From NCBI GenBank assembly GCA_045863855.1, contig BTVV01000015.1:1-64000 (forward strand): a stretch of 64,000 bases of DNA, read 5' to 3'. Positions 1-64,000 of this stretch are shown piece after piece. Every line of letters starts with the position of its first letter. Position 1 is the stretch's first letter. This stretch comes from Planctomycetota bacterium (GTDB lineage Bacteria > Planctomycetota > SZUA-567 > H5-PLA8). The notes beneath the pieces are model-generated. The model was not told the DNA's origin and made no database searches. It saw only the letters and a program-made list of their open reading frames with translations. The position numbers were made by a program, and so were the translations under genes.

Positions 1-1
1 A

Positions 2-298
2 GTGCTGGGTCCGCACGATTCGATGGCCGGGCAAGATCAAGACCGGCTGGCGGCCTGGAGCTTTCGGGTTGACGGCGAGACGCAGAGATACGAAGTCGAA
101 TTGGATGCGGAGCAGGGGCGAGCCTTCAAGCTGGTGGCACGCGGTCCGTCTATCCTGGTGACGAGTCATCACATGCTGCGCGAGCGCGCCGCCGGGCTGC
201 TCGTGTTTCTGATTCTCCTGGCGATTCCGCTCGATTGTTTCTTCGTATGGCTTTTCGAAAGGCTCCGTCGGCCAGCCCCTCCGGCCCAGGAAGGATAA
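2..298 (+). CDS. 3' end of a membrane protein, truncated at the window edge
   Basis: Open from the window start. Ends in a hydrophobic helix (AGLLVFLILLAIPLDCFFVWLF). Confidence 0.5.
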   Translation: MLGPHDSMAGQDQDRLAAWSFRVDGETQRYEVELDAEQGRAFKLVARGPSILVTSHHMLRERAAGLLVFLILLAIPLDCFFVWLFERLRRPAPPAQEG

Positions 299-439
299 GT
301 TCCCGCCACCACAGGGTTCCTGCGTCATACCCCCAAGGCTTCCATCGTCGGTTGCATCCTCCTCGCGATTTCATAGCCTGTCCTGCTTGGCTTACGCACC
401 CTGGTAAGAGTGCCTTCGAGCGACCGAAAGGACCGTGGC

Positions 440-2428
440 ATGAGCGCGCAAGTGAATTGGGGCATCCTGAGCACCGGAAACATCGCGAAGACGTTCGCGC
501 AAGGCGTTCAGAAATCCGTGACGGGCAAGCTGGTGGCGGTAGGCAGCCGCAGCCAGGAGTCGGCGAACAAGTTCGCCGATCAGTTCGGGATTCCGAACCG
601 GCACGCGAGCTACGAAGCGTTGCTGGCCGATCCCGAAGTCCACGCCGTCTACATCGCGACGCCGCATCCGATGCATCCCGAATGGGCGATCAAGGCAGCG
701 CGGGCCGGGAAGCATATTCTTTGCGAGAAACCGGTGGCGTTGAACTACTGGCAGGCCGTGGGCATCGTCGAGGCGTGCGCGGAGCACGACGTCTTCCTGA
801 TGGAAGCGTTCATGTACCGCTGCAGCCCGCAGACGAAGAAGCTCGTCGAACTGCTGCGCGAGAAGGTCATCGGGGAGGTGCGGCTGATTCAGGCGACGTT
901 CGCGTTCCACGCGGGGTTCAATCCCAAGGGGCGGCTCTTCGCGGACGAGTTGGGCGGCGGCGGGATCCTCGACGTGGGCTGCTATCCGACGAGCATGGCG
1001 CGGCTGGTGGCCGGCGTGGCGCAAGGTCAGGACTTCGCCGACCCGGTGGCGTTCCAGGGCATGGGGCACAAGGGCCAGTCGGGCATCGACGAGTGGGCCG
1101 TGGCGATCGCGCGCTTCCCCGGCGACATCGTGGCCCAGTTGGCCACGGGCGTCTCGGTGAACCTGGAGAACGTGGTCCGCATCTTCGGCAGCGAGGGAAA
1201 TATCTTCCTGCCCAATCCGTGGATGCCCGGGCGCGACGGGAGCGCCACGAAGATCGTGCTGACCAAGAAAGGCGCGGTCCAGGAGTTCCCGATCGAGTAC
1301 GAGAAGCCGCTGTACGCCTACGAAGCCGACACGGTGGCCGCGTACATCAAGGACCGCAAGGCTGCGTCGCCGGCGATGAGTCCCGAGGACACGCTCAGCA
1401 ACATGAAGATGCTGGACCAGTGGCGCGCGGGCGTGGGCGTGGAGTACGGGGTCGAGAAGAGCGGCGCGGTGCCGGTGCTGGACGGCGGGCCGCTGAAGGT
1501 GCGCGACGGCGCGCCCATACCGAAGGGCCGGATAGTCGGCGTCCCGAAGGATGTCAGCCGGCTGGTGATGGGCGTGGACAACCAGGTCAACGCGAGCCAC
1601 GCGGCGCTGATGTTCGACCATTTCTACGAACGCGGCGGGAACTGTTTCGACACCGGCTATATCTACGGCGGCGGGAAGCTGGAAAAGATCCTGGGGCATT
1701 GGGTCAAGTCGCGCAATCTGCGCGAGAAGGTCGTGATCCTCGACAAGGGCGGGCACACGCCGCATTGCTTCCCCGACGCGGTGAACAAGCAGTTGCTCGA
1801 GAGTCTGGACCGGCTCGAGATGGATTACATCGACATCTACATGCTGCACCGCGATAACCCCGACGTGCCCGTGGGCGAGTTCGTCGAGACGCTAAACGCG
1901 CACATCAAGGCCGGGCGTATTCGCGCCTACGGGCTTAGCAACTGGTCGCTGGAACGTGTGAAGAACGCTCAAGCGTACGCCAAGAGCAAGGGCTTGGCCG
2001 GGATCGCGGCGATCAGCAATAACTTCTCGCTGGCACGGATGGTCACCCCGGTCTGGCACGGCTGCATCGCGGCGAGCACGCCGGAGTTCCGCGCTTGGCT
2101 GGCGGAGACGCAGATTCCGGTGATGCCGTGGTCGAGCCAGGCGCGCGGCTTCTTCGTGCGCGGCGACCGGAATTTCACCGCCGACGCCGAACTGGTGCGA
2201 AGCTGGTACAGCGACGACAACTTCGAGCGGCTCAAGCGCGTGCAGGAGTTCAGCGCGAAGCGCGGCGTGCTGCCGATCAACGTGGCGCTGGCGTATGTAC
2301 TCTGCCAGCCCTTCCCGACGTTCCCGCTGATCGGGCCGCGCGTGCCGAGCGAGACGCGGACGAGCTTGCCGGGGCTGAATTTGAAGCTTACGCCGGACGA
2401 ACTGAAGTGGCTGAATCTGGAGGCGTAA
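440..2428 (+). CDS. Gfo/Idh/MocA oxidoreductase fused to an aldo/keto reductase
   Basis: N-half: WGILSTGNIA, CEKP, GGGILDVGCY. C-half: FDTGYIYG, SLDRL..DYIDIY.LH, GLSNW. ATG440 with GAAAGGA upstream. Confidence 0.88.
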   Translation: MSAQVNWGILSTGNIAKTFAQGVQKSVTGKLVAVGSRSQESANKFADQFGIPNRHASYEALLADPEVHAVYIATPHPMHPEWAIKAARAGKHILCEKPVALNYWQAVGIVEACAEHDVFLMEAFMYRCSPQTKKLVELLREKVIGEVRLIQATFAFHAGFNPKGRLFADELGGGGILDVGCYPTSMARLVAGVAQGQDFADPVAFQGMGHKGQSGIDEWAVAIARFPGDIVAQLATGVSVNLENVVRIFGSEGNIFLPNPWMPGRDGSATKIVLTKKGAVQEFPIEYEKPLYAYEADTVAAYIKDRKAASPAMSPEDTLSNMKMLDQWRAGVGVEYGVEKSGAVPVLDGGPLKVRDGAPIPKGRIVGVPKDVSRLVMGVDNQVNASHAALMFDHFYERGGNCFDTGYIYGGGKLEKILGHWVKSRNLREKVVILDKGGHTPHCFPDAVNKQLLESLDRLEMDYIDIYMLHRDNPDVPVGEFVETLNAHIKAGRIRAYGLSNWSLERVKNAQAYAKSKGLAGIAAISNNFSLARMVTPVWHGCIAASTPEFRAWLAETQIPVMPWSSQARGFFVRGDRNFTADAELVRSWYSDDNFERLKRVQEFSAKRGVLPINVALAYVLCQPFPTFPLIGPRVPSETRTSLPGLNLKLTPDELKWLNLEA

Positions 2429-2454
2429 AATCGCTTTTGGAAAGCTGCCGATAG

Positions 2455-2486
2455 GGGCCGCCCCGCAAGGGAGCGGCCCTTTTTTT
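2455..2486 (+). terminator. Rho-independent terminator
   Basis: GC stem with GCAA loop (gggccgcccc-gcaa-gggagcggccc) followed by T7. Confidence 0.85.
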
Positions 2487-2599
2487 GAGTCCGGAATCGA
2501 CTCGACCGTACTTGCCACCCGGCCGAGGCTGACTAACGTGGGTGCAACCATTTAGCGGCTAAGCCGCGCGAATCCGAACCGACCTTAAGGAGCACGCCC

Positions 2600-4630
2600 G
2601 TGGCGACCACCGGCACCGACCTCGACTTACTTTGCATTAACACGATCCGCTGTCTCTCCATCGACGGCGTGCAAAAAGCCAACAGCGGGCACCCCGGCAT
2701 GCCGATGGGCTGCGCGCCGATGGGCTACGTGCTCTGGAAGAACCACCTGCGGCACAACCCGGCCAATCCCGAATGGGCCAATCGCGACCGCTTCATCCTT
2801 TCGCCCGGGCACGGCTGCATGCTGCTGTATTCGCTGCTGCACCTGCACGGCTACGATCTCTCGCTGGAGGATTTGAAGCAGTTCCGGCAGTGGGGCAGCA
2901 AGGCGCCGGGGCACAGCGAATACGGGCATACGGCGGGCGTGGAGACGACAACCGGGCCGCTGGGGCAGGGCTTGGCCAACGGCGTGGGCATGGCGATCGC
3001 GCAGAAGTACCTGGCCGCGTACTTCAACCGGCCCGGGCACGAGATCGTCGATTATTCGATCCTGGGCATCGTCAGCGACGGCGATCTGATGGAAGGCGTC
3101 ACCGCTGAAGCCAGCAGCCTCGCCGGGCACCTGAAGCTTGACAACATCATCTACCTCTACGACGACAACCACATCAGCATCGAAGGGCACACCACGGTCG
3201 CGTTCACCGAAGACCGCATGAAGCGCTACGAAGCCTACGGCTGGCACACGCAGATCGTAAGCGACGGGAACGACATCGAGGCGATTAACGCGGCGATCGA
3301 GAAGGCCAAGCAGGTGAAGGACAAGCCCCACATCATCGCGGTGCGCACGGTGATCGGGTACGGTTCGCCCAACAAGGCCGACAGCCACGATGTCCACGGT
3401 TCGCCGCTGGGCGAGGACGAAGTCAAGGCCACCAAGAAGGCCTACGGCTGGGATCCCGAGAAGCAGTTCTACGTGCCGGAAGATGCGCTGAAGGTTTTCC
3501 GCGCGTCGCTGGAGCAGGGCAAGAAGGCCGAGGCGGCGTGGCGGCAGAAGTTCGAGGCCTACCGCGCGGCGCATCCGGCGCTGGCGCAGGAATTCCAGGA
3601 CTGGCTGGACAAGAAGCTGCCGGCGGGCTGGGACAAGGATCTCCCGGTGTATCCGGCGGGGAAGGATGTCCCGACACGCAAAGCGCAAGGCGACACGCTC
3701 GCGGCCGTGGGCCCGAAGCTGGGGATGCTCCTGGGCGGCAGCGCGGATCTGGCGCCGTCGACGAATACCATCGTCAAAGGCACCGGGCACTTCCAGCACC
3801 CCGGCAACAAGGGCGACGAAGGCACGTACGCCGGGCGGAATTTCCACTTCGGCGTACGCGAACACGGGATGGGCTCGGCGCTCAACGGTATGGCGCTGAG
3901 CCAGATGCTGATCCCGTACGGCGCGACGTTCCTGATCTTCAGCGACTACTGCAAACCGGCGATCCGGCTCAGCGCTTTCATGGGCGTGCAGTCGATCTGG
4001 GTCTTCACGCACGATTCGATCGGTTTGGGCGAGGACGGTCCGACGCACCAGCCGGTGGAGCAGCTTTCGATGCTGCGCGCGATACCCGGGCTGGTGACGA
4101 TCCGACCGAGCGACGCGAACGAAGTCCCGCTGGCGTGGAAGGCGGCCATCGAGCGGCGGGACGGACCGACGGCGATCGTGACCACGCGCCAGAACCTGCC
4201 GGTCTTCGACCGCTCCAAGACCGCGCCGGCCGAGGGGCTCCTGAAGGGCGGCTACGTGCTCAAGGACGCCGAAGGCGGCAAGCCGCAGATCGTGCTGATG
4301 GCGACGGGCAGCGAAGTGCAGTACGCGCTGGGCGCGCAAGAGTTGCTGGCGAAGGACAGGATTCGAGCGCGCGTCGTCGCCATGCCGGCTTTCGAACTCT
4401 TCGACGCGCAGTCGGAAAGCTACCGCAACTCGGTGCTTCCGCCGGACGTTCGCGCGCGTGTGGCGGTCGAGGCGGCGCATCCGATGAGCTGGTCCAAGTA
4501 TGTGGGGCTCGACGGCGCGTATGTCTGCCTGCCGCATTATGGCGCGAGCGCGCCGTTCAAGACGCTGTACGAAAAATTCGGCTTCACGGCGTCGAATGTG
4601 GCCGAGGTGGCCAAGAAGACGCTGAAGTAA
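2600..4630 (+). CDS. tkt: Transketolase
   Basis: [38 protein letters not shown] motifs. AAGGAG before GTG. Confidence 0.97.
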
Positions 4631-4761
4631 TCGGACGCACGTGTGACTTTTGGGGTGGCGGACGATCTATAGCCGCCTACCCTGCACCTCCGTCTTGTTC
4701 CGCTGGAGGCGAGGCGGTAAGTTGCGGCGGCAGTCTTCGCGAACGGGTGCTTTGAACTCGC

Positions 4762-5943
4762 ATGGGCGATACGATCAAGAATCTGCGCGTGACGTTGTGG
4801 GGCGTGCAGGGAAGCTGCCCGTACTTCCCTACGCCGCATGAAGTCGCCGAGTTCGTGCGTATGGCGGCGGTGCATACGCTGACCAAGGCATTCGAAGACC
4901 TGGCGCAGCGGATGAAGGAAGGCAAGGTCAGCTACGAAACGTGGCTGGGCGGTCCGCCCACCAAACAAACCATCGAGGAATACCAGCGCAAGCTGGGACT
5001 GCCCAACCTGCCGGTCTTCGGCGGGGACACCACCTGCATCGAAGTGGAAGACGCCGACGGAAACATCGTGATCCTCGATGGGGGCACGGGCATCCGCAAC
5101 TGCGCGCTGAATTTGGTCAACAAGAAGTGGGCGGACCGCAAGGACCGCACGCTGTACATCTTCGGTTCCCACGAACATCTCGACCACCGCAACGGACTTC
5201 CGTTCGCAACCTTCTGCTTCGTGCGCCCGAACAATTACACGATCAAGATTTACGGCAACGGATCGTTCCTGGCTTCGCTGGACGACCGCTTCGGCCTCTT
5301 TTCGCGCGAGACGAAGGAAGTAGTCAGCCGCGATGCGCCGGTGAATTACGCGATCATGGCCGCGAAATTCGAAGGCTTCGAGATTCGCGAAATCGAGGAG
5401 GACGGCACCATCCCGCCGCACGGTCCGTGGGGCGTGCACGATCTGGGATCGCCGGTGAAAGTCGGCAGGATGACGATTACGCCGTTCGAGGTGTACCACG
5501 GGGCGACGCCGTGCCTGGGGTACGTCGTCGAACGCAAAGGCAAGAAGTTCGTCTTTTGCACCGATCACGAGTTGCGCCATGGGAACGATCCGAAGCATCC
5601 CAGCCAAGTGGAAAGCGAAAAAGCCGAAGCGCGCCTGCGCATGCACCTGCAGGACGCGCAGGCCGCGTACATGGACGGCCAGTACTTCATGGCCGAGTAC
5701 ATGGGCATCCGCGCCATTGGACATGCTTCGGCGGCGCCGCGGATCGACTGGGGCCACAGTTGCGTCGAGGATGTTGTCGCGCGTGCGCAGCAATGCCGCG
5801 TGAAGCGCACGTACATCGGGCACCACGACCCCGACCGCGAATGGGGCGAACAGGTCAAGACCGACGAGGAACTCGCCCGCCTCAGCCGCGACAAGCCTTA
5901 CCATGTTGAGCTGGCCAAGGGCAGCACGGTCATCGACATCTGA
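4762..5943 (+). CDS. MBL-fold metallo-hydrolase
   Basis: GGDTTC, LDGGTG, HEHLDH (HxHxDH), WGHS, HHDP motifs. Confidence 0.85.
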   Translation: MGDTIKNLRVTLWGVQGSCPYFPTPHEVAEFVRMAAVHTLTKAFEDLAQRMKEGKVSYETWLGGPPTKQTIEEYQRKLGLPNLPVFGGDTTCIEVEDADGNIVILDGGTGIRNCALNLVNKKWADRKDRTLYIFGSHEHLDHRNGLPFATFCFVRPNNYTIKIYGNGSFLASLDDRFGLFSRETKEVVSRDAPVNYAIMAAKFEGFEIREIEEDGTIPPHGPWGVHDLGSPVKVGRMTITPFEVYHGATPCLGYVVERKGKKFVFCTDHELRHGNDPKHPSQVESEKAEARLRMHLQDAQAAYMDGQYFMAEYMGIRAIGHASAAPRIDWGHSCVEDVVARAQQCRVKRTYIGHHDPDREWGEQVKTDEELARLSRDKPYHVELAKGSTVIDI

Positions 5944-6041
5944 AGTAGACGGCCCACGCGATTCCGCTAAACCAACCTGCTTCCCATCGGCCGCCGCGTC
6001 CGGCGCGGTTCGAGCTTCGTACACCCCGGAGGAGACGTTTC

Positions 6042-7157
6042 GTGTCCGCTCTCAAGAAAGCCAAAATCGGCGTGGTCGGCTGTGGCGCCATTAGCGCCGC
6101 ATACTTCAAGACCTTGAAGGCGCTCGAAATCACCGAAGTCGTCGCCTGCGCGGACCTCTTTCCGGAAGCCGCGAAAAAGCGCGCCGAGGAATTCGAGGTG
6201 CCCCGCGTGTACAGCGTGGACGAGCTGCTCGCCGATCCCGAGATCGAGATCGTAATCAACCTCACCATTCCCGGCGCGCATGCCGAAGTAGACCAGAAGA
6301 TTCTTCAGGCCGGAAAGCATCCGCACAGCGAGAAGCCCTTCGCGGTCACGCGCGACGACGGCAAGAAGGTCCTGGCGCTGGCCAAGCAGAAGGGCCTGCG
6401 CGTCGGCTGCGCGCCCGATACCTTCCTGGGCGGCGGGCACCAGACGGCGCGGCGGCTGATCGACGAAGGCGCGATCGGCGAGGTTGTCTCGGTCACCGCG
6501 TTCATGCAAGGGCACGGGCACGAAAGCTGGCATCCTAACCCAGAGTTTTATTACAAGGCCGGTGGCGGGCCGATGTTCGACATGGGGCCGTACTACCTGA
6601 CCGCGATGGTGAACATGATCGGCCCCGTGAAGCGCGTGACGGGCATGACGCGCGTCACCTTCAAGGAGCGCACCGTCACCAGCCAGCCGCGCGCGGGGCA
6701 AGTGATCAAAGTCGAGGTGCCGACGCACGTCACCGGTCTGCTGGAATTCCATAACGGCGCGGTGGGAACGATCATCCAGAGCTTCGACGTGTGGGGGCAC
6801 AGCCTGCCGAACATCGAAGTGCACGGCACCGAAGGCAGCATGCGCGTCCCCGATCCCAACGGCTTCGGCGGGCAGGTCTTCCTGCGCCTGCCGGGCCAGT
6901 ACCAAGGCTGGGTCGAGGCGACAAACAAGCATCGCTACAACGACGGCGCGCGCGGACTGGGCGCGGCCGATATGGCCTACGGGCTGCGCAGCGGGCGGCC
7001 GCATCGCGTCAGCGGGGAACTTGCTTTTCACGTCCTCGACATCATGCAGACGCTGCACGAATCCAGCGACCAGGGCAAGCACCTGGAGTTGGGCAGCACT
7101 TGCGCGCGCCCGGCCGCGATTCCGGTGGGCCTGAAGGATGGCACCCTCGATCCGTAA
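6042..7157 (+). CDS. Gfo/Idh/MocA family oxidoreductase
   Basis: [30 protein letters not shown] upstream. Confidence 0.9.
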
Positions 7158-7178
7158 GCGCACGCTATAATCGAACCC

Positions 7179-8489
7179 ATGGAGACGTACGAGCCGTTCG
7201 TGGCGCTGGCCGTCGCAGTGGGCTGCGGTTTACTGATCGGCCTTCAACGCGAGCAAGCTGCGTTTGCCGAGGGAGGCCGGGAAGACCAGGGATTCCTGGG
7301 CGGCGTGCGCACACACCCGCTGTACGCGCTGGTCGGCGCGCTGGCGATGCTCCTGGCGCGGCAGATTGGCTACTGGCTGGTCGGTGCGGCGTTGGTCGCG
7401 GTGAGCGTTCCGCTGGTCCTGGCGTATCAGGACGATCTGCGCAAAGGCCGCGACCGCGGCCTGACCTCCGAAATGGCTTTTTTCGTTTCCTTCTTCTGCG
7501 GCGCGCTGGCCATGAGCCAAGGGCTGGCCGAGCCGTTCACGAACCGGCTGGTGCTCGTGGCGGCCGTCGCGATCGCCACCACCGCGCTGCTTTCGACCAA
7601 AGAGCCGCTGCATGGGCTGGTCAAGAAAGTGACGCGCGAAGAGCTGTACGCAACCCTGATCTTCCTGGTGGTCGCGGCCATCGTGCTGCCGCTGGCGCCG
7701 GACGAGGCGATGGGACCGCTGGGCACGCTAAACCCGTTTCACATCGGCTTGATGGTGGTCCTCATGTCTTCCATCAGCTTCGTCGGCTATGTGGCGATTC
7801 GCTGGATGGGGCCGGGCCGCGGCCTGGGCGTGACCGGGCTGGTCGGCGGACTGGTCAGTTCGACGGCGGTTACGCTTTCGGTGAGCGGCCGCGCGAAGCA
7901 TGAACCGGGGCTGGCTTCGGCCTGCGCGCTGGCGGTGGTTCTGGCCTCCTGCGTCGTGCCCCTGCGCGTGCTGCTGGAAGTGGGTGCGGTGAATCCAAGC
8001 CTCTTGCGCATAGCGAGTTTGCCGTTGGCGGTGCTGCTCCTGGCGGGGCTGGCCGGCGCGTACGTGCTGCATCGAAAGCGCGTGCAGACTCCTCCGCAAG
8101 CCACTGTGGAAGACAAAGCGCGTCTGAAGAACCCGTTTGAACTGGGTCAGGCGGTGAAGTTCGGATTGCTCTTCGCGGCGGTCCGACTGGCTTGCAAAGC
8201 GGCCGAAACCTACCTGGGCACAAGCGGGCTGCTGGTCGCCGGCGTGCTGGGCGGGCTGACCGACATGGACGCCGTCACGCTTTCCATGGCCCGTATGGCG
8301 CGCGAAGGCACCGACGAGCGCCTCGCGACTACCTGCATTCTGGCCGCCGGCATGTCGAATACCGTCGTAAAGGGCGTTCTGGCCTGGACGCTGGGCGGAG
8401 GCGCGTACGGGCGATACGTGGCGGCGGCCAGCGCAGCCGTAGTGCTTGCGGGCGGCTTGGGCATCGCGGCGGTCTGGCTGCTGTTCTGA
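7179..8489 (+). CDS. MgtC/SapB-DUF4010 membrane protein
   Basis: GLLIGLQRE..GGVRT N-terminus, GGLVSSTAVT, GLTDMDA, many TM helices. Confidence 0.85.
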   Translation: METYEPFVALAVAVGCGLLIGLQREQAAFAEGGREDQGFLGGVRTHPLYALVGALAMLLARQIGYWLVGAALVAVSVPLVLAYQDDLRKGRDRGLTSEMAFFVSFFCGALAMSQGLAEPFTNRLVLVAAVAIATTALLSTKEPLHGLVKKVTREELYATLIFLVVAAIVLPLAPDEAMGPLGTLNPFHIGLMVVLMSSISFVGYVAIRWMGPGRGLGVTGLVGGLVSSTAVTLSVSGRAKHEPGLASACALAVVLASCVVPLRVLLEVGAVNPSLLRIASLPLAVLLLAGLAGAYVLHRKRVQTPPQATVEDKARLKNPFELGQAVKFGLLFAAVRLACKAAETYLGTSGLLVAGVLGGLTDMDAVTLSMARMAREGTDERLATTCILAAGMSNTVVKGVLAWTLGGGAYGRYVAAASAAVVLAGGLGIAAVWLLF

Positions 8490-9749
8490 TTATCCCAGCG
8501 GCCGCACGCGGCTGTAGATCACCTTCAGGTAGCGGCCTTCGGGCATTCGCGCGGCCCACGGGTGATCGGGCGAAGCGCCGCCCACGGCGAAGATTTGCAA
8601 ATCCGCGCGCGCCTCGCTGGCCGCGTCACGCAGCACGCCGATCAGATCCAGTTCGCTGACCAGCCCGGTGCACGAACAGCTCAGCAGTACCCCGCCGGCC
8701 TCCACGCATTGCATGCCCTGGCGGTTCATGTCCTTGTAACTCTGCAGCGCCTTGGGCAACTCGCTCTTCGAAACGGCGAGCTTGGGCGGGTCGAGGACCA
8801 TTCGCGCGAAGCGCTTGCGCGCGGCGCGGTGTTCGCGCAGCACGTTGAAGACGTTCCCGTGCGCGAAAGTCACGCGATCGGTCACCGCGTTGAGCTTTCC
8901 GTTGCTCTCGGCGACCGCGATGGCCTTCTCGTCCAGGTCCACGGCTTCGACGCGCTTCGCGCCGGCCAGCGCCGCCTGGATCGCGAAGCCGCCGCTGTAG
9001 CAGCAACCGTCGAACAGTTCGTGCCCGCGGGATAATTCGGCAAGACGCGCGCGGTGTTCGCGCTGGTCGGCGAAGAAGCCGGTCTTGTGGCCTTTGCGCA
9101 GATCGACGTGAAAACGCGCGGCGCCTTCGCGGACCGTCAACTCGCAGGCCTGCGCGCTGGGCGGCGGGCCGTCCATCGCGACGCCTTCGTACTTCTCGCT
9201 GCGCGCGTCGGCGCGCACGACCTGTTCGGCGTCCGGAAAGCACGCGCGCAAGCCCGCCTGGATCCACGGCAGATGGCGGAACGGGCCGGCGCTGTAAAGT
9301 TCCAGCACCAGCACGTTCGCGAGACGGTCGACGACCAACCCGCTGAGTCCGTCGCCTTCGCTGTGGATCACGCGGTAAGCGTCGGTCGTATCGGGCAGTT
9401 TCAGGACGTCGTGGCGAAAGGCCACGGCATCGGCGATGCGCCGCGCGAACCATTCGCCGTCGGGCACGACGCGCGGATCTTCGCTGAGCAAACGCAGCGT
9501 GATCTCGCTGTTGGCGTTGTAGTACCCGCAGCCCACCCGGCGGCCGTCGCGGGTGACGCATTCCACCAGCGCGCCGGGGATCACGCGCTGCCTCGGTTCT
9601 TCCAGCATACGCCGGAAGATCCACGGATGATTCCCGGGCCGGCGTTCGATCAGGACGATCTGCGGCAACGCGCTGCCGGGCGCGGGAAGCCGGTACTCCG
9701 ACTCCTCGCGCCGCTCCCGTTCCTGGCGTCGTTCGATTCGCTTCGACAT
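8490..9749 (-). CDS. rlmI: RlmI-type 23S rRNA m5C methyltransferase
   Basis: HPWIF PUA region, SEGDGLSGL.VD, GHKTGFF.DQR, LDPPK, SCSC. Confidence 0.85.
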   Translation of the reverse strand: MSKRIERRQERERREESEYRLPAPGSALPQIVLIERRPGNHPWIFRRMLEEPRQRVIPGALVECVTRDGRRVGCGYYNANSEITLRLLSEDPRVVPDGEWFARRIADAVAFRHDVLKLPDTTDAYRVIHSEGDGLSGLVVDRLANVLVLELYSAGPFRHLPWIQAGLRACFPDAEQVVRADARSEKYEGVAMDGPPPSAQACELTVREGAARFHVDLRKGHKTGFFADQREHRARLAELSRGHELFDGCCYSGGFAIQAALAGAKRVEAVDLDEKAIAVAESNGKLNAVTDRVTFAHGNVFNVLREHRAARKRFARMVLDPPKLAVSKSELPKALQSYKDMNRQGMQCVEAGGVLLSCSCTGLVSELDLIGVLRDAASEARADLQIFAVGGASPDHPWAARMPEGRYLKVIYSRVRPLG

Positions 9750-9764
9750 GGCCGGAGTATACGC

Positions 9765-10661
9765 TTACTTGGGGTTTTCGACGAACGCCCCGCCGCGGCA
9801 TTGCTTGAGGTAGTTCAAGCCGTGCACTTGGCCGGTCATCTCGAGATCGCCGCGATAGACCGGATCGTGCCAGCCTTCGATATCGATGCTCCCCCTGAAC
9901 CCGCCTTGGCGCAGGATGCCGATCACGTCGGTCCAGTTCGTGTCGCCGAAGCCGGGCGTACGGTGGAAGACGTACGGCTTGCCGCCGCGAATACCGGACT
10001 CGCGCACGACATCCCAGAGCACCGTCGCGTCTTTGCCGTGGATATGAAACACCTTCTTGATCCACTTCCGCAGCTGCGGCAGCGGGTCGATCAAGCTGTT
10101 CATCTGGTGGCAGGGTTCCCATTCGAGCCCGATGTTCTCGGCGGGCAGTTCGTTGAACATCATTTCCCAGGCCGTCGGCGCGTGCGCGATATTCCAGTCG
10201 CCGTATTCCCACGTGCCGCCCATGTCGCAGTTCTCGAAGGCCAGCCGCACGCCCTTGTCGGCTGCGCGCTTGGCCAGCGGCCCGAAGACCTGCTTGTAGG
10301 TCTTCATCGATTCGGGAATCTTCTTGTTCACAACACGCCCGGCGAATCCGCAGACCAGCTTGCAGTCGAAGAGCGCCGCCGCGTCGATGCAGCGCGCCCA
10401 GTCCTTGGCCGTCTGCTTGTCTTCGAGCGGATTCCCGTAGATGCCCAGGCTGCTGACGATCGCCGTGCGCCCGGTCTCGTCGAGCAGCGCGTTGACTTCT
10501 TTGGCTAGTTTTTTGAGATCGGTGCCGCCGAGGTACTTCCAGAAGTTGAGCTGAAAGCTCTCGAAGCCGTGGGGAATGATCTGGCGCAGGTAAGCGGCGC
10601 CCTTGTCCCCGGGGGCGAGCGTCCCGATGCGAATATCCTGGTGGTTCGTGCGGTCGGCCAT
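9765..10661 (-). CDS. Sugar phosphate isomerase/epimerase (TIM barrel)
   Basis: AFENC, EWEPCH, HIHGKD, IDIEG motifs. Confidence 0.85.
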   Translation of the reverse strand: MADRTNHQDIRIGTLAPGDKGAAYLRQIIPHGFESFQLNFWKYLGGTDLKKLAKEVNALLDETGRTAIVSSLGIYGNPLEDKQTAKDWARCIDAAALFDCKLVCGFAGRVVNKKIPESMKTYKQVFGPLAKRAADKGVRLAFENCDMGGTWEYGDWNIAHAPTAWEMMFNELPAENIGLEWEPCHQMNSLIDPLPQLRKWIKKVFHIHGKDATVLWDVVRESGIRGGKPYVFHRTPGFGDTNWTDVIGILRQGGFRGSIDIEGWHDPVYRGDLEMTGQVHGLNYLKQCRGGAFVENPK

Positions 10662-10741
10662 GGCGGTGACTCCCTTGGGAAGATGGAGGGTTGAAGGAGC
10701 GCGACACTGTAGCTCAAGGGCAGAGCGTGAAAAGCGCCGAA

Positions 10742-11641
10742 TCAGTTCAGGAAAAGCAGCGCCACGCCGCAGACGGCGAGAACGGCGCCCAGCACGGCGC
10801 GGAGCGTCACGTGTTCCTTATGCAGCCAGACGGCGAAGGGAATGATCAGGACCGGGACGAGCGCCATGATCGTCGCGGCCACTCCGGTCGCGGTGTGCTG
10901 CACGGCCAGCAGCGACAGGCCCACGCCCAGAAACGGTCCCGCGAACGCTCCGCCTAAACTGTAGAGCATGCCGCGTCCGTCGGAGAGCGCGTTCCAGACG
11001 CGCGGCCACCAGCCGATGCAAGCGAAGAGCACCGCGAATCCGGCGATCCCCGCCACCACGCGGATCTGCGTCGCGGCGAACGGATCGTACGAGCCCATAC
11101 CGAATTTGCCGATCACCAGGCCCAGTGCTTGCCCCACCGCGCCGCCGAACGCCAGCGCGATGCCCTTGGACCGCTCGGCGGCCGGATCCTCCTGCGCGGC
11201 CGGTTGGCGCTCCAGGACGACCCAGGCGACGCCGGCCAGCGTGAGCGCCATGCCCAGCCAATCGGTCGGGCGCAACCGTTCGCCCAGCAGCGCCCACCCG
11301 AACAGGGCCGCCATGGGCGGCCAAAGCGACATGACCAGCATGGAGACGCGCGGGCCGACGAGGAGATAGGCGCGAAAGAGGCACAGGTCGCCCAGCGTGA
11401 AGCCGATAAAGCCGGAGAGCGCGAGCCAGCCCCACGCTTCCGGCGTCGCGTCGCCGGGCAAGGCATGCCCGCGCACGAACACGCCGTAGAGGCACAGCAG
11501 CGCGAAGGCCATGAAAAGGCGAATCTGGTTCAGCGCAAGCGAGCCGATGCGCTTGCCGGCGGCGGCAAAGAAGAGCGCGCTGACGGTCCAGCAGGCAGCG
11601 GTCGCCAGCGCGGCGGTTTCGCCGGGGTAGAGGAGTTTCAT
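10742..11641 (-). CDS. DMT/EamA family transporter
   Basis: About 10 TM helices in two repeats (LLGERL, LHKEHV). Confidence 0.9.
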
Positions 11642-11712
11642 GGAGCCGCCTTCAGCATCTGAATCAGGTCAGGCAGTATGGGCTTCACGGGGTATTGCGC
11701 AAGCGCGGTCCA

Positions 11713-11747
11713 GAAAGCACCGCGCCACGGCTTTGAACCGTGGCGCG
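11713..11747 (-). terminator. Hairpin, possible terminator after murE
   Basis: CGCGCCACGG/CCGTGGCGCG stem at 11721-11747. Weak U-tract on the minus strand. Confidence 0.5.
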
Positions 11748-11776
11748 TGTACAGCGATCGATGACCTGAATTGGAC

Positions 11777-13306
11777 TCAACTGCCGGCCGCCGCGGCCGA
11801 ACGCGGAGCCGTCCCGAAGCGGCGTTCGAGCGCGTAGCGGGCCTGCTGGCGGTCGTCGAAAGGCAGCTTCTCGGCGCCGACGATCTGGTAGTTCTCGTGC
11901 CCCTTGCCGGCGATCAGCACCACGTCGCCGGGCCGGGCTTCGCGGACGGCCAGATCGATGGCGCGCGCGCGGTCGGCCTCGATGGTGAACTTGCCTTGGG
12001 TGCGCAGCCCTTCGCAAATATCGCGCAGGATCGCGTGCGGGTTCTCGGTGCGCGGGTTATCGCTGGTGACGACGCCCAGGTCGGCCATCTCGTCGACGGC
12101 GCGGCCCATCTTGGGGCGCTTGGTCCGGTCGCGGTCGCCGCCGGCTCCGAAGACGACGATCAGGCGGCTGGGCTTCAGCGCGCGCAGCGCGGCCATCACG
12201 CGGCGCAGCGCGTCGTCGGTATGCGCATAATCGACCAAAACGCGGAACGGCGCCAGCCCGTCGCCGACGGCTTCCAGCCGGCCGGGGACCCCGCTGAACT
12301 TTTCCAGCGCCGAGAGCGCGCGGTCGAAGTTAAAGGTGCGGTCGTGGCTGCTGCCCAGAGCCAGCGCGCCGCCCAGTCCGGCCAGCGCGTTCTGGATGTT
12401 GTGTGCGCCCACCAGACCCCAGCGCACTTCGCGCTTGCCCCAGGGCGAATGGATCCGGAACGTCGTGCCGTGGATATCCGTCTGCGTAATTTCCGCGCGC
12501 AGTTCGGCTTCGCGGCGGTTCTCGAGCGAATAGCCGATGGTGCTCGCCCGCGTGCGCGCCGCATAGTAGCGCCCGGCTTCGTCGTCGTAGTTCAGGATCG
12601 CGTACGCATCGGCGTCGAGCATCTGGAACAGCAGCAGCTTCGCGTCGCGGTACTGCTCCATCGTGCGGTGGAAGTCGAGGTGATCCTGGGTCAGGTTCGT
12701 GAAGATGCCGCAGGAAAACTGAAGTCCTTCGACGCGGCGCTGGACCAAGCCGTGGCTGGAGGTTTCCATGATCGCGGCCTTGCAGCCGTTGCGGACCATC
12801 GCGCGCAGGTAGGCGCAGATGTCGGGCGCCTCGGGCGTGGTCAGCGGCGCTTCCAGCTTCGCGCCGGGTTCGCCGACGTCGTACTCGATCGTGCCCAGCA
12901 TACCGCAGGGCGTGCGGGTTTCGTTGAGGATGTGGCGGACCAGGTAAGCGGTCGTCGATTTGCCGTTGGTGCCGGTAATCGCGCCGAGCCGCAGTTTCTT
13001 GTCGGGCGTGCCGTGCAGGGCGCGGGCGAGTTGCGCCAACGCCGTGCGCGCGTGGGGCACGATCACCTGCGGCAGGCCGGTGAGCGGTTCTTCGCGCTCG
13101 GTCACGATCACCGCCGCGCCGCGTTCCCAGGCGTCCTGCGCGAACTTCGCGCCGTCGGCCTTCTGTCCGGGCAGCGCGACGAAAACGTGTCCGCGCTGCA
13201 CGCGGCGGCTGTCGATCGAGAGACCCGTGACGTCCACGCTCGGATCGAAGCGCTGAACCTGGCGCGGCGCGGGTTCGAGGTTCTTCAGCAAGGTGGCCAG
13301 ACGCAT
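11777..13306 (-). CDS. murE: UDP-MurNAc-tripeptide synthetase (meso-DAP type)
   Basis: ITGTNGKST, TTPE, TNLTQDHLDFH, DYAHT, DNPR (DAP signature), GKGHE. Start taken at MRLATLL. Confidence 0.95.
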   Translation of the reverse strand: MRLATLLKNLEPAPRQVQRFDPSVDVTGLSIDSRRVQRGHVFVALPGQKADGAKFAQDAWERGAAVIVTEREEPLTGLPQVIVPHARTALAQLARALHGTPDKKLRLGAITGTNGKSTTAYLVRHILNETRTPCGMLGTIEYDVGEPGAKLEAPLTTPEAPDICAYLRAMVRNGCKAAIMETSSHGLVQRRVEGLQFSCGIFTNLTQDHLDFHRTMEQYRDAKLLLFQMLDADAYAILNYDDEAGRYYAARTRASTIGYSLENRREAELRAEITQTDIHGTTFRIHSPWGKREVRWGLVGAHNIQNALAGLGGALALGSSHDRTFNFDRALSALEKFSGVPGRLEAVGDGLAPFRVLVDYAHTDDALRRVMAALRALKPSRLIVVFGAGGDRDRTKRPKMGRAVDEMADLGVVTSDNPRTENPHAILRDICEGLRTQGKFTIEADRARAIDLAVREARPGDVVLIAGKGHENYQIVGAEKLPFDDRQQARYALERRFGTAPRSAAAAGS

Positions 13307-13308
13307 GG

Positions 13309-15180
13309 TTATCCTCCGTTGCGGCGCGCGCGGAATTCGCGCTCCGCCAGTTCCTGTGCTTCCCCGCTGCGCGGCGGGACGTTCAGGGCTTTGAGACCCC
13401 GGCGCAGTATTTCGCGGACGGCCGGCGACGCGACCGTGCCGCCGTAGTACCCTAAGCGCTTGTCCGGTTCGTCCACCGTGACGAGGCAGACCAGCCGCGG
13501 CTGTTCGACCGGCGCGAAGCCGCAGAAGCTGCCGACGTATTTCTCGTGGCTGTACATTCCGCCGATCACCTTCTGCGCCGTGCCCGTCTTGCCGCCGACG
13601 GAGTACTCGGGGCACCACGCGCGGCGGCCGGTGCCTTCCAGCACCACGCGTTCGAGCATCTCGCGCATCGCGATGCTCGTTTCGGCCGAGATCACCTGCC
13701 GCACCGGCTCGGCGCGCAGCGTGTAGAGTTCCTCACCCTTCGCGTTGGCGATGCGCTGGATCACTTGCGGGCGCAGCAACGTGCCGCCGTTCACCATCGC
13801 CGCATAAGCCGTGGCGAGTTGCAGCGGCGTCACCGCGATCTCCTGGCCCATCGGCACGGAAAGCAGGCTGTCCTTGGTCCATTTGTGCTTGGGGCGCACG
13901 ATGCCGGAGACTTCGCCGGGCAAGTCGATGCGCGTCCGCGCGCCGAAGCCGAAGGTGTAGACCGCTTCGTAGACGCCATCGATGCCCAGCCGCAGGCCTT
14001 CCTTGGCTGCGCCGATGTTGCTTGAGTGGACGATCACTTCGTCGAAAGTGAGCGCGCCGTAGGCATGCGAATCGTGCAGCGTGCGGTAGCTGACGCGCCA
14101 GGCGCCGTTCTCGCAGTAGATCCGCTCATTGCGGCGGAACAGTTTCTTCTCCAGCGCTTCGGCCGCGATGAAGGTCTTGAAGGTGCTGCCGGGTTCGAAG
14201 ACATCGGTCAGCGCACGGTTGCGGCGGTGGGCGGGATCGGCGGAGGCCGGCGCGTTGGGGTCGTACGCCGGACGATTGGCCAGCGCCAGAATCGCTCCCG
14301 TGCGCACGTCCAGCACCAAGGCGACGGCGCCCTTCGGCTGGAATTCCTCCATGATCGCGTCCAGTTCGTCTTCGGCGACGTGCTGCAAGCCGGGGTGAAT
14401 CGTGAGCTGCACGTCCAGGCCCGGCTGCGGAGCATGGATTTCAGGCACGTACGAGACATCGCCGCCGCGCGAAAGCGCGCGCCGTGAGGCGTCGCGTTCG
14501 TAGGTCCGGTAACCGGGGATGCCGCGCAGCAGGCCCTCCAGCGCCAGCTCAATGCCTTCCTTCCCCCCGTCGGTGCCCGCCCAGCCCAGCACGTGCGAGC
14601 CCAGCGGTCCTAGCGGATACTCGCGCCGGAACGTGTCTTCGAAGCCTACGCCGCGGATCTTCAGCTCGGCGACTTTCTCGGCTTGTTCGGGTTCGACGTT
14701 GCGCGCCAAGTACACGACGCGGCGGTCGGCGAGGTCCATGCGCCGGCGCAGCAGATCGTGGTCTACGTTAAGGAGTTCTGCGAGTTTGCGGGCGGTTTCG
14801 TCCTTCTGTTCGGCCTTCAACACGTGCAGGTCGGCGAAAACGATCTTCCGCGCGCGGCTTTGGACCAGCATTTCGCCGTTGGCGCCGCGGATCGGACCGC
14901 GCGGGGCGGGGAGGCGTTCGCTGGCGGTGCGCTGGCGTTCGGCCAGACGCGCCCAGGACTCGTGCTCGACGATGTGGATCGTCCCCAGGCGCCAGGAAAG
15001 TGCTATAAATACAAGCAGGACAGGGACTACGGTCAACGCCAAGCGGGTGCGGACGGCGCGATCTACGCCGCCTTGCGGTCCCCACGCCGCCGAATGCGCG
15101 GCGGGGCAGGCCAAGCGGTGCGCGATGGTCGTATCGCCTCGAACGGGCTGCGGGGTGGGGGTGGGGTTTGGATCGTTCAT
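13309..15180 (-). CDS. ftsI: Class B penicillin-binding protein (FtsI-like)
   Basis: N-terminal TM, PRGPI, STFK, SSN, KTGTAQ all intact. dcw position. Confidence 0.88.
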   Translation of the reverse strand: MNDPNPTPTPQPVRGDTTIAHRLACPAAHSAAWGPQGGVDRAVRTRLALTVVPVLLVFIALSWRLGTIHIVEHESWARLAERQRTASERLPAPRGPIRGANGEMLVQSRARKIVFADLHVLKAEQKDETARKLAELLNVDHDLLRRRMDLADRRVVYLARNVEPEQAEKVAELKIRGVGFEDTFRREYPLGPLGSHVLGWAGTDGGKEGIELALEGLLRGIPGYRTYERDASRRALSRGGDVSYVPEIHAPQPGLDVQLTIHPGLQHVAEDELDAIMEEFQPKGAVALVLDVRTGAILALANRPAYDPNAPASADPAHRRNRALTDVFEPGSTFKTFIAAEALEKKLFRRNERIYCENGAWRVSYRTLHDSHAYGALTFDEVIVHSSNIGAAKEGLRLGIDGVYEAVYTFGFGARTRIDLPGEVSGIVRPKHKWTKDSLLSVPMGQEIAVTPLQLATAYAAMVNGGTLLRPQVIQRIANAKGEELYTLRAEPVRQVISAETSIAMREMLERVVLEGTGRRAWCPEYSVGGKTGTAQKVIGGMYSHEKYVGSFCGFAPVEQPRLVCLVTVDEPDKRLGYYGGTVASPAVREILRRGLKALNVPPRSGEAQELAEREFRARRNGG

Positions 15181-15216
15181 GCGTTCCCGAGGCTGGTCTG
15201 GCCTCCGAAGCCTGCG

Positions 15217-15501
15217 TTACGGATGCGTCGCGCGAACTTCGCGCGGCGTATAGAGTTCCAGTTCCGAAACCGGGCGGACCGGGAGGCGCAATTCGGCCGC
15301 TCGGTCGATGACACGCTGGGGCGTTTGGAGCGCGAGCAAGCGGGCGCGTTCTGCCGCGATTTCTTTGCGCACTTCGCGCAATTGAGCTTCGTATTCGGCA
15401 AGTACATAGCCGCGCTCGATTTGCTCTTGGCTGTCGCGGACCGAGACCAAGCCGGCCGCGGCGAGGGCGCCCAAGAAGAGCAGATGCCGTCCGCTAAACA
15501 T
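15217..15501 (-). CDS. ftsL: FtsL-like cell division protein
   Basis: Short TM plus coiled coil ending LQTPQRVIDRAAEL. Lies between rsmH and ftsI. Confidence 0.65.
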   Translation of the reverse strand: MFSGRHLLFLGALAAAGLVSVRDSQEQIERGYVLAEYEAQLREVRKEIAAERARLLALQTPQRVIDRAAELRLPVRPVSELELYTPREVRATHP

Positions 15502-15513
15502 GGCGTTCGATTC

Positions 15514-16509
15514 CTAGAGCGCCGGTGCATCCTCTAACCTGCGCAGCGCTCTAAACTTAGCGCTTCGGCTGCGGGGGTTGGCGCGTTCCTCTTCTGCCGA
15601 GGGGCGCAGCACCGACTTATGCACCTTCTGGAATCGTCCGGTTTGGGCCTGCAACTTGAAGGCTTGTTTGACCTTCCGGTCTTCGCCGGAATGAAAACTG
15701 ATCACGCCCAGCGTCCCGCCGGGCGCGAGGCGCTCGGGCGCGGCGACCAGGAAAGCTTCCAGCGCGTCCAATTCGCCGTTTACGGCCATGCGTAGTGCTT
15801 GGAAAGTCCGTGTGGCAGGGTGGATACGTTGATGCCCGCGGACCTTAAGGGCGCGGCGGACAAGCTCTTCAAGCTGCCCCGTGGTCTGCACCGGATTGCC
15901 GCGGCGGCGGGCTTCGACGATCCAGCGCGCAATGGCTCGGGAGCGGCGTTCTTCGCCCAAATGGAAGAGCACGTCTGCGATCTCGGTCTCGGAGAGGGTG
16001 CGCAGAAGGTCCGCCGCTGTATGTGGAAGTCTAGGATCCATACGGAGATCCAGCGGCGCATCGAAGCGGAAACTAAAGCCCCGGCCGGGGCGGTCGAGCT
16101 GCATCGACGAGACGCCCAGATCGGCCAAGATGCCGCGGGGTTCGCGTCCGGCCAGGTGCGCGTCGAGAACGCTGCCCAGTTCACGAAAGTTGGATTGGAC
16201 CAGCAACAGTTTCACATCTTTAGCTGCGGCAATGGGTTCCAGGCGCGGTCGGGCCAGTTCGAGGGCCTCGGGATCCACGTCGAGCCCTAGGAGCGTGCCG
16301 CCCGGGGCCAGCGCGTCGAGCATGGCGGCGGAGTGTCCGCCGGCGCCGAGGGTGGCGTCCACGGCCAGATCACCCGGCCGAAGTCTAAGCGCATCAAGGG
16401 TTTCGAGCGGTAATACGGAGACGTGCGGAAGGCCCGGAGACGGGTCGGCTTCTGGCGTTGAGGATGCGTTGGACTCGGGCGGCTGCGGGGCGTCGGGGGG
16501 TGCGCCCAT
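15514..16509 (-). CDS. rsmH: 16S rRNA m4C1402 methyltransferase
   Basis: DATLGAGGHS, DLGVSSMQLD, GFSF, LDLRMD, TRTFQALR, NPRSRSAK. Confidence 0.96.
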   Translation of the reverse strand: MGAPPDAPQPPESNASSTPEADPSPGLPHVSVLPLETLDALRLRPGDLAVDATLGAGGHSAAMLDALAPGGTLLGLDVDPEALELARPRLEPIAAAKDVKLLLVQSNFRELGSVLDAHLAGREPRGILADLGVSSMQLDRPGRGFSFRFDAPLDLRMDPRLPHTAADLLRTLSETEIADVLFHLGEERRSRAIARWIVEARRRGNPVQTTGQLEELVRRALKVRGHQRIHPATRTFQALRMAVNGELDALEAFLVAAPERLAPGGTLGVISFHSGEDRKVKQAFKLQAQTGRFQKVHKSVLRPSAEEERANPRSRSAKFRALRRLEDAPAL

Positions 16510-16569
16510 GAGCGAATCGCCGCGCGGAGGCCCGCGCGGCTCCTTCCTATATCCCTATTCCGACCAGAC

Positions 16570-16824
16570 TTACAGGCCTGCGGCGGCGGCGTGGCGAGCC
16601 GGAAGCGCGCGGACGTTCGCGCGCGCATCGAGGCCCGAAACGCGCAGCAGGCTCTGCATGAACGGTGAAAGTTCAACGCCGCCAAAGGCTTGGCTAAGGC
16701 TGCGGACTTCGTCGCAGCGCCGCACCAAAGCTTCCACGTCGTCGTGTAACTCCTGTGGCGCCGGAGCGTTAGCTCCTTTGCTCCGCAGGTGTTCGCTGAC
16801 CCGATCGATGCTCGACTTGCCCAT
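16570..16824 (-). CDS. Small hypothetical protein with STAS-like C-terminal motif
   Basis: GGAGG upstream of ATG. LSPFMQSLLRVSGLD resembles the STAS C-terminal helix. Confidence 0.55.
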   Translation of the reverse strand: MGKSSIDRVSEHLRSKGANAPAPQELHDDVEALVRRCDEVRSLSQAFGGVELSPFMQSLLRVSGLDARANVRALPARHAAAAGL

Positions 16825-16873
16825 CTTCCCCTCCTCCGCGCGGTGGTAACGGGGGGCCGCCCCCCGCGCTCTA

Positions 16874-17395
16874 TTAGAGATTCAAAAGCCCTGTAACTTT
16901 CATGGCCGTTTCAGCAATACGCGCGCTCTTTTTCTGATCGTAGTCGCGCCGCGCTTCGGCCGGCCAGAGTTCGATGCGGTTAAACGCGCCGCAGAACGCC
17001 ACCTCTTCGCGCATGCCGAGTTGGTCGACCCAGGCGGCGGGCAGGACGAAGCGTCCCTGCTTGTCCGGCTCGATTGGCTCGGCCCCGCCGGAGAGGTGGG
17101 CGACCAGTTCGGCCTTCGTTGCCTCGTCCAAATCCTGACGTTGCCGGATGTTGTCGATGATCGTGTCCAACTGCGTCTGCGTGTAGAGGCGCAGGAAGCC
17201 TTCGTCGTTCCAGCGCATCAAGAGGAGCTGGCCTTCGTTGCTCTCTTCGAGCGTCTTCATCAAGTTGCGCGGGATTGCGACCTGGTTGCGCCCGGAGACC
17301 TTATGGAAGGCCGTGCCGAAGAACGTGGCGCGCCGCGGAGCGGTGGGTCGTTCGTTCGGAGTAGTCGGCCCTAGTGTGGTCACGGTCGCTCGCAT
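16874..17395 (-). CDS. mraZ: MraZ transcriptional regulator
   Basis: FFG...NQVAIP, DKQGRFVLP, G..NRIELW. First gene of the dcw block. Confidence 0.9.
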   Translation of the reverse strand: MRATVTTLGPTTPNERPTAPRRATFFGTAFHKVSGRNQVAIPRNLMKTLEESNEGQLLLMRWNDEGFLRLYTQTQLDTIIDNIRQRQDLDEATKAELVAHLSGGAEPIEPDKQGRFVLPAAWVDQLGMREEVAFCGAFNRIELWPAEARRDYDQKKSARIAETAMKVTGLLNL

Positions 17396-17437
17396 TCGCT
17401 CTATTTCGTGCTAAATCTCACTACTTGGGACGCCGGA

Positions 17438-17466
17438 AAGATACTCGGCACTACCGAGCGCGTCAA
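17438..17466 (-). promoter_or_regulatory. Sigma70-type promoter of mraZ/dcw
   Basis: TTGACG (17466-17461), 17 nt spacer, TATCTT (17443-17438). Confidence 0.6.
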
Positions 17467-17810
17467 GGGGGGTATCTCGTTGGAATGTAAGGATTTCGAA
17501 GAGGGGTGCAGATGTGGGGCTTATTTTTCCCTACTTACGCAAGGGGTAGTGGGTCGGCGGCGCAGGAATTCGAAGATAGTTGGCTGGAGCTTTACCACCA
17601 TCGACCGGTTGCACTGGTGCTCTTGAGGAAATTCTGCGCCGCGGGCGGTTCGGTGGCACTAACGGATAGGCTTCGGCGGCCGCGGAAAAGCCTGCAAGAA
17701 GGAGCAGGCGGGCGAGGGCTGGCGCCGGAACATCCCGTACGCACGATTTATTCGTTCGAATGCGGGCAGATGAGGCTTGCCTTGAGGACTTCGGAGCATA
17801 CGCTGTGCGT

Positions 17811-18230
17811 ATGTCGCATACGGCGCGCCGGAGCGGCATCGAGCCGGACACCGTGGGGGTTTCGCGCATGCTTTCCTTCGAACTTCCCAGACCGTCGGGG
17901 GCCGAGTGGGATCAACGCGTGTTGAGCGTGCAGCTCACGCCGGCGGGGGCGCCGTTCGAACTGGAAGTGGTGTTGCAGGGTTCGCTTGCCGCGATGCTGG
18001 GCGAGAAGCTCGATAAGCGCGCGGTGCTGCATGTCACGCATTTGACGCCGACCGGCCGGCGGGGCCGCTTGCGCGCTCAGGTGAGTTTCGAGCGGCTCGA
18101 ACTGACCGACGAGCCGGATCGAGCGGAGTCGTTGACGCTGATCGTGGATATGGATGCTCGGAATCTGGACGAGATCCTGCGCTGGCAGGAGAGCGCTCGG
18201 ATGACGATTACGCGCAGTTTGCGCGCGTAA
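17811..18230 (+). CDS. Hypothetical protein
   Basis: Protein-like ORF divergent from mraZ. TACGCT 6 nt before ATG17811. Confidence 0.6.
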   Translation: MSHTARRSGIEPDTVGVSRMLSFELPRPSGAEWDQRVLSVQLTPAGAPFELEVVLQGSLAAMLGEKLDKRAVLHVTHLTPTGRRGRLRAQVSFERLELTDEPDRAESLTLIVDMDARNLDEILRWQESARMTITRSLRA

Positions 18231-18472
18231 TTTTCCGGCAAGGTTCGTAACTTTCCCCGTTCTGTTTTCGCACTCGTGCGCCTCTTTTTCGAACGAGCTT
18301 TAAGGACTTATGAGCGCGAAAGCGCGGTCTATACCACCTCGCGCACGTCGAGCAAAAATTCGATTCTGCTATAAAACTGCCATAAATCGCTGCTGCAAAG
18401 CGTATATTTGCACGCAGGTGCTTAGTGTCCGGGCGGCTATGCGCGAGGGGCTGAACGGGTGCGGGTGGGTTA

Positions 18473-18500
18473 AAAATTGGAAATTCAAAATTCAAAATTT
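18473..18500. repeat. Heptamer tandem repeat x4
   Basis: AAAATTG GAAATTC AAAATTC AAAATTT. Confidence 0.7.
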
Positions 18501-18596
18501 CGGGCGATTGGCAACATTCCGAAAATAAAGAGGCCGGCGCGTGGCGGCGGAATCGGCGTGGCTTTCCGTGGCCTTTGGCGTTCGATGGGCAGGGCG

Positions 18597-18624
18597 GTAA
18601 AGAGCAAAGAGTAAAAAGTAAACG
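18597..18624. repeat. Heptamer tandem repeat x4
   Basis: GTAAAGA GCAAAGA GTAAAAA GTAAACG. Confidence 0.65.
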
Positions 18625-18769
18625 TTATGCGTGACGCGCGATAGGCGGGGCGCCGGACGGGTTGGGGTACGGGAGACGGTTGACAGGCTCGGTAAAAGGA
18701 ATAACAACTTGGCGGAGTGGGATTGCAGGGGCGGTAGTGGGCGTGGTTGGCCGGGTAGCCGGCAGGAAT

Positions 18770-18843
18770 CTGTTTAATGGATGCTGTGGCGGTGGGCGAT
18801 AGGTCTGAGGTTTGAGCGCGTGCGGATGGTTGGGCGCGGAGCA
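18770..18843 (+). repeat. Array repeat A, copy 1 (3'-truncated)
   Basis: ctgtttaatggatgctgtggcggtgggcgatagg...tttgagcgcgtgcggatggttgggcgcggagca. Confidence 0.85.
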
Positions 18844-18932
18844 AGCACGCGGAAATTTCCCCATGGTACCTTTGTTTCTCGGCTACTTGGCCAGCAAAGG
18901 GGAATACACTCGCCGTTGTGGAGATCGTTGTA

Positions 18933-20138
18933 ATGAGAGTACCGGTTAAACCTGAACTCCTTCGCTGGGCCTGCGCGCGCGCGGGCAAGCCGGAGTCGGC
19001 GTTAGCCGAAAAATTTGCTGGCTACGAGGGCTGGTTGGCCGGCAGGAAGCACCCCACGCTTAAGCAACTCGAAGAGTTCGCACGAGCAACCCGCACGCCC
19101 TTCGGTTTCTTTTTCCTACAGGAACCACCGGTCGAGACGATCCCGATACCCGACTTCCGCACCGTCGGGAGCGAGCGCCTCCAGCACCCTTCGCCCGACT
19201 TGCTGGACACCATCTTTCTCTGCCAGCAGCGCCAAGATTGGTATCGCCAAAACGCTTTGATGCTGGGCGATCCGGCGCTGGACTTCATCGGCTCCGCCAC
19301 CGTGCGGAGCGATGTCGTCGCTACCGCCGCGCGCATCCGCCGGACCGTCGGGTTCGACCTCGACGCCCGAGTCAAAGCGTCCACCTTCCTCGACGCACTC
19401 CGCATGACGATCGACGCGGCCGACGAAGCGGGCATACTCGTCATGGTCAGCGGCATCGTGGGGCACAACTCTCATCGACCGCTCGACACCGCCGAGTTCC
19501 GTGGCTTCGCCCTCTGCGACGCCTCTCCCCATTTCGCCCCGCTCGTATTTATCAACGGCGCCGACACCAAGTCCGGCCAGATGTTCACGCTCGCCCACGA
19601 ACTGGCTCACCTGTGGCTCGGCGAGTCTGGCGTCTCGGATGTCACCCCCGCCTCGTCCCTTCCGCAGCGGACTGAGGGCGGAGCCGGCATCGAGCGCTGG
19701 TGCAACGCCGTCGCGGCGGAGATGCTCGTTCCCCTCGAGGGCTTCCAACAGGCCTACCGCCGCCGTGCCGATTTGCGGCCGGAGATGCAGCGCCTCAGCC
19801 GGCAATACAAGGTCAGCACGCTGGTCATCCTCCGCAGAATGTTCGACGCCGGCGGCCTAACCCGCGATGTTTTTCAGGTAGCGTTTGACGCCGAACTCCA
19901 GCGCCTCAAATCCGAACTCGCCCGGCGCAAGGCCAAGGGCGGCGGTGGAGACTACTACGCGACGACCTCCGTCCGCGTTAGCGAGCGCTTTGCCAAGGCC
20001 GTGCTCGCCAGCACCTGGGAGGGTCGCTCCAGCTTCACCGAGGCGTTCCGCCTGCTCGGCTGCCGCAACGTCAAGACCCTCGAATCCCTCGGCGATCGCC
20101 TCGGCATGGCCGCCTACCTTAGTGGTGGGGCCGTCTAA
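18933..20138 (+). CDS. HTH plus ImmA/IrrE family Zn metallopeptidase
   Basis: N-terminal HTH (PTLKQLEEFA..P.GFFFL), FRGFAL, FTLAHELAH (HExxH), E.WCN.VAAE. GGAG before ATG18933. Confidence 0.9.
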   Translation: MRVPVKPELLRWACARAGKPESALAEKFAGYEGWLAGRKHPTLKQLEEFARATRTPFGFFFLQEPPVETIPIPDFRTVGSERLQHPSPDLLDTIFLCQQRQDWYRQNALMLGDPALDFIGSATVRSDVVATAARIRRTVGFDLDARVKASTFLDALRMTIDAADEAGILVMVSGIVGHNSHRPLDTAEFRGFALCDASPHFAPLVFINGADTKSGQMFTLAHELAHLWLGESGVSDVTPASSLPQRTEGGAGIERWCNAVAAEMLVPLEGFQQAYRRRADLRPEMQRLSRQYKVSTLVILRRMFDAGGLTRDVFQVAFDAELQRLKSELARRKAKGGGGDYYATTSVRVSERFAKAVLASTWEGRSSFTEAFRLLGCRNVKTLESLGDRLGMAAYLSGGAV

Positions 20139-20641
20139 TGGCCTACCTCCTCGACACCGGAGTATTCATTGAGGCCAAGCGCCGATTCTACGGTCTGGAT
20201 TTTGTTCCCGGCTACTGGGACTGGCTCATGCGTGAGGCTAAGTCGGGCACGATCCGCTCCATCGAAAAGGTCGCCGACGAAATCGGCGCACAGCAGGACG
20301 AACTGAGCGCTTGGGCCGCGGCGTTACCGAGTGGATTCTTCCTGCGCCCCGACGCCACCTTCAGTACTGCGTTCCAGCAGGTGAGCCAGTGGGCGCTCAC
20401 CTCAGGTTTCCAACCCGCAGCGTACAACGAGTTCCTTGGAGTAGCCGATTCGTTCCTGGTCGCACAGGCTCTAGCTGGCCATCACACCGTAGTGACCCTG
20501 GAGAAGCCCGCCACGACGCCCAGCAAACGGAAGATCAAAGTCCCTGACGCGTGCGCCGGCGTCAGCGTCAAATGCATGACGCCTTACGAGGTGATGCGAC
20601 TGCGGGGCGTACGGTTGGTGCTTGCGGGAGTCGCGACCTAG
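20138..20641 (+). CDS. DUF4411 PIN-like protein
   Basis: YLLDT.VFIEA..FY, ADSFLVAQA, VVTLE, KIKVPDAC. TAATG overlap with the upstream gene. Confidence 0.85.
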   Translation: MAYLLDTGVFIEAKRRFYGLDFVPGYWDWLMREAKSGTIRSIEKVADEIGAQQDELSAWAAALPSGFFLRPDATFSTAFQQVSQWALTSGFQPAAYNEFLGVADSFLVAQALAGHHTVVTLEKPATTPSKRKIKVPDACAGVSVKCMTPYEVMRLRGVRLVLAGVAT

Positions 20642-20823
20642 CGAGAGGACAGTAGAGAAGTGTTGCGAGTAATCTGGAGCAATCGGCGGGTGGCCACCCG
20701 GCAATTGATTTTTGGGCGCTATGGAGCAAAGGCTGTTTTCTTACTCCATGCCGAACCGCCTGCTAAGCGTAGGGATGCTGGCCCTGGAAGCGACGGTGGC
20801 CGTTTTCGGAACCGGCTGAGACC

Positions 20824-21279
20824 GTGATGACTAAACCGGATTACGACGATCCTGAAGTTGAGGCGCGCTGGTGCGATGCGCAGCGGAAGGCGGTCGCCGA
20901 TTACCTGCGTTCTCAGAAACTCAAGCACGGTCGAATCGGGGATGGGCCGGCATGGCACGTAGCTCCGCATGTGTCGATCTGGGCCGTGGAGAGCCTGAGC
21001 CGGCCCGAATGGATCGGCTGGTGGGCCATCTGTGGCGATCTGCCGACGGATTACCTTTCTGCAGCCGACGTGGAACCGCCGCAGCATCCCAGGAAAGCCT
21101 TGCGCATTTTCGCCGAGAACTGGCTTGGCATTGTGCAGGCCTGGAGGGAAGGGCGAGAAATCGAGCATACTCGCATCGGCGATCTGAGTTCCCGGAACGA
21201 ATTAGGACCGTTGCTTGAATCGCGGGCCCGGATGTTAATGACGTGGGCTCAAGACGATGCGCTGTGGGAAGAAGCGTGA
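20824..21279 (+). CDS. DUF4826-like protein
   Basis: WWAICGDLPTDY...PRKALR.F...W pattern. Confidence 0.7.
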   Translation: MMTKPDYDDPEVEARWCDAQRKAVADYLRSQKLKHGRIGDGPAWHVAPHVSIWAVESLSRPEWIGWWAICGDLPTDYLSAADVEPPQHPRKALRIFAENWLGIVQAWREGREIEHTRIGDLSSRNELGPLLESRARMLMTWAQDDALWEEA

Positions 21280-21281
21280 CG

Positions 21282-21362
21282 GTTTATTTGTTGCCGTGGG
21301 GGTGGGTTGAGTGCGTGCGGTCGGCTGGGCACGGAGCAGCGCCCACGGCGCTTGCGCCGGGG
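21282..21362 (+). repeat. Array repeat A, copy 2
   Basis: tgccgtggg...ttgagtgcgtgcggtcggctgggcacggagcagcgcccacggcgcttgcgccgggg. Confidence 0.9.
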
Positions 21363-21402
21363 TCGCCGCTACTGGCCTGGAAGATAGGAAGCTGCATTTC
21401 CC

Positions 21403-21660
21403 ATGAGCCCGACCAGTCCACAGAGATTCCCACGATGGAGGCGTATGCTGTTCTTCGGCGCCGTACTTTTAGGTTTGCCTGTCACCGGCTGGGCGATTGG
21501 GGAGCGCAGCTACCTGCTGGCGGTTTTTGCCGGCCTCGCTTCCGTTTTGGCTGTTGCGTCCAGTATTTCGTCCAAGCGTTGTCCGAATTGTCGGGAGCGA
21601 TTATTCACCATTAGTTATCCCGCGTCCCATTGTCCGAAGTGCGGAACCTCATATACATGA
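21403..21660 (+). CDS. Small 2-TM protein with C-terminal zinc ribbon
   Basis: Two hydrophobic helices followed by CPNC...CPKC. Confidence 0.7.
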   Translation: MSPTSPQRFPRWRRMLFFGAVLLGLPVTGWAIGERSYLLAVFAGLASVLAVASSISSKRCPNCRERLFTISYPASHCPKCGTSYT

Positions 21661-21727
21661 ATTCGAGTAGTCGTTCAGGACTTGCTTTTGAGGGGTGGCC
21701 TAATTCAAGCGAGGCGGTTCGACGCGT

Positions 21728-22048
21728 ATGATACTTCCATTGTTCCTGTGCCTTGGGTTCGCGTGGACCGTGAGCGACGGGCTGCACGATTCGGATGGCG
21801 CGCTTGCCGTTTACGCTCCTGCCGAATTGCCCGCACGGACGGTTGAGTCCTTTCGATTTATCGGCGCGGCCACCACGCTTAGGGAAGTGACCGCCCGACT
21901 TGGCGCGCCGGATCAGGATAGGGGCAGCGGACTCTTTGTTTCTGTCTATCGGCTGGCGGACGGCAGCGAAGTGCTGATCGGTTCAGCCGATGGCGCGCAG
22001 GTGCTTTACGTGAGGCATGGTCGGGCTGTTTTGTTTGAGCGGCGATGA
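21728..22048 (+). CDS. Small exported hypothetical protein (SmpA/BLIP-like pattern)
   Basis: Signal-like N-terminus. T..EV..RLG.PD...GSG....Y motif. Confidence 0.6.
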   Translation: MILPLFLCLGFAWTVSDGLHDSDGALAVYAPAELPARTVESFRFIGAATTLREVTARLGAPDQDRGSGLFVSVYRLADGSEVLIGSADGAQVLYVRHGRAVLFERR

Positions 22049-22085
22049 GACCGTGGTTTCGCCATGCGGGGGACGGGACGGGCGT

Positions 22086-22162
22086 GAGAGATGGGGCGCG
22101 GCTTTCATGGGGTTGTAAACGCCTGCGGCGCCCCCATCACGGGGTGATGGGGGGCACCCGGG
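22086..22162 (+). repeat. Array repeat B, copy 1
   Basis: gagagatggggcgcggctttcatggggttgtaaacgcctgcggcgcccccatcacggggtgatggggggcacccggg. Confidence 0.92.
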
Positions 22163-22206
22163 AGCCAAACGCAAGATCACGGCCACCCGCCCTTTGGGAG
22201 CGTCCT

Positions 22207-22950
22207 ATGCGTCGAATGATGCACTTCAAGGCAATTACTTGGGTAATTCACTTCCTAATGTGTGGGTCGATTTGCGCTGGCGAAGAATCGCCGGTCCATT
22301 TCGTTGATCCTGTGCTTTTAGAAGCTTTCAAATCCAAAGTGACCAACGAAAAGGAAACAGGGAAGGTCGTCGGAAATATTCATGGACTGCATTATTTATT
22401 AGATTTAGAGATTGCCAATAGACTTAATGCGCTTGACCCAGGTGACGGCGATCATGCCACGGAATTGTCTCTAGTTTTGGGGCTATGCAGTGAAAAGATT
22501 GGGACGCACACCGCAAAGGCGATGATTCGCCATATCAGGCATGTCATGGTGGTTACTACCACATACCCCGCATCCAGCAGAGGACTGCCGGAGGCGTTGA
22601 GGCCTGCCTTTGACTTATTGGTGAAGCATGCATCGCCCGATCTTGTTTGCTTTTCTATCCTTGATTTCATTCATGAAAAGGACGGGCGGGCTATGTTAGA
22701 TGATACGGAGATGTCCATCGTTCTTGGCAGATTGTGGATGAGAGTAAGCGTGCCCAACATGCCGCCTTGGTTTCCGAAAGAAGAAGTTAACTCGGATGAG
22801 ATTCGAAAGCAGTCGCTCGAATTACTCCAAAAACGAAAAGTGTACTATGAATCAAAGGGAAAGGACGAAGCGGAGAATTTAAGGCGCATCACAAAGCTGA
22901 TTGAAGTCGTATTAAGAACGCCGGTAACGGTCATGGATCTTAAGGAGTGA
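22207..22950 (+). CDS. Exported hypothetical protein (AT-richer)
   Basis: GGGAG then ATG22207, signal-like segment, codon usage unlike the backbone. Confidence 0.7.
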   Translation: MRRMMHFKAITWVIHFLMCGSICAGEESPVHFVDPVLLEAFKSKVTNEKETGKVVGNIHGLHYLLDLEIANRLNALDPGDGDHATELSLVLGLCSEKIGTHTAKAMIRHIRHVMVVTTTYPASSRGLPEALRPAFDLLVKHASPDLVCFSILDFIHEKDGRAMLDDTEMSIVLGRLWMRVSVPNMPPWFPKEEVNSDEIRKQSLELLQKRKVYYESKGKDEAENLRRITKLIEVVLRTPVTVMDLKE

Positions 22951-23025
22951 CGAGTGGTGGGTGGCAGTGCGGTTTGCGGTTTACTCGCATAGACGGGAAG
23001 CCAGTGGGAACCCTTTTTAGGGCTA

Positions 23026-23227
23026 CCGTTGCGGTGGGCGATAGGTTGAAAGTTTGAGCGCGTGCGGATGGTTGGGCACGGAGCAGCGCCCACGGCGGTT
23101 GGTCCGCGGCACCCGGCACTCGGCTGGTGCGGTGGAGTGCGATTCGGGCGGGAGAGATGGGGCGCGGCTTTCATGGGGTTGTAAACGCCTGCGGTGCCCC
23201 CATCACGGGGTGATGGGGGCACCCGGG
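23026..23227 (+). repeat. Composite repeat A(3)+linker+B(2)
   Basis: A at about 23026-23097, B at 23152-23227 with a perfect 14-bp stem (23193-23223). A partial A copy follows at 23228-23254. Confidence 0.92.
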
Positions 23228-23447
23228 AGGTTTGAGCGGGTGCGGGCGTGGCACCCGGTTCTGTCCACGCACCCGACTGAGAAGCGTAACCCGGGGGAAT
23301 GAATGAGTGTCTGGTCAAAAACGTTCCCCATCGCCATCCATGCTAGGCGTCCTGAAGTATTTCCCCGTGTTTGCGGTTGTTTTGATTGCAATGGGCCGCT
23401 GCGATCCAGAGACCGGAACCACAAAGTCAAAATCACGGGAGGTCACT

Positions 23448-23885
23448 ATGGATAGTACTTATATTCACCCCAAACTTGGCGAACTTTATCCAGAAGATGT
23501 CGATTGGCAGACCGACAAGGCTACGGTCCCCTTTAGTAATACACCCATCGAGGTTTGCTTCGCCAATGGCTCCAAGGACGGACCTTGGCCGGCCGCATTA
23601 ACAGGTTACGATTGGATTGAATCACACTGGAGTGAAGTGCTCGGATTAATTCAAGATCAAGCGTTTGATTTCTATAGTCCCTATGCAGACGCTGTCGCTG
23701 GCGTACCGGTATTCGCCTCTCCAGAAAAGCTTTGGGGTACCGAGGAGTTACTTTGCGTAAGAGTGTCTACCAAGGACGATTTCGAGGTAACCCTACGATT
23801 TAAATGGCAGGAAAAAGAGGATCCTCATGTGATTACCTTCTACGTCGAAAAGGGGCGATGCGAAACACACTCGGTTGATGGATGA
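23448..23885 (+). CDS. Acidic hypothetical protein, immunity-protein-like
   Basis: GGAGG before ATG23448. HP.LGEL...W N-terminus, W...EDPH C-terminus. AT-richer. Confidence 0.7.
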   Translation: MDSTYIHPKLGELYPEDVDWQTDKATVPFSNTPIEVCFANGSKDGPWPAALTGYDWIESHWSEVLGLIQDQAFDFYSPYADAVAGVPVFASPEKLWGTEELLCVRVSTKDDFEVTLRFKWQEKEDPHVITFYVEKGRCETHSVDG

Positions 23886-23907
23886 AGATGAGCAGGTTGG
23901 TTGAGAC

Positions 23908-24005
23908 CTGTTTAATGAATGGCTAGGCGGTGGATGGTTGGGCGGTGGCTTGAACGCGTGCGGACGGTTGGGCACGGAGCAGCGCCCACGGCGCTTGCGC
24001 CGGGG
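23908..24005 (+). repeat. Array repeat A, copy 4
   Basis: ctgtttaatgaat...ttgaacgcgtgcggacggttgggcacggagcagcgcccacggcgcttgcgccgggg. Confidence 0.9.
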
Positions 24006-24073
24006 CAATGTGAAAATCGGCCATCCGCTCGAACGCTATATCGAGGCTCGTGCGAGGAGGTGAAGGGCGCGCC

Positions 24074-24745
24074 ATGTTCAATCGCATCAGGCAGTTCTTC
24101 GGCGGTTCTAAAAAGGAGCCGCCGCCGACGAATGAGGAATTCGCCCAGCAGGCGGAGGCTTGGTACGAGCGGAAGTCGAAGCTCATGGAGGAGATTCTCG
24201 GGCGCGAGCACGGGATGGTGATGCACGCGATCATCCCGTATGCGGTGGGCGGGGCGCTGGACCTTTACTACTATCCGCACGGGGTTCCCGGGACGGGGAT
24301 CGCGACGAAGGAACTCTCGGAGCTGCCCGGCCAGGGTTCGTCGAACCGCGTCTTTTCGTGCTACGAACTCGCGATGTTCACGCGCCACGCGTTGAACCTG
24401 GATGAAGCCAAGGATGCGTCGACTCCCTTTGGCCGCGCGCACGGAACCATCAATTCGATATTAAATATGATCGCTCGGTACAGCGCCACGGCGTCGTTGA
24501 ACCCGAACGAGACGTGCGAGTTTCCGGCCGAGATGGAGCGCGTGGGCGGGAAGTGCCTGATCTTCGACGCGTACGGCGTTCCGAGGCCCGAGCCGAAACG
24601 CGCCTTTGGCGTGCTGGCTGTGATCGAAGTTTACCGTTCGGAGATGGCGTTTGCGCGCACGGAAGGTGGCGCGGCGCTGCTCCAGCGGCTGAAGGACGCC
24701 GGGCACTATCCGTACTCGGATTTGGACCGGGAGCCGGTGGCGTGA
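24074..24745 (+). CDS. Suppressor-of-fused (SuFu) domain protein
   Basis: GGALDLYYY, IATKELSE, YELAMFT, EMAFAR..G..ALL.RLK...YPYSDLDREPV. Confidence 0.8.
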   Translation: MFNRIRQFFGGSKKEPPPTNEEFAQQAEAWYERKSKLMEEILGREHGMVMHAIIPYAVGGALDLYYYPHGVPGTGIATKELSELPGQGSSNRVFSCYELAMFTRHALNLDEAKDASTPFGRAHGTINSILNMIARYSATASLNPNETCEFPAEMERVGGKCLIFDAYGVPRPEPKRAFGVLAVIEVYRSEMAFARTEGGAALLQRLKDAGHYPYSDLDREPVA

Positions 24746-24789
24746 GGCCGCGTGGAAGGGGTAGGGTGGGCGGTGGGCGGTGGGCGTTA

Positions 24790-24997
24790 GTTTCAAGGAT
24801 GCTGTGGCGGTGGGTGATGGGTTGAAGGTTTAGGCGCGTGCGGTCGGAGAGTCGCGGAGCAGCGCCGACGGCGCTTGCTCTGTGGCAGTCGGCTGATGCG
24901 GTGGGGTGCGATCCGGACGGGAGAGATGGAGCGCGGTTTTCATGGGGTTGTAGACGCCTGCGGCGCCCCCATCACGGGGTGATGGGGGGCACCCGGG
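24790..24997 (+). repeat. Composite repeat A(5)+linker+B(3)
   Basis: Colinear with 23026-23227. Preceded by (GGTGGGC)x3 at 24765-24785. Confidence 0.92.
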
Positions 24998-25021
24998 TAC
25001 CCGGCCTAAGGGCAGTCGTTT

Positions 25022-25546
25022 ATGGGCGAGATTCATCTGGCTTCAAGAGACGGAGATCTGCAGCGGGTCAAAGAAATACTCGAGCATGATCCCGGTCTCA
25101 TCGAATCGCGAAATGAGTACGACTATTCGCCTTTGCATTTAGCCGCAGAACGCGGGCGTACGTCCGTGGTGGAATATCTATTGGACGCAGGAGCAAATGT
25201 GAACTGCATCGATTCCGAGAATTATACGAAGACGCCGCTTTTTTTAGCCGCCGAATGTGGAAGAATTTGCGTCTGCATGATTTTAGTTGCACGCGGCGCC
25301 GATGTTAATTGTCGCGAAGAAACTTATAAAACTACACCCTTACACGAGGCGGCACGGTATGGATTTTTCGATATTGTTGAATTCTTGATTGAGAGCGGCG
25401 CGGACATAAATGCCGTTGACGATGACCATATAAGTACGCCATTGGATTTAGCGGTCGAAAACAGGCGGGAAAAATCTATCGAGGTGCTGCTTAGGAGGGG
25501 TGCCGTAGCGCGCCAGGGCTCTTCGCGCGGCGGTGCGCCGAGTTGA
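25022..25546 (+). CDS. Ankyrin repeat protein
   Basis: SPLHLAA, TPLFLAA, TPLHEAA, TPLDLA with GA.VN linkers. AT-richer. Confidence 0.92.
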   Translation: MGEIHLASRDGDLQRVKEILEHDPGLIESRNEYDYSPLHLAAERGRTSVVEYLLDAGANVNCIDSENYTKTPLFLAAECGRICVCMILVARGADVNCREETYKTTPLHEAARYGFFDIVEFLIESGADINAVDDDHISTPLDLAVENRREKSIEVLLRRGAVARQGSSRGGAPS

Positions 25547-25600
25547 TTCGAGAGGCGCGGGTGGCAAGCGCGTTCGTTATGCTGCGGGGGAGGTAGGCGT

Positions 25601-25706
25601 CTGTTTTATGGATGCCGTGGCGGTAGATGATGGGGTGGAGGATTGAGTGCGTGCAGTCGGCGGGGTACGGAGCAGCGCCCACGACGCTTGCTCTGTGGCA
25701 CTCGGC
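25601..25706 (+). repeat. Array repeat A, copy 6, with start of linker
   Basis: ctgttttatggatgccgtggcgg...ttgagtgcgtgcagtcggcggggtacggagcagcgcccacgacgcttgctctgtggcactcggc. Confidence 0.88.
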
Positions 25707-25839
25707 GCGTGACGCGTTTGGGTTCGGCGACGATCGACTGCCGGCGGCGCCGGCCGACTCAAGCCGGATTGACTTCTGCTCTTGGCGCTTTCGCGCGGCG
25801 GCGTTTCCTCCATACTGTAGGGCAGGCAGGAGGCATCGC

Positions 25840-26403
25840 GTGACGGACGCGCCGGAAGGGAAGTCCAGCTATACGGGCCTGTGGGTTTTCCTGGGCTTGG
25901 CGGGCTATGTCACGGCTTGCGTTGGGGGCATCTACCTCCTCACGGGGGAGATCGTCGCCGAAAGCGGTTTCAAGGCTCTCGTTGCGGGCACGCTCGGAAG
26001 CCTGTTCGCGATCCTTATACTGGGCGCGCTCGCGAGTGCCTTGATTCTGGATCGCTTCAAGAGCGACCCGGCAGGGCGGGCGCGCGCGGCGATGGCATTG
26101 AGCGGCGTGCTGTTGCTCGCGGTGGCGTCCTTCGCCTGGTTCGAATTCCAGCCGCTGGCTGCGCGAAATCCCAGTTCTTTCTACGGCGCTCCCCAAGCCC
26201 GCTACGAAGTCACCTTTGCCTCGGGCGCCCAAGAGATTCGAACCGGCGCGCAGCTCGGCACTGAAGAGTGGAGCTGGTGGGTGGGGTTCTACTTCTCGAT
26301 CCTGTTGGTCGGCGGCGCATCGGGCTTGTGGATGTTCGGTTCCAACCTGCTGGCCAGCTTTCGCATTCCGGAAAGCGCCGGCTCCGTCCCGCCCGATGCG
26401 TAG
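25840..26403 (+). CDS. 4-TM membrane protein
   Basis: AGGAGG before GTG25840, four hydrophobic segments. Confidence 0.7.
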   Translation: MTDAPEGKSSYTGLWVFLGLAGYVTACVGGIYLLTGEIVAESGFKALVAGTLGSLFAILILGALASALILDRFKSDPAGRARAAMALSGVLLLAVASFAWFEFQPLAARNPSSFYGAPQARYEVTFASGAQEIRTGAQLGTEEWSWWVGFYFSILLVGGASGLWMFGSNLLASFRIPESAGSVPPDA

Positions 26404-26535
26404 GCCCTGAGTTCGGCGTAGCTCGCATGCCTCGGTGCACAGGCGAGCCGAGTCCCGCGTAACATGGCTGAATAGGTATTGAACGCGCGCGGCGCTTAGA
26501 TCATGGAATGATGGTTTATTTTCTGGAATGCAATA

Positions 26536-26832
26536 ATGACCATCCAATCTATTATCGTTCCCGTTTTTTCGTGGATCGTTGTGTTAATGCCGCTCTGGCT
26601 TGGTTGGTTTATTGGGAAAAAAGCTTGCATGAAATCGATTAAGAGGCTTTTGCTTCTAGGTCTGATTCCGATCATTATTTCATCCGTTTTTTTGTCGGTG
26701 CATTCCACAGAAGGAGACCCTCACCAGGAGAATGCTTTGGCGGTATTTGTGGTGTTGATTTGGCTCGAAACTACTTTTGTTGCCGCCCACTTTTTCAGAA
26801 CTATGGCAGATCGAAATGCCGTTAAGGATTAA
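26536..26832 (+). CDS. Small 3-TM membrane protein (AT-rich)
   Basis: Three hydrophobic helices in very AT-rich DNA. Confidence 0.65.
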   Translation: MTIQSIIVPVFSWIVVLMPLWLGWFIGKKACMKSIKRLLLLGLIPIIISSVFLSVHSTEGDPHQENALAVFVVLIWLETTFVAAHFFRTMADRNAVKD

Positions 26833-26877
26833 GTGGATTGTTAAGCGGTCTTACTTAAGGCGATTTCGTTTCGGTGC

Positions 26878-26933
26878 GCGCTTCGCGCGGAAAATTTTTT
26901 CACCTCCCCTACCCCTCCTTGGCAAGGAGGGGA
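26878..26933 (+). repeat. REP-like repeat C, copy 1
   Basis: gcgcttcgcgcgg-N10-cacctcccctacccctccttggcaaggagggga. Stem cccctcctt/aaggagggg. Confidence 0.75.
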
Positions 26934-27019
26934 AAGGCTCGGTCAAAAGCAAAATGCAATTGGTGAGACCGCATAGCCGCCGACATGGAGGCTTCGGTCG
27001 GACAGTGCGGTTGTGGCGC

Positions 27020-28348
27020 TTACACGGGCAGGTCGAAGAGATCGCGGGCGAGGCGGAGGATCTCGGGGCGTTGTTCTTTGGGCATGCCGCGGGGAAAGGG
27101 GAGTTTGGGGGTTTCGGCGGCTTCGAGGGCCAGCGGTGCGGCGGCGTTGAGCACGCGGCAGAGCGCCTCGGGGCTGACGGTGCCCAGATGATCGTGCGGG
27201 CTGTGGTGCTGCCAGCGCCCGCCGGGGAAATTGCTGCGGTGGTACCAGACGGCCGGGACGCCGTAGACGGTGAGCGGGAAGTGGTCGCCGAAGGGCGTGA
27301 TCGTCACGTGCGGGCGGACTTCGAGGCCGGCTTGGGCGAGTCGTTCGACGGCCCAGCGCCCGACGGCGGGGGCTCCGGCGATGAGCAGATCGGTATGCCC
27401 CAGGGCGGAGGAGAGGGAATCGAAGTTGAAGAGGAGCGCGTGGGCGTTCATCTCGCGGCGGTGCTTGAGGACGTAATGCTTGGCTCCGACGCTGAGCTGT
27501 TCTTCGGTCCCGAACGAGATGAAGCGCAGTCCGCGGCGGGTGGGCTTCTTGCGCGCGCGCAGCGCGAGCACTCGGGCGAGCGCCAATAGGCTGACCGTAC
27601 CGCTGGCGTTGTCGTCGGCTCCGGGGTTGCCGAGCTGTGTATCGTAGTGGCAGCCGAAAGCGACCATCCCGGCCTTCGGATCGCGCCCGGGCCAGTCGGC
27701 GACGACGTTGTAGCTCACCGCATCGACCACTTCGGTCCGCACGCAGGCGCGCACGCGCTTCACGCCGTCGATGCGCCATTGGTAGGCGCTGCGGTAGGCG
27801 ACGCCGACCGTGGGGCGCGCTCCGTGAAGGCGGACCCATTCGGGCAGGAGCCCGTCGGCCTTGGGCCACTCCATGGGCAGGCGGTCGTCGACCCACAAAA
27901 TCACTTCGGCTCCGCTGCGCACGAGCTTGCGGTGCCCGTCGGTATCGGTGCTGAGGGGGCCGAAGACGAGGAGCGCTTTGCCTTTGAGGCTTCCGGGCTT
28001 GAGGCGTTCTTTCTGATCGGGGAGTTCGAGCCAGACGAGTTCGCGTTCTACGGGGCGGTCGGCGGGCGTGGTGGAGGGGCTTCCGGCGAGGACCGAGCAG
28101 GGGACGCGGACCCAGCGTTTGCCGTGTGGGATTTCGATGCGCGCTTCGGCGCGTTTGAGCATGCGGCAGGGGAAGGCTTCGAGTCGCACGTCGGCGCAGC
28201 CCAGGCGGCGGTACTGTTCGAGGAGGTATTCGGCGGCGCGGTGTTCGGCGGCGCTTCCGGCGCGGCGTTCGCCGATGGCGTTGCAAAGCATTTCCCAATG
28301 CGGGAGCAGATGCTGAGGGCGGATGGGGGGCAGGACGGCACTGGCCAT
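27020..28348 (-). CDS. M28 family peptidase
   Basis: HYDT, GADDNASG, GTEE, GDHFP, HHSPHD. Start taken at MASAVL. Confidence 0.88.
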   Translation of the reverse strand: MASAVLPPIRPQHLLPHWEMLCNAIGERRAGSAAEHRAAEYLLEQYRRLGCADVRLEAFPCRMLKRAEARIEIPHGKRWVRVPCSVLAGSPSTTPADRPVERELVWLELPDQKERLKPGSLKGKALLVFGPLSTDTDGHRKLVRSGAEVILWVDDRLPMEWPKADGLLPEWVRLHGARPTVGVAYRSAYQWRIDGVKRVRACVRTEVVDAVSYNVVADWPGRDPKAGMVAFGCHYDTQLGNPGADDNASGTVSLLALARVLALRARKKPTRRGLRFISFGTEEQLSVGAKHYVLKHRREMNAHALLFNFDSLSSALGHTDLLIAGAPAVGRWAVERLAQAGLEVRPHVTITPFGDHFPLTVYGVPAVWYHRSNFPGGRWQHHSPHDHLGTVSPEALCRVLNAAAPLALEAAETPKLPFPRGMPKEQRPEILRLARDLFDLPV

Positions 28349-28472
28349 GCGAGCGATCCTCGCTAAGAGTAAAGGTTGCAAGCGTGCACGAATCGGAAGC
28401 AGTATACCGCGCCGCCCGGGAGCGGCGCGGCGGATTCGCATGCGAGCCGGGGTTCGAGGGAGGGGGTGGGGC

Positions 28473-29336
28473 ATGGCGAAAAAAGCGAGCCGGGCGCGGG
28501 ACGTGCGCCGCGTGTACCTGATGACCGATCTGGAAGGCTGCGCGGGCGTCGACGACTGGGATCCGCGGCACGCCGATTACGTGAATACCGCGCGCTACGT
28601 GTACGAGCGCGCCGAGATGCAGCGGCTCTTGACCGCCGAAGTGAACGCATGCGTCGAAGGCTGCGTGGACGCGGGCGTGGACGAAGTGATCGTGAACGAC
28701 GCTCACGGAGCGGGCCGGACGATTCTGATCGAGGAGCTGCATCCGAAGGCGCTGCTGTTCCGGGGCAAGATGCGGCCGTATTGGCTGATCGGGCTCGACC
28801 GCTGCGACGCGATCTTTCACGTCGGGATGCACGCGATCTCGGATACGACGGCGGGGACGTTGAGCCACACGATGAGCAAGAGCGTGAAGCATTACCGGGT
28901 CAACGGCCGTCCGGTCAGCGAGTTCGATATCTCGATTCTGATCGCCGGGCACCACGGGATACCGGCACCGTTCTTCAGCGGTGAGCGTTTGGCGTGCCAG
29001 CAGGTGAAGACGCTGGCGCCGGCGACCGTCACGGTGGAGACGAAGGAAGGGTTCAGCGAGCAGTGCGCGATCCACCGGATGCCTGCGGTGGTTTGCGCGG
29101 AGATTCGGGAGCGTTCGGCTCGGGCGGTGGACGAGGCGCGGCAGGGCAAGCACCCGCCGGTGGCGTGGAAGGGGCCGTTTACGCTGGAGATCGAGATGCG
29201 CGAACCCTCGTACCGGCCCGAAGATGCGGGTCCGGGCAAGACGTTTAACCACAGCCGGAGCATGTCATGGCGCGCGGCTGACATGGTCTCGGTCTTTAAC
29301 TATGCGGTGTACGGGAAGCGTCCGAAAGCGCGCTGA
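28473..29336 (+). CDS. M55 family D-aminopeptidase (DppA-like)
   Basis: TDLEG, VNDAHG, VGMHA, LSHT, VETKEG. Confidence 0.88.
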   Translation: MAKKASRARDVRRVYLMTDLEGCAGVDDWDPRHADYVNTARYVYERAEMQRLLTAEVNACVEGCVDAGVDEVIVNDAHGAGRTILIEELHPKALLFRGKMRPYWLIGLDRCDAIFHVGMHAISDTTAGTLSHTMSKSVKHYRVNGRPVSEFDISILIAGHHGIPAPFFSGERLACQQVKTLAPATVTVETKEGFSEQCAIHRMPAVVCAEIRERSARAVDEARQGKHPPVAWKGPFTLEIEMREPSYRPEDAGPGKTFNHSRSMSWRAADMVSVFNYAVYGKRPKAR

Positions 29337-29426
29337 AATGCTTCAACAGGGGGTGGGCGGGTGTTTAGTGGTGTATATGTCGCTAGATGTCTAAACCTCG
29401 TTGGGTGGATTTTGGGAGGTGGGCTC

Positions 29427-30287
29427 ATGTTGTCTTACAAACCTTTGTTGAAGCTGATGTTGTGTGCATGTTTAGGCGCCGGGACGGTATGGGCGCAAGA
29501 GGGCGGAGGGCTGAAAGCTCCGGCGGAGACCTACGATTGGGCGACGCCTATGAAGGAGGTCGCCAAGAAGTTCAGCGGGACGCAGGGCGTGTACTTGCTG
29601 GTGGGGGATTCGATCACGTACGCGAATCCGAACACGCAGTACTGCCGCTACGGGCAGGGCCAGTCGCCGGCCGAGAAGGCATTCTTGAAGTGGGCTCATG
29701 CGGGCGAGAAGAACGACAGCGACGGGTTTCATCTGGCTTCGGCGGATGCGGCGGGCGGGCGGAGCCACACGGCGGTGAGCGGTATTCGCGCCGACGAGTC
29801 GCTGAAAGGCGGCAAGGCGGGCATCCCGGCGCTGGATGCGTTGATCAAGAAGTACAATCCGCAGCTTGTGCTGTACATGCTGGGGACGAACGATCTTTCG
29901 GGCAACCGTCCGGTGGCGCAGTACATCGCGGACGTGGAGAAGGCGATGGATCTGTTCCTCGCGAACGGGACGGTGCCGATTCTCTCGACGCTCCCGCCGC
30001 ACAAGCACCGCCTGGAAGCCTGCGAAGCGTACAACACGGCGTTGCGGCAACTGGCCGAGAAGAAGAAGATCCCGCTGCTGGATTTGAACGCGGAGATGAA
30101 GGCGCGGGCGGGCGACGGCTACATGGATGCGTACCTCGATAAGGACGGGATTCATTTGAGCGTCAACGGAATCGCGGCCGGTCCTTCGACGGAAGAGAAT
30201 CTGAAGAAGAGCGGCTATCTGCTGCGCGGGTACACGACGGTGCAGAAGGGGATGATCGTGAAGGCGCAGGTCTTCGACGCGAAGTAA
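29427..30287 (+). CDS. Secreted SGNH/GDSL hydrolase
   Basis: Signal peptide, GDSIT, GTND, DGIH. GGAGG upstream. Confidence 0.85.
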   Translation: MLSYKPLLKLMLCACLGAGTVWAQEGGGLKAPAETYDWATPMKEVAKKFSGTQGVYLLVGDSITYANPNTQYCRYGQGQSPAEKAFLKWAHAGEKNDSDGFHLASADAAGGRSHTAVSGIRADESLKGGKAGIPALDALIKKYNPQLVLYMLGTNDLSGNRPVAQYIADVEKAMDLFLANGTVPILSTLPPHKHRLEACEAYNTALRQLAEKKKIPLLDLNAEMKARAGDGYMDAYLDKDGIHLSVNGIAAGPSTEENLKKSGYLLRGYTTVQKGMIVKAQVFDAK

Positions 30288-30314
30288 GCCTTTTCGGTCA
30301 AGGCTTTAAGGAAG

Positions 30315-30372
30315 GCGCTTCGCGCGGTTGGTTCTGCTCACCTCTCCTTGCCCCACCTTGGCAAGGAGGGGA
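30315..30372 (+). repeat. REP-like repeat C, copy 2
   Basis: gcgcttcgcgcgg-N11-cacctctccttgccccaccttggcaaggagggga. Confidence 0.75.
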
Positions 30373-30484
30373 GACGGCGAGGTCCGAGGCAAGACTTCGT
30401 AAGACGGTTGCTCTCACCGCTTGACCTGAATCGTCTCTGCCGCGAGCTTATTCCCGGGAGCCTGAGCGCTCCCGGGAGGCTCGC

Positions 30485-30922
30485 GTGCTCAAGAAGCTGA
30501 TCGAACAAACCCAATGGGCGAACGCGCGCTGGATCGCGTTCGTGTACGACCGCGCGCTCGAGGACCGCCCGCGGCGGCTGGTGGCGCATCTGCTGCTGGC
30601 GGAGCGGGCTTGGTTCGACCGGCTGGACGGGCGCGAACCGGGGCCGCTCTTGTTCGCATTGCTGAGCCGGGACGAGTTGGAGCGGATGCAGGAGGCGCAT
30701 CGCGCGCGCTACGCGGAGATCCTGGCGGGCGATTTGAACCGCACGATCGAGTACCGGCGCTTCAACGGCGAGCGCCATGCGTCGCCGGTTTCGGATATCC
30801 TGCTGCATCTGGTCACGCACGCGTTCCATCACCGCGGGCAGCTTTCGAGTTACTATGCCGAGCAGGGCGTGGCGTGCCCGCGGACGGACTTTATCCAGTA
30901 TTGTCGTGCTCCGGAGGCGTGA
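30485..30922 (+). CDS. DinB family protein
   Basis: WAN, AHLLLAE..W, HLVTHAFHHRGQ. Confidence 0.88.
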   Translation: MLKKLIEQTQWANARWIAFVYDRALEDRPRRLVAHLLLAERAWFDRLDGREPGPLLFALLSRDELERMQEAHRARYAEILAGDLNRTIEYRRFNGERHASPVSDILLHLVTHAFHHRGQLSSYYAEQGVACPRTDFIQYCRAPEA

Positions 30923-30999
30923 ATCGGTGCATGTATAGAGAAAGGTGCGGGTGGTCTATACGTTAGTTGTGAAGGGTAGGCCGGATGGAGGTGGGATGC

Positions 31000-32877
31000 A
31001 TGCCGATCCGATTTCATAACCTGCTTTGGTTCATGGTATTATGGGTCGGTTGCAGCGGTTTATGCGCTTGTGCAGCGACGTTGGGGGTGGGGCCGGGCCA
31101 GCCGTACGGCCGGATTATGGATGCTTATAAGGTAGCAAAAGAAGGAGACATGATCGCGGTGCTGCCGCTGCCGAACGGGCAGGGGTACCGGGGCGAGGAA
31201 CTGCAGGTCAAGAAGGCGCGGATCTACTTCAAAGGCATCAAGGGCCCCGACGGCAAGCGGGTGAAGATCGACGGGAAGGGCGTGGACTACAGCGGGCGTG
31301 AGCCGCATCCGCGCGCGATCTTTCAGTTCAATCCCGGGGCCGACGGCTGCGTGCTGGAAGGCTTCGAGTTGTACGACGCGCACAACGGATCGCACAACGG
31401 CGCGGGCGTGCGCGTGAACGCGGCCAACCACGTCACGATTCGCGACTGCGAGATCCACACCTGCGATATGGGCATGATGGCGAACGGTGACGTAAAGACA
31501 CGTACGATGTCGAACTTGCGCGTCGAGTTCTGCCACGTTCACCACAACGGGAACAAAGAAGATCCGGGGCTGAACCACAACTTTTATCTGGGCGGCACGA
31601 GCGTGACGCTGCACGGCTGCGAGGTGAGCCACCCGGTCACGGGGCATAACGTGAAGAGCCGCGCGCACCACACGCGGGTGGAGTTCTGCTTCGTTCACGA
31701 TTCGCTGAACCGGGAGTTCGATCTGGTGGACGGGCACCAGAACACCGAAGCGCCGAACAGCGACGCGGTGTTGCTGGGGAATCTGATCGTCAAGAGCCCC
31801 ACATGCGACAACGGGACGGTGATCCAGTTCGGGCAGGACGTGGGCAGCCCGCACAACGGCACGATTCACGTCGTCCACAACACGATCGTGACGTATTCGC
31901 GCGCGCCGATCGTGGAGCTTTCGGCTCCGGGGGCAAGCGCGAAGCTGTTCAACAACATCGTCTGGCAGGCCGGTCCTTCGGACAAAGAGCTGCGCATCTC
32001 CGGCGTGCGCGGAGCGATCAAGCCCGAAGCGTTTTCGGGGACGCACAACTGGATGGGGCCGCGGGCCGAGTTTATGGGCGGTTCGAAGCTGACCGCCGAG
32101 GGGAACCACGTGAGCGCGGGCGAGGCGCCGCCCTTCGAGAATCCGGCGGTCTTCGATTACCGGTTGAAGCAGGCGGCGGCGCCGTTCGGTGCGGGCCTGG
32201 CGCTGAAGGACCTCGTGCTTCCGGCGGTGCCCGGCGCTCCGCCGGCGGGGGCGCTGGCGCTGAAGCATTACGTTCATCCGTTGAAGACCGAAGCGCGCAA
32301 GATCGAGGGCGAGCCCGATTTGGGGGCCTTCGAGTCGGGAGCTCAAGCCGGGTTGGCGGTGGCGGCCGCGGCCGCGGCGGCATCTCCCGGCGAAGGGACG
32401 GCCGTGGCGGCGGTAACGCCGGCCGCCAAGCCGGAGGCCGCGCCGGCGAAGCCGGCGGTCGACGAGGCGCGGCAGAAGACGCAGCGGGAACGCTGGAAGG
32501 CGCAGCTCGTGGCGCGCGTGATCGAGGCGATTCAGGCCGGGGCGCATCCGCGGGCGTATTTGCGCATCTTCGGCGATAAGCCGGAAGCGGTGAAGCTGTT
32601 GAGCGCCGACGAGAAGACCCTGCAGCTTTCGTTCAACGGGAACAAGATGCCTTGGACGTGGGCGCAGATCCGCGAGTCCGATCTGCTGGGTTTGATGCAG
32701 GTGGTCTTCGACGAGGCGCGCGCGGGCGATCATTACCTGCTGGGCGCGTTTTTGTGGATGTCCGGGCGGCACGAACCGGCGGACCAGCATTTCGCGCAGG
32801 CGCGGCTTGCGGGGGCCGACGGGGTGGAGGAGGCGCAGGAAGTTTTGCGCACGGTTTTTCCGGCCGCGGCGCATTGA
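31000..32877 (+). CDS. Secreted right-handed beta-helix protein with Ala/Pro linker and C-terminal domain
   Basis: Signal peptide, NGAGVR, HNFYLGG, GHNVKSRA, PDLGAFE. GGAGG before ATG31000. Confidence 0.8.
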   Translation: MPIRFHNLLWFMVLWVGCSGLCACAATLGVGPGQPYGRIMDAYKVAKEGDMIAVLPLPNGQGYRGEELQVKKARIYFKGIKGPDGKRVKIDGKGVDYSGREPHPRAIFQFNPGADGCVLEGFELYDAHNGSHNGAGVRVNAANHVTIRDCEIHTCDMGMMANGDVKTRTMSNLRVEFCHVHHNGNKEDPGLNHNFYLGGTSVTLHGCEVSHPVTGHNVKSRAHHTRVEFCFVHDSLNREFDLVDGHQNTEAPNSDAVLLGNLIVKSPTCDNGTVIQFGQDVGSPHNGTIHVVHNTIVTYSRAPIVELSAPGASAKLFNNIVWQAGPSDKELRISGVRGAIKPEAFSGTHNWMGPRAEFMGGSKLTAEGNHVSAGEAPPFENPAVFDYRLKQAAAPFGAGLALKDLVLPAVPGAPPAGALALKHYVHPLKTEARKIEGEPDLGAFESGAQAGLAVAAAAAAASPGEGTAVAAVTPAAKPEAAPAKPAVDEARQKTQRERWKAQLVARVIEAIQAGAHPRAYLRIFGDKPEAVKLLSADEKTLQLSFNGNKMPWTWAQIRESDLLGLMQVVFDEARAGDHYLLGAFLWMSGRHEPADQHFAQARLAGADGVEEAQEVLRTVFPAAAH

Positions 32878-32921
32878 TTTTTGGGTGCGGAGTGGGCGGT
32901 TCCAGGCGTTGGCGGCTCGAA

Positions 32922-33033
32922 GGCCGGTGTGCCGGCTGCCGCTAGATGACCTGCGGGCGAGACGCCTGCGATACCTGGGCCGGTGTGCCGGCTGCCGCTG
33001 CATGACCTGCGGGCGAGACGCCCGCGATACCTG
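32922..33033. repeat. Two tandem 56-bp REP-like units (repeat D)
   Basis: Units start at 32922 and 32978, each containing gcgggcgagacgccYgcg. Flanked by inverted ggttccagg/cctggaacc. Confidence 0.85.
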
Positions 33034-33148
33034 GAACCGAAAGGCCTTGGCCGAGCGGGTTCCCGACTGGCAAACGGTTCCGAAGCCCCTACACTACCGG
33101 TTTCCGGGGGCGCCGTGGCCTCCTTGCCGCACAACCGAGGTTTCGAAC

Positions 33149-34873
33149 ATGAAGCTGGAGTGGTTTCGCGACCACCAGAACAAGCTCTGGTATATCGTCG
33201 CGCCGTTGGTGATTCTGAGCATGGTGATCTTCATGCCTTCCGGGGCGGAGAACGCCACGGGGAGCGTGGAAGGCCCGAACGGCTGGATGGTGGGGCTGGA
33301 CGGGACGCGGCACGAGTACTCGCCGGTGAAGCTGCTGACGACGCGTCGGATCATCTCGCGCTTCGAAGAACGCGGCGAGGTGCCGACCGAGAGCGCGCTG
33401 CACCACCTGACGCATTTGCAGATCGCGACGGAGATGGGCTTCGAGGCGGGCCCCAAGGAAGTGGCCGATTCGATCCGCGATTTTCTGAAGAAGAAGACGC
33501 AGCGCGAACAGATCAACCCCGAGCTGTACGAGAACTTCCTCAAGCGCCACGAGCTGACGCGTGAGCAGTTCGAAGGCTTCATGCGCGAGCGCGTGCTGAT
33601 CGACAAGTATTTCCGGCTTTCGGTGCAGGTGGCGATTTCCGACCCGTTCCTGTACGTGCGCTATTGCTCGGAGAAGGAAAAGGTCCGGCTGCTTTTCAAG
33701 AGCATCCGCAGCATCGACAAGGCGGGCGCGGTCGAGAAGCCGACGGACGAGGACGTGAGCAAGTACTACGACGAGCAGAAGGGTCTGGAAGCGGGTTCGC
33801 CGGGGGCGCTGTACACCGAGTCCAAACTCGCCGCGGACGTGCTGTTCCTCGAAGCCAAGCAGGTGGACGAGCAGATCAAGCCGGACGACGCCGAACTGGA
33901 GAAGTACTACGAGAAATACCGCACCATCTTCTGGGCGGACGCGGAAAAGGGCGGTTTCAAGCCATTCGCGGACGTCAAGGCGGACGTGCTGGAGCGTTAC
34001 CGGCGCGACAAGCGTTCGGCCAAGGCGAACGAGCTTTTCGAGAAGTGGACGAAGGAACTCGACGCAGAGCTGGCGAAGGTGAAGCCGGAGGCGGGCGCGT
34101 TCGACTGGGCGGGCTTCGCGAAGGCGCGCAGCCTGTCCTACTGGCGCACCAAGCCGCAGACGCAGGAGGCCTACCGTTCGGGCAAGGACGACGTGAACGC
34201 GGAAGATTTCAAGCTGGCGCTGAACCTGTTCCGCCTGGCCGAGCCGGGTCCGGACGAGGAGATGGAAAAGCAGCGCGTGGAAGACCGCAAGAAGCTGCAG
34301 CCGCCGTTGCGCGTGCATCATTTCACCGACAAGGAAGGCTTCGCAGCGCTGCGTCTGGCGGATTTCCAGCCCAGCCGGGTGCAGACGCTGGACGAAGCCA
34401 AGGACGAGATCGTGAAGCGCCTGATCGTGAACCGCTCGATCGACAAGGCGGAGGAAGAGGCCAAGGCGCTGCAGCAGCAATGGGAGGCGGGAACGGATCT
34501 GCCCAAGCCGGAAGACCTGGAAGACGAGGTTTGCGGCCCGGATTCGACGAACACGCTGGCGCGCCGCTTCCGCGCGTCGCCGGTACCTGTGGGGACGATC
34601 CTGCCGGTGGACCAGGACAACGACGCCGAGGCGGCCAAGAACGATCCCAAGACGCGGCACATGGTCTTCCGCGTGGGGTACGTGGCGGAACGCTTCGTGC
34701 CGACGCTGGAAGCCTTCGACCAGGACACGACCTACAACCGCAGCCAGCAGCGCCAGAACATCGATTACTACCAGCGATACGCGCAGCTTGAGGCCGCCGA
34801 GAAGTACCTGTTGAAGCTCGGCAAGCCGGAGAGTTCCCGCGGCATCAAGGACCCGCCGTTGTCCGGGCATTAA
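33149..34873 (+). CDS. SurA-N/PpiD-like membrane-anchored chaperone
   Basis: MKLEWFRDHQ plus TM, PTDEDVSKYY, DAELEKYYE, KPFADVK, TLDEAKDEI patterns. Confidence 0.7.
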   Translation: MKLEWFRDHQNKLWYIVAPLVILSMVIFMPSGAENATGSVEGPNGWMVGLDGTRHEYSPVKLLTTRRIISRFEERGEVPTESALHHLTHLQIATEMGFEAGPKEVADSIRDFLKKKTQREQINPELYENFLKRHELTREQFEGFMRERVLIDKYFRLSVQVAISDPFLYVRYCSEKEKVRLLFKSIRSIDKAGAVEKPTDEDVSKYYDEQKGLEAGSPGALYTESKLAADVLFLEAKQVDEQIKPDDAELEKYYEKYRTIFWADAEKGGFKPFADVKADVLERYRRDKRSAKANELFEKWTKELDAELAKVKPEAGAFDWAGFAKARSLSYWRTKPQTQEAYRSGKDDVNAEDFKLALNLFRLAEPGPDEEMEKQRVEDRKKLQPPLRVHHFTDKEGFAALRLADFQPSRVQTLDEAKDEIVKRLIVNRSIDKAEEEAKALQQQWEAGTDLPKPEDLEDEVCGPDSTNTLARRFRASPVPVGTILPVDQDNDAEAAKNDPKTRHMVFRVGYVAERFVPTLEAFDQDTTYNRSQQRQNIDYYQRYAQLEAAEKYLLKLGKPESSRGIKDPPLSGH

Positions 34874-34903
34874 CGGAAGCCGGGCTCCGGGGAGCGCACT
34901 CCC

Positions 34904-36853
34904 GTGAGCGACCGTTATCAGAAGGTCTTCGAGCAGGCCGGCGCCGGCATGCTGATGCTGGATCTCGAAGGCCGCATCGTGGACTTCAATCCGGCGGCAT
35001 CGCGCCTGATGGGCCGGGCGCGCGGTTCGATGCTGGACCGGTCTTTCGAAAGCTACCTTCAACCGCGCTACCGTCGCGTGTTCCGCGAGCGGCTGAAGCT
35101 GCTCGAACAGCTCGGCCATTTGCTCCTCGACGCGCGCCTGGGCGAAAGCGACGGTGCGGGTCCCGAGGTGGTGCTCGACGCGTCCCTGGTTCCATGGAAA
35201 GACGAACAGTCGGTACTGGTGGTGCTGCGCGAGCTGGCTCGGCTCGAACACCAGGACCATGAAGCGCAATGGCTGCGGCGCGCGCTGGAAGCGCGTTCGG
35301 GGCGCGCGCGGCGCTGGGTTTACCGCGCGGACCGTGAAGGCCGGTTGCATCCGCTGGCCGGATCGGAGAGCGCGGTGCCCGCCTGGGCGGTGGCGCTGGC
35401 GGCCTTGCCCGAAGCGCGGCTTGCGCTGGAGCGCGCGCTGGAAGGAAAATCGGCCGAAGCGCCGGCGCGCTGGTGGCACGCCGACGAGCAGGAGGCCGCG
35501 CGCCCGGAACGCTGGATCGCGCTGGCCTTCTGGCCGGTGGCCGGCGAGCACGGCGTCGTCGACGACGTGCTGGCGGTGGCCGAAGACCGCACCTTCGCCC
35601 GCCTGGCCGACGAAGAAGGCCGTCGGCAGCAGTTGCGCGGCGCGGTGGCGCTCTTCAACGTGACGCTGGTCAACGAATTCAACAACTACCTCGGCGCGAT
35701 CATGGCGCAGGCGTCGGTGCTGCGGCTCTCGGCGACCGGCGGGCGTCTGGCGCCTCCGGCGGTGGGCGCGATCCTGGATGCGGCGGAGGAAGCGGCGGCG
35801 CTGCTGCGGCGTTGCGCCGAAGTCGGTCATCCGGGCAGCGCGGAGTCGCAGACGGTGGACCTCAACGCCGTCGCGGCCGACGCGGTGACGCTGCTGCGGC
35901 ACCAGATGGGCGGGCGGATGGAGATTCGGCTCGATGCGTCCGTGCCGGCGCCGCCGGTGCGCGGTGACGCGGGGCTGCTGGGCGCGATGATCCTGGCGCT
36001 GGGCCGGATGGCGTCGTTCGCGATGCCGGCCGGGGGCACGCTGCAGGTGCGGACGTATGCGGTCGAATCGAGCAGCCCCGCCGCTCCGCCGTGCGCGGGC
36101 CTGGAAATCGCCGACAGCGGGGTGGGGTTGGACCCGGTGGTGCGGGCGGAGGCGCAGAAGGGGCTGGTGCCGTCACCCGCCGCGGGGCTGGGCGATCCGC
36201 TCGATCTGGCGATCGCGCGGGCGGTGATCCGGCGGCACCGCGGGCAGTACGAACTCGATAGCGTGCCCGGCCGCGGGACGACGTGGCGGATCGTCTTGCC
36301 GGGCGAAGAAGCGCGGCCGTTCCAGTCCGCGCCGCTGCCGGCCGCGCGCTTGCCCGCCGACAGCGGCGACGCGGAGCGGCCGCTGCCGCCGGCGTCCCGC
36401 CCGGTTTCGGAAGGCGAGCCATCGGAGTTGCCCGCGGTGCGCGCGTCGGCCGGCGAAGAGAGCAGCGACGGGACGTGGGTGCTGCTGGCCGACGACGAAG
36501 AGATTTTCCGCGACTTCGTGCGCCAGGTGTTGCAGCAGAACGGATACGACGTGGCGATGGCGTCGGACGGGCGGGAGGCGGCGGAGTTGTTCCAGGAGGC
36601 TCCGGAGCGTTACGCGCTGGCGGTGCTGGACGCGTACATGCCGCGGATGGGCGGCCTGGAGGCGTACCTGCGCATGCAGGCGCTGCGCCCCGAATTGCCG
36701 GTGCTTTTCGTCAGCGGTTTCGTGCGCGGCCCTTCGCGGCAGGCGCTGCTGGCTTCGTGCCCGGGCCGCGCGGAGGTGATCTTGAAACCGTTTAGCGAGG
36801 ATCGACTGCTGGACGCGGTGGAGCATATATTGCGTAAGAAGCCGAAGGGATGA
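34904..36853 (+). CDS. PAS, degenerate histidine kinase, receiver hybrid (pseudokinase)
   Basis: N-terminal PAS. H-box reads VNEFNNYLG (no His). G1 box DSGVG. Receiver ADDE...LDAYMP...KP. Confidence 0.85.
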   Translation: MSDRYQKVFEQAGAGMLMLDLEGRIVDFNPAASRLMGRARGSMLDRSFESYLQPRYRRVFRERLKLLEQLGHLLLDARLGESDGAGPEVVLDASLVPWKDEQSVLVVLRELARLEHQDHEAQWLRRALEARSGRARRWVYRADREGRLHPLAGSESAVPAWAVALAALPEARLALERALEGKSAEAPARWWHADEQEAARPERWIALAFWPVAGEHGVVDDVLAVAEDRTFARLADEEGRRQQLRGAVALFNVTLVNEFNNYLGAIMAQASVLRLSATGGRLAPPAVGAILDAAEEAAALLRRCAEVGHPGSAESQTVDLNAVAADAVTLLRHQMGGRMEIRLDASVPAPPVRGDAGLLGAMILALGRMASFAMPAGGTLQVRTYAVESSSPAAPPCAGLEIADSGVGLDPVVRAEAQKGLVPSPAAGLGDPLDLAIARAVIRRHRGQYELDSVPGRGTTWRIVLPGEEARPFQSAPLPAARLPADSGDAERPLPPASRPVSEGEPSELPAVRASAGEESSDGTWVLLADDEEIFRDFVRQVLQQNGYDVAMASDGREAAELFQEAPERYALAVLDAYMPRMGGLEAYLRMQALRPELPVLFVSGFVRGPSRQALLASCPGRAEVILKPFSEDRLLDAVEHILRKKPKG

Positions 36854-36896
36854 GGTATTAGTGGCAAACGGCAGACATCAAGCGGCGGACGTCGGA

Positions 36897-37415
36897 TTAG
36901 CGGTTGGGTTCGGTGTAGCGGCGCAGGAACTGTTTGTAGACGGGCGCGGGGAGGTAGCGCTTGACGACGCTTTCCCATCCGGCGGGTCCGACGAGTCCTT
37001 TGACGAAGCTGGAGGAGATTTCGGCGAGTTCGCGGGGCGGCATCAGGAAGACGGTGGTGAGTGCGGGCGCGAGGTCGTGGTTGACGTGGCGCATGGTCCG
37101 TTCGTATTCGAAGTCTCCGGCGCTGCGGATGCCGCGGACGATGTACTGCGCGCCTGCTTCGCGGGCGAAGTCCACGAGAAAGCGCCGTTCGAAGGTCTCG
37201 ACGCTTACGTTTTTCAATCCGGCGGTGCAGCGCCGCAGGGCGGCGCGGCGTTCGTCGAGAGTGAAGGCGTAGCGCTTGGCGGGGTTGTCGCCGATGGCGA
37301 CGAGGAGGCGGTCGAAGAGCCGCGCGCCCTCGCGGATCATGTAGAGGTGTCCGAGCGTGGCCGGATCGAAGGATCCTGCGTACACGGCCACGCGCCGGGC
37401 GGATTTGTCGGGCAT
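36897..37415 (-). CDS. coaD: Phosphopantetheine adenylyltransferase
   Basis: YAGSFDPATLGH, VRGIR...DFEYE, ISSSFVK. Confidence 0.95.
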   Translation of the reverse strand: MPDKSARRVAVYAGSFDPATLGHLYMIREGARLFDRLLVAIGDNPAKRYAFTLDERRAALRRCTAGLKNVSVETFERRFLVDFAREAGAQYIVRGIRSAGDFEYERTMRHVNHDLAPALTTVFLMPPRELAEISSSFVKGLVGPAGWESVVKRYLPAPVYKQFLRRYTEPNR

Positions 37416-37419
37416 GCGA

Positions 37420-37773
37420 TCAGAACGCCGCCAGCGCGTCCTTCTGTCCGTCGACGACCTGGAAGATCTGGGTCAGTCCGAGCAAGTCGAAGACCTCGCG
37501 GACGTTGCTGGTCGGGCTCATCAGTACGATGTTGCCGTTGTGTTCCTGCGCTTCGGAGAGCGCGCCGATAAAGACGCCCGCGCCAGCGGAGGAGATGTAC
37601 TCGACCTTGGACAGATCGACCACGAGCTTGTAGTGGTTCTGCCCGAACAATTCCGAGATGGTTTCTTCGAGCTGCTCGAAGGTGTGCGCATCCAGGTAGC
37701 CAGCGACCCGAATAATGGTGACGTCGGGTTGCTTCAGCGTCTCGGTCTCAATGGTAAATTCGTCTAGCGCCAT
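37420..37773 (-). CDS. STAS anti-sigma factor antagonist
   Basis: GYLDAHT, VDLSKVEYISSAG, VFDLLGL. Confidence 0.92.
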   Translation of the reverse strand: MALDEFTIETETLKQPDVTIIRVAGYLDAHTFEQLEETISELFGQNHYKLVVDLSKVEYISSAGAGVFIGALSEAQEHNGNIVLMSPTSNVREVFDLLGLTQIFQVVDGQKDALAAF

Positions 37774-37776
37774 CGC

Positions 37777-38265
37777 TTAGGGACTCCTTTTGGCCGGACG
37801 CCTGGGTTTTGTGCTTTTAGCTTTGCCTTGCGAATTGTCAACGAACTTGACCAGCCGCAGCTCGTTGGGAGCGCCGGCTTGGAACGAATAGGTGACCTCG
37901 TCCATGATCCTGCGGATGAGGAAGATGCCGAGGCCGCCTTTGCGCCCGTGGCGGACGTGTTCCTGCAAATCGACGTCGGGCACGGTGCCGGGGTCGAAGG
38001 GCCGGCCGTGGTCGTGTATGCGGACCGTGAAGCTGTCTTCGGCGACGTTCATCAGCACCTTGATCGGCTTCGCTCCGGATAGCTCTTCTTCGTACGCGTG
38101 TTCCATCACGTTGGCGACGGCTTCGTCGACGGCCAAGGCCACGAGCTGCGCCTCGGCCGGCTTGAAGGGGCCGTCGCCCAGCACTTCGAGGACGGCCTTG
38201 CGGACCTCGGCCAGGTAGGCCGTGTCGTTCAGGACCGTCAGTTCTCTTTCTGCCGGCTTGCCCAT
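37777..38265 (-). CDS. RsbW/SpoIIAB-like anti-sigma Ser kinase
   Basis: LAVDEAVANVMEHAY, DHGRPFDP, GGLGIFLIRRIMD. Alternative GTG start at 38271. Confidence 0.92.
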   Translation of the reverse strand: MGKPAERELTVLNDTAYLAEVRKAVLEVLGDGPFKPAEAQLVALAVDEAVANVMEHAYEEELSGAKPIKVLMNVAEDSFTVRIHDHGRPFDPGTVPDVDLQEHVRHGRKGGLGIFLIRRIMDEVTYSFQAGAPNELRLVKFVDNSQGKAKSTKPRRPAKRSP

Positions 38266-38272
38266 GCTCACC

Positions 38273-40252
38273 CTACACGATTCGGAACGTCGTCACGGTG
38301 ATGTCGTCGTGCTGCTCGGCGGAACCCTGGTGATGTTCCAGGGTCTGAACCAGCAGCCGCACGAATTCCTTGCTGCTCAGGTTCGCGTACTCCTTGCAGA
38401 ATCGAACCAGGTTTTCATCGCCCCACTCTTCGCGATTCGGGTTCATCGACTCGGGAATTCCGTCGGTGTACATGACCACCCGGTCGCCCTTGAACAACTT
38501 TACCTGTTTCTCACGAATTGTCCGGTCGAAGATTGGACCTTTATCGAACCCCAAGGCGATGCCGTTGGGCCGGATCAGTTCGCACTCGTTGGTCTGGGCG
38601 CGGTAGATGATCATGGGGTTATGGCCGGCGCTGGCGATGGTCATGTCCCGGGTGCGGACGTTTAGGATCGCATACTGGCAAGTGACGAACATGCCGCGCT
38701 TGATCTCGCGCGCGACGTGGTAATTGGTCTTGCTCATGACGTCGGCGGGGCTGGCGTTCATCGGGGCCATCATGCGCAGGATGGTTCGCGTCCAGCTCAT
38801 GACCATGCTGCCGGGGATGCTCTTGCCCGAGACGTCGGCGATGACCATGGCCAGGTGTTCCTGGTCGATGGGTATGAAGTCGTAGTAGTCGCCGCCGACT
38901 TCCTTGGCGCAGTAGTAGCCGGTGAAGATGTCGTAGCCGGGCAGGTTCGGGAGTTTTTTGGGCATCAACTGCGCGTGGATTTCCTTGGCCAAGTCGAGTT
39001 CGCTGTTGAGGCGTTCGACCTCGCGTTCCTGCTGGCGGGCGTCCTTGAGGCTCTGCGTCATGCGGTTGAACGCCATGGCGAGGAGGCCGATCTCGTCGTT
39101 GGTTTGCGGCCGCGTCTCGTGTTCGAGGTCGCCGCGCGCGACGATGTCCATGTCCCGCACCAGGACGTTGATGGGGCTCGTCACGGCGCTGGCCAGTCCC
39201 AGCGAGAGGGCGATGCCGGCGCCGACGAAGACGAGCCCGAAGAGGGCGATCTTGGTGAGGAGGCGGCTGACTTCCATCTGCACCTGCTCCTCGGAGAGGA
39301 TCAGGTTGGCGGTGGCGTAGAGCTGCTTGCCTTTGCCTTCGATGGATGCGCGGAAAAAGATGGAGCGCTGGTTGTTGTAGCGGCCCTGGTAGGCGACGAT
39401 CTCCGAATCGGCTCCGCCCTCGATCGGGATATCGAGGCGGTATTCGTCGGCGTACGGGGAGAAGCTTTCCGCGCTGCGCGCGATGACGACGCGGCCGCGC
39501 GGTTCGGCCAGCGGTTCGCGGCTGGCGAAGATCGCGATGTCCTGCACGCGCGGATCGCCTTCCACGATTTTTTGCAGCAGCAACTGGTCGGACTGGCCTT
39601 CCGCGGTCTCGTGGAAATACTTCGCCGTGCGCGATTTATCCTCGTCCTTGTCGAACTGGACGAAGCGGTCGTACACGCGCCGCCCGAAGGCGCGCAGGGT
39701 GAGCGCCTGCTGGTACCCCGAGCGCAGGATGTCGTCGCGCAGCTTCTCCTGGAAAATGCGGATCACCACCAGCCCGAAGAGGGCCGAGATCAGGATGATC
39801 AGGAGGGAGATGAAGAGGCTGAATTTTACGGCGAGCGAGAGCCCCCGGCGGTGCAGGCGGCCGATTTCGGCGCCGGGCTGTCGAGAAGGCTTCTCGACGC
39901 TGCCGCTGCCGCGCCCGGGCCGGTTGCGCCCCGAATGTCCAGAGGAGCGCCGCGTTCCGGAGGAGCGGCGCTTGCTTTCTTCGGCCGGCGATCCGGGCAC
40001 GTCGTCGAGGTTTTCGGCGGTGATGACTTCTTCGGTTTCGTCCAGTCCGGCCACGGCGTCTTCGGCCAACTCCGTCTCTTGAGCGCCGTCGTCGTGCAGG
40101 AGCGCTTCGTCTTCGGCGGCGGGCGGCGCTTGCTGCGCACGGGCGCTCGGGCGGCGGGGCGGGGCGTTCCGCCCTCCGCTCTTGCTCTCGCGCGGTGGTC
40201 TGCGTCGCGTGGCCACGGCATTCCTCGGTGCACTCATCCGCGTCTGGCGCAC
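38273..40252 (-). CDS. Membrane HAMP-SpoIIE (PP2C) phosphatase with disordered N-terminus
   Basis: Two TMs, HAMP (DEIGLLA..FN), VGGDYYD, ADVSGK, YTDG, DDIT. Start uncertain (ATG40237 possible). Confidence 0.9.
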   Translation of the reverse strand: MRQTRMSAPRNAVATRRRPPRESKSGGRNAPPRRPSARAQQAPPAAEDEALLHDDGAQETELAEDAVAGLDETEEVITAENLDDVPGSPAEESKRRSSGTRRSSGHSGRNRPGRGSGSVEKPSRQPGAEIGRLHRRGLSLAVKFSLFISLLIILISALFGLVVIRIFQEKLRDDILRSGYQQALTLRAFGRRVYDRFVQFDKDEDKSRTAKYFHETAEGQSDQLLLQKIVEGDPRVQDIAIFASREPLAEPRGRVVIARSAESFSPYADEYRLDIPIEGGADSEIVAYQGRYNNQRSIFFRASIEGKGKQLYATANLILSEEQVQMEVSRLLTKIALFGLVFVGAGIALSLGLASAVTSPINVLVRDMDIVARGDLEHETRPQTNDEIGLLAMAFNRMTQSLKDARQQEREVERLNSELDLAKEIHAQLMPKKLPNLPGYDIFTGYYCAKEVGGDYYDFIPIDQEHLAMVIADVSGKSIPGSMVMSWTRTILRMMAPMNASPADVMSKTNYHVAREIKRGMFVTCQYAILNVRTRDMTIASAGHNPMIIYRAQTNECELIRPNGIALGFDKGPIFDRTIREKQVKLFKGDRVVMYTDGIPESMNPNREEWGDENLVRFCKEYANLSSKEFVRLLVQTLEHHQGSAEQHDDITVTTFRIV

Positions 40253-40375
40253 GACGTGCCCAGAAACGCAGGGGAGTTATCCCTTCCGCCTATCCCTTTG
40301 TGCAAGCACAGAATACATGAGCCGAGCGCACCTAGGGCTCAAGCGAGCCCCGCAAGCGCTTCCAGGCCGAATGCC

Positions 40376-41737
40376 TTAGTTCGCCGAGCCCGCCGCGAGC
40401 CGCCCGGAAGGCTGCGGGGATCGCGCATCGTCCGCCTGGGGCTCCGGCAAGGCCGACTGGCCGCGGTTGCCTCCCGGCGGAGCTAGGACGACGCGGTTGC
40501 GCCCGCCGTCCTTGGCCTTGTACAGCGCCGCGTCGGCTAACTGAATCAGTTCGTACTTGTTGTCCGCGTCGTCGGGGTAACAGGCGACGCCGAAGCTGGC
40601 GGTGATTTTCAGGACTTCCCCGCTGGGTGCGCGCAGGGCGATGCGTTCGACGGCCCTGCGCAGGCGCTCGGCCACGTCCTTGACGCGTTGGCGGTCGATC
40701 TCGGCCAGGACGATCGCGAATTCCTCGCCGCCGTAGCGGGCCACCATGTCCACCGCGCGGACCTGGCTGACCATGGAGCGGGCCATTTCCTGGAGCACGC
40801 GGTCGCCGGTCTGGTGCCCGTGGGTGTCGTTGAAGCCCTTGAAGTGGTCGATGTCGAGCATGACCAATCCCAGGCTGCGGTGATCGTCGCGCTTCACGCG
40901 CGCGATCTCCTGCGACAGGCGCGCGTCGAAGTGCCCGCGCGAGGCGACACCGGTGAGGTCGTCGATGATGCTGCGCCGATAGAGCGCTTCGTTACGCAGG
41001 CAGATGGCGAGCATCTTGCCGAGCGAGTAGAGGAACTCCATATCGGGCCCGGAGTAAGCCTTGCCCGCCAGCCGTCCGCCCAAGAGGAGGAAGCCTTCCA
41101 GCACCGTGGCCGGGGATTCGACTTCCTGGATCAGCGGAACGGCGACCTCCATGCCCAGTTCGCGCAGGGCCATCAGTTCGGGGAGTTCCTGGAACGAGGC
41201 CGGCAGGGTACTCAACGCAAGGCAGGAGCGCCGGGCCAGCGCTTCTTCGCACAGCGGCGAATGGGACGGCAGGCGCGCGCGGACTTCGCGCAAGCCTTGA
41301 GCGGCCGAACAACACAACGCCGCGTCGTCTTCGGCGAGTTGGCGCACGATCATCAGGCGCGGCGTCGTAAAGTGCCCTGAAACGGTGCGCAGGAGGTACG
41401 TCTGCATGCTGACGAGGTCGAGCGAGCGTGCGCTGGTCTGCCCGATGATCTCGAAGAGCGTCGAAAAGTCGTGCTCCTGCTTGCGCAGAACGCGGCGCAG
41501 AATCTGATTTTCTTCGACCGGATCGCCTTTGCCGGGTTCGGCCAAGTCGATGGCGCGGAAAAATCCGGAGCTTCCCGGCCGCCGCGCCGCCGCGCGTGAA
41601 GCCGGCTTGGGGCCGCCTTCGAGGCTGGCGTCCATCGGCATCGGGGTCTGCGGTGCGCTATCGGACACGCCGAGCTTTCCTCCCTTGCCCGAGGCGACGA
41701 AATAGGCTTCGCCAAGACACTCTAAAAGAACATGCAC
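40376..41737 (-). CDS. GAF-like plus GGDEF diguanylate cyclase
   Basis: DDLTG, DIDHFK..ND..GH..GD, RAVD I-site, RYGGEEF, ADAALY.AK. Start uncertain. Confidence 0.9.
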   Translation of the reverse strand: MHVLLECLGEAYFVASGKGGKLGVSDSAPQTPMPMDASLEGGPKPASRAAARRPGSSGFFRAIDLAEPGKGDPVEENQILRRVLRKQEHDFSTLFEIIGQTSARSLDLVSMQTYLLRTVSGHFTTPRLMIVRQLAEDDAALCCSAAQGLREVRARLPSHSPLCEEALARRSCLALSTLPASFQELPELMALRELGMEVAVPLIQEVESPATVLEGFLLLGGRLAGKAYSGPDMEFLYSLGKMLAICLRNEALYRRSIIDDLTGVASRGHFDARLSQEIARVKRDDHRSLGLVMLDIDHFKGFNDTHGHQTGDRVLQEMARSMVSQVRAVDMVARYGGEEFAIVLAEIDRQRVKDVAERLRRAVERIALRAPSGEVLKITASFGVACYPDDADNKYELIQLADAALYKAKDGGRNRVVLAPPGGNRGQSALPEPQADDARSPQPSGRLAAGSAN

Positions 41738-41781
41738 CTAGTGTCCGTGCGCGGCATCCATAACTTAGTCGAATGAGCGGC

Positions 41782-41932
41782 AGTATAGCCACCCCTCTTA
41801 CATCTGCAAGCCATGGTGAGAGAAACGAGGATGGATTAACTCAAATCCAGCATTCGTAACGCTCATGAGCACTGCTTTGGACCTACGCAGAACCACGATA
41901 TGAAATGTAATGCACAATGTGTGTTTTGTCAA
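41782..41932 (-). promoter_or_regulatory. Two candidate sigma70 promoters for the DGC operon
   Basis: TTGACA(41932-41927)-17-TACATT(41909-41904) and TTGCAG(41809-41804)-16-TATACT(41787-41782). Confidence 0.55.
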
Positions 41933-42046
41933 TCGCATATTTCGACTTTGGTTCTTAAGCGGATACCTATTCTATGCTTAAGGTGATTCGAAAAATGGGG
42001 CGGGGCGGCAGGGACATGCATTCCACACGTGCATCGCGCGGCTCGT

Positions 42047-43495
42047 TTACGCCAGCGGCTGCGCCACTAGGTCGTAGTCCAGCGCTTTGGTGATGTGGGC
42101 TTGGATCAGCGTTCCGGGTTCGAGACCGCGCGCGGCTTTGCCGCTGAGGTAGACCAGGCCGTCGACTTCCCAAGCTTCGAGTTGCGTGCGGCCGGCCGCG
42201 TGCGCGCCTTTGGGCGCGTCGGCGCCGGCGGGCAGCGCACCGTCGACGAGCACGTCCACCGTCTGTCCGACGCGAGCCTGGAGGCGTTTCCGCGAGACCT
42301 CAAGTTGTGCGAGCATCAGCGCTTCGCGGCGGCGGAGCTTTTCATCCAGCGGCACGGTCTCGGGTTCGCGCGCGGCGGGCGTGAGCGGCTCGTTGGAGTA
42401 CAGGAAGACGCCGGCGTGGGTGAAGCGTCCGGATTCGACGAGTTCCAGGACTTCGAGGAAGTCGGCCTCGGACTCGCCCGGATACCCGACGATGAAGGTC
42501 GTGCGGATGGCCGCGCCCTTCAGCTTGGCAGCGATGAGATCGAGGAGTTGGAGGGTCTCGTCCTTGGTCACCATCCGCGCCATGGCTTTGAGCATGCGGT
42601 CGCTGATGTGCTGGAGCGGGATATCGATGTACGGGCAGAAGCGCGGATCGGAAGCCAGGACGTCCAGCATGGCGGCGTTGAGGTAGCGCGGGTAGGCGTA
42701 CATCAGGCGGAACCAGCGCGGGCCGGCGACGGTCTTGAGCGCCTCCAGCAACTGGGGCAGGCGGTACTCGCCGTAGAGGTCTTTGCCGTAGCTGGACGTA
42801 TCCTGCGCGATCAGGCTGATTTCCTGGGCGCCGCCTTCGGCGAGGCGCTGCGCTTCTTCGACCAGTTCCTCGACCGGCCGGCTGGCCTGGAGGCCGCGCA
42901 TGCGCGGAATGCTGCAGAAGCGGCACGGGTTGCTGCACCCTTCGCTGATCTTCAGGTACGCGTGATGCTGCGCGCCGATGCGCATGCGCGGCGCGACGAG
43001 GAAATCGTTGTAGCTCTTGGGGACCTTCTTTTTTGCGGCGCTGACCGCGGGGCCTTCGGCGTAGCTGCGGACCGCCTGCGCGTAGCGCTCGCTGCCGCCC
43101 TTGGCCTCGACGAGTTCCTTCACGATCTTGGGCAGGGTGGGGTAGTCCTTGAAGCCCAAGCGGGCGTCGGCGTGGCTCAGGAAGCGGCTCAGTTCCGAGG
43201 CATCGGCCGCGCGTTCGACCAGACAACCCAAAGCGACGACGGTGCGCAACTTGCCGCCCGCTTTGAGGCCGTTGAGTTCTTTCAGGACCGCCGCCGTTTC
43301 CTGCCGCGCTTCGTCGATGAAGCCGCAGGTGTTAACCAGGCACAGGTCGGCGATGGCCGGGTCCTGGGCGATCAGGAACCCTTCTTCGGCCAGCGCGCCG
43401 AGGATGCGTTCGCTGTCGACGAGGTTCTTCGCGCATCCCAGGTTGACCAGGCTGACGATGGGCGGTTCGGTTTCGGCGGGCTTGCGGCGTTTCAT
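42047..43495 (-). CDS. rimO: Ribosomal protein S12 methylthiotransferase
   Basis: LGCAKNLVDSE, NTCGFI, YLKISEGC...C.FC, RTTFIVGYPGE, TRAM tail. Start taken at MKRRKP. Confidence 0.95.
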   Translation of the reverse strand: MKRRKPAETEPPIVSLVNLGCAKNLVDSERILGALAEEGFLIAQDPAIADLCLVNTCGFIDEARQETAAVLKELNGLKAGGKLRTVVALGCLVERAADASELSRFLSHADARLGFKDYPTLPKIVKELVEAKGGSERYAQAVRSYAEGPAVSAAKKKVPKSYNDFLVAPRMRIGAQHHAYLKISEGCSNPCRFCSIPRMRGLQASRPVEELVEEAQRLAEGGAQEISLIAQDTSSYGKDLYGEYRLPQLLEALKTVAGPRWFRLMYAYPRYLNAAMLDVLASDPRFCPYIDIPLQHISDRMLKAMARMVTKDETLQLLDLIAAKLKGAAIRTTFIVGYPGESEADFLEVLELVESGRFTHAGVFLYSNEPLTPAAREPETVPLDEKLRRREALMLAQLEVSRKRLQARVGQTVDVLVDGALPAGADAPKGAHAAGRTQLEAWEVDGLVYLSGKAARGLEPGTLIQAHITKALDYDLVAQPLA

Positions 43496-43616
43496 GGGGC
43501 CGACTCTAATCCATGCGCGCGTGCATTTCCAATGGGCGCGCGGAGGTGGCGATCGGACGTGTTCGATCGGGGCGTCCGGGGTATTCTTTCCGGCATCCCG
43601 AATCGGAGAGCGTTGC

Positions 43617-44636
43617 ATGCCGCCCGCCACCGTTGATCTGCCGGTCGCCGCGCCCGCGGAACTGGGTGTCGATCCCCGCGTCCTCGAGGAGCGCTTGGCG
43701 CCGCTGCTGGGCGCGCACAAGACCGGCGCGGCGGCCTTGCTGGTGCAGGGCAAGCTGGTCTGGGAGCGCTACTGGGACGGGCACGGCCCGGAGACGGCGT
43801 TCGACGTGTATTCGATCGGGAAGGCCTATGCGGCGGTGGCCGTCGGGCTGCTGATCGGCGACAGCGCGCTGGCGCTCGACGACCCGGCCTGCCGCATCCT
43901 GCCCGAATGGCAACGCGAAGGGCACCGCGAGATCACGATTCGCCACCTGCTCACGATGACGTCGGGCTTGCGCCTCGATTTCGAAACGTTCACGGCCTCG
44001 GAAGACCCCACCGCCGCGGTGCTGGCCTGGCCGTTGGATCACCGGCCCGGGACGGTCTGGTGCTACGAGCAAGCCACCGTTCAGGCGCTCTGCCCGATCG
44101 TGAAGCGGCTGACGGGCAAGCAGCCGATCGAGTTCCTGCGCGAGCGGGTGCTGGGGCCGATCGGGGCGGGAAGCGTCGAGTGGCTGCGCGCGAAGAACGG
44201 AGATTGCAAAACCTGGCGGAGCACGCTGACCTCGGCGCGGGATCTGTGCAAGTTCGGCTGGCTGCTCTGCCGCGACGGCGCGTGGAACGGGCGGCCCCTG
44301 GTCGATCCGGGATTCTGTAAGGCGATGCGCACGCAGGATCCGCTCTTCGCCCATATCGCGTGCCTTTCGGAAAAGCAGGAACTCAAGTCGCGCAACTACG
44401 GCTACCTGCAATACCTCAACGTGAACAAGCTTTGGCCGGACGCCGATCCGCGCGCGTTCGCGCCGCTGGGCGCGTACGCCAACATGTGTCTGATCGATCC
44501 GGCGCGGGGTTTCGTTCTGGCGCGGATGGTCACGCCGGCGGGCCTCGACGACCATAAGGCGTATTCGAACGGTCTGGATGTGACGAGCGGCGGGACGAAC
44601 GAGGTTTGGAAAGCGGTGCAGGCGGCGCTGGCTTAA
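43617..44636 (+). CDS. Serine hydrolase, beta-lactamase family
   Basis: YSIGK (SxxK), ITIRHLLTMTSGL, PGT.W.Y, SARDL.KFG. Confidence 0.88.
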   Translation: MPPATVDLPVAAPAELGVDPRVLEERLAPLLGAHKTGAAALLVQGKLVWERYWDGHGPETAFDVYSIGKAYAAVAVGLLIGDSALALDDPACRILPEWQREGHREITIRHLLTMTSGLRLDFETFTASEDPTAAVLAWPLDHRPGTVWCYEQATVQALCPIVKRLTGKQPIEFLRERVLGPIGAGSVEWLRAKNGDCKTWRSTLTSARDLCKFGWLLCRDGAWNGRPLVDPGFCKAMRTQDPLFAHIACLSEKQELKSRNYGYLQYLNVNKLWPDADPRAFAPLGAYANMCLIDPARGFVLARMVTPAGLDDHKAYSNGLDVTSGGTNEVWKAVQAALA

Positions 44637-45316
44637 CGCTCCCATGCCAGAGTCGGCGGCAGGCCGAAGGCCGGGGCGAGGCTGCGGAAGACCATGGCGT
44701 GGCCGACGGCGTTCGTGTGCACCGCGTCGGCCATCAGTTCCGGCATGCGTAATTCGCCGGCGGCTTCCAGCGCGCACCAATGCGCGTAGACGTCCACGAA
44801 GGGCAGCTCGCGCCGGGCGGCCAGTTCGCGAATCTGTTCCACGCGGCGCTTGAGCTTGTGGTCTTCCTTCCAGATGTGCCCCGGTTCGGGTTTGAACTCT
44901 AGGATCGGCGTGGGCGTGCGCAGCAGGACGCCGCAGGAGAGGGCTTGGAGGCGGTCGACGATTTCGGCGAGGCCCTCCGCGAATTCGGCGTCGTCGAGCT
45001 TGTTGGCGTCGTTGCTGCCGAAACAGACGATGGCCAGCGTGGGCATGAAGCGGGCGACATCGGTGTGCCAGCGTTGGAGCGCGTTGTGGACGGTGTCGCC
45101 GCTGATGCCGCTGTTGACGAGCAGGATTTTCTGGGTCTGGTAACGGTCGCGCAGTTCGCTGTGCAGCAGTTCGGGCCATTGCTTGGCGCCGCGCGTGAAG
45201 CCGGTGTTGCAGGTGTTGGAGTCGCCCAGCGCCAGCAGCAGGGCGTGCTTGCCTTCGCGCAGCCAGGCGCCGAACGCGGCGAGGGACTCGGTGCGCTGCA
45301 TGAAGGGGTGGCTCAT
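44633..45316 (-). CDS. SGNH/GDSL esterase
   Basis: GDSNT, NSGISG, GSND, DAVH. Confidence 0.88.
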   Translation of the reverse strand: MSHPFMQRTESLAAFGAWLREGKHALLLALGDSNTCNTGFTRGAKQWPELLHSELRDRYQTQKILLVNSGISGDTVHNALQRWHTDVARFMPTLAIVCFGSNDANKLDDAEFAEGLAEIVDRLQALSCGVLLRTPTPILEFKPEPGHIWKEDHKLKRRVEQIRELAARRELPFVDVYAHWCALEAAGELRMPELMADAVHTNAVGHAMVFRSLAPAFGLPPTLAWER

Positions 45317-45651
45317 GGCGTGTTCCTGGCGCGCCGGGTGCGCTTGCGCGAGGCCTTGCCCAGCCGCTTGTGTAACTCCACGGGATCGCGCATACCGTGA
45401 AAGACGCTCACCACGACCAGATGCTCCCGAGTTGGATAATAGTAGACGCCATACCTCGAGAATTTCCTCAGCCGTTGCTTGCGGATTGGGCCTTCCACTT
45501 TGGGAAAGCTATTCGGAGTGGCCGCCGCTTCCAGGACACAGGCATCCAGTTCATGCGGAAATTGAGCGGCCAGTTTCGTGTCTTGGCCCAGGTACCAGTC
45601 GCGAGCTTCGCAGGCATCCTGTAGCGCGGCAGGCAGCCAATGTATGACCAT
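45313..45651 (-). CDS. RelE/ParE family toxin
   Basis: A.QD..EARDWY, P..FP, RKF.RY.VYY, VVSVFHG.RDP. Confidence 0.8.
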   Translation of the reverse strand: MVIHWLPAALQDACEARDWYLGQDTKLAAQFPHELDACVLEAAATPNSFPKVEGPIRKQRLRKFSRYGVYYYPTREHLVVVSVFHGMRDPVELHKRLGKASRKRTRRARNTP

Positions 45652-45652
45652 G

Positions 45653-45877
45653 TTAACGTTTGTGGCGCAGCTTATTCATGGCCTGCTCGTGCGGAATCAC
45701 ATCGGCGGGGTGCTTGCGGTAGGCTTTGAGTCTCCTTCTAAGCTCCACTCGCTGTGCCTGGGCCGGCCCATCCTCCGCGCATTCGGTCTTCACGCGGGCC
45801 AAGATCTCTTGCGCCAACCGCTTCTGATCCCCAAGGCTCAGCATAAGCGCCTGTTGCAGCACCGCTTGCCGGGTCAT
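45653..45877 (-). CDS. Addiction module antitoxin
   Basis: 74 aa. AL.LS..D...LA..I, EL.RRL..Y...P..VIP. Immediately upstream of the toxin. Confidence 0.78.
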   Translation of the reverse strand: MTRQAVLQQALMLSLGDQKRLAQEILARVKTECAEDGPAQAQRVELRRRLKAYRKHPADVIPHEQAMNKLRHKR

Positions 45878-45963
45878 GAAACGTTCCCTTTCGTTCGTCC
45901 GTCCGACTCGAAGAATATCTGATGAATTGGAGGGCGTCCAGACGCCGCATGCCGGCAGGAACG

Positions 45964-47748
45964 CTACCCTTCGACCGATAGCCGAGCTGTAGCAATTTCA
46001 TAACGCACCCGCTGGTCGTTTACTTCGAGCGAGAACGTATCGTCGTGCCAAGCGCTCGCCACGCGCGGCGCACCGAAGGTGAGCAGCATGGGATGAACCG
46101 CGTGGACGCGGTCGTAGAGGTGCCGCCAGCTCAGCGTGCGGATCGGCCCGCGGAAATCCCACTCTTTCGCCTGGACCGGCGCGGCGTCGGTGAAGCGGTG
46201 GACGCTCAGCGTGGCGGTGCGGCCTTCCAGGAGCAGGCGTTCCCCGTCCATGCGCCAAGGGAGGCGCGTCTGGAGATGCCAGCGCGCGCCGGCGCGAAGG
46301 GTGCCGCGCCCGCGCAGGTCGTCGAGGACGAGCAGATGGGTGTCGTCGAGCAAGACGAGATGGCGCAGCGCGCGATCGGTCGCATGCGGGAAGGCGGCCT
46401 GGAGGTCGCAGGTGATGCGGAAGCCGCGTTCGAGCGCCAGGATATTTTTTAAGGGCGCCGTGGCCGCGTCGCAGCCTTCCTGGCCGCGCACGGTGAACAT
46501 GTTGTGCTGGCTGGTGGCGCTCATGCCGTAGCCGGGATCGCAGAGAAAGCGTTCGGTTCCGCGGCCCAGGATGATCTGGCCGAGGTCTTTCTGGTTGTGG
46601 TTTCCGCCGTTCCATCCGCCGCGGAGCGCGAACCAGGTTTGGGGTCCGTGGCAGACGGCCCAGTCGAGGCCGCGGTAATGCCGCAAGCCGCCGCGCTTCG
46701 GCGGGGCGCTCGGTTGATGCGCTTCGCGAAACCAGAACGCTTCGATATCGAAGAATACGCCGTGCGTATCTTCCCACTTGCGGTGGATGTGGGCTTGCTC
46801 CTGGAATCCGGCCCATTCCGGCCGATTTATGCGGCGCGCCCACCAGAAGACGTGGGGCAAGCCCCATTCGGTGGTGTCGTCGTTGATGTTGCTGAAGTTC
46901 AGCGGGCGCTTATCGCCGCCTTCGAATACGGACCAGCTTTCGATCGCCGCGTGGAAACGCTCGTTGGCGAGCAGGCCCAGGTCGTCGCCGGTGAGGCGCT
47001 GGAGGGCGACGACGAAATCGGTCAGGTGGCCGACGGTGGTGCCGAGGTACATCATGCCTTCGGTCCAGCCGCCGCCTTCGGGGAAGTTATCGATCACGTG
47101 GCGCAGGCGGTCGCGCGCTTCGGCGACGACGCGCGCGGAGAGGCCGGGTTCGGCGTGCCGCAGCGCCAGCGCCGCGAAGCCGGCGTTCCCGTGCAGCGCC
47201 GAGCCCCAGTTGAAGTTGCAGCGTTCCCACCAGTCGTGGCGTTCGAGGCCTTTCAAGTACGCATCGAGTCCCGTATCGCGCAGGACGGCGACGCAGCGGG
47301 CTTTGAGTTCGGCGTCGAGGTACGGATCGAGCGCGTCGAGCGCGAACGCGACGGTGTAAAGCAGATCGCCCGTATGCAGGTTGGCTCCGCGCAGGAAATC
47401 GCCGTTCACGGGACGCCAGTCGTGCGACCGGAAGGCGAGTTCGAGGGTTTCCTTGGCGAAGGCCAGGTGCCGCTGGTCGCGCGTCAGGTACCACGCGACG
47501 GTGGCGCGCTGGATGCGGTTTTTGAGGACGCGGCACGGAAAATCGGCGCGCGGCTGCGGCGTGCCGAGATACCACGGCACGTCGGTGGGATCGCCCGGCG
47601 CATGTTCGCGGGCCAGGCGGTCCAAGGCTTCGAGGTTGTTTTCGTGGAGTCGCTGGAAGTAGGGATCGCGCAGCTTCTCGGGCAACGCCTCCCACTCCGC
47701 GCCGGTGAGCAGCAGCGCGGGAGCGGGGAGGCCGAGGGCGGTTGCCAT
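45964..47748 (-). CDS. Heparinase II/III-like (oligosaccharide lyase) protein
   Basis: NWGSA, GGW.EG..Y, NHNQ.DLG, DPGY, HN..TV.G. No signal peptide. Confidence 0.78.
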   Translation of the reverse strand: MATALGLPAPALLLTGAEWEALPEKLRDPYFQRLHENNLEALDRLAREHAPGDPTDVPWYLGTPQPRADFPCRVLKNRIQRATVAWYLTRDQRHLAFAKETLELAFRSHDWRPVNGDFLRGANLHTGDLLYTVAFALDALDPYLDAELKARCVAVLRDTGLDAYLKGLERHDWWERCNFNWGSALHGNAGFAALALRHAEPGLSARVVAEARDRLRHVIDNFPEGGGWTEGMMYLGTTVGHLTDFVVALQRLTGDDLGLLANERFHAAIESWSVFEGGDKRPLNFSNINDDTTEWGLPHVFWWARRINRPEWAGFQEQAHIHRKWEDTHGVFFDIEAFWFREAHQPSAPPKRGGLRHYRGLDWAVCHGPQTWFALRGGWNGGNHNQKDLGQIILGRGTERFLCDPGYGMSATSQHNMFTVRGQEGCDAATAPLKNILALERGFRITCDLQAAFPHATDRALRHLVLLDDTHLLVLDDLRGRGTLRAGARWHLQTRLPWRMDGERLLLEGRTATLSVHRFTDAAPVQAKEWDFRGPIRTLSWRHLYDRVHAVHPMLLTFGAPRVASAWHDDTFSLEVNDQRVRYEIATARLSVEG

Positions 47749-47754
47749 GAATCG

Positions 47755-48933
47755 TTACTTTCGCTTCGCTTTGGATTTTTTCTTCGGCTTGGCTTTCGGC
47801 TTGGGTTTGGATTTGGCGGTGGTCTGGCCGCGCCCGATGCTGGTGGCGATCAACTTCTTCATCAGAGCGTCGTAGGCGGCGCGGTTGACGGGGAGCTTGA
47901 CCGGTTTTCCGGTGCGGCTGGAGAGGATCATCGCGTTGGCCAGTTCGAGGCTGTTGCGGGCGTCTTCTCCGGTGACGGCCGGCCGCGAATTCGTATCCAG
48001 CGCGCGGTGGAAATCGTGGAAGACGCGCGTGTGCCCCTGCACACCGGGCTCGCCGAGCGCGACTTCTTCCCACGCGGCTTCGGGCTGGCTCCATTTTTTG
48101 TCGGTGGTGGCGGTGAAGTGGCGCAAATCCTCTTTCAGGCGGGCGAAGCGGAGCTTGTCGCCTTCGAGGATCAGCTTGCCTTTGTCTCCGGCGATTTCGA
48201 TGCGCTGGTCGCGCGGGATTTCGCAGGTGGAGGCGTACAGGTAGCCGATGGCGCCGTTGGCGTACCAGAGCAGCGCGTTGGCGCAGTCTTCGACTTCGAT
48301 GGGGTGCATCTTCGTCTCGGTCTTGGCGTAGATCTCGCTGGGCATGGCTCCGCAGATCCACTGGAACAGGTCGAGGTCGTGGGGCGCCTGGTTGAGCAGC
48401 ACGCCGCCACCCTCACCCTTCCAGGTGGCGCGCCATCCGGCGGAGGCGTAGTAGGCGTTGGTGCGGTAGTCGGCGGCGACGAGGAGGGTGCGGTTTACTC
48501 GGCCCAGCGCGCCGGACGCGACGAGTTCGCGGGCCTTGGCGAGCGCCGGACGAAAGCGCTGCTGATAGACCACGGCCAGCGTGGTCTTGGCTTTCTTGTG
48601 CGCCGCGATCATGCGGTCGGCGTCGCTGACGGTCACCGCGATCGGCTTTTCGCTGAGCACGTGGACGCCGGCCTTCGCGGCGTCGATGGCGATGGGCGGG
48701 TGAAACCAGTGCGGCGTGGCGATGGAGACGGCCTTGATTTGCGGGTCGGCCTTGAACATGGCCTTGTGGTCGGTGTAGGCGGCCACGCCGAGTTCTTTAC
48801 CGCACGCTTCGGCGGCCTGCGCGTTGACGTCGCAGACGGCGCGCAGTTCGAAGCCGGGGGTATCCTTCGCCGCCTGAAGATGCGAGCGGCCCACGCCGCT
48901 GATCCCGATCACCGCGATGCCGATTTTGCCCAC
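47755..48933 (-). CDS. Gfo/Idh/MocA family oxidoreductase
   Basis: IAVIGISGVG, SEKP, GGGVLLNQAPH.LD. Lys-rich tail. Confidence 0.9.
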   Translation of the reverse strand: MGKIGIAVIGISGVGRSHLQAAKDTPGFELRAVCDVNAQAAEACGKELGVAAYTDHKAMFKADPQIKAVSIATPHWFHPPIAIDAAKAGVHVLSEKPIAVTVSDADRMIAAHKKAKTTLAVVYQQRFRPALAKARELVASGALGRVNRTLLVAADYRTNAYYASAGWRATWKGEGGGVLLNQAPHDLDLFQWICGAMPSEIYAKTETKMHPIEVEDCANALLWYANGAIGYLYASTCEIPRDQRIEIAGDKGKLILEGDKLRFARLKEDLRHFTATTDKKWSQPEAAWEEVALGEPGVQGHTRVFHDFHRALDTNSRPAVTGEDARNSLELANAMILSSRTGKPVKLPVNRAAYDALMKKLIATSIGRGQTTAKSKPKPKAKPKKKSKAKRK

Positions 48934-49061
48934 GGATGCTGGCCTCCTGAAGGTGAAAGCCCGCGCTCTTCCGGACGCCCGGACGCGCGCAGGACGAAAA
49001 ATCGTTATGGATGGGAAAGCTTAAAGCGTTCCGTGGCGCTTTCCACGCCAAGGCGCGGGGG

Positions 49062-51989
49062 TTATTCCGCGACCACCCAGGTTTCGTCCGGGTTGTACTC
49101 GGTCATCGCGCGGCAGATCTCGTCGGTCTGAGCGCCGCAATCCTTCTGGTACACGGTGCCGGTGTTGTTGATGATGAACGTGTTGCGTCCGGTGTCGTTC
49201 CAGCGTGCGGGCCAGGCCACCAGCGCGTACCCAATCGTCATGTTCTCGCCGCCTGAATACAGCCGCTGTCCGCCCGGCGCCTGCGCGCCTTGGCCCTTGA
49301 GCACCTTGAAGTAATACCCGGCCTTCGGCGCGGCAGTGCCCGCGTCGGTCGAAGCTTGGGCAAAGGCGTGATCGACGAGGGTCAGGTCGCCTTGGCCGGC
49401 TTCGATCTCGTACAGGCTGTGCTTTCCGGTGATGGTTTGCGCGTACTCGAGCACGCCATCCTGGTCGTAATCGGTGCGGCGGTAGATGTCCTGTGCTTCG
49501 GCGTACATCTTGCATGCGGCGATGGCGGCGCTTTCGTTGGCGGCCAAGCGGCTGCGCAGGAGGTTCGGAATGGCGACGGCGGCGATCACCGCGACGCCGG
49601 CGGTGAGCAAGGCCGGCGAGATGCTGCCCGGATATTCGGGGCTGGGCGCGGGCAACTCGCTGCGCCAGACCCAGCCCTGCTCGTTCATCTGGAGCAGCGC
49701 GCCCGACGGCAACTGCCACGCGCGGAAGAAGCCTTCGTCGGGCCACAGCCCCAAGTCCACCGAACGCATGAGGCGCAGCGCCGTGCGCCCCGCGGCTTCG
49801 CGTTCCATTCCGCTGAACGGATTGAGCTGGTTCAACGGCTCCATTTCATGCCCGTTTTCTTCATTCGGCAGGTCGGCTTCTTTCCAATCCCCGTCGAGGT
49901 TGTAAGCGTCCCACTTCGCGGCCAGTTCGGCTGTTTTTTCGCCCAAGTCTTTGGCGTACAGGGCGCCCGTGTTGTTGATCTGGTAGCAACGCGTGCCGGA
50001 TTTCCCGTATTCCGCCGGATAGGCGAAGAGGGCGTACCCGATGGTCATGTTCTCGCCGACGAGGTAGGGCTTCGGACCGCCGGGGACCTGTTCTCCGGCT
50101 TGGCCTTTGAGCACCTTAAATCGATAGCCGTGGAATGCGCCGGTCTCGTTGGGCTTGCCGTCGGCTTCGGCCATTTTCTGTTCGATGAGCACGAGATCGG
50201 CCGCACCGGGCGTGATTTCCAACAGGCTGTTCGCGCCGCGCAGGGCTTGCGCGTATTCGAGGATGCCGTCGCCGTCGTAGTCGGTGCGCCGGTAGATGTC
50301 CTGCGCTTCGGCGTAGGCCTTGCAGGCCGTCGCGGCCGCTCTTTCGTTCGCGGCGGTATCCCCGGCCGGCGCTTCGGCGAGTCCCGGCCATTCGGAGAGC
50401 ACAGCGAGCGCGCCGCCGGCTCCGAGCAGACCCAGGCCGCTGAGGATCAGGCTGCCGGTTCCCTTGCCCCGGTCGGCGGCGTAAGCGAACTGCGCGGGAA
50501 GCTTCGCGGGATCGAAGGGCTGGCCCGTCAGGCGCGCGATCGTTTCCTGGAAGCCGGAGTGATCGACGATCGACTCCTTGCGTTCGAGCTGATCCAGCCC
50601 GCGCCGCAAGGCGTTCACCGTCGTGCCGTAATACAACCGGTCGCCCAGCACGATGAACGCTCCGGGGCCGGCCCCGACGAGGCCGTCGCTGATGTAGTGC
50701 ATGGTCTTGTCTTTGTAGGGCACCGGTTTGAGCGAGAATTGCGAGAGTTGGCCTTGCGTGATTTGCGCCAGCGCGCCGACGGCTTTCTTGAGCGCCGCAT
50801 CCACGCGCGCCGGGTCCTTCAGCTTCACCGCCAAGACCAGCCCCGGTACGAGGCTGATCGGGGCGGAAGTGTCCACTTCGGTCTGAGCGGTCACGATTTC
50901 GGTATCGAAATTCGCGAGCAGGTCGGCTTGCACGTCGATGCCCAACAGATTCTGAATCATCGCGAGACCGGCATCGAAGTGCTGTTCGAATTTCGGCTCG
51001 ACCGCGAGCGTAACCGAGCGGAGCAGCGGGATCAGCTTGGACGCGTCGAAGTGCGAGACGGCCACGTACGGTGCGTTTTTCTCCGCGATCTTCAGGCTCT
51101 CGGCGGCGACGGGCGTACCCGCGGGCCAGAGCGCGCAAAAGCCCGCGCCGGGCGCGCCCAGCTTCATGGCGCCGCGGATTTCGACCCGCTCGTTCTTGAA
51201 GCCCAGGCCCGTGCCCAAAGCTTGCCACGAGTCCATGCCCAGCGCTTTCAGCGCCTGCGCGACCATGCGCGCATCCCGATCCGCTCCCAGCGGTGTCTGC
51301 TGGAAGACGAAGTCCATAATCCGGGCGGGCGCCAGGTAGCTCCAGGCCTGCGGCGAATCCAGGCTTTGCTGCACGGAGACGAATGCCGGCGCCTGCGCGA
51401 GCGTGCCGGCCTGGCGCGCCGCCGGATCGGTGGCGCGCTGCTGCACGAGCGGCAGATCTTCCTGGGGCACGACGAGCATCACTTGGCCTGCGCTGAAGAC
51501 CAGCGCCGGGGCATCCGGCTCCAGGCCCAAGGGCATCGGGTTGCCGCCCAGCAGCGCTTCCTGCATCGGCGGCGGCACCAGGCGCTTAAAGGCTTCCAGA
51601 TCCTTGGGCTTCAGGGCGATCAACAGGCCCACCGGCATGCGCGGGTTGTCGCGCGTGTAGAGCCCCACCAGGAGCCCGCCGCTTAAAAGGCCCGCGTCGA
51701 TATCGGCGAGCTTGGGCAGGATCGGCTGCTTGGCGGCGAATTCCTCGTATATCGTGCGCATTTCGGCGCAGGCGGGCGCGCAGAAGGCCTGCATCTCGGG
51801 CTGAGCGAACATCTGGCCCAACTTGGTCTGCGCGAGCTGTCCGCGCGCCGTGGCCAGATCGGGGGCCAGGACCGCGAAGACGGTCGATTCAGGGAGCAGC
51901 GCTTCCGGTTTGAGGTCGTCCGCGCCGCGCAGGCCTGCGCAGGCGAAGGCCAGGACAACCAACGCGCCAAGTATCGATCGTGCGAACAT
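49062..51989 (-). CDS. Large exported protein: DUF3352-like region plus two DUF2950-like domains
   Basis: Signal peptide, LLPE.T. Twice ANE.AA..ACK.YAEAQDIYRRTDYD.DG.LEYAQ...GY.FKVLKGQ...GYAL.A.PA...G...INNTG. Confidence 0.75.
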   Translation of the reverse strand: MFARSILGALVVLAFACAGLRGADDLKPEALLPESTVFAVLAPDLATARGQLAQTKLGQMFAQPEMQAFCAPACAEMRTIYEEFAAKQPILPKLADIDAGLLSGGLLVGLYTRDNPRMPVGLLIALKPKDLEAFKRLVPPPMQEALLGGNPMPLGLEPDAPALVFSAGQVMLVVPQEDLPLVQQRATDPAARQAGTLAQAPAFVSVQQSLDSPQAWSYLAPARIMDFVFQQTPLGADRDARMVAQALKALGMDSWQALGTGLGFKNERVEIRGAMKLGAPGAGFCALWPAGTPVAAESLKIAEKNAPYVAVSHFDASKLIPLLRSVTLAVEPKFEQHFDAGLAMIQNLLGIDVQADLLANFDTEIVTAQTEVDTSAPISLVPGLVLAVKLKDPARVDAALKKAVGALAQITQGQLSQFSLKPVPYKDKTMHYISDGLVGAGPGAFIVLGDRLYYGTTVNALRRGLDQLERKESIVDHSGFQETIARLTGQPFDPAKLPAQFAYAADRGKGTGSLILSGLGLLGAGGALAVLSEWPGLAEAPAGDTAANERAAATACKAYAEAQDIYRRTDYDGDGILEYAQALRGANSLLEITPGAADLVLIEQKMAEADGKPNETGAFHGYRFKVLKGQAGEQVPGGPKPYLVGENMTIGYALFAYPAEYGKSGTRCYQINNTGALYAKDLGEKTAELAAKWDAYNLDGDWKEADLPNEENGHEMEPLNQLNPFSGMEREAAGRTALRLMRSVDLGLWPDEGFFRAWQLPSGALLQMNEQGWVWRSELPAPSPEYPGSISPALLTAGVAVIAAVAIPNLLRSRLAANESAAIAACKMYAEAQDIYRRTDYDQDGVLEYAQTITGKHSLYEIEAGQGDLTLVDHAFAQASTDAGTAAPKAGYYFKVLKGQGAQAPGGQRLYSGGENMTIGYALVAWPARWNDTGRNTFIINNTGTVYQKDCGAQTDEICRAMTEYNPDETWVVAE

Positions 51990-52087
51990 GGGTCAAGCTC
52001 CTGTTCAGGCGTGTGCAAAGCGGTTCATACGCAAGGGCATGAAATGGATATGTTTTACGCGTTTGCGCGGCGACCTTTCGATCTTTG

Positions 52088-52894
52088 CTATTCGGGGCCG
52101 TGCCTTCGCGAAGGCTTATAGCGGCAGAATCCGCGCGGGCTGGGCTGGGATAGAAATTCCACCCAATGCGCCACCGCCGGCGAGGTAAACTCCGCGCGCA
52201 GCCGTTCCAGCGCTCCGGGCAGGTCCAGGCCGCTGCGGTACAGGATACGGTACGCTTCCTTCAGTTGCGTACGGTCCTCCGGCGTCAGGACCGGGCTGCG
52301 GCGCAGGCCGACGCTGTTCAAGCTCGTCACGCTGTTGGTTCCGTCGCCGATCAGGTAGGGCGGAACGTCCATGCCGAATCGCGAGCCGCCCGAGAGGATC
52401 GCGAGCCGGCCCACGCGGACGAATTGGTGGATCACCACGTTTCCGCTGACGATCGCGCCGTCGCCGATCTGGACGTGTCCGGCCAGTTGCGCGCCATTGG
52501 CGAGCATCACGCGGTCGCCGAGCACGCAGTTGTGGGCCACGTGGCTCCCGGCCATCAGGAAGCAGTCGTCGCCGACTCGGGTCGCGGTGCCTTCGCCGGT
52601 CGAGCGGTGGATGGTGACGTTTTCGCGCACGACCGTCCGCGCGCCGATGGTCGCGCGCGTGGGCTCATCCTTATAGGAGCGGTCCTGCGGCGTGTGGCCC
52701 AGGACGGCGCCCATGTGAATGACGCAGGCCGGGCCCAACTCGGCTTGCCCGCAGACGTAGGTGTGCGCCATCAACCGGGTGCCCGCGCCGATCTTGGCGC
52801 CGGCTTCGACGACCGCGAACGGGCCGACCTCGACGTTGTCGCCGAGTTCGGCGCGCGGGTCGACCAGCGCGGACGGATGAATGCGTGTGCTCAT
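52088..52894 (-). CDS. lpxA: UDP-GlcNAc acyltransferase
   Basis: IHPSA.VD..A, PQD, RE.VTIHR, H.AHNC, LAGHV, IHQFVRVG, N.VGLRR. Confidence 0.93.
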   Translation of the reverse strand: MSTRIHPSALVDPRAELGDNVEVGPFAVVEAGAKIGAGTRLMAHTYVCGQAELGPACVIHMGAVLGHTPQDRSYKDEPTRATIGARTVVRENVTIHRSTGEGTATRVGDDCFLMAGSHVAHNCVLGDRVMLANGAQLAGHVQIGDGAIVSGNVVIHQFVRVGRLAILSGGSRFGMDVPPYLIGDGTNSVTSLNSVGLRRSPVLTPEDRTQLKEAYRILYRSGLDLPGALERLRAEFTSPAVAHWVEFLSQPSPRGFCRYKPSRRHGPE

Positions 52895-53027
52895 GTCCCG
52901 GCGAGTTTCGCACCTTGGCCCCGCCCGGCAAGTGCCGGGAATGGCGCAGGCCGGACGGGCCGTCGAGCTTCGAAGGCCGTCAAGGCGCGCTCGCCGAAGC
53001 GCGGGCGGCCAGTATCATGGACGGAGC

Positions 53028-54851
53028 ATGAAAATCGAACGTGAGATCGCCGTCCGCGCGAAGCCCGAGCAGATCTGGGCGCTGATCGCGAACACCGACA
53101 GCCTCAACCGCGAGATCGGGCTGCCGTCGGTGGCCTATGCGCTGCAACGGGAGTCGGAAGGGCGTACGCAAGTCATTGCCAAAGCCAGCGCGCTCGGCGC
53201 GTCGCTCGAGTGGATCGAACACCCCTTCGAGTGGGCCGCGCCGCGGGAGTATGTGGTGGAGCGCGAGTTCCGCAAAGGCCCGTTCGACCGTATCCGTGCA
53301 GGCGTGCGCATCGCGCGCGATCCGGCCGATACGGACCTTACGCGGGTGACGGTCTTCGCCGAAGTCGCCGCGCGCGGCGTCTTCGGGCACCTTGGCGCGT
53401 CGCTGGGGCTGACGCGCAACGTCGAACAGGTCCGCAACGCGGCCGACTCGTTCGCCAAGTATCTCAATCAGGAGCTCAATACGCCCTATCCGCGCCGCGC
53501 GGGGAAGATCAAGTGCGACACACCGGCGCTGGAGGCCGCGGCGCAGCGGCTGCTGAAACTCGGCGGCGATCCCGGATTGTGCTCGCTCTTGTACGAACAC
53601 TTGCGCACGGCGCCCGAGGAAGAAGTCGTCCGGATGCGCGCCTTCGAACTCGCCGACCGCTGGAAGTCGGAACGCCTGGCCGTGCTGGTTCTGTTTTTGC
53701 AGGCCACGCGCGCGGGGCTGGTGGACATGACCTGGAACGTGCTTTGCCCCTGCTGCCGCGTGTCCAAGCACGAGCACGGAAAGCTGCAGGACGTTCACCG
53801 CGGCTGCCATTGCGATTACTGCGGGATCAACTTCGACGCCGATCTCGACCGGCTCGTCGAGATCCGCTTCACCGTACACCCGTCGATCCGCGAGACCAAA
53901 GGCCAGGTTTTCTGCATGGGCGGCCCGCTCAATTCGCCGCACGTTTGGGCGCAGCAGCGGCTGAAACCCGGCGAACGCCGCACGCTCGAACTGGCGCTGC
54001 CGCCTGCGCGCTACACGCTGCGCATACTGCAGACCGACTTGGCGCAAGACTTCGATCTCGCTGCCGGCGACGCGGGCGAACGTGGAACCCTCTCCGCGCG
54101 CCTGGCCGACGGCCAGCTTAAGCTCGATCTGGACGAGGCGCGTGCCGGACGCTTAAGCGTGGAACTGGAGAACGCCAGCGCCGTCGAACGCGTAGTGCGG
54201 CTGGAAGAACAGGCCTGGACCGATCAGGCCGCCAGCGCCGCCCTCGTCACGACGCTGCAAGACTTCCGCGATCTCTTCAGCCGCGAGTTTCTCGCGCCGG
54301 GCGAGGAACTTGCCGTGCGCAGCCTCACCTTTATGTTCACCGACCTGAAAGGCAGCACCGCGCTCTACGAGCAGGTCGGCGACGCCAGCGCTTACGTGCT
54401 CGTGCGCGACCACTTCAAGGTGCTGCGCAAGCACATCAAGGACCGGCACGGCACGGTGGTCAAGACGATGGGCGATGCGGTGATGGCGGTCTTCCTTTCG
54501 CCGCTCGATGCGCTGGAGGCGGCGCTCGATATCCAGCGCGAGATTCAGGCGCAGCAGCGCGCGGGCGGCGGCGCGGCGAAGGTGGCCATCAAGCTGGGCC
54601 TGCATGCCGGAGCCTGCATCGCAGTGGGCACGGACGAGCATTTGGATTACTTCGGGACCACCGTCAATCTGGCGCAGCGCGTCCAGGCTCAAAGCGAGGG
54701 CGGGGACCTGATTCTGAGCCAAGCCATGCTGGAACGCGCGGGGGTGCGCGCGCGGCTGGAGCAGCTTGGCGCTTCGGTCGAGGCGTTCAGCGCGACGGTC
54801 AAAGGCTTCTCCGAACCGCTGGCGCTTTTCCGGATTCGCTTCGCGTGCTGA
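53028..54851 (+). CDS. Class III adenylate cyclase with SRPBCC-like and Cys-rich (DUF5939-like) domains
   Basis: CPCCR..CHCDYC, FTDLKGST, VKTMGDAVM, DYFGTTVNLAQR. Confidence 0.88.
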   Translation: MKIEREIAVRAKPEQIWALIANTDSLNREIGLPSVAYALQRESEGRTQVIAKASALGASLEWIEHPFEWAAPREYVVEREFRKGPFDRIRAGVRIARDPADTDLTRVTVFAEVAARGVFGHLGASLGLTRNVEQVRNAADSFAKYLNQELNTPYPRRAGKIKCDTPALEAAAQRLLKLGGDPGLCSLLYEHLRTAPEEEVVRMRAFELADRWKSERLAVLVLFLQATRAGLVDMTWNVLCPCCRVSKHEHGKLQDVHRGCHCDYCGINFDADLDRLVEIRFTVHPSIRETKGQVFCMGGPLNSPHVWAQQRLKPGERRTLELALPPARYTLRILQTDLAQDFDLAAGDAGERGTLSARLADGQLKLDLDEARAGRLSVELENASAVERVVRLEEQAWTDQAASAALVTTLQDFRDLFSREFLAPGEELAVRSLTFMFTDLKGSTALYEQVGDASAYVLVRDHFKVLRKHIKDRHGTVVKTMGDAVMAVFLSPLDALEAALDIQREIQAQQRAGGGAAKVAIKLGLHAGACIAVGTDEHLDYFGTTVNLAQRVQAQSEGGDLILSQAMLERAGVRARLEQLGASVEAFSATVKGFSEPLALFRIRFAC

Positions 54852-54934
54852 AGCCGCGTCTCCCGGATTTCTCCAACCTTGCGGCGCCATCGGGCTGCGC
54901 TTAAAACCGCTCGCCCACATGCGAGGAAGCGTTC

Positions 54935-55558
54935 ATGTCCAACTCTTGGCTCGATGAATTCAAACGCACCGGCGCAGTCTGGCTGCACGACGGAACGGCG
55001 CAGCGACCTCACGCGCTGCTCACCAGCGGCCTGCATTCGGACGGCTTCGTGAACTGCACGTACGTCACGCAGCGCCCCGCGCTCGTGTCGCGGCTCTTGC
55101 GCGATGCGCAAGGTTTGGCGCCGAAACTGCCGAAGACCAAGATCGATTGGGTGATCGGTTCGGCTTTTGGCGCGATCACCTTCGCGCACGCGGTGGCCGA
55201 ACGGCTCGAGGCGCGCGCGGGCTTCACCGAAAAAGACGGCGATGCGATGGCGCTCAAGCGCTTCGAACTCGCGCCCGGCGAGACGATCCTGGTGGTCGAA
55301 GACGTAATCTCCACCGGCGGCAGCACGCTGAAGACTCTGGAAGGGATCCGGCAGGCCGGCGGGGGCAAGGTCACGGTGCTGCCGCAGATTCTCTGCCTGG
55401 TGAACCGCAGCGGGCGCGCCGATCTCGAAGGGTATGCGATCACGCCGCTGCTGGAATTGAAAATCAACACGTGGGATGCCGCTGCCTGCCCGCTCTGCAA
55501 GCTGGGCTCGCAAGCCGTCCGGCCCAAGACGCATTGGAAAGAACTGGTCGGTTCGTAA
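54935..55558 (+). CDS. pyrE: Orotate phosphoribosyltransferase
   Basis: LTSGLHS, LVVEDVISTGGST (PRPP loop), CPLC tail. Confidence 0.85.
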   Translation: MSNSWLDEFKRTGAVWLHDGTAQRPHALLTSGLHSDGFVNCTYVTQRPALVSRLLRDAQGLAPKLPKTKIDWVIGSAFGAITFAHAVAERLEARAGFTEKDGDAMALKRFELAPGETILVVEDVISTGGSTLKTLEGIRQAGGGKVTVLPQILCLVNRSGRADLEGYAITPLLELKINTWDAAACPLCKLGSQAVRPKTHWKELVGS

Positions 55559-55619
55559 GCGAGCGGGGGAGTATACTGAATTTTTGCGGGTACGTATCTT
55601 CCGCGCAGAGGGTATCGCC

Positions 55620-56204
55620 ATGAGCGCCACGAACGAAACGCCGGTGCAGGTGCAGATCGAAGCGACGCCGAATCCGAACAGCCACCGCTTTGCCGTGAAC
55701 CGCAAGGTGCTCGAGGGCCCCGGTCGCGATTTTCCGCATCGCGGCGCCGCGCTCGGTTCGCCGCTGCCCGAGGAACTTTTCAAGATGCCCGGCGTGGCCG
55801 GCGTTTTCGTGGGCCCCGATTTCGTGACCGTCACGATGCAGGAAGGTTCGGCTTGGGGCAACGTGAAGGGCCTGATCCGCGAGCTGGTCGCTGATTTCGT
55901 GGAGCGCGGCGAAGCGCCGGTGGGCGCGCCGCCGCCCGAGATGAAGCCCGGCGCGCACAGCGCCGAGGCCGCCACCGAACTCGATAAGCGCATCGTCGAA
56001 GTGCTGGACCGCGAGATTCGGCCGGCCGTGGCCATGGACGGCGGCGACATCGTCTTCGCCGGATTCGACAACGGCGTGGTGATGCTGAAGCTTAAGGGCT
56101 CTTGCAACGGCTGCCCCAGCAGCATGATGACGCTGCGCATGGGTATCGAAAGCCGGCTGAAAGCGCAGTTCCCGGAAGTCGAATCGGTCCAGGCCGTGCC
56201 GTGA
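55620..56204 (+). CDS. NifU/Nfu Fe-S carrier
   Basis: EATPNPNS, DFVTVT, IRPAVAMDGGDI, GSCNGCPSS. Confidence 0.92.
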   Translation: MSATNETPVQVQIEATPNPNSHRFAVNRKVLEGPGRDFPHRGAALGSPLPEELFKMPGVAGVFVGPDFVTVTMQEGSAWGNVKGLIRELVADFVERGEAPVGAPPPEMKPGAHSAEAATELDKRIVEVLDREIRPAVAMDGGDIVFAGFDNGVVMLKLKGSCNGCPSSMMTLRMGIESRLKAQFPEVESVQAVP

Positions 56205-56235
56205 GTTGAAAAGCGGACCGCAAGGAGAATGGTTC

Positions 56236-56619
56236 GTGCCTTACTACGACGTCACCATCGAGACGCACTTTTGCGCCGCGCACGCGCTGCGCGATTACAA
56301 GGGCGCCACCGAACCCGTCCACGGGCACAACTTTAAGGTATGCGTAACCATCACCGGGCGCACGGTCGATAAGGCGGGCATGACGATCGATTTTCTCGAT
56401 CTCAAGCCGCTCATCGACGAAGAGGTCGGCCGCATGCACTACGGCAATTTGAATACCGACGTGCCGGAATTCGGCCCTCGGAAGCTAAGCCCCAGCGCGG
56501 AGAACATCGCCCGCGTGTTGTACCTGAGGCTCAAGAAGCGCCTGCCCAAGGCGGTGCGCATGGCCAGCGTGCAGGTGTACGAGTCTCCCGGCTGCTCTGC
56601 GACGTACCGCGAGCGTTGA
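56236..56619 (+). CDS. queD: 6-carboxytetrahydropterin synthase (QueD/PTPS family)
   Basis: F.AAH.L, HGHNF, IDF, SAENIA, V.ES. AAGGAG before GTG56236. Confidence 0.85.
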   Translation: MPYYDVTIETHFCAAHALRDYKGATEPVHGHNFKVCVTITGRTVDKAGMTIDFLDLKPLIDEEVGRMHYGNLNTDVPEFGPRKLSPSAENIARVLYLRLKKRLPKAVRMASVQVYESPGCSATYRER

Positions 56620-56744
56620 GCGATGACCGCGGAAAGCCCATTTGCGCTTGGTCTTTCGCGCCCGTTAGGGTATGCCTTCAGTCTTGGTTCGCACGCCAAC
56701 GTGCCCACGAGTCGAAGTCGATACCGGCAGGAGAGCCCATCCAC

Positions 56745-57482
56745 GTGGCTGAGTCCGTGACTGTCATCGCTCTGCGCGGCGCGCTGCATGCTGCGCCGGA
56801 GAACACCGTTCCCGCAATCAAGGAAGCCGTGAAGGCTGGGGTCGATATCGTGGCGCTGGACGTGCAGCCCACGTCCGACCACGTGCCGATTCTGATCGGC
56901 GACACGCGGGTCGACCGGGTCACCAACGGCCAAGGCAAGGTGACGCAACTTGCGCTGAAGGAGATCCAGTCGCTCGACGCGGGGAGCTGGTTCGACGCCA
57001 AGTTCAAAGGCACGTCCGTCGCGACGCTGGAAGACGGGCTGGCGGCGCTGGGCAAGAAGACGCGCGGTATGTTCATCCTGCCGCAGGTGGACGCGGGCTC
57101 CGCGTTCGGCGGGAACCTGCTTGCGCTGCTGAAGGGCCGCGCGGGCACCGGCGACCTGCTGGTCTGCCCCGATTCCGGAACGTTGAAGTCGTTGCGCGAA
57201 AAGGCACCCGATTTCGAGTATGTGCTCGCGCTGGACGAAAAAGTGGACGGGTGGCTGCACATCGAAAAGGCGCGCAGCTTGAAGCTCAACTTCATCCGCC
57301 CGCACACGCGGCAGCTTAACGCCAAGCTCGTCGGCAACGCGCACGGCAAGAAGCTTAAGGTGTACGCCCACTTCGCCGACGAGGCGGACGAGATGGCCGA
57401 ACTGATCGAGATGAAGGTGGACGGCATCGTGACCGGCCGGCCCGAGCGGCTCCAGGATCTGCTCGCCGGCGCGAAAAAATAG
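56745..57482 (+). CDS. GDPD-fold protein lacking catalytic residues
   Basis: APENT, DRVTNG.G, LDAGSWF, VDGIVT present. HRG reads LRG, ExD reads AxD, HD reads GD. Confidence 0.8.
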   Translation: MAESVTVIALRGALHAAPENTVPAIKEAVKAGVDIVALDVQPTSDHVPILIGDTRVDRVTNGQGKVTQLALKEIQSLDAGSWFDAKFKGTSVATLEDGLAALGKKTRGMFILPQVDAGSAFGGNLLALLKGRAGTGDLLVCPDSGTLKSLREKAPDFEYVLALDEKVDGWLHIEKARSLKLNFIRPHTRQLNAKLVGNAHGKKLKVYAHFADEADEMAELIEMKVDGIVTGRPERLQDLLAGAKK

Positions 57483-57522
57483 GCCGCGCTTGACCAGGAG
57501 GCGGCCGCAAGGCCGCGCCCCG

Positions 57523-58575
57523 ATGCTTCTGGACGATCTGCTTAAAAGCCCCGGCGAATGGCTGGGCGGCGCCGGCCCTCAAGCCGACATTGTCATTTCC
57601 GGCCGCGTGCGCATGGCCCGCAATCTGGCTAAGTACCGCTTCATCTCGCGCATGGACACGGCCGAACGCCAAGCCGTCGTCGATCTCGTCAAAAGCTGCC
57701 TGATCGCCCGCGGCGTGGCGCCCGCCGACCGCATTTTCGAACTCCAGCAAGTCCCCAAGCTCGACTGCAAGCTTCTCGTCGAACGCCATCTGATCAGCAA
57801 GGAGCACGAAGAAGCGCCGCATCCGCGCGGCGTCGCCATCGGCGACGGCGAAGCCGTTTCGGTGATGTTCAACGAGGAAGACCACATCCGCCTGCAGGTG
57901 CTCAAGAGCGGGATGCGTTTGCAGGAGACGTTTGTCCAGGCGCAAGGCGTGGATGCGAAGCTCGACGAAGACCTCGATTTCGCGTTCTCCGCCGACTTGG
58001 GCTACCTGACCGCTTGTCCCACCAACGTCGGCACCGGGATGCGCGTCTCCGTGATGCTGCACCTGCCCGCGCTGGTGATCACGCGGCATATCGAGAAGGT
58101 CTTCCAGGCGGTCAGCAAGATCAACCTCGCGGTCCGCGGCCTGTACGGCGAAGGGACCGAGGCCAGCGGGCACTTCTACCAGATCAGCAACCAGGTCACG
58201 CTGGGCAAGACCGAGGCCGATATTGTCGCGAACGTCGAGCAGGTGATACCGACGATCGTGAATTACGAACGCAAAGCGCGCGAAGAGCTGCTGAAGAAGG
58301 ACCGCGTGCGCCTCGAAGACCGCGTCTGGCGCGCGTACGGGTTGCTCAAGCATGTGCGCGTGATGACCAGCGACGAGTCGATGATGCTGCTCAGCGCCGT
58401 GCGCATGGGCGTGCACCTCGGCATCCTGCCGGGGCTGGATATCGGCACCGTCAACGAACTCTTTCTCTTCTCGCAGCCCGCGCACTTGCAGAAGCTGGCC
58501 GGCAAGGCGCTCGAAGCCCACCAGCGCGACATCCGGCGCGCCGAATTCATCCGCGGGCGTCTCGAAAGCAACTAA
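57523..58575 (+). CDS. mcsB: Protein arginine kinase
   Basis: R.R.ARN, LVERHLIS, NEEDH.R, GYLTACPTNVGTG, RGLYGEG, QISNQ.TLG, QPAHLQ. Confidence 0.93.
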   Translation: MLLDDLLKSPGEWLGGAGPQADIVISGRVRMARNLAKYRFISRMDTAERQAVVDLVKSCLIARGVAPADRIFELQQVPKLDCKLLVERHLISKEHEEAPHPRGVAIGDGEAVSVMFNEEDHIRLQVLKSGMRLQETFVQAQGVDAKLDEDLDFAFSADLGYLTACPTNVGTGMRVSVMLHLPALVITRHIEKVFQAVSKINLAVRGLYGEGTEASGHFYQISNQVTLGKTEADIVANVEQVIPTIVNYERKAREELLKKDRVRLEDRVWRAYGLLKHVRVMTSDESMMLLSAVRMGVHLGILPGLDIGTVNELFLFSQPAHLQKLAGKALEAHQRDIRRAEFIRGRLESN

Positions 58576-58598
58576 AAGCTTTTCCTGTTGAACGAGAA

Positions 58599-60269
58599 TT
58601 ACCGGAGCGGGCCTTCCGCCGGCCACGCCAGCTCGCCTTCGCGCCACGGCCGAATAATCTGATTGTTGGTGCCGAAGTAGAATTCGTGCCCGTGCGCGCG
58701 CGGACAGTACCACACGCGCGAGACGATCCGGGCGTCGGCGCGCATCTCTTCCAGCGTCGCCAGGCGGGAATGGTCCAGCGCCGGGTACCAATGCCCCATC
58801 ATCCCGTCGATGACAACGTGCCCGTCAGGGCTGTCGAGCAGCGTCGCCAAATGCCCGCGCAAGCCCAGCGTATACCCCTTGATCGGCACACCCAGGCGCG
58901 CGCCGATCAGTTCGGCCAAGCACGCTCCGATGCGCGACGTATCGCTGCAGAAGCACCCCGCCAGCCGCACGACGGTGCGGACTTCCGACTGTGTGCTCAC
59001 GCGCGACCAACTCGCCGAATGCCGTGTCACGCAAGGGTGGAAGATCCAGAGCGCCGCCGCGGCCAGCGCGTCGCGCCAATCGGGAAAGCGTTCCGCCAGT
59101 AAGTCGGCCACGCGCTCGAAAGCATCCTCGCGCATCAAATCCAGATGCGCCTCGCCTTCGAGGTCGGCAAGCCAGAAGTCGCTCGGCGCGCCATCCCGCG
59201 TAGTGCGGTGCTCGTAGGCCGGCAGCCGGGCGAGGATGTACGCGCGCATCAGGTCGAGGTACGCCGGATCGTTCTTGGCTGGGCGTTCTGGGAGCCGCGC
59301 GCGCCCCGCGCGCCCGAATCGTTCCCGCGCGATGATGCCCAGATCGAAGCCGAACGGGTACGCGCCCGACCAGAGCGGAGTCCCCGCCTCGTCTTCGATG
59401 CGCAATTCCAGCCGGGCCGTCAGCAGAAGATCGTTCGACCATTTCGCGCGCGCCGGGAACGCAACCGGATACTCCGCGCGCCACCCGTCGCCGGCCGCAT
59501 GCCAGCGCACGGGCTCGAGGGTCTGCTCGGAGTCGCCGGGCAGCACAAGCTTCGCGCGAATGCGTCCGGCGTTTGGGGCCGTGCCTGGCCTGCGCCCGCT
59601 CAGCGCCAGCGCGCAGGGCCGATCCCAGGCCGGTTCGGGAACTTCCAGGCGCTCCAGCACGAGCGGCGCGCTATGGAGATGCAGATCGCCGAAGGCGAGG
59701 GGCGTGTCCGCGGCCCAAGCGGGCATCGCCGGCCACGTGAGCGGGTCCGGGACCACTTCCTCGTGGAAGCCTGCTTTCACCGCGAAGCCGACGGGCTGCG
59801 CAGAGGCGTTCAGCGCGCCGGGGGACAGGCGCAGGGAAGCCCACCAGCCGCCATCGGGCAACCGTTTGAACGAGCCCAGCGCGGTCGGCGGGTCGGGCAG
59901 CTTTTTGGAGGGCTTATCGCCCGGGGCTTCGCCCGGCGCGATCCATTCGGCGGTGGCGTGCACCGCGCCGGTATCGTCCACGGCGTACATCCAGCGCGTG
60001 GCGTGGTCGTGGGCCGGATCGAGAAAGAAGACCGCGTGGTCGCGCAGATACCATTCGGGGAAGGACGGGCGAGGCGAGGCCGGCCCATGGGCCAGAACCG
60101 CGAGTTCCATGCCGTCCGCGCCGCAACGCAGGCCCACCTGCGCGCGCCTGCCCGCGGCATCGGGGCCTAACGCCAGAGCCGGCGTGGAGGCCAGTCTTTC
60201 GGGAAGCAGCGGCGCATCGCCCGAGGAGGCGAATACGGCCGGCGATGCGAGATCGAGGCTCCAGCGCAT
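58599..60269 (-). CDS. Hypothetical protein with transglutaminase-like C-terminal domain
   Basis: GCFCSD...GHLAT...VIDG gives Cys-His-Asp spacing. N-terminal FLDP.HD beta-rich region. Confidence 0.6.
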   Translation of the reverse strand: MRWSLDLASPAVFASSGDAPLLPERLASTPALALGPDAAGRRAQVGLRCGADGMELAVLAHGPASPRPSFPEWYLRDHAVFFLDPAHDHATRWMYAVDDTGAVHATAEWIAPGEAPGDKPSKKLPDPPTALGSFKRLPDGGWWASLRLSPGALNASAQPVGFAVKAGFHEEVVPDPLTWPAMPAWAADTPLAFGDLHLHSAPLVLERLEVPEPAWDRPCALALSGRRPGTAPNAGRIRAKLVLPGDSEQTLEPVRWHAAGDGWRAEYPVAFPARAKWSNDLLLTARLELRIEDEAGTPLWSGAYPFGFDLGIIARERFGRAGRARLPERPAKNDPAYLDLMRAYILARLPAYEHRTTRDGAPSDFWLADLEGEAHLDLMREDAFERVADLLAERFPDWRDALAAAALWIFHPCVTRHSASWSRVSTQSEVRTVVRLAGCFCSDTSRIGACLAELIGARLGVPIKGYTLGLRGHLATLLDSPDGHVVIDGMMGHWYPALDHSRLATLEEMRADARIVSRVWYCPRAHGHEFYFGTNNQIIRPWREGELAWPAEGPLR

Positions 60270-60274
60270 GAAGG

Positions 60275-61756
60275 CTATTTTGCAGCCACCGCGCGCTCGA
60301 TGTAAAGCATCTTCGGCGGCAAGTTGCCGCCCGCTTCGAGCGTGAAGGTATGCGGGAGCTTCTCGATCGTCTCCGTCACCGTCTTCGCTTCTGCGTAGGT
60401 CACGCGCTGCGGTTGGTCGTAGCGGTCCAGCTTGCCGGGCGCGGTTGTCTCCTGGAACGCGTAGGTGACTTTCAGGACCGTCCCTTCGGGCAGTTTGTTG
60501 TCCTTCGTCGAGACGGTAATCTCGTTCTTGCCGTTGTAGAGGAACGGCTGCGCGCCGCGGTTGTGCTCGACGATCGCGTTGACCGCGAACTTTGTCAGCG
60601 CGCCGCCGAATTCGGCCTTAAACCAGACGTTGTATTTCTGACGCACCTGCGCCGAAACGTCGCCCGGCGCGGCTTCGGCCCACGTCTTGCCGCCGTCCAC
60701 CGAAACGAAGAGCTTGCCCGCGCCCTCGAAAGCGGCCTCCACCGTCGCCGATGCGTACGGGTAGCTCAACGGCAGCTTGAAAATCGCGGAACCGGCCCCG
60801 CTCGCGGCGAGTTTGCCGCCCTGCGCCTGCGCGTTGGCGAGGATCACGTCGGCCAGATCGGCCGGCTTGGCGAAATCCGGTGCGTAGGTAAAGGTTCCGT
60901 TCGAGAAATTGCGCGGACCGTAATGCATGAAGATCGGCCCCAGGACGGCATCGTAGCGGAAGTCCTTCGTACCGCAGGTATGCACACCCTTGGTGCCGTT
61001 TGCGACCATCTGGCCCTCTTTGCCCTGCCACTCCAGGCGCAACGCAGCGCCGGACGGAAGGCTCAAGAGCGGCGCGTAACCTTGGTCGCGGCCCGTCACC
61101 GAAGCCCAGCCATCCGTATGCTTCGAGACACCGTTCGCCTTGGAGTTCTTGCAGCCCTGCACGATCCCGTCAGCCGTGTCGCCGCAGCAGAGGAACCCGT
61201 GCGGCGGCACGCGGCCTTCTTCCTTGGCCGCGAGTACGATGCTCGGATCGGCCACGATGTCGTCCTGCCCCGCGATCGTGGACTTGTCCTTCATCCAGAA
61301 GTAGCTCTTCAGAAAGACGTCGAAGTAGTGCCACTTGCCATCGTACTGCACTTCCACGGTGGTATGTCCGGGGCTGCTCCAGCCGCGGTAGCGGACCGGC
61401 CAGCCGGCGGTTTCGAAGACAGCCTTCATGACCGTATGCTGCCCGCCGCAGAGGCCCCAGCCGTACACGTTAATTACCTTCAGCGGCCCGGTGGATTGCG
61501 GCGCCGCTTCCTTGGGATACGCATTATGGAAGAGCACCAGATGCAGGTAGTCGTACAGGGCGATCGCTTTCTCGTCGTTCGTCTTCGCACCGGCAAGCCG
61601 AATTACGTCGGCGACCAGCGTCTCCAGCGAACTGGCGTCCACGGTCCGGTCGGTCGTGACCTTGTAGGCCTCGACCGCGGCTTGCGTGGAAGTAGTCCAC
61701 GCCAGCGCCGCCATCAGACCGATGGCCGCCACGTACTTAAAGGATGAAGAGTGCAT
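60275..61756 (-). CDS. Secreted transglutaminase-like protein
   Basis: Signal peptide, GWGLCGG, GHTTVEV.YDGKWHYFD. AGGAG upstream of ATG61756. Confidence 0.78.
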   Translation of the reverse strand: MHSSSFKYVAAIGLMAALAWTTSTQAAVEAYKVTTDRTVDASSLETLVADVIRLAGAKTNDEKAIALYDYLHLVLFHNAYPKEAAPQSTGPLKVINVYGWGLCGGQHTVMKAVFETAGWPVRYRGWSSPGHTTVEVQYDGKWHYFDVFLKSYFWMKDKSTIAGQDDIVADPSIVLAAKEEGRVPPHGFLCCGDTADGIVQGCKNSKANGVSKHTDGWASVTGRDQGYAPLLSLPSGAALRLEWQGKEGQMVANGTKGVHTCGTKDFRYDAVLGPIFMHYGPRNFSNGTFTYAPDFAKPADLADVILANAQAQGGKLAASGAGSAIFKLPLSYPYASATVEAAFEGAGKLFVSVDGGKTWAEAAPGDVSAQVRQKYNVWFKAEFGGALTKFAVNAIVEHNRGAQPFLYNGKNEITVSTKDNKLPEGTVLKVTYAFQETTAPGKLDRYDQPQRVTYAEAKTVTETIEKLPHTFTLEAGGNLPPKMLYIERAVAAK

Positions 61757-61788
61757 TGGGAGGCTCCTGGAGACCGCATGTCCTAGTG

Positions 61789-61812
61789 ATATATACAACC
61801 GGTTGTCTATAT
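61789..61812. promoter_or_regulatory. 24-bp palindromic operator candidate
   Basis: ATATATACAACCGGTTGTCTATAT, 11 of 12 pairs match, in an AT-rich divergent intergenic region. Confidence 0.6.
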
Positions 61813-61854
61813 TTATGGGCCAAATTTATGAATTTATAACTTATTGTCTTATTT

Positions 61855-62823
61855 GTGTTTATAAAGCACGACGGTGTGTGGGTGGATGAGCCGAGGCCCT
61901 TTGGGTGCTCGATTCTTGACTTTGCCGCCCCAGACGCAAAGCTCGCATCAGGCATGGAACGTCTCGTGAACACAACCGCCTCCGAACCCCTGGATTTTGC
62001 CGCCAAGGTCCGCTGGCGGATCGAGCACGACCGTAATCCGTTATTGGTCACCCTCCAAGACAAATACGCCGCGCGCGCTTACGTGGAAGCGCGTGGAGTG
62101 GCGACGGCACGTCTGCTTTGGCATTCCCATCGGCCCGGCGGGATACCGTTTCGTCGCTTGGGCGATCGGTTCATCGTCAAGGCGGCTCACGGATGCGGCT
62201 GGAACCTGATCGGCTGGGACGGCGGGCTTTACCGCTTCGGCAACGGCGAAGGGCTGCTGCATCCCGATGGGTCGCTCAACCTCGCCGCGCCCTCGCTGTA
62301 CCGTCTCGACCGCGAAATGTGGCAGCGCCAATGCGATTACTGGCTGAGCATCCGGCACAACAAGGGCGAGTGGGCGTATCAGCACATTCCACCGCGCATC
62401 GTGATCGAGGAGTGGCTGCGCGCGCGCGACGGCTGCGACCTGAAAGATTACCGCTGCTACGTCTTCGACGGCCGAGTCGCGGCGATCAATATCGGTTCGC
62501 CCCGTTTGCGTGAGCGGGGCGAGAACATCTTTTTCGATCCGGAATGGAACCCCATCGAACTGACGCGCTACGAAGAAACGCTGCCCGATCCGCTGCCCCC
62601 GCGCCCTACCGATCTGGCGGGCCTGCTGCGCGCCGCCGAGGCGCTCGGGCGCGGCATCGATTTCGTGCGCGTCGATCTGTACGAGACCGACTGCGGCATC
62701 GTGGCCGGCGAATTGACCGTGTACCCGCAGGCGGGGCTGCCCAACACGCCGACGGCCTGCCCCAAGTTTAACGCCTGGCTGGGCGCGCAGTGGAAGCTGC
62801 CGGAATCGCCGCCCACGCTCTAA
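61855..62823 (+). CDS. TupA-like ATP-grasp protein
   Basis: DKYAAR.YV, FIVKA.HGCG, EWAY..IPPRI..E, DYRCYVF.G, FVRVDLY, GELT.YP. Confidence 0.88.
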   Translation: MFIKHDGVWVDEPRPFGCSILDFAAPDAKLASGMERLVNTTASEPLDFAAKVRWRIEHDRNPLLVTLQDKYAARAYVEARGVATARLLWHSHRPGGIPFRRLGDRFIVKAAHGCGWNLIGWDGGLYRFGNGEGLLHPDGSLNLAAPSLYRLDREMWQRQCDYWLSIRHNKGEWAYQHIPPRIVIEEWLRARDGCDLKDYRCYVFDGRVAAINIGSPRLRERGENIFFDPEWNPIELTRYEETLPDPLPPRPTDLAGLLRAAEALGRGIDFVRVDLYETDCGIVAGELTVYPQAGLPNTPTACPKFNAWLGAQWKLPESPPTL

Positions 62824-63944
62824 TCTTCCTCTTCTTCCACCGCCGGGCTTTTGGCTTCGGTCTTGGCGGCGGGGTTCTTGGGCGCGTCATCGCCTTCAGG
62901 CGCGGCGGACTTGGCGGCTGGTGCGGCCGGCGGATCGGGACGTTTGGGCGGCGGCGCGTTGGGATCCGTCACGCTCCAGCGCAGCCACTCCGTCGCCCGC
63001 TTCCCGTCGGACCCCGCGCAGCTTGCGCCGAAGATGAAGGTCCCTGCTCGCGAAGGCTTCCCCTTAATGGTTCCGTCCGCCGCGAGGCTCAGGCCCGGCG
63101 GAAGCGCGCCCGCCGGCCCGAATGCGTGTGGCGGTTTGCCGCCGGTAGAACCCAGTTTGAATTCGAAAGGCTCGTTCAGTTTCAGCGCTCCAGGAAGGCT
63201 TGAAAGGGTCACCACCGGCGCATCGGGATCGTAGGACTCGCAAGGTGGAATGTCCTTGGCGTCTAACCACCCGAAGTCTTTGGGCGGTGTGCTGCGGTAA
63301 TACAAAAGCAGCCGTGGGCGTGCGGAGGCATCGTTGTACTGCTTGCTGCGAAAGCGCAATTCCGCCAGACAGGCCTTCTCGAGCATCAACGCCACGCCGT
63401 GGTTCTGCGCAGGATTCGCCTGCCACATGCGCGCCGCGGCCGAGAGATCGAGGTCGATGGCCCGCTTGATCTCGCCGCCGAACGGACCGTGCATTCGTGT
63501 CGCGGCAAGGCCCTGGGGGCTCCAGTCGCCGCCGGGGCGCTTCCAGTTCGACGCGCCCGTTGCCTGGTCCCACGAGGCGTTCGCTTCGTTCCACGCGCTG
63601 GTGAGCGGGTAGGCGCGCAGGAGCCCCACCTTGGTTTCGGACCAGTGCGAGTTCCAGCAGGTCAGGCGCAGGATCGCCGCTCGAAATCCCGGCGGCGCCT
63701 GGCGCAGATCGAACTTCACCAGCGCGCGGTAAAAGGTGTGGTCGGTGCGGCCGTAAAGCTGCAACTCGTCCTTCTCGCCGCGTCCGGCGGGCTTGCCGGT
63801 ATGCTCGGAGGAAAGAAACGTATCGTCGGTCGCTTCCAGCGCAAAAGGTTCGTCCGCGGCGTAGAGCGTTGAAGTTAGGGTGAGCAGGAGCGCTCCCGTT
63901 AACCATCCGTAACAATAGAGGGTGTATGAAGATAACCGAGTCAT
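62820..63944 (-). CDS. Secreted DNRLRE-like plus putative Ig-domain protein
   Basis: Signal peptide, DDTFL, ALVKFDL, W.E..ASW, NHG..L, RP.L. GG.PP..F..GALPPGLSL...G.I.G.P Ig motif. Confidence 0.8.
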   Translation of the reverse strand: MTRLSSYTLYCYGWLTGALLLTLTSTLYAADEPFALEATDDTFLSSEHTGKPAGRGEKDELQLYGRTDHTFYRALVKFDLRQAPPGFRAAILRLTCWNSHWSETKVGLLRAYPLTSAWNEANASWDQATGASNWKRPGGDWSPQGLAATRMHGPFGGEIKRAIDLDLSAAARMWQANPAQNHGVALMLEKACLAELRFRSKQYNDASARPRLLLYYRSTPPKDFGWLDAKDIPPCESYDPDAPVVTLSSLPGALKLNEPFEFKLGSTGGKPPHAFGPAGALPPGLSLAADGTIKGKPSRAGTFIFGASCAGSDGKRATEWLRWSVTDPNAPPPKRPDPPAAPAAKSAAPEGDDAPKNPAAKTEAKSPAVEEEED

Positions 63945-64000
63945 CGTGCTCTCCGCTGGGCTCGGAATCCCGAGCGCACCTCGAAAGATATAGACATTAT

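What the first reader, a model, noticed from the sequence alone, without database searches (positions are those of the whole stretch)
18770..26933. Integron-like gene array punctuated by non-attC modular repeats, with no recombinase in the window
Seen: eleven genes on one strand, separated by same-orientation copies of two non-coding modules. A (about 75-105 bp) occurs at 18770, 21282, 23026, 23908, 24790 and 25601, with fragments at 23228 and 26472. B (about 76 bp) occurs at 22086, 23152 and 24921, twice joined to A by a conserved linker. I found neither module elsewhere in the 64 kb. The genes are short, unrelated to each other and heterogeneous in base composition. Established: integron cassette arrays have this layout, but attC sites are bounded by RYYYAAC/GTTRRRY, which these repeats lack. 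Inference: a cassette-capture or shuffling platform using its own structured sites and an enzyme acting in trans (e.g. HUH/RAYT-type or a tyrosine recombinase), or using repeat-mediated homologous recombination. This is the best candidate for an undescribed system here.
Basis: partly seen in the sequence, partly recalled or inferred. Interest (0 to 1): 0.88.

Follow-up and report, generated by a model that had tools for sequence, protein, structure and literature searches.

The report
Transposon-end repeats punctuating variable gene array
This stretch of an uncultured planctomycete genome is one of about twenty fast-changing arrays of small foreign genes, and the repeats between the genes are not integron sites but the hairpin ends of a single-strand-DNA (RAYT) transposase family, so it may or may not be a new way of collecting genes.

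Summary
Eleven co-oriented genes at 18918-26832 are separated by six copies of A and three of B, and no attC-type boundary is present. The island (18231-27019) sits between two convergent core genes. A sister species (G001) has no island there; another (G002) has a shorter array sharing two cassettes, in reversed order.

It is not an integron: no IntI was found in three genomes. B is the terminal inverted repeat of a 779-bp RAYT (Y1-HUH transposase) unit that is multi-copy in G001. A, B and a third repeat (REP-R, which flanks the G002 RAYTs) all end in a hairpin followed by CCACCCGC(C/G). Conservation stops exactly there and the next cassette begins.

A is genome-wide (36 copies) but concentrated in low-GC islands. 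Each island is headed by a conserved roughly 220-470 nt leader, L (18-23 copies per genome, genus-restricted, often with a TTCCACGTGGAA palindrome). Arrays point the way the local GC skew points.

The repeats therefore belong to the known REP/TIRtron class. The leader-headed, multi-locus array architecture was not found in print. Whether RAYT moves the cassettes is unproven.

The scan has noted similar REP/RAYT-punctuated arrays on other DNA (eight notes), never on this one.

The parts
17760..18230 (+). Left flanking core gene (156 aa, no family match). Its stop lies about 10 bp from the stop of the M28 peptidase gene in G001.
18250..18715 (+). Leader L (conserved core 18270-18468). Homology with the G002 ortholog ends at 18715, '...AACAACTTGGCGG|'. 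This copy lacks the upstream TTCCACGTGGAA palindrome.
18765..18895 (+). A copy 1 (hairpin and 3' terminus decayed)
18918..20138 (+). Cassette gene: ImmA/IrrE-type M78 peptidase domain protein (406 aa)
20138..20641 (+). Cassette gene: DUF4411 protein, start overlapping the preceding stop
20683..20700 (.). 18-nt near-palindrome CGGCGGGTGGCCACCCGGC, which equals the two element termini abutted. It is the only such site in the genome.
20824..21279 (+). Cassette gene: DUF4826. Shared with G002 (89%) in a different array position.
21273..21377 (+). A copy 2 (5' part missing)
21403..21660 (+). Cassette gene: 85-aa ORF with weak, sub-threshold zinc-ribbon matches
21728..22048 (+). Cassette ORF, 106 aa, no family match
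22078..22164 (+). B copy 1: solo right-end repeat of a RAYT unit
22207..22950 (+). Cassette ORF, 247 aa, in the lowest-GC part of the array (GC 0.51 for the 1-kb bin 22001-23000), no family match
23009..23122 (+). A copy 3, joined by a linker to B copy 2
23142..23228 (+). B copy 2, followed at 23229-23265 by a hairpin-less A fragment
23448..23885 (+). Cassette gene: weak DUF6985 match (23.8 bits, cut-off 24.5)
23906..24037 (+). A copy 4
24050..24745 (+). Cassette gene: SUFU-like (22.8 bits, cut-off 25). Shared with G002 (83%) together with its downstream A.
24786..24892 (+). A copy 5, joined by a linker to B copy 3
24911..24999 (+). B copy 3
25022..25546 (+). Cassette gene: ankyrin-repeat protein
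25596..25721 (+). A copy 6
25840..26403 (+). Cassette ORF, 187 aa, no family match
26536..26832 (+). Cassette ORF, 98 aa, no family match
26842..26935 (.). Copy of a different, genome-wide REP-like family (more than 30 BLAST matches) that closes the island
27020..28474 (-). Right flanking core gene (M28 peptidase)

Best explanation
**What it is.** The region is a hypervariable cassette island headed by a leader. It is one of roughly 18-23 such islands per genome in this planctomycete genus. It is not an integron.

**The repeats.** The punctuating repeats are REP/TIRtron-class elements of the genus's Y1-HUH (RAYT) transposases.
- B is a solo right end of a RAYT unit.
- A is a non-autonomous relative with its own hairpin and the same terminal motif, CCACCCGC(C/G).

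**How they most likely got there (inferred).** The known route for this enzyme family is single-strand cleavage and joining next to a hairpin on the replication-exposed strand. That would explain three things: all copies point the same way as the local GC skew, they lie between genes, and conservation ends at one nucleotide.

**The rest of the island (inferred).**
- The island is probably read from the leader L, which looks like a DNA-level promoter/operator region.
- Its cargo is small low-GC genes, mostly of unknown function, a few of them immunity-like.
- The cargo turns over quickly while the position of the island is kept.

**Odds.**
- Repeats belong to the REP/TIRtron-RAYT class: about 0.85 for B, about 0.7 for A.
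- Cassette turnover comes mainly from homologous or illegitimate recombination that uses the repeats, L and the core flanks, with the repeats as passengers: about 0.45.
- RAYT itself joins cassettes: about 0.35. This is listed as the first rival.
For: **Island limits and variability**
- In G001 the two flanking genes end about 10 bp apart.
- G002 holds a 3.9-kb array at the same place. It shares only the SUFU-like gene with its 3' A (83%) and DUF4826 (89%), in reversed order.

**No integron features**
- The best TIGR02249 score is 75-77 bits against a cut-off of 265 in G000, G001 and G002.
- No attC-type boundaries were found.

**Link to RAYT**
- An HMM of the three window B copies hits both ends of all 6 RAYT units examined in G001, 12 hits at E 7e-12 to 9e-9.
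- Each unit is 779 bp, bounded by CGCGGGTGGCC...GGCCACCCGCG.
- Its protein scores 85.2 bits on NF047646, the REP-associated tyrosine transposase model, cut-off 80.
- The G002 RAYTs score 104 and 102 bits. They sit inside arrays, flanked by 57-nt inverted repeats (REP-R) that end in GGCCACCCGCG.
- REP-R is found fused directly to A in two places.

**Shared, sharp terminus**
- Information content falls from about 2 bits to about 0.1 bit right after CCACCCGC(C/G) in A (27 distinct ends), B (15) and REP-R (19).

**Distribution**
- A has 36 hits in G000. The 600 nt downstream have GC below 0.56 in 23 of 36, against 5.9% of background windows.
- In all 9 G002 loci that hold both L and A, the full-length A copies lie downstream of L and are co-oriented with it. 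There are two extra antisense partial hits.
- Orientation equals the sign of local GC skew in 22 of 23 G002 loci and for 44 of 49 G000 elements.
- 5 of 7 Y1_Tnp hits in G002 lie in, or up to 3.5 kb downstream of, an L/A array.

**Published class**
- REPs lie mostly downstream of ORFs, between unidirectional genes. RAYT-like genes can be flanked by long TIRs that form repeat families, termed TIRtrons (PMC3733652, passages).
- Y1 enzymes act on the lagging-strand template (PMC6006769, passages).
Against: - No RAYT flanked by A itself was found in any of the three genomes.
- This genome's assembly holds only a sub-threshold RAYT-like gene (64 bits, cut-off 80) and no B-type unit.
- The published REP tags GTAG and CGTC are not at the hairpin foot here. 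The conserved tag is a different, longer motif, which I read.
- Passive accumulation does not explain the leader L. It also does not explain why array positions are kept across a genus whose core genes are only about 71% identical.
- It does not explain why modules start as little as 3-5 nt after the stop codons. I read that in three G002 junctions. In the window the gaps are 0 to about 60 nt.
- Co-orientation with GC skew is also what ordinary gene-strand bias would give.
- The window's own A copies have decayed termini, so they may be relics.
Confidence: 0.5

Rival explanations
1. **HUH-driven cassette platform.** RAYT/TIRYT enzymes acting in trans are the recombinase of the arrays. Each A or B provides a hairpin plus a cleavage motif on the top strand. 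A gene lying between two co-oriented copies could then be lifted out as a single-stranded circle and rejoined 3' of CCACCCGC(C/G) at another copy or at the end of L. That would make this an integron analogue built on Y1 chemistry.
For: - Variable DNA starts exactly after the motif in all three repeat families.
- In G001 a different low-GC ORF starts 20-50 nt after the right end of the RAYT unit in three of the four units aligned.
- The SUFU-like gene plus its 3' A has changed place relative to DUF4826 between G000 and G002. That needs excision and reinsertion, not just deletion.
- The leader homology ends at one nucleotide, after which the two species carry different cassettes.
- RAYT genes sit in cassette positions.
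- Array sites are syntenic in three species while their content differs.
- Same-strand hairpins at both ends are what IS200/IS605-type enzymes use (PMC6006769, passages).
Against: - No circle junction, empty site or precise excision allele was seen. Only contigs could be laid.
- Only one cassette has a relative in a non-syntenic array, at 72.5% identity.
- Sharp element ends are expected of any transposon.
- How a foreign gene without repeats would enter is unexplained.
- The A subtype of this array is shared with the G002 ortholog and is rare elsewhere. That fits local history better than free exchange between arrays.
Confidence: 0.35
2. **Divergent integron or attC cluster without integrase (CALIN).** The attC sites would have drifted beyond recognition and the intI gene would be lost or unassembled.
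For: - The cassettes are compact, co-oriented and mostly of unknown function.
- Content varies between relatives.
- Repeats sit 3' of genes.
Against: - No IntI above cut-off in three genomes, two of them in 6-8 contigs.
- 0 canonical R''/R' pairs, and the relaxed scan stays within shuffles.
- B is demonstrably a RAYT-unit end.
- There are about 20 arrays per genome, each with a non-coding leader and none with an integrase beside it.
Confidence: 0.03
3. **Host-selected RNA or DNA punctuation.** The hairpin modules would be kept because they insulate, stabilise or terminate transcripts of a long operon driven from L, as REPs do in enterobacteria. Their transposon origin would be secondary.
For: - All copies lie on the sense strand of the cassettes.
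- In the single A copies folded on both strands as RNA, the + strand was more stable in all seven. The difference was about 12-19 kcal/mol in the four window copies and 0.1-7 in the three others.
- Published REPs are described as mostly downstream of ORFs and plausibly transcribed (PMC3733652, abstract passage).
- L carries a 12-bp palindrome in about half of its copies.
Against: - No Rfam family matches A or B.
- Whole-module folding is not better than shuffles for the window copies.
- No T-run follows the hairpins, and the terminator scan is at chance (11 found, 11.4 expected).
- No RNA data could be laid.
Confidence: 0.15

Closest known systems
TIRtron / TIRYT (Di Nocera et al. 2013, PMC3733652; passages read)
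   Same: - A Y1-HUH transposase gene is flanked by long terminal inverted repeats that contain palindromes.
- The TIRs also occur as solo or grouped copies that form a repeat family.
- The class is reported in Acidobacteria and in the planctomycete R. baltica.
- The 779-bp unit in G001 and the window's solo B copies fit this description.
   Different: - Here the solo ends and the related A element sit at nearly every junction of about 20 leader-headed arrays of low-GC genes.
- All are polar.
- The unit is present in about 10 near-identical copies in G001.
REPtron / REP-BIME-REPIN with RAYT (TnpA_REP) (PMC6006769 passages; Bertels et al. 2017 abstract)
   Same: - Extragenic hairpin repeats carry a conserved tag next to the hairpin.
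- They form mosaic clusters, as in A-linker-B and the inverted A doublets in C189, C259 and L031.
- RAYT proteins score over the NF047646 cut-off.
- RAYT genes are flanked by inverted repeats.
   Different: - The tag is CCACCCGC(C/G) at the 3' side, not GTAG or CGTC.
- Modules are 90-130 nt or longer, against 20-40 nt.
- Copies number tens rather than hundreds and are confined to islands.
- RAYT is multi-copy in one species, whereas the abstract describes RAYTs as typically single copy.
Integron and CALIN cassette arrays (Cury et al. 2016, PMC4889954; only the search listing and start of the abstract seen)
   Same: - Compact co-oriented cassettes with a repeat after each gene.
- A non-coding head region.
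- Content that differs between close relatives.
   Different: - No IntI and no attC features.
- About 20 platforms per genome.
- The repeats belong to a transposase family with different chemistry.
rAID-1 recombinase-associated immunity arrays of Bacteroidales (Ross et al., 10.1101/471110; passages read), and polyimmunity loci (Zhang et al. 2012, PMC3482391; passages read)
   Same: - Arrays of small genes with skewed GC and repetitive intergenic sequence.
- Some cargo matches families listed there as immunity proteins: SuFu-like, ankyrin, Imm33, SUKH.
   Different: - No XerD-type recombinase beside the arrays.
- Most cargo has no family at all: 31 of the 40 G002 ORFs tested had no Pfam hit.
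- The SuFu, DUF6985 and SMI1 matches are below Pfam cut-offs.
IS200/IS605 peel-and-paste transposition (as summarised in PMC6006769)
   Same: - Hairpins on one strand at both ends.
- No target duplication seen at the RAYT units.
- Polarity with respect to replication.
   Different: - The G001 unit has perfect 11-nt inverted termini.
- No IS-like element bounded by A and carrying its own transposase was found.

Membership tests
Integron / CALIN | Integron integrase (IntI; TIGR02249 at or above 265 bits) beside the array or in the genome | tested here: not met
   The best score is 75.2 bits in G000, and 76.8 and 77 bits in G002 and G001. The matches skip model positions about 185-240.
Integron / CALIN | attC sites bounded by R'' RYYYAAC and R' GTTRRRY, with paired L boxes | tested here: not met
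   0 pairs in 18231-27019 on either strand. The relaxed scan gives 8 hits against 4.3 +/- 3.1 in shuffles, and three of the four sites lie wholly inside ORFs.
Integron / CALIN | Score above threshold on the IntegronFinder attC covariance model | not testable with these tools
   The model is not in Rfam. Rfam gave no hit on A or B.
Integron / CALIN | Co-oriented compact cassettes whose content varies among relatives | tested here: met
REPtron / TIRtron (REP or TIR repeats with a RAYT/TIRYT) | A Y1-HUH transposase of the RAYT family flanked by inverted copies of the repeat | tested here: met
   **For B:** 12 of 12 ends of 6 RAYT units in G001 match the window's B model, and the protein scores 85.2 bits against a cut-off of 80.

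**For A:** not met, since no RAYT flanked by A was found.

**In G000 itself:** only a 64-bit RAYT-like gene, with its own 17-nt inverted repeats.
REPtron / TIRtron (REP or TIR repeats with a RAYT/TIRYT) | A palindromic unit with a conserved tag at one end and a sharp element boundary | tested here: met
   The terminal CCACCCGC(C/G) is shared by A, B and REP-R, and information content drops to about 0.1 bit after it. Hairpins are shown.
REPtron / TIRtron (REP or TIR repeats with a RAYT/TIRYT) | GTAG or CGTC tetranucleotide tag at the hairpin foot (the two published REP super-families) | tested here: not met
   Neither tag is conserved at the foot of the A, B or REP-R hairpins, by reading the alignments.
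REPtron / TIRtron (REP or TIR repeats with a RAYT/TIRYT) | Cleavage and rejoining of the single-stranded repeat by the cognate transposase | not testable with these tools
   This needs biochemistry.
rAID-1 / polyimmunity locus | Array made mainly of polymorphic-toxin immunity genes | tested here: inconclusive
   **Window:** ankyrin is a strong match, while SUFU-like and DUF6985 fall below cut-off, out of 11 genes.

**G002:** Imm33-like and ankyrin are over cut-off and SMI1_KNR4 is below, out of 40 ORFs, of which 31 have no hit.
rAID-1 / polyimmunity locus | Conserved XerD-family tyrosine recombinase at the head of the array | tested here: not met
   No PF00589 hit falls on the window's contig. 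The head of each array is the non-coding leader L.

The most novel reading that the evidence does not exclude
Y1-HUH transposases of the RAYT/TIRYT type serve as the trans-acting recombinase of a multi-locus gene-cassette system that is regulated from a leader. Hairpin-plus-CCACCCGC sites would play the part of attC, and the leader L the part of attI and Pc. Genes would be excised and inserted as single strands at about 20 chromosomal platforms. That would be a second, mechanistically independent invention of the integron principle, and a host function for 'domesticated' RAYTs.
Probability: 0.3. Interest if true: 0.9.

Novelty: new variant of a known kind. Interest (0 to 1): 0.64.

Why it matters
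**The open question.** What RAYTs and their REP or TIR repeats do for the cell has been open since they were described.

**What this genus offers.** The repeats are not spread over the genome. They mark the junctions of about 20 conserved, leader-headed loci whose gene content turns over between species that are roughly 90-94% identical across the flanks of these loci.

**Why it is testable.**
- The sites are defined: a hairpin plus CCACCCGC(C/G).
- The candidate enzymes are defined: three RAYT lineages.
- The targets are defined: the end of L and the ends of A.

**If the enzymes join cassettes,** this is an integron analogue on single-strand chemistry.

**If they do not,** it is still a clear case of Y1 transposon ends colonising hypervariable, partly immunity-like islands in a polar way. 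That is a pattern this scan has now met in several phyla.

Tried and rejected
**Reads**
- No RNA holder was listed.
- All four runs laid were Logan contigs, which break at L, A, B and the REP copy.
- The three joints reported had less than 30 letters on the shorter side and were not used.
- No contig bridged an alternative junction.
- Pieces identical to the window (0 other letters) occur in contigs of two other studies (X3, X4). At that level the array looked the same, not variable.

**Metagenome scan for L.** It returned one 1.35-kb contig, which was of no use for comparing arrays.

**Species-representative scan for the A hairpin core.** It returned 34 loci. Only 10 of them, all from one Planctomycetota MAG, hold real A elements. 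The other 24 are chance hairpin matches.

**Rfam.** Nothing matched A, B or L. The hits on the Acido-Lenti-1 RNA family fall on a different repeat.

**L as a structured RNA.** The z-scores are +0.43 and +0.45 on the two strands, so I rejected this.

**Sigma-70 promoter and terminator scans.** Both were at chance.

**The palindrome at 20683-20700 as a general 'empty site'.** It is unique in the genome, so I did not build on it.

**PADLOC.** Only the M78 and ankyrin domains gave hits, so this is not a known defence system.

**Literature.** These searches of the held library found no paper describing REP/RAYT-punctuated, leader-headed arrays in Planctomycetes. Subscription journals are not covered.

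**Not run.**
- IntegronFinder, which is not available here.
- Raw-read mapping.
- Any structure prediction.

Full report
**1. The observation**

The repeats are real.
- Six A copies lie at 18765-18895, 21273-21377, 23009-23122, 23906-24037, 24786-24892 and 25596-25721.
- Three B copies lie at 22078-22164, 23142-23228 and 24911-24999.
- All are on the + strand.
- A and B are joined twice by the same linker, 81% identical over 214 nt.
- Neither module occurs elsewhere on the 80-kb contig.
- Eleven + strand ORFs occupy the gaps.
- Family matches are few: an M78/ImmA-type protein with a DUF4411 partner, DUF4826, an ankyrin protein, and sub-threshold SUFU-like and DUF6985 matches.
- Canonical attC boundaries are absent (0 pairs). 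A relaxed scan stays within shuffles.

As whole modules, the window's A copies do not fold better than shuffled sequence. What is conserved is a 9-12 bp hairpin, CACGGAGCA..TGCTCCGTG, and the sequence around it. B has a strong hairpin.

**2. What the region is in the chromosome**

The array lies between two convergent core genes.
- In the same-genus genome G001, about 71% identical here, the two stops are about 10 bp apart.
- The whole stretch 18231-27019 is therefore an island.
- In G002, whose flanks are 90-94% identical, the same site holds a 3.9-kb array.
- That array shares only the SUFU-like gene with its downstream A (83%) and DUF4826 (89%), and these stand in the opposite order.
- Homology of the head region ends at window 18715, after which the two genomes carry different genes.

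**3. The leader L**

The first roughly 220 nt of the island (core 18270-18468) is a repeat.
- It gives 18 BLAST matches in this genome and 23 in G002.
- It gives none in the 18 other genomes held for the order.
- In all 9 G002 loci that hold both L and A, the A copies follow L on the same strand.
- L positions are syntenic between G000 and G002, yet the content behind them differs. 49 of 64 low-GC ORFs in the 20 G002 loci have no DNA match in G000, against 37 of 222 other ORFs.
- L is not thermodynamically structured.
- About half of the copies carry the palindrome TTCCACGTGGAA just upstream. 8 of its 18 genomic occurrences lie within 400 nt of an L, and several more lie at contig ends that are syntenic with L sites.
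- G001 has CTCCACGTGGAG two to four times at three array heads.
- I read L as a DNA-level promoter/operator region. This is inference only.

**4. A across the genome**

- A has 36 hits.
- The flanks are low in GC far more often than the background: 23 of 36 downstream, against 5.9% of background windows.
- Outside this genome, the hairpin core was found among 185,579 species representatives only in one Planctomycetota MAG.
- BLAST found A in 1 of 40 relatives.
- A divergent A also turned up in G001 with the profile.

**5. No integron**

- No IntI was found in G000, G001 or G002.
- No tyrosine recombinase lies on the window's contig.

**6. What the repeats are**

Pfam Y1_Tnp hits led to RAYT genes inside arrays.
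- The two G002 proteins pass the NCBIfam RAYT model with 104 and 102 bits, cut-off 80.
- They are flanked by 57-nt inverted repeats, REP-R.
- In G001 a 193-aa RAYT (85.2 bits) sits in a 779-bp unit bounded by CGCGGGTGGCC...GGCCACCCGCG.
- The profile built from the window's three B copies hits both ends of all six units examined (alignment).
- B is therefore a solo right end of such a unit.

A, B and REP-R all end with CCACCCGC(C/G) downstream of their different hairpins. Conservation stops at that nucleotide in 27, 15 and 19 distinct ends respectively. REP-R is found fused to A.

In three of the four G001 units aligned, a different low-GC ORF begins 20-50 nt after the right end. In the window, ORFs begin 42 and 22 nt after B1 and B3.

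These features place the repeats in the published REP/TIRtron class (PMC3733652 and PMC6006769, passages). The published GTAG and CGTC tags are not present.

**7. Polarity**

The element strand agrees with the sign of local GC skew in 22 of 23 G002 loci and for 44 of 49 G000 elements. The window itself has positive skew throughout. This fits what is known of Y1 transposition on the lagging-strand template (PMC6006769). Ordinary gene-strand bias would give the same picture.

**8. Array positions are old**

Three of the five G001 RAYT-unit loci examined are syntenic with G002/G000 arrays.

**9. Reading**

- I am confident that the repeats are Y1-transposon ends and derivatives: about 0.85 for B and about 0.7 for A.
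- I am confident that this is not an integron.
- I cannot tell whether RAYT moves the cassettes (about 0.35), or whether the repeats are passengers in islands that turn over by homologous or illegitimate recombination (about 0.45).
- For an active role: the reordered SUFU-A unit, the single-nucleotide end of leader homology, near-saturation of junctions, and RAYT genes in cassette positions.
- Against: no excision product was seen, only one distant cross-array homolog exists (72.5%), the termini in this array are decayed, and an array-specific A subtype is shared with the G002 ortholog.

**10. Earlier notes of the scan**

One search shows eight other windows in other phyla where REP/RAYT or TIRtron ends punctuate variable gene arrays. 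Each was judged real but not shown to capture genes. None concerns this DNA. One of them, a REP invasion of a true integron, prompted my relaxed attC scan, which was negative.

**11. Limits**

- The assembly has 287 contigs and is 94% complete, so RAYT units may be unassembled.
- Only contigs could be laid on the window.
- The supplements of the cited papers were not opened.
- IntegronFinder was not run.

Noticed in passing
G002 loci, e.g. L087:2113-2158, L031:7604-7649 and 9153-9198, L033:4676-4721; G001 L101:7292-7337 and 7440-7485: The Rfam family Acido-Lenti-1 RNA (RF01687) scores over its gathering cut-off 15 times in 12 G002 loci and 4 times in a second set of ten loci (three on G001 L101, one on G002 L100). 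[quoted passage not shown] In the G002 arrays many hits lie directly upstream of an A copy, and some form inverted pairs or tandem triplets. It may be a DNA-level transposon-end repeat rather than an sRNA. None is in the window.
   Followed up: partly
window 26842-26935 (also 30315-30392): A separate REP-like family with a CCCCTCCTTGGCAAGGAGGGG hairpin has more than 30 BLAST matches across the genome. It closes the island in both G000 and G002.
   Followed up: no
G000 contigs C79:26288, C38:17617, C52:16563 and others; G001 L105:9206-9532: The 12-bp palindrome TTCCACGTGGAA sits just upstream of long L copies. G001 has CTCCACGTGGAG repeated two to four times at three array heads. Control palindromes of the same composition occur 0-16 times. 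This is a likely operator for an unknown regulator.
   Followed up: partly
G001 loci L101-L105 (e.g. L103:7478-8256): A RAYT that passes the NCBIfam cut-off is present in about 10 near-identical copies inside a 779-bp unit with perfect 11-nt inverted termini. This is unusual, since RAYTs are described as typically single copy.
   Followed up: partly
G000 C13:56532-57194 (locus L097:6533-7195): A 220-aa RAYT-like gene (64 bits on NF047646, cut-off 80) has its own 17-nt inverted repeats. It lies between an ankyrin cassette and another small ORF, so it occupies a cassette position.
   Followed up: partly
L031:9300-9390; L093:3470-3500: The terminal motif is reiterated in tandem after some A copies (ACCCGCC repeated, or CCCGGCCACCCGCC twice). 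These may be footprints of repeated joining or of slippage.
   Followed up: no
window 18918-20641: The first cassette is a two-gene module with overlapping stop and start: an M78 (ImmA/IrrE-type) protein and DUF4411. The first gene gives weak PADLOC hits to capP and RmrA. It is a candidate toxin-antitoxin or abortive-infection pair.
   Followed up: no
window 8490-17395, - strand: An ordinary dcw-cluster head lies upstream of the island: mraZ, rsmH, ftsI-type PBP and murE.
   Followed up: no
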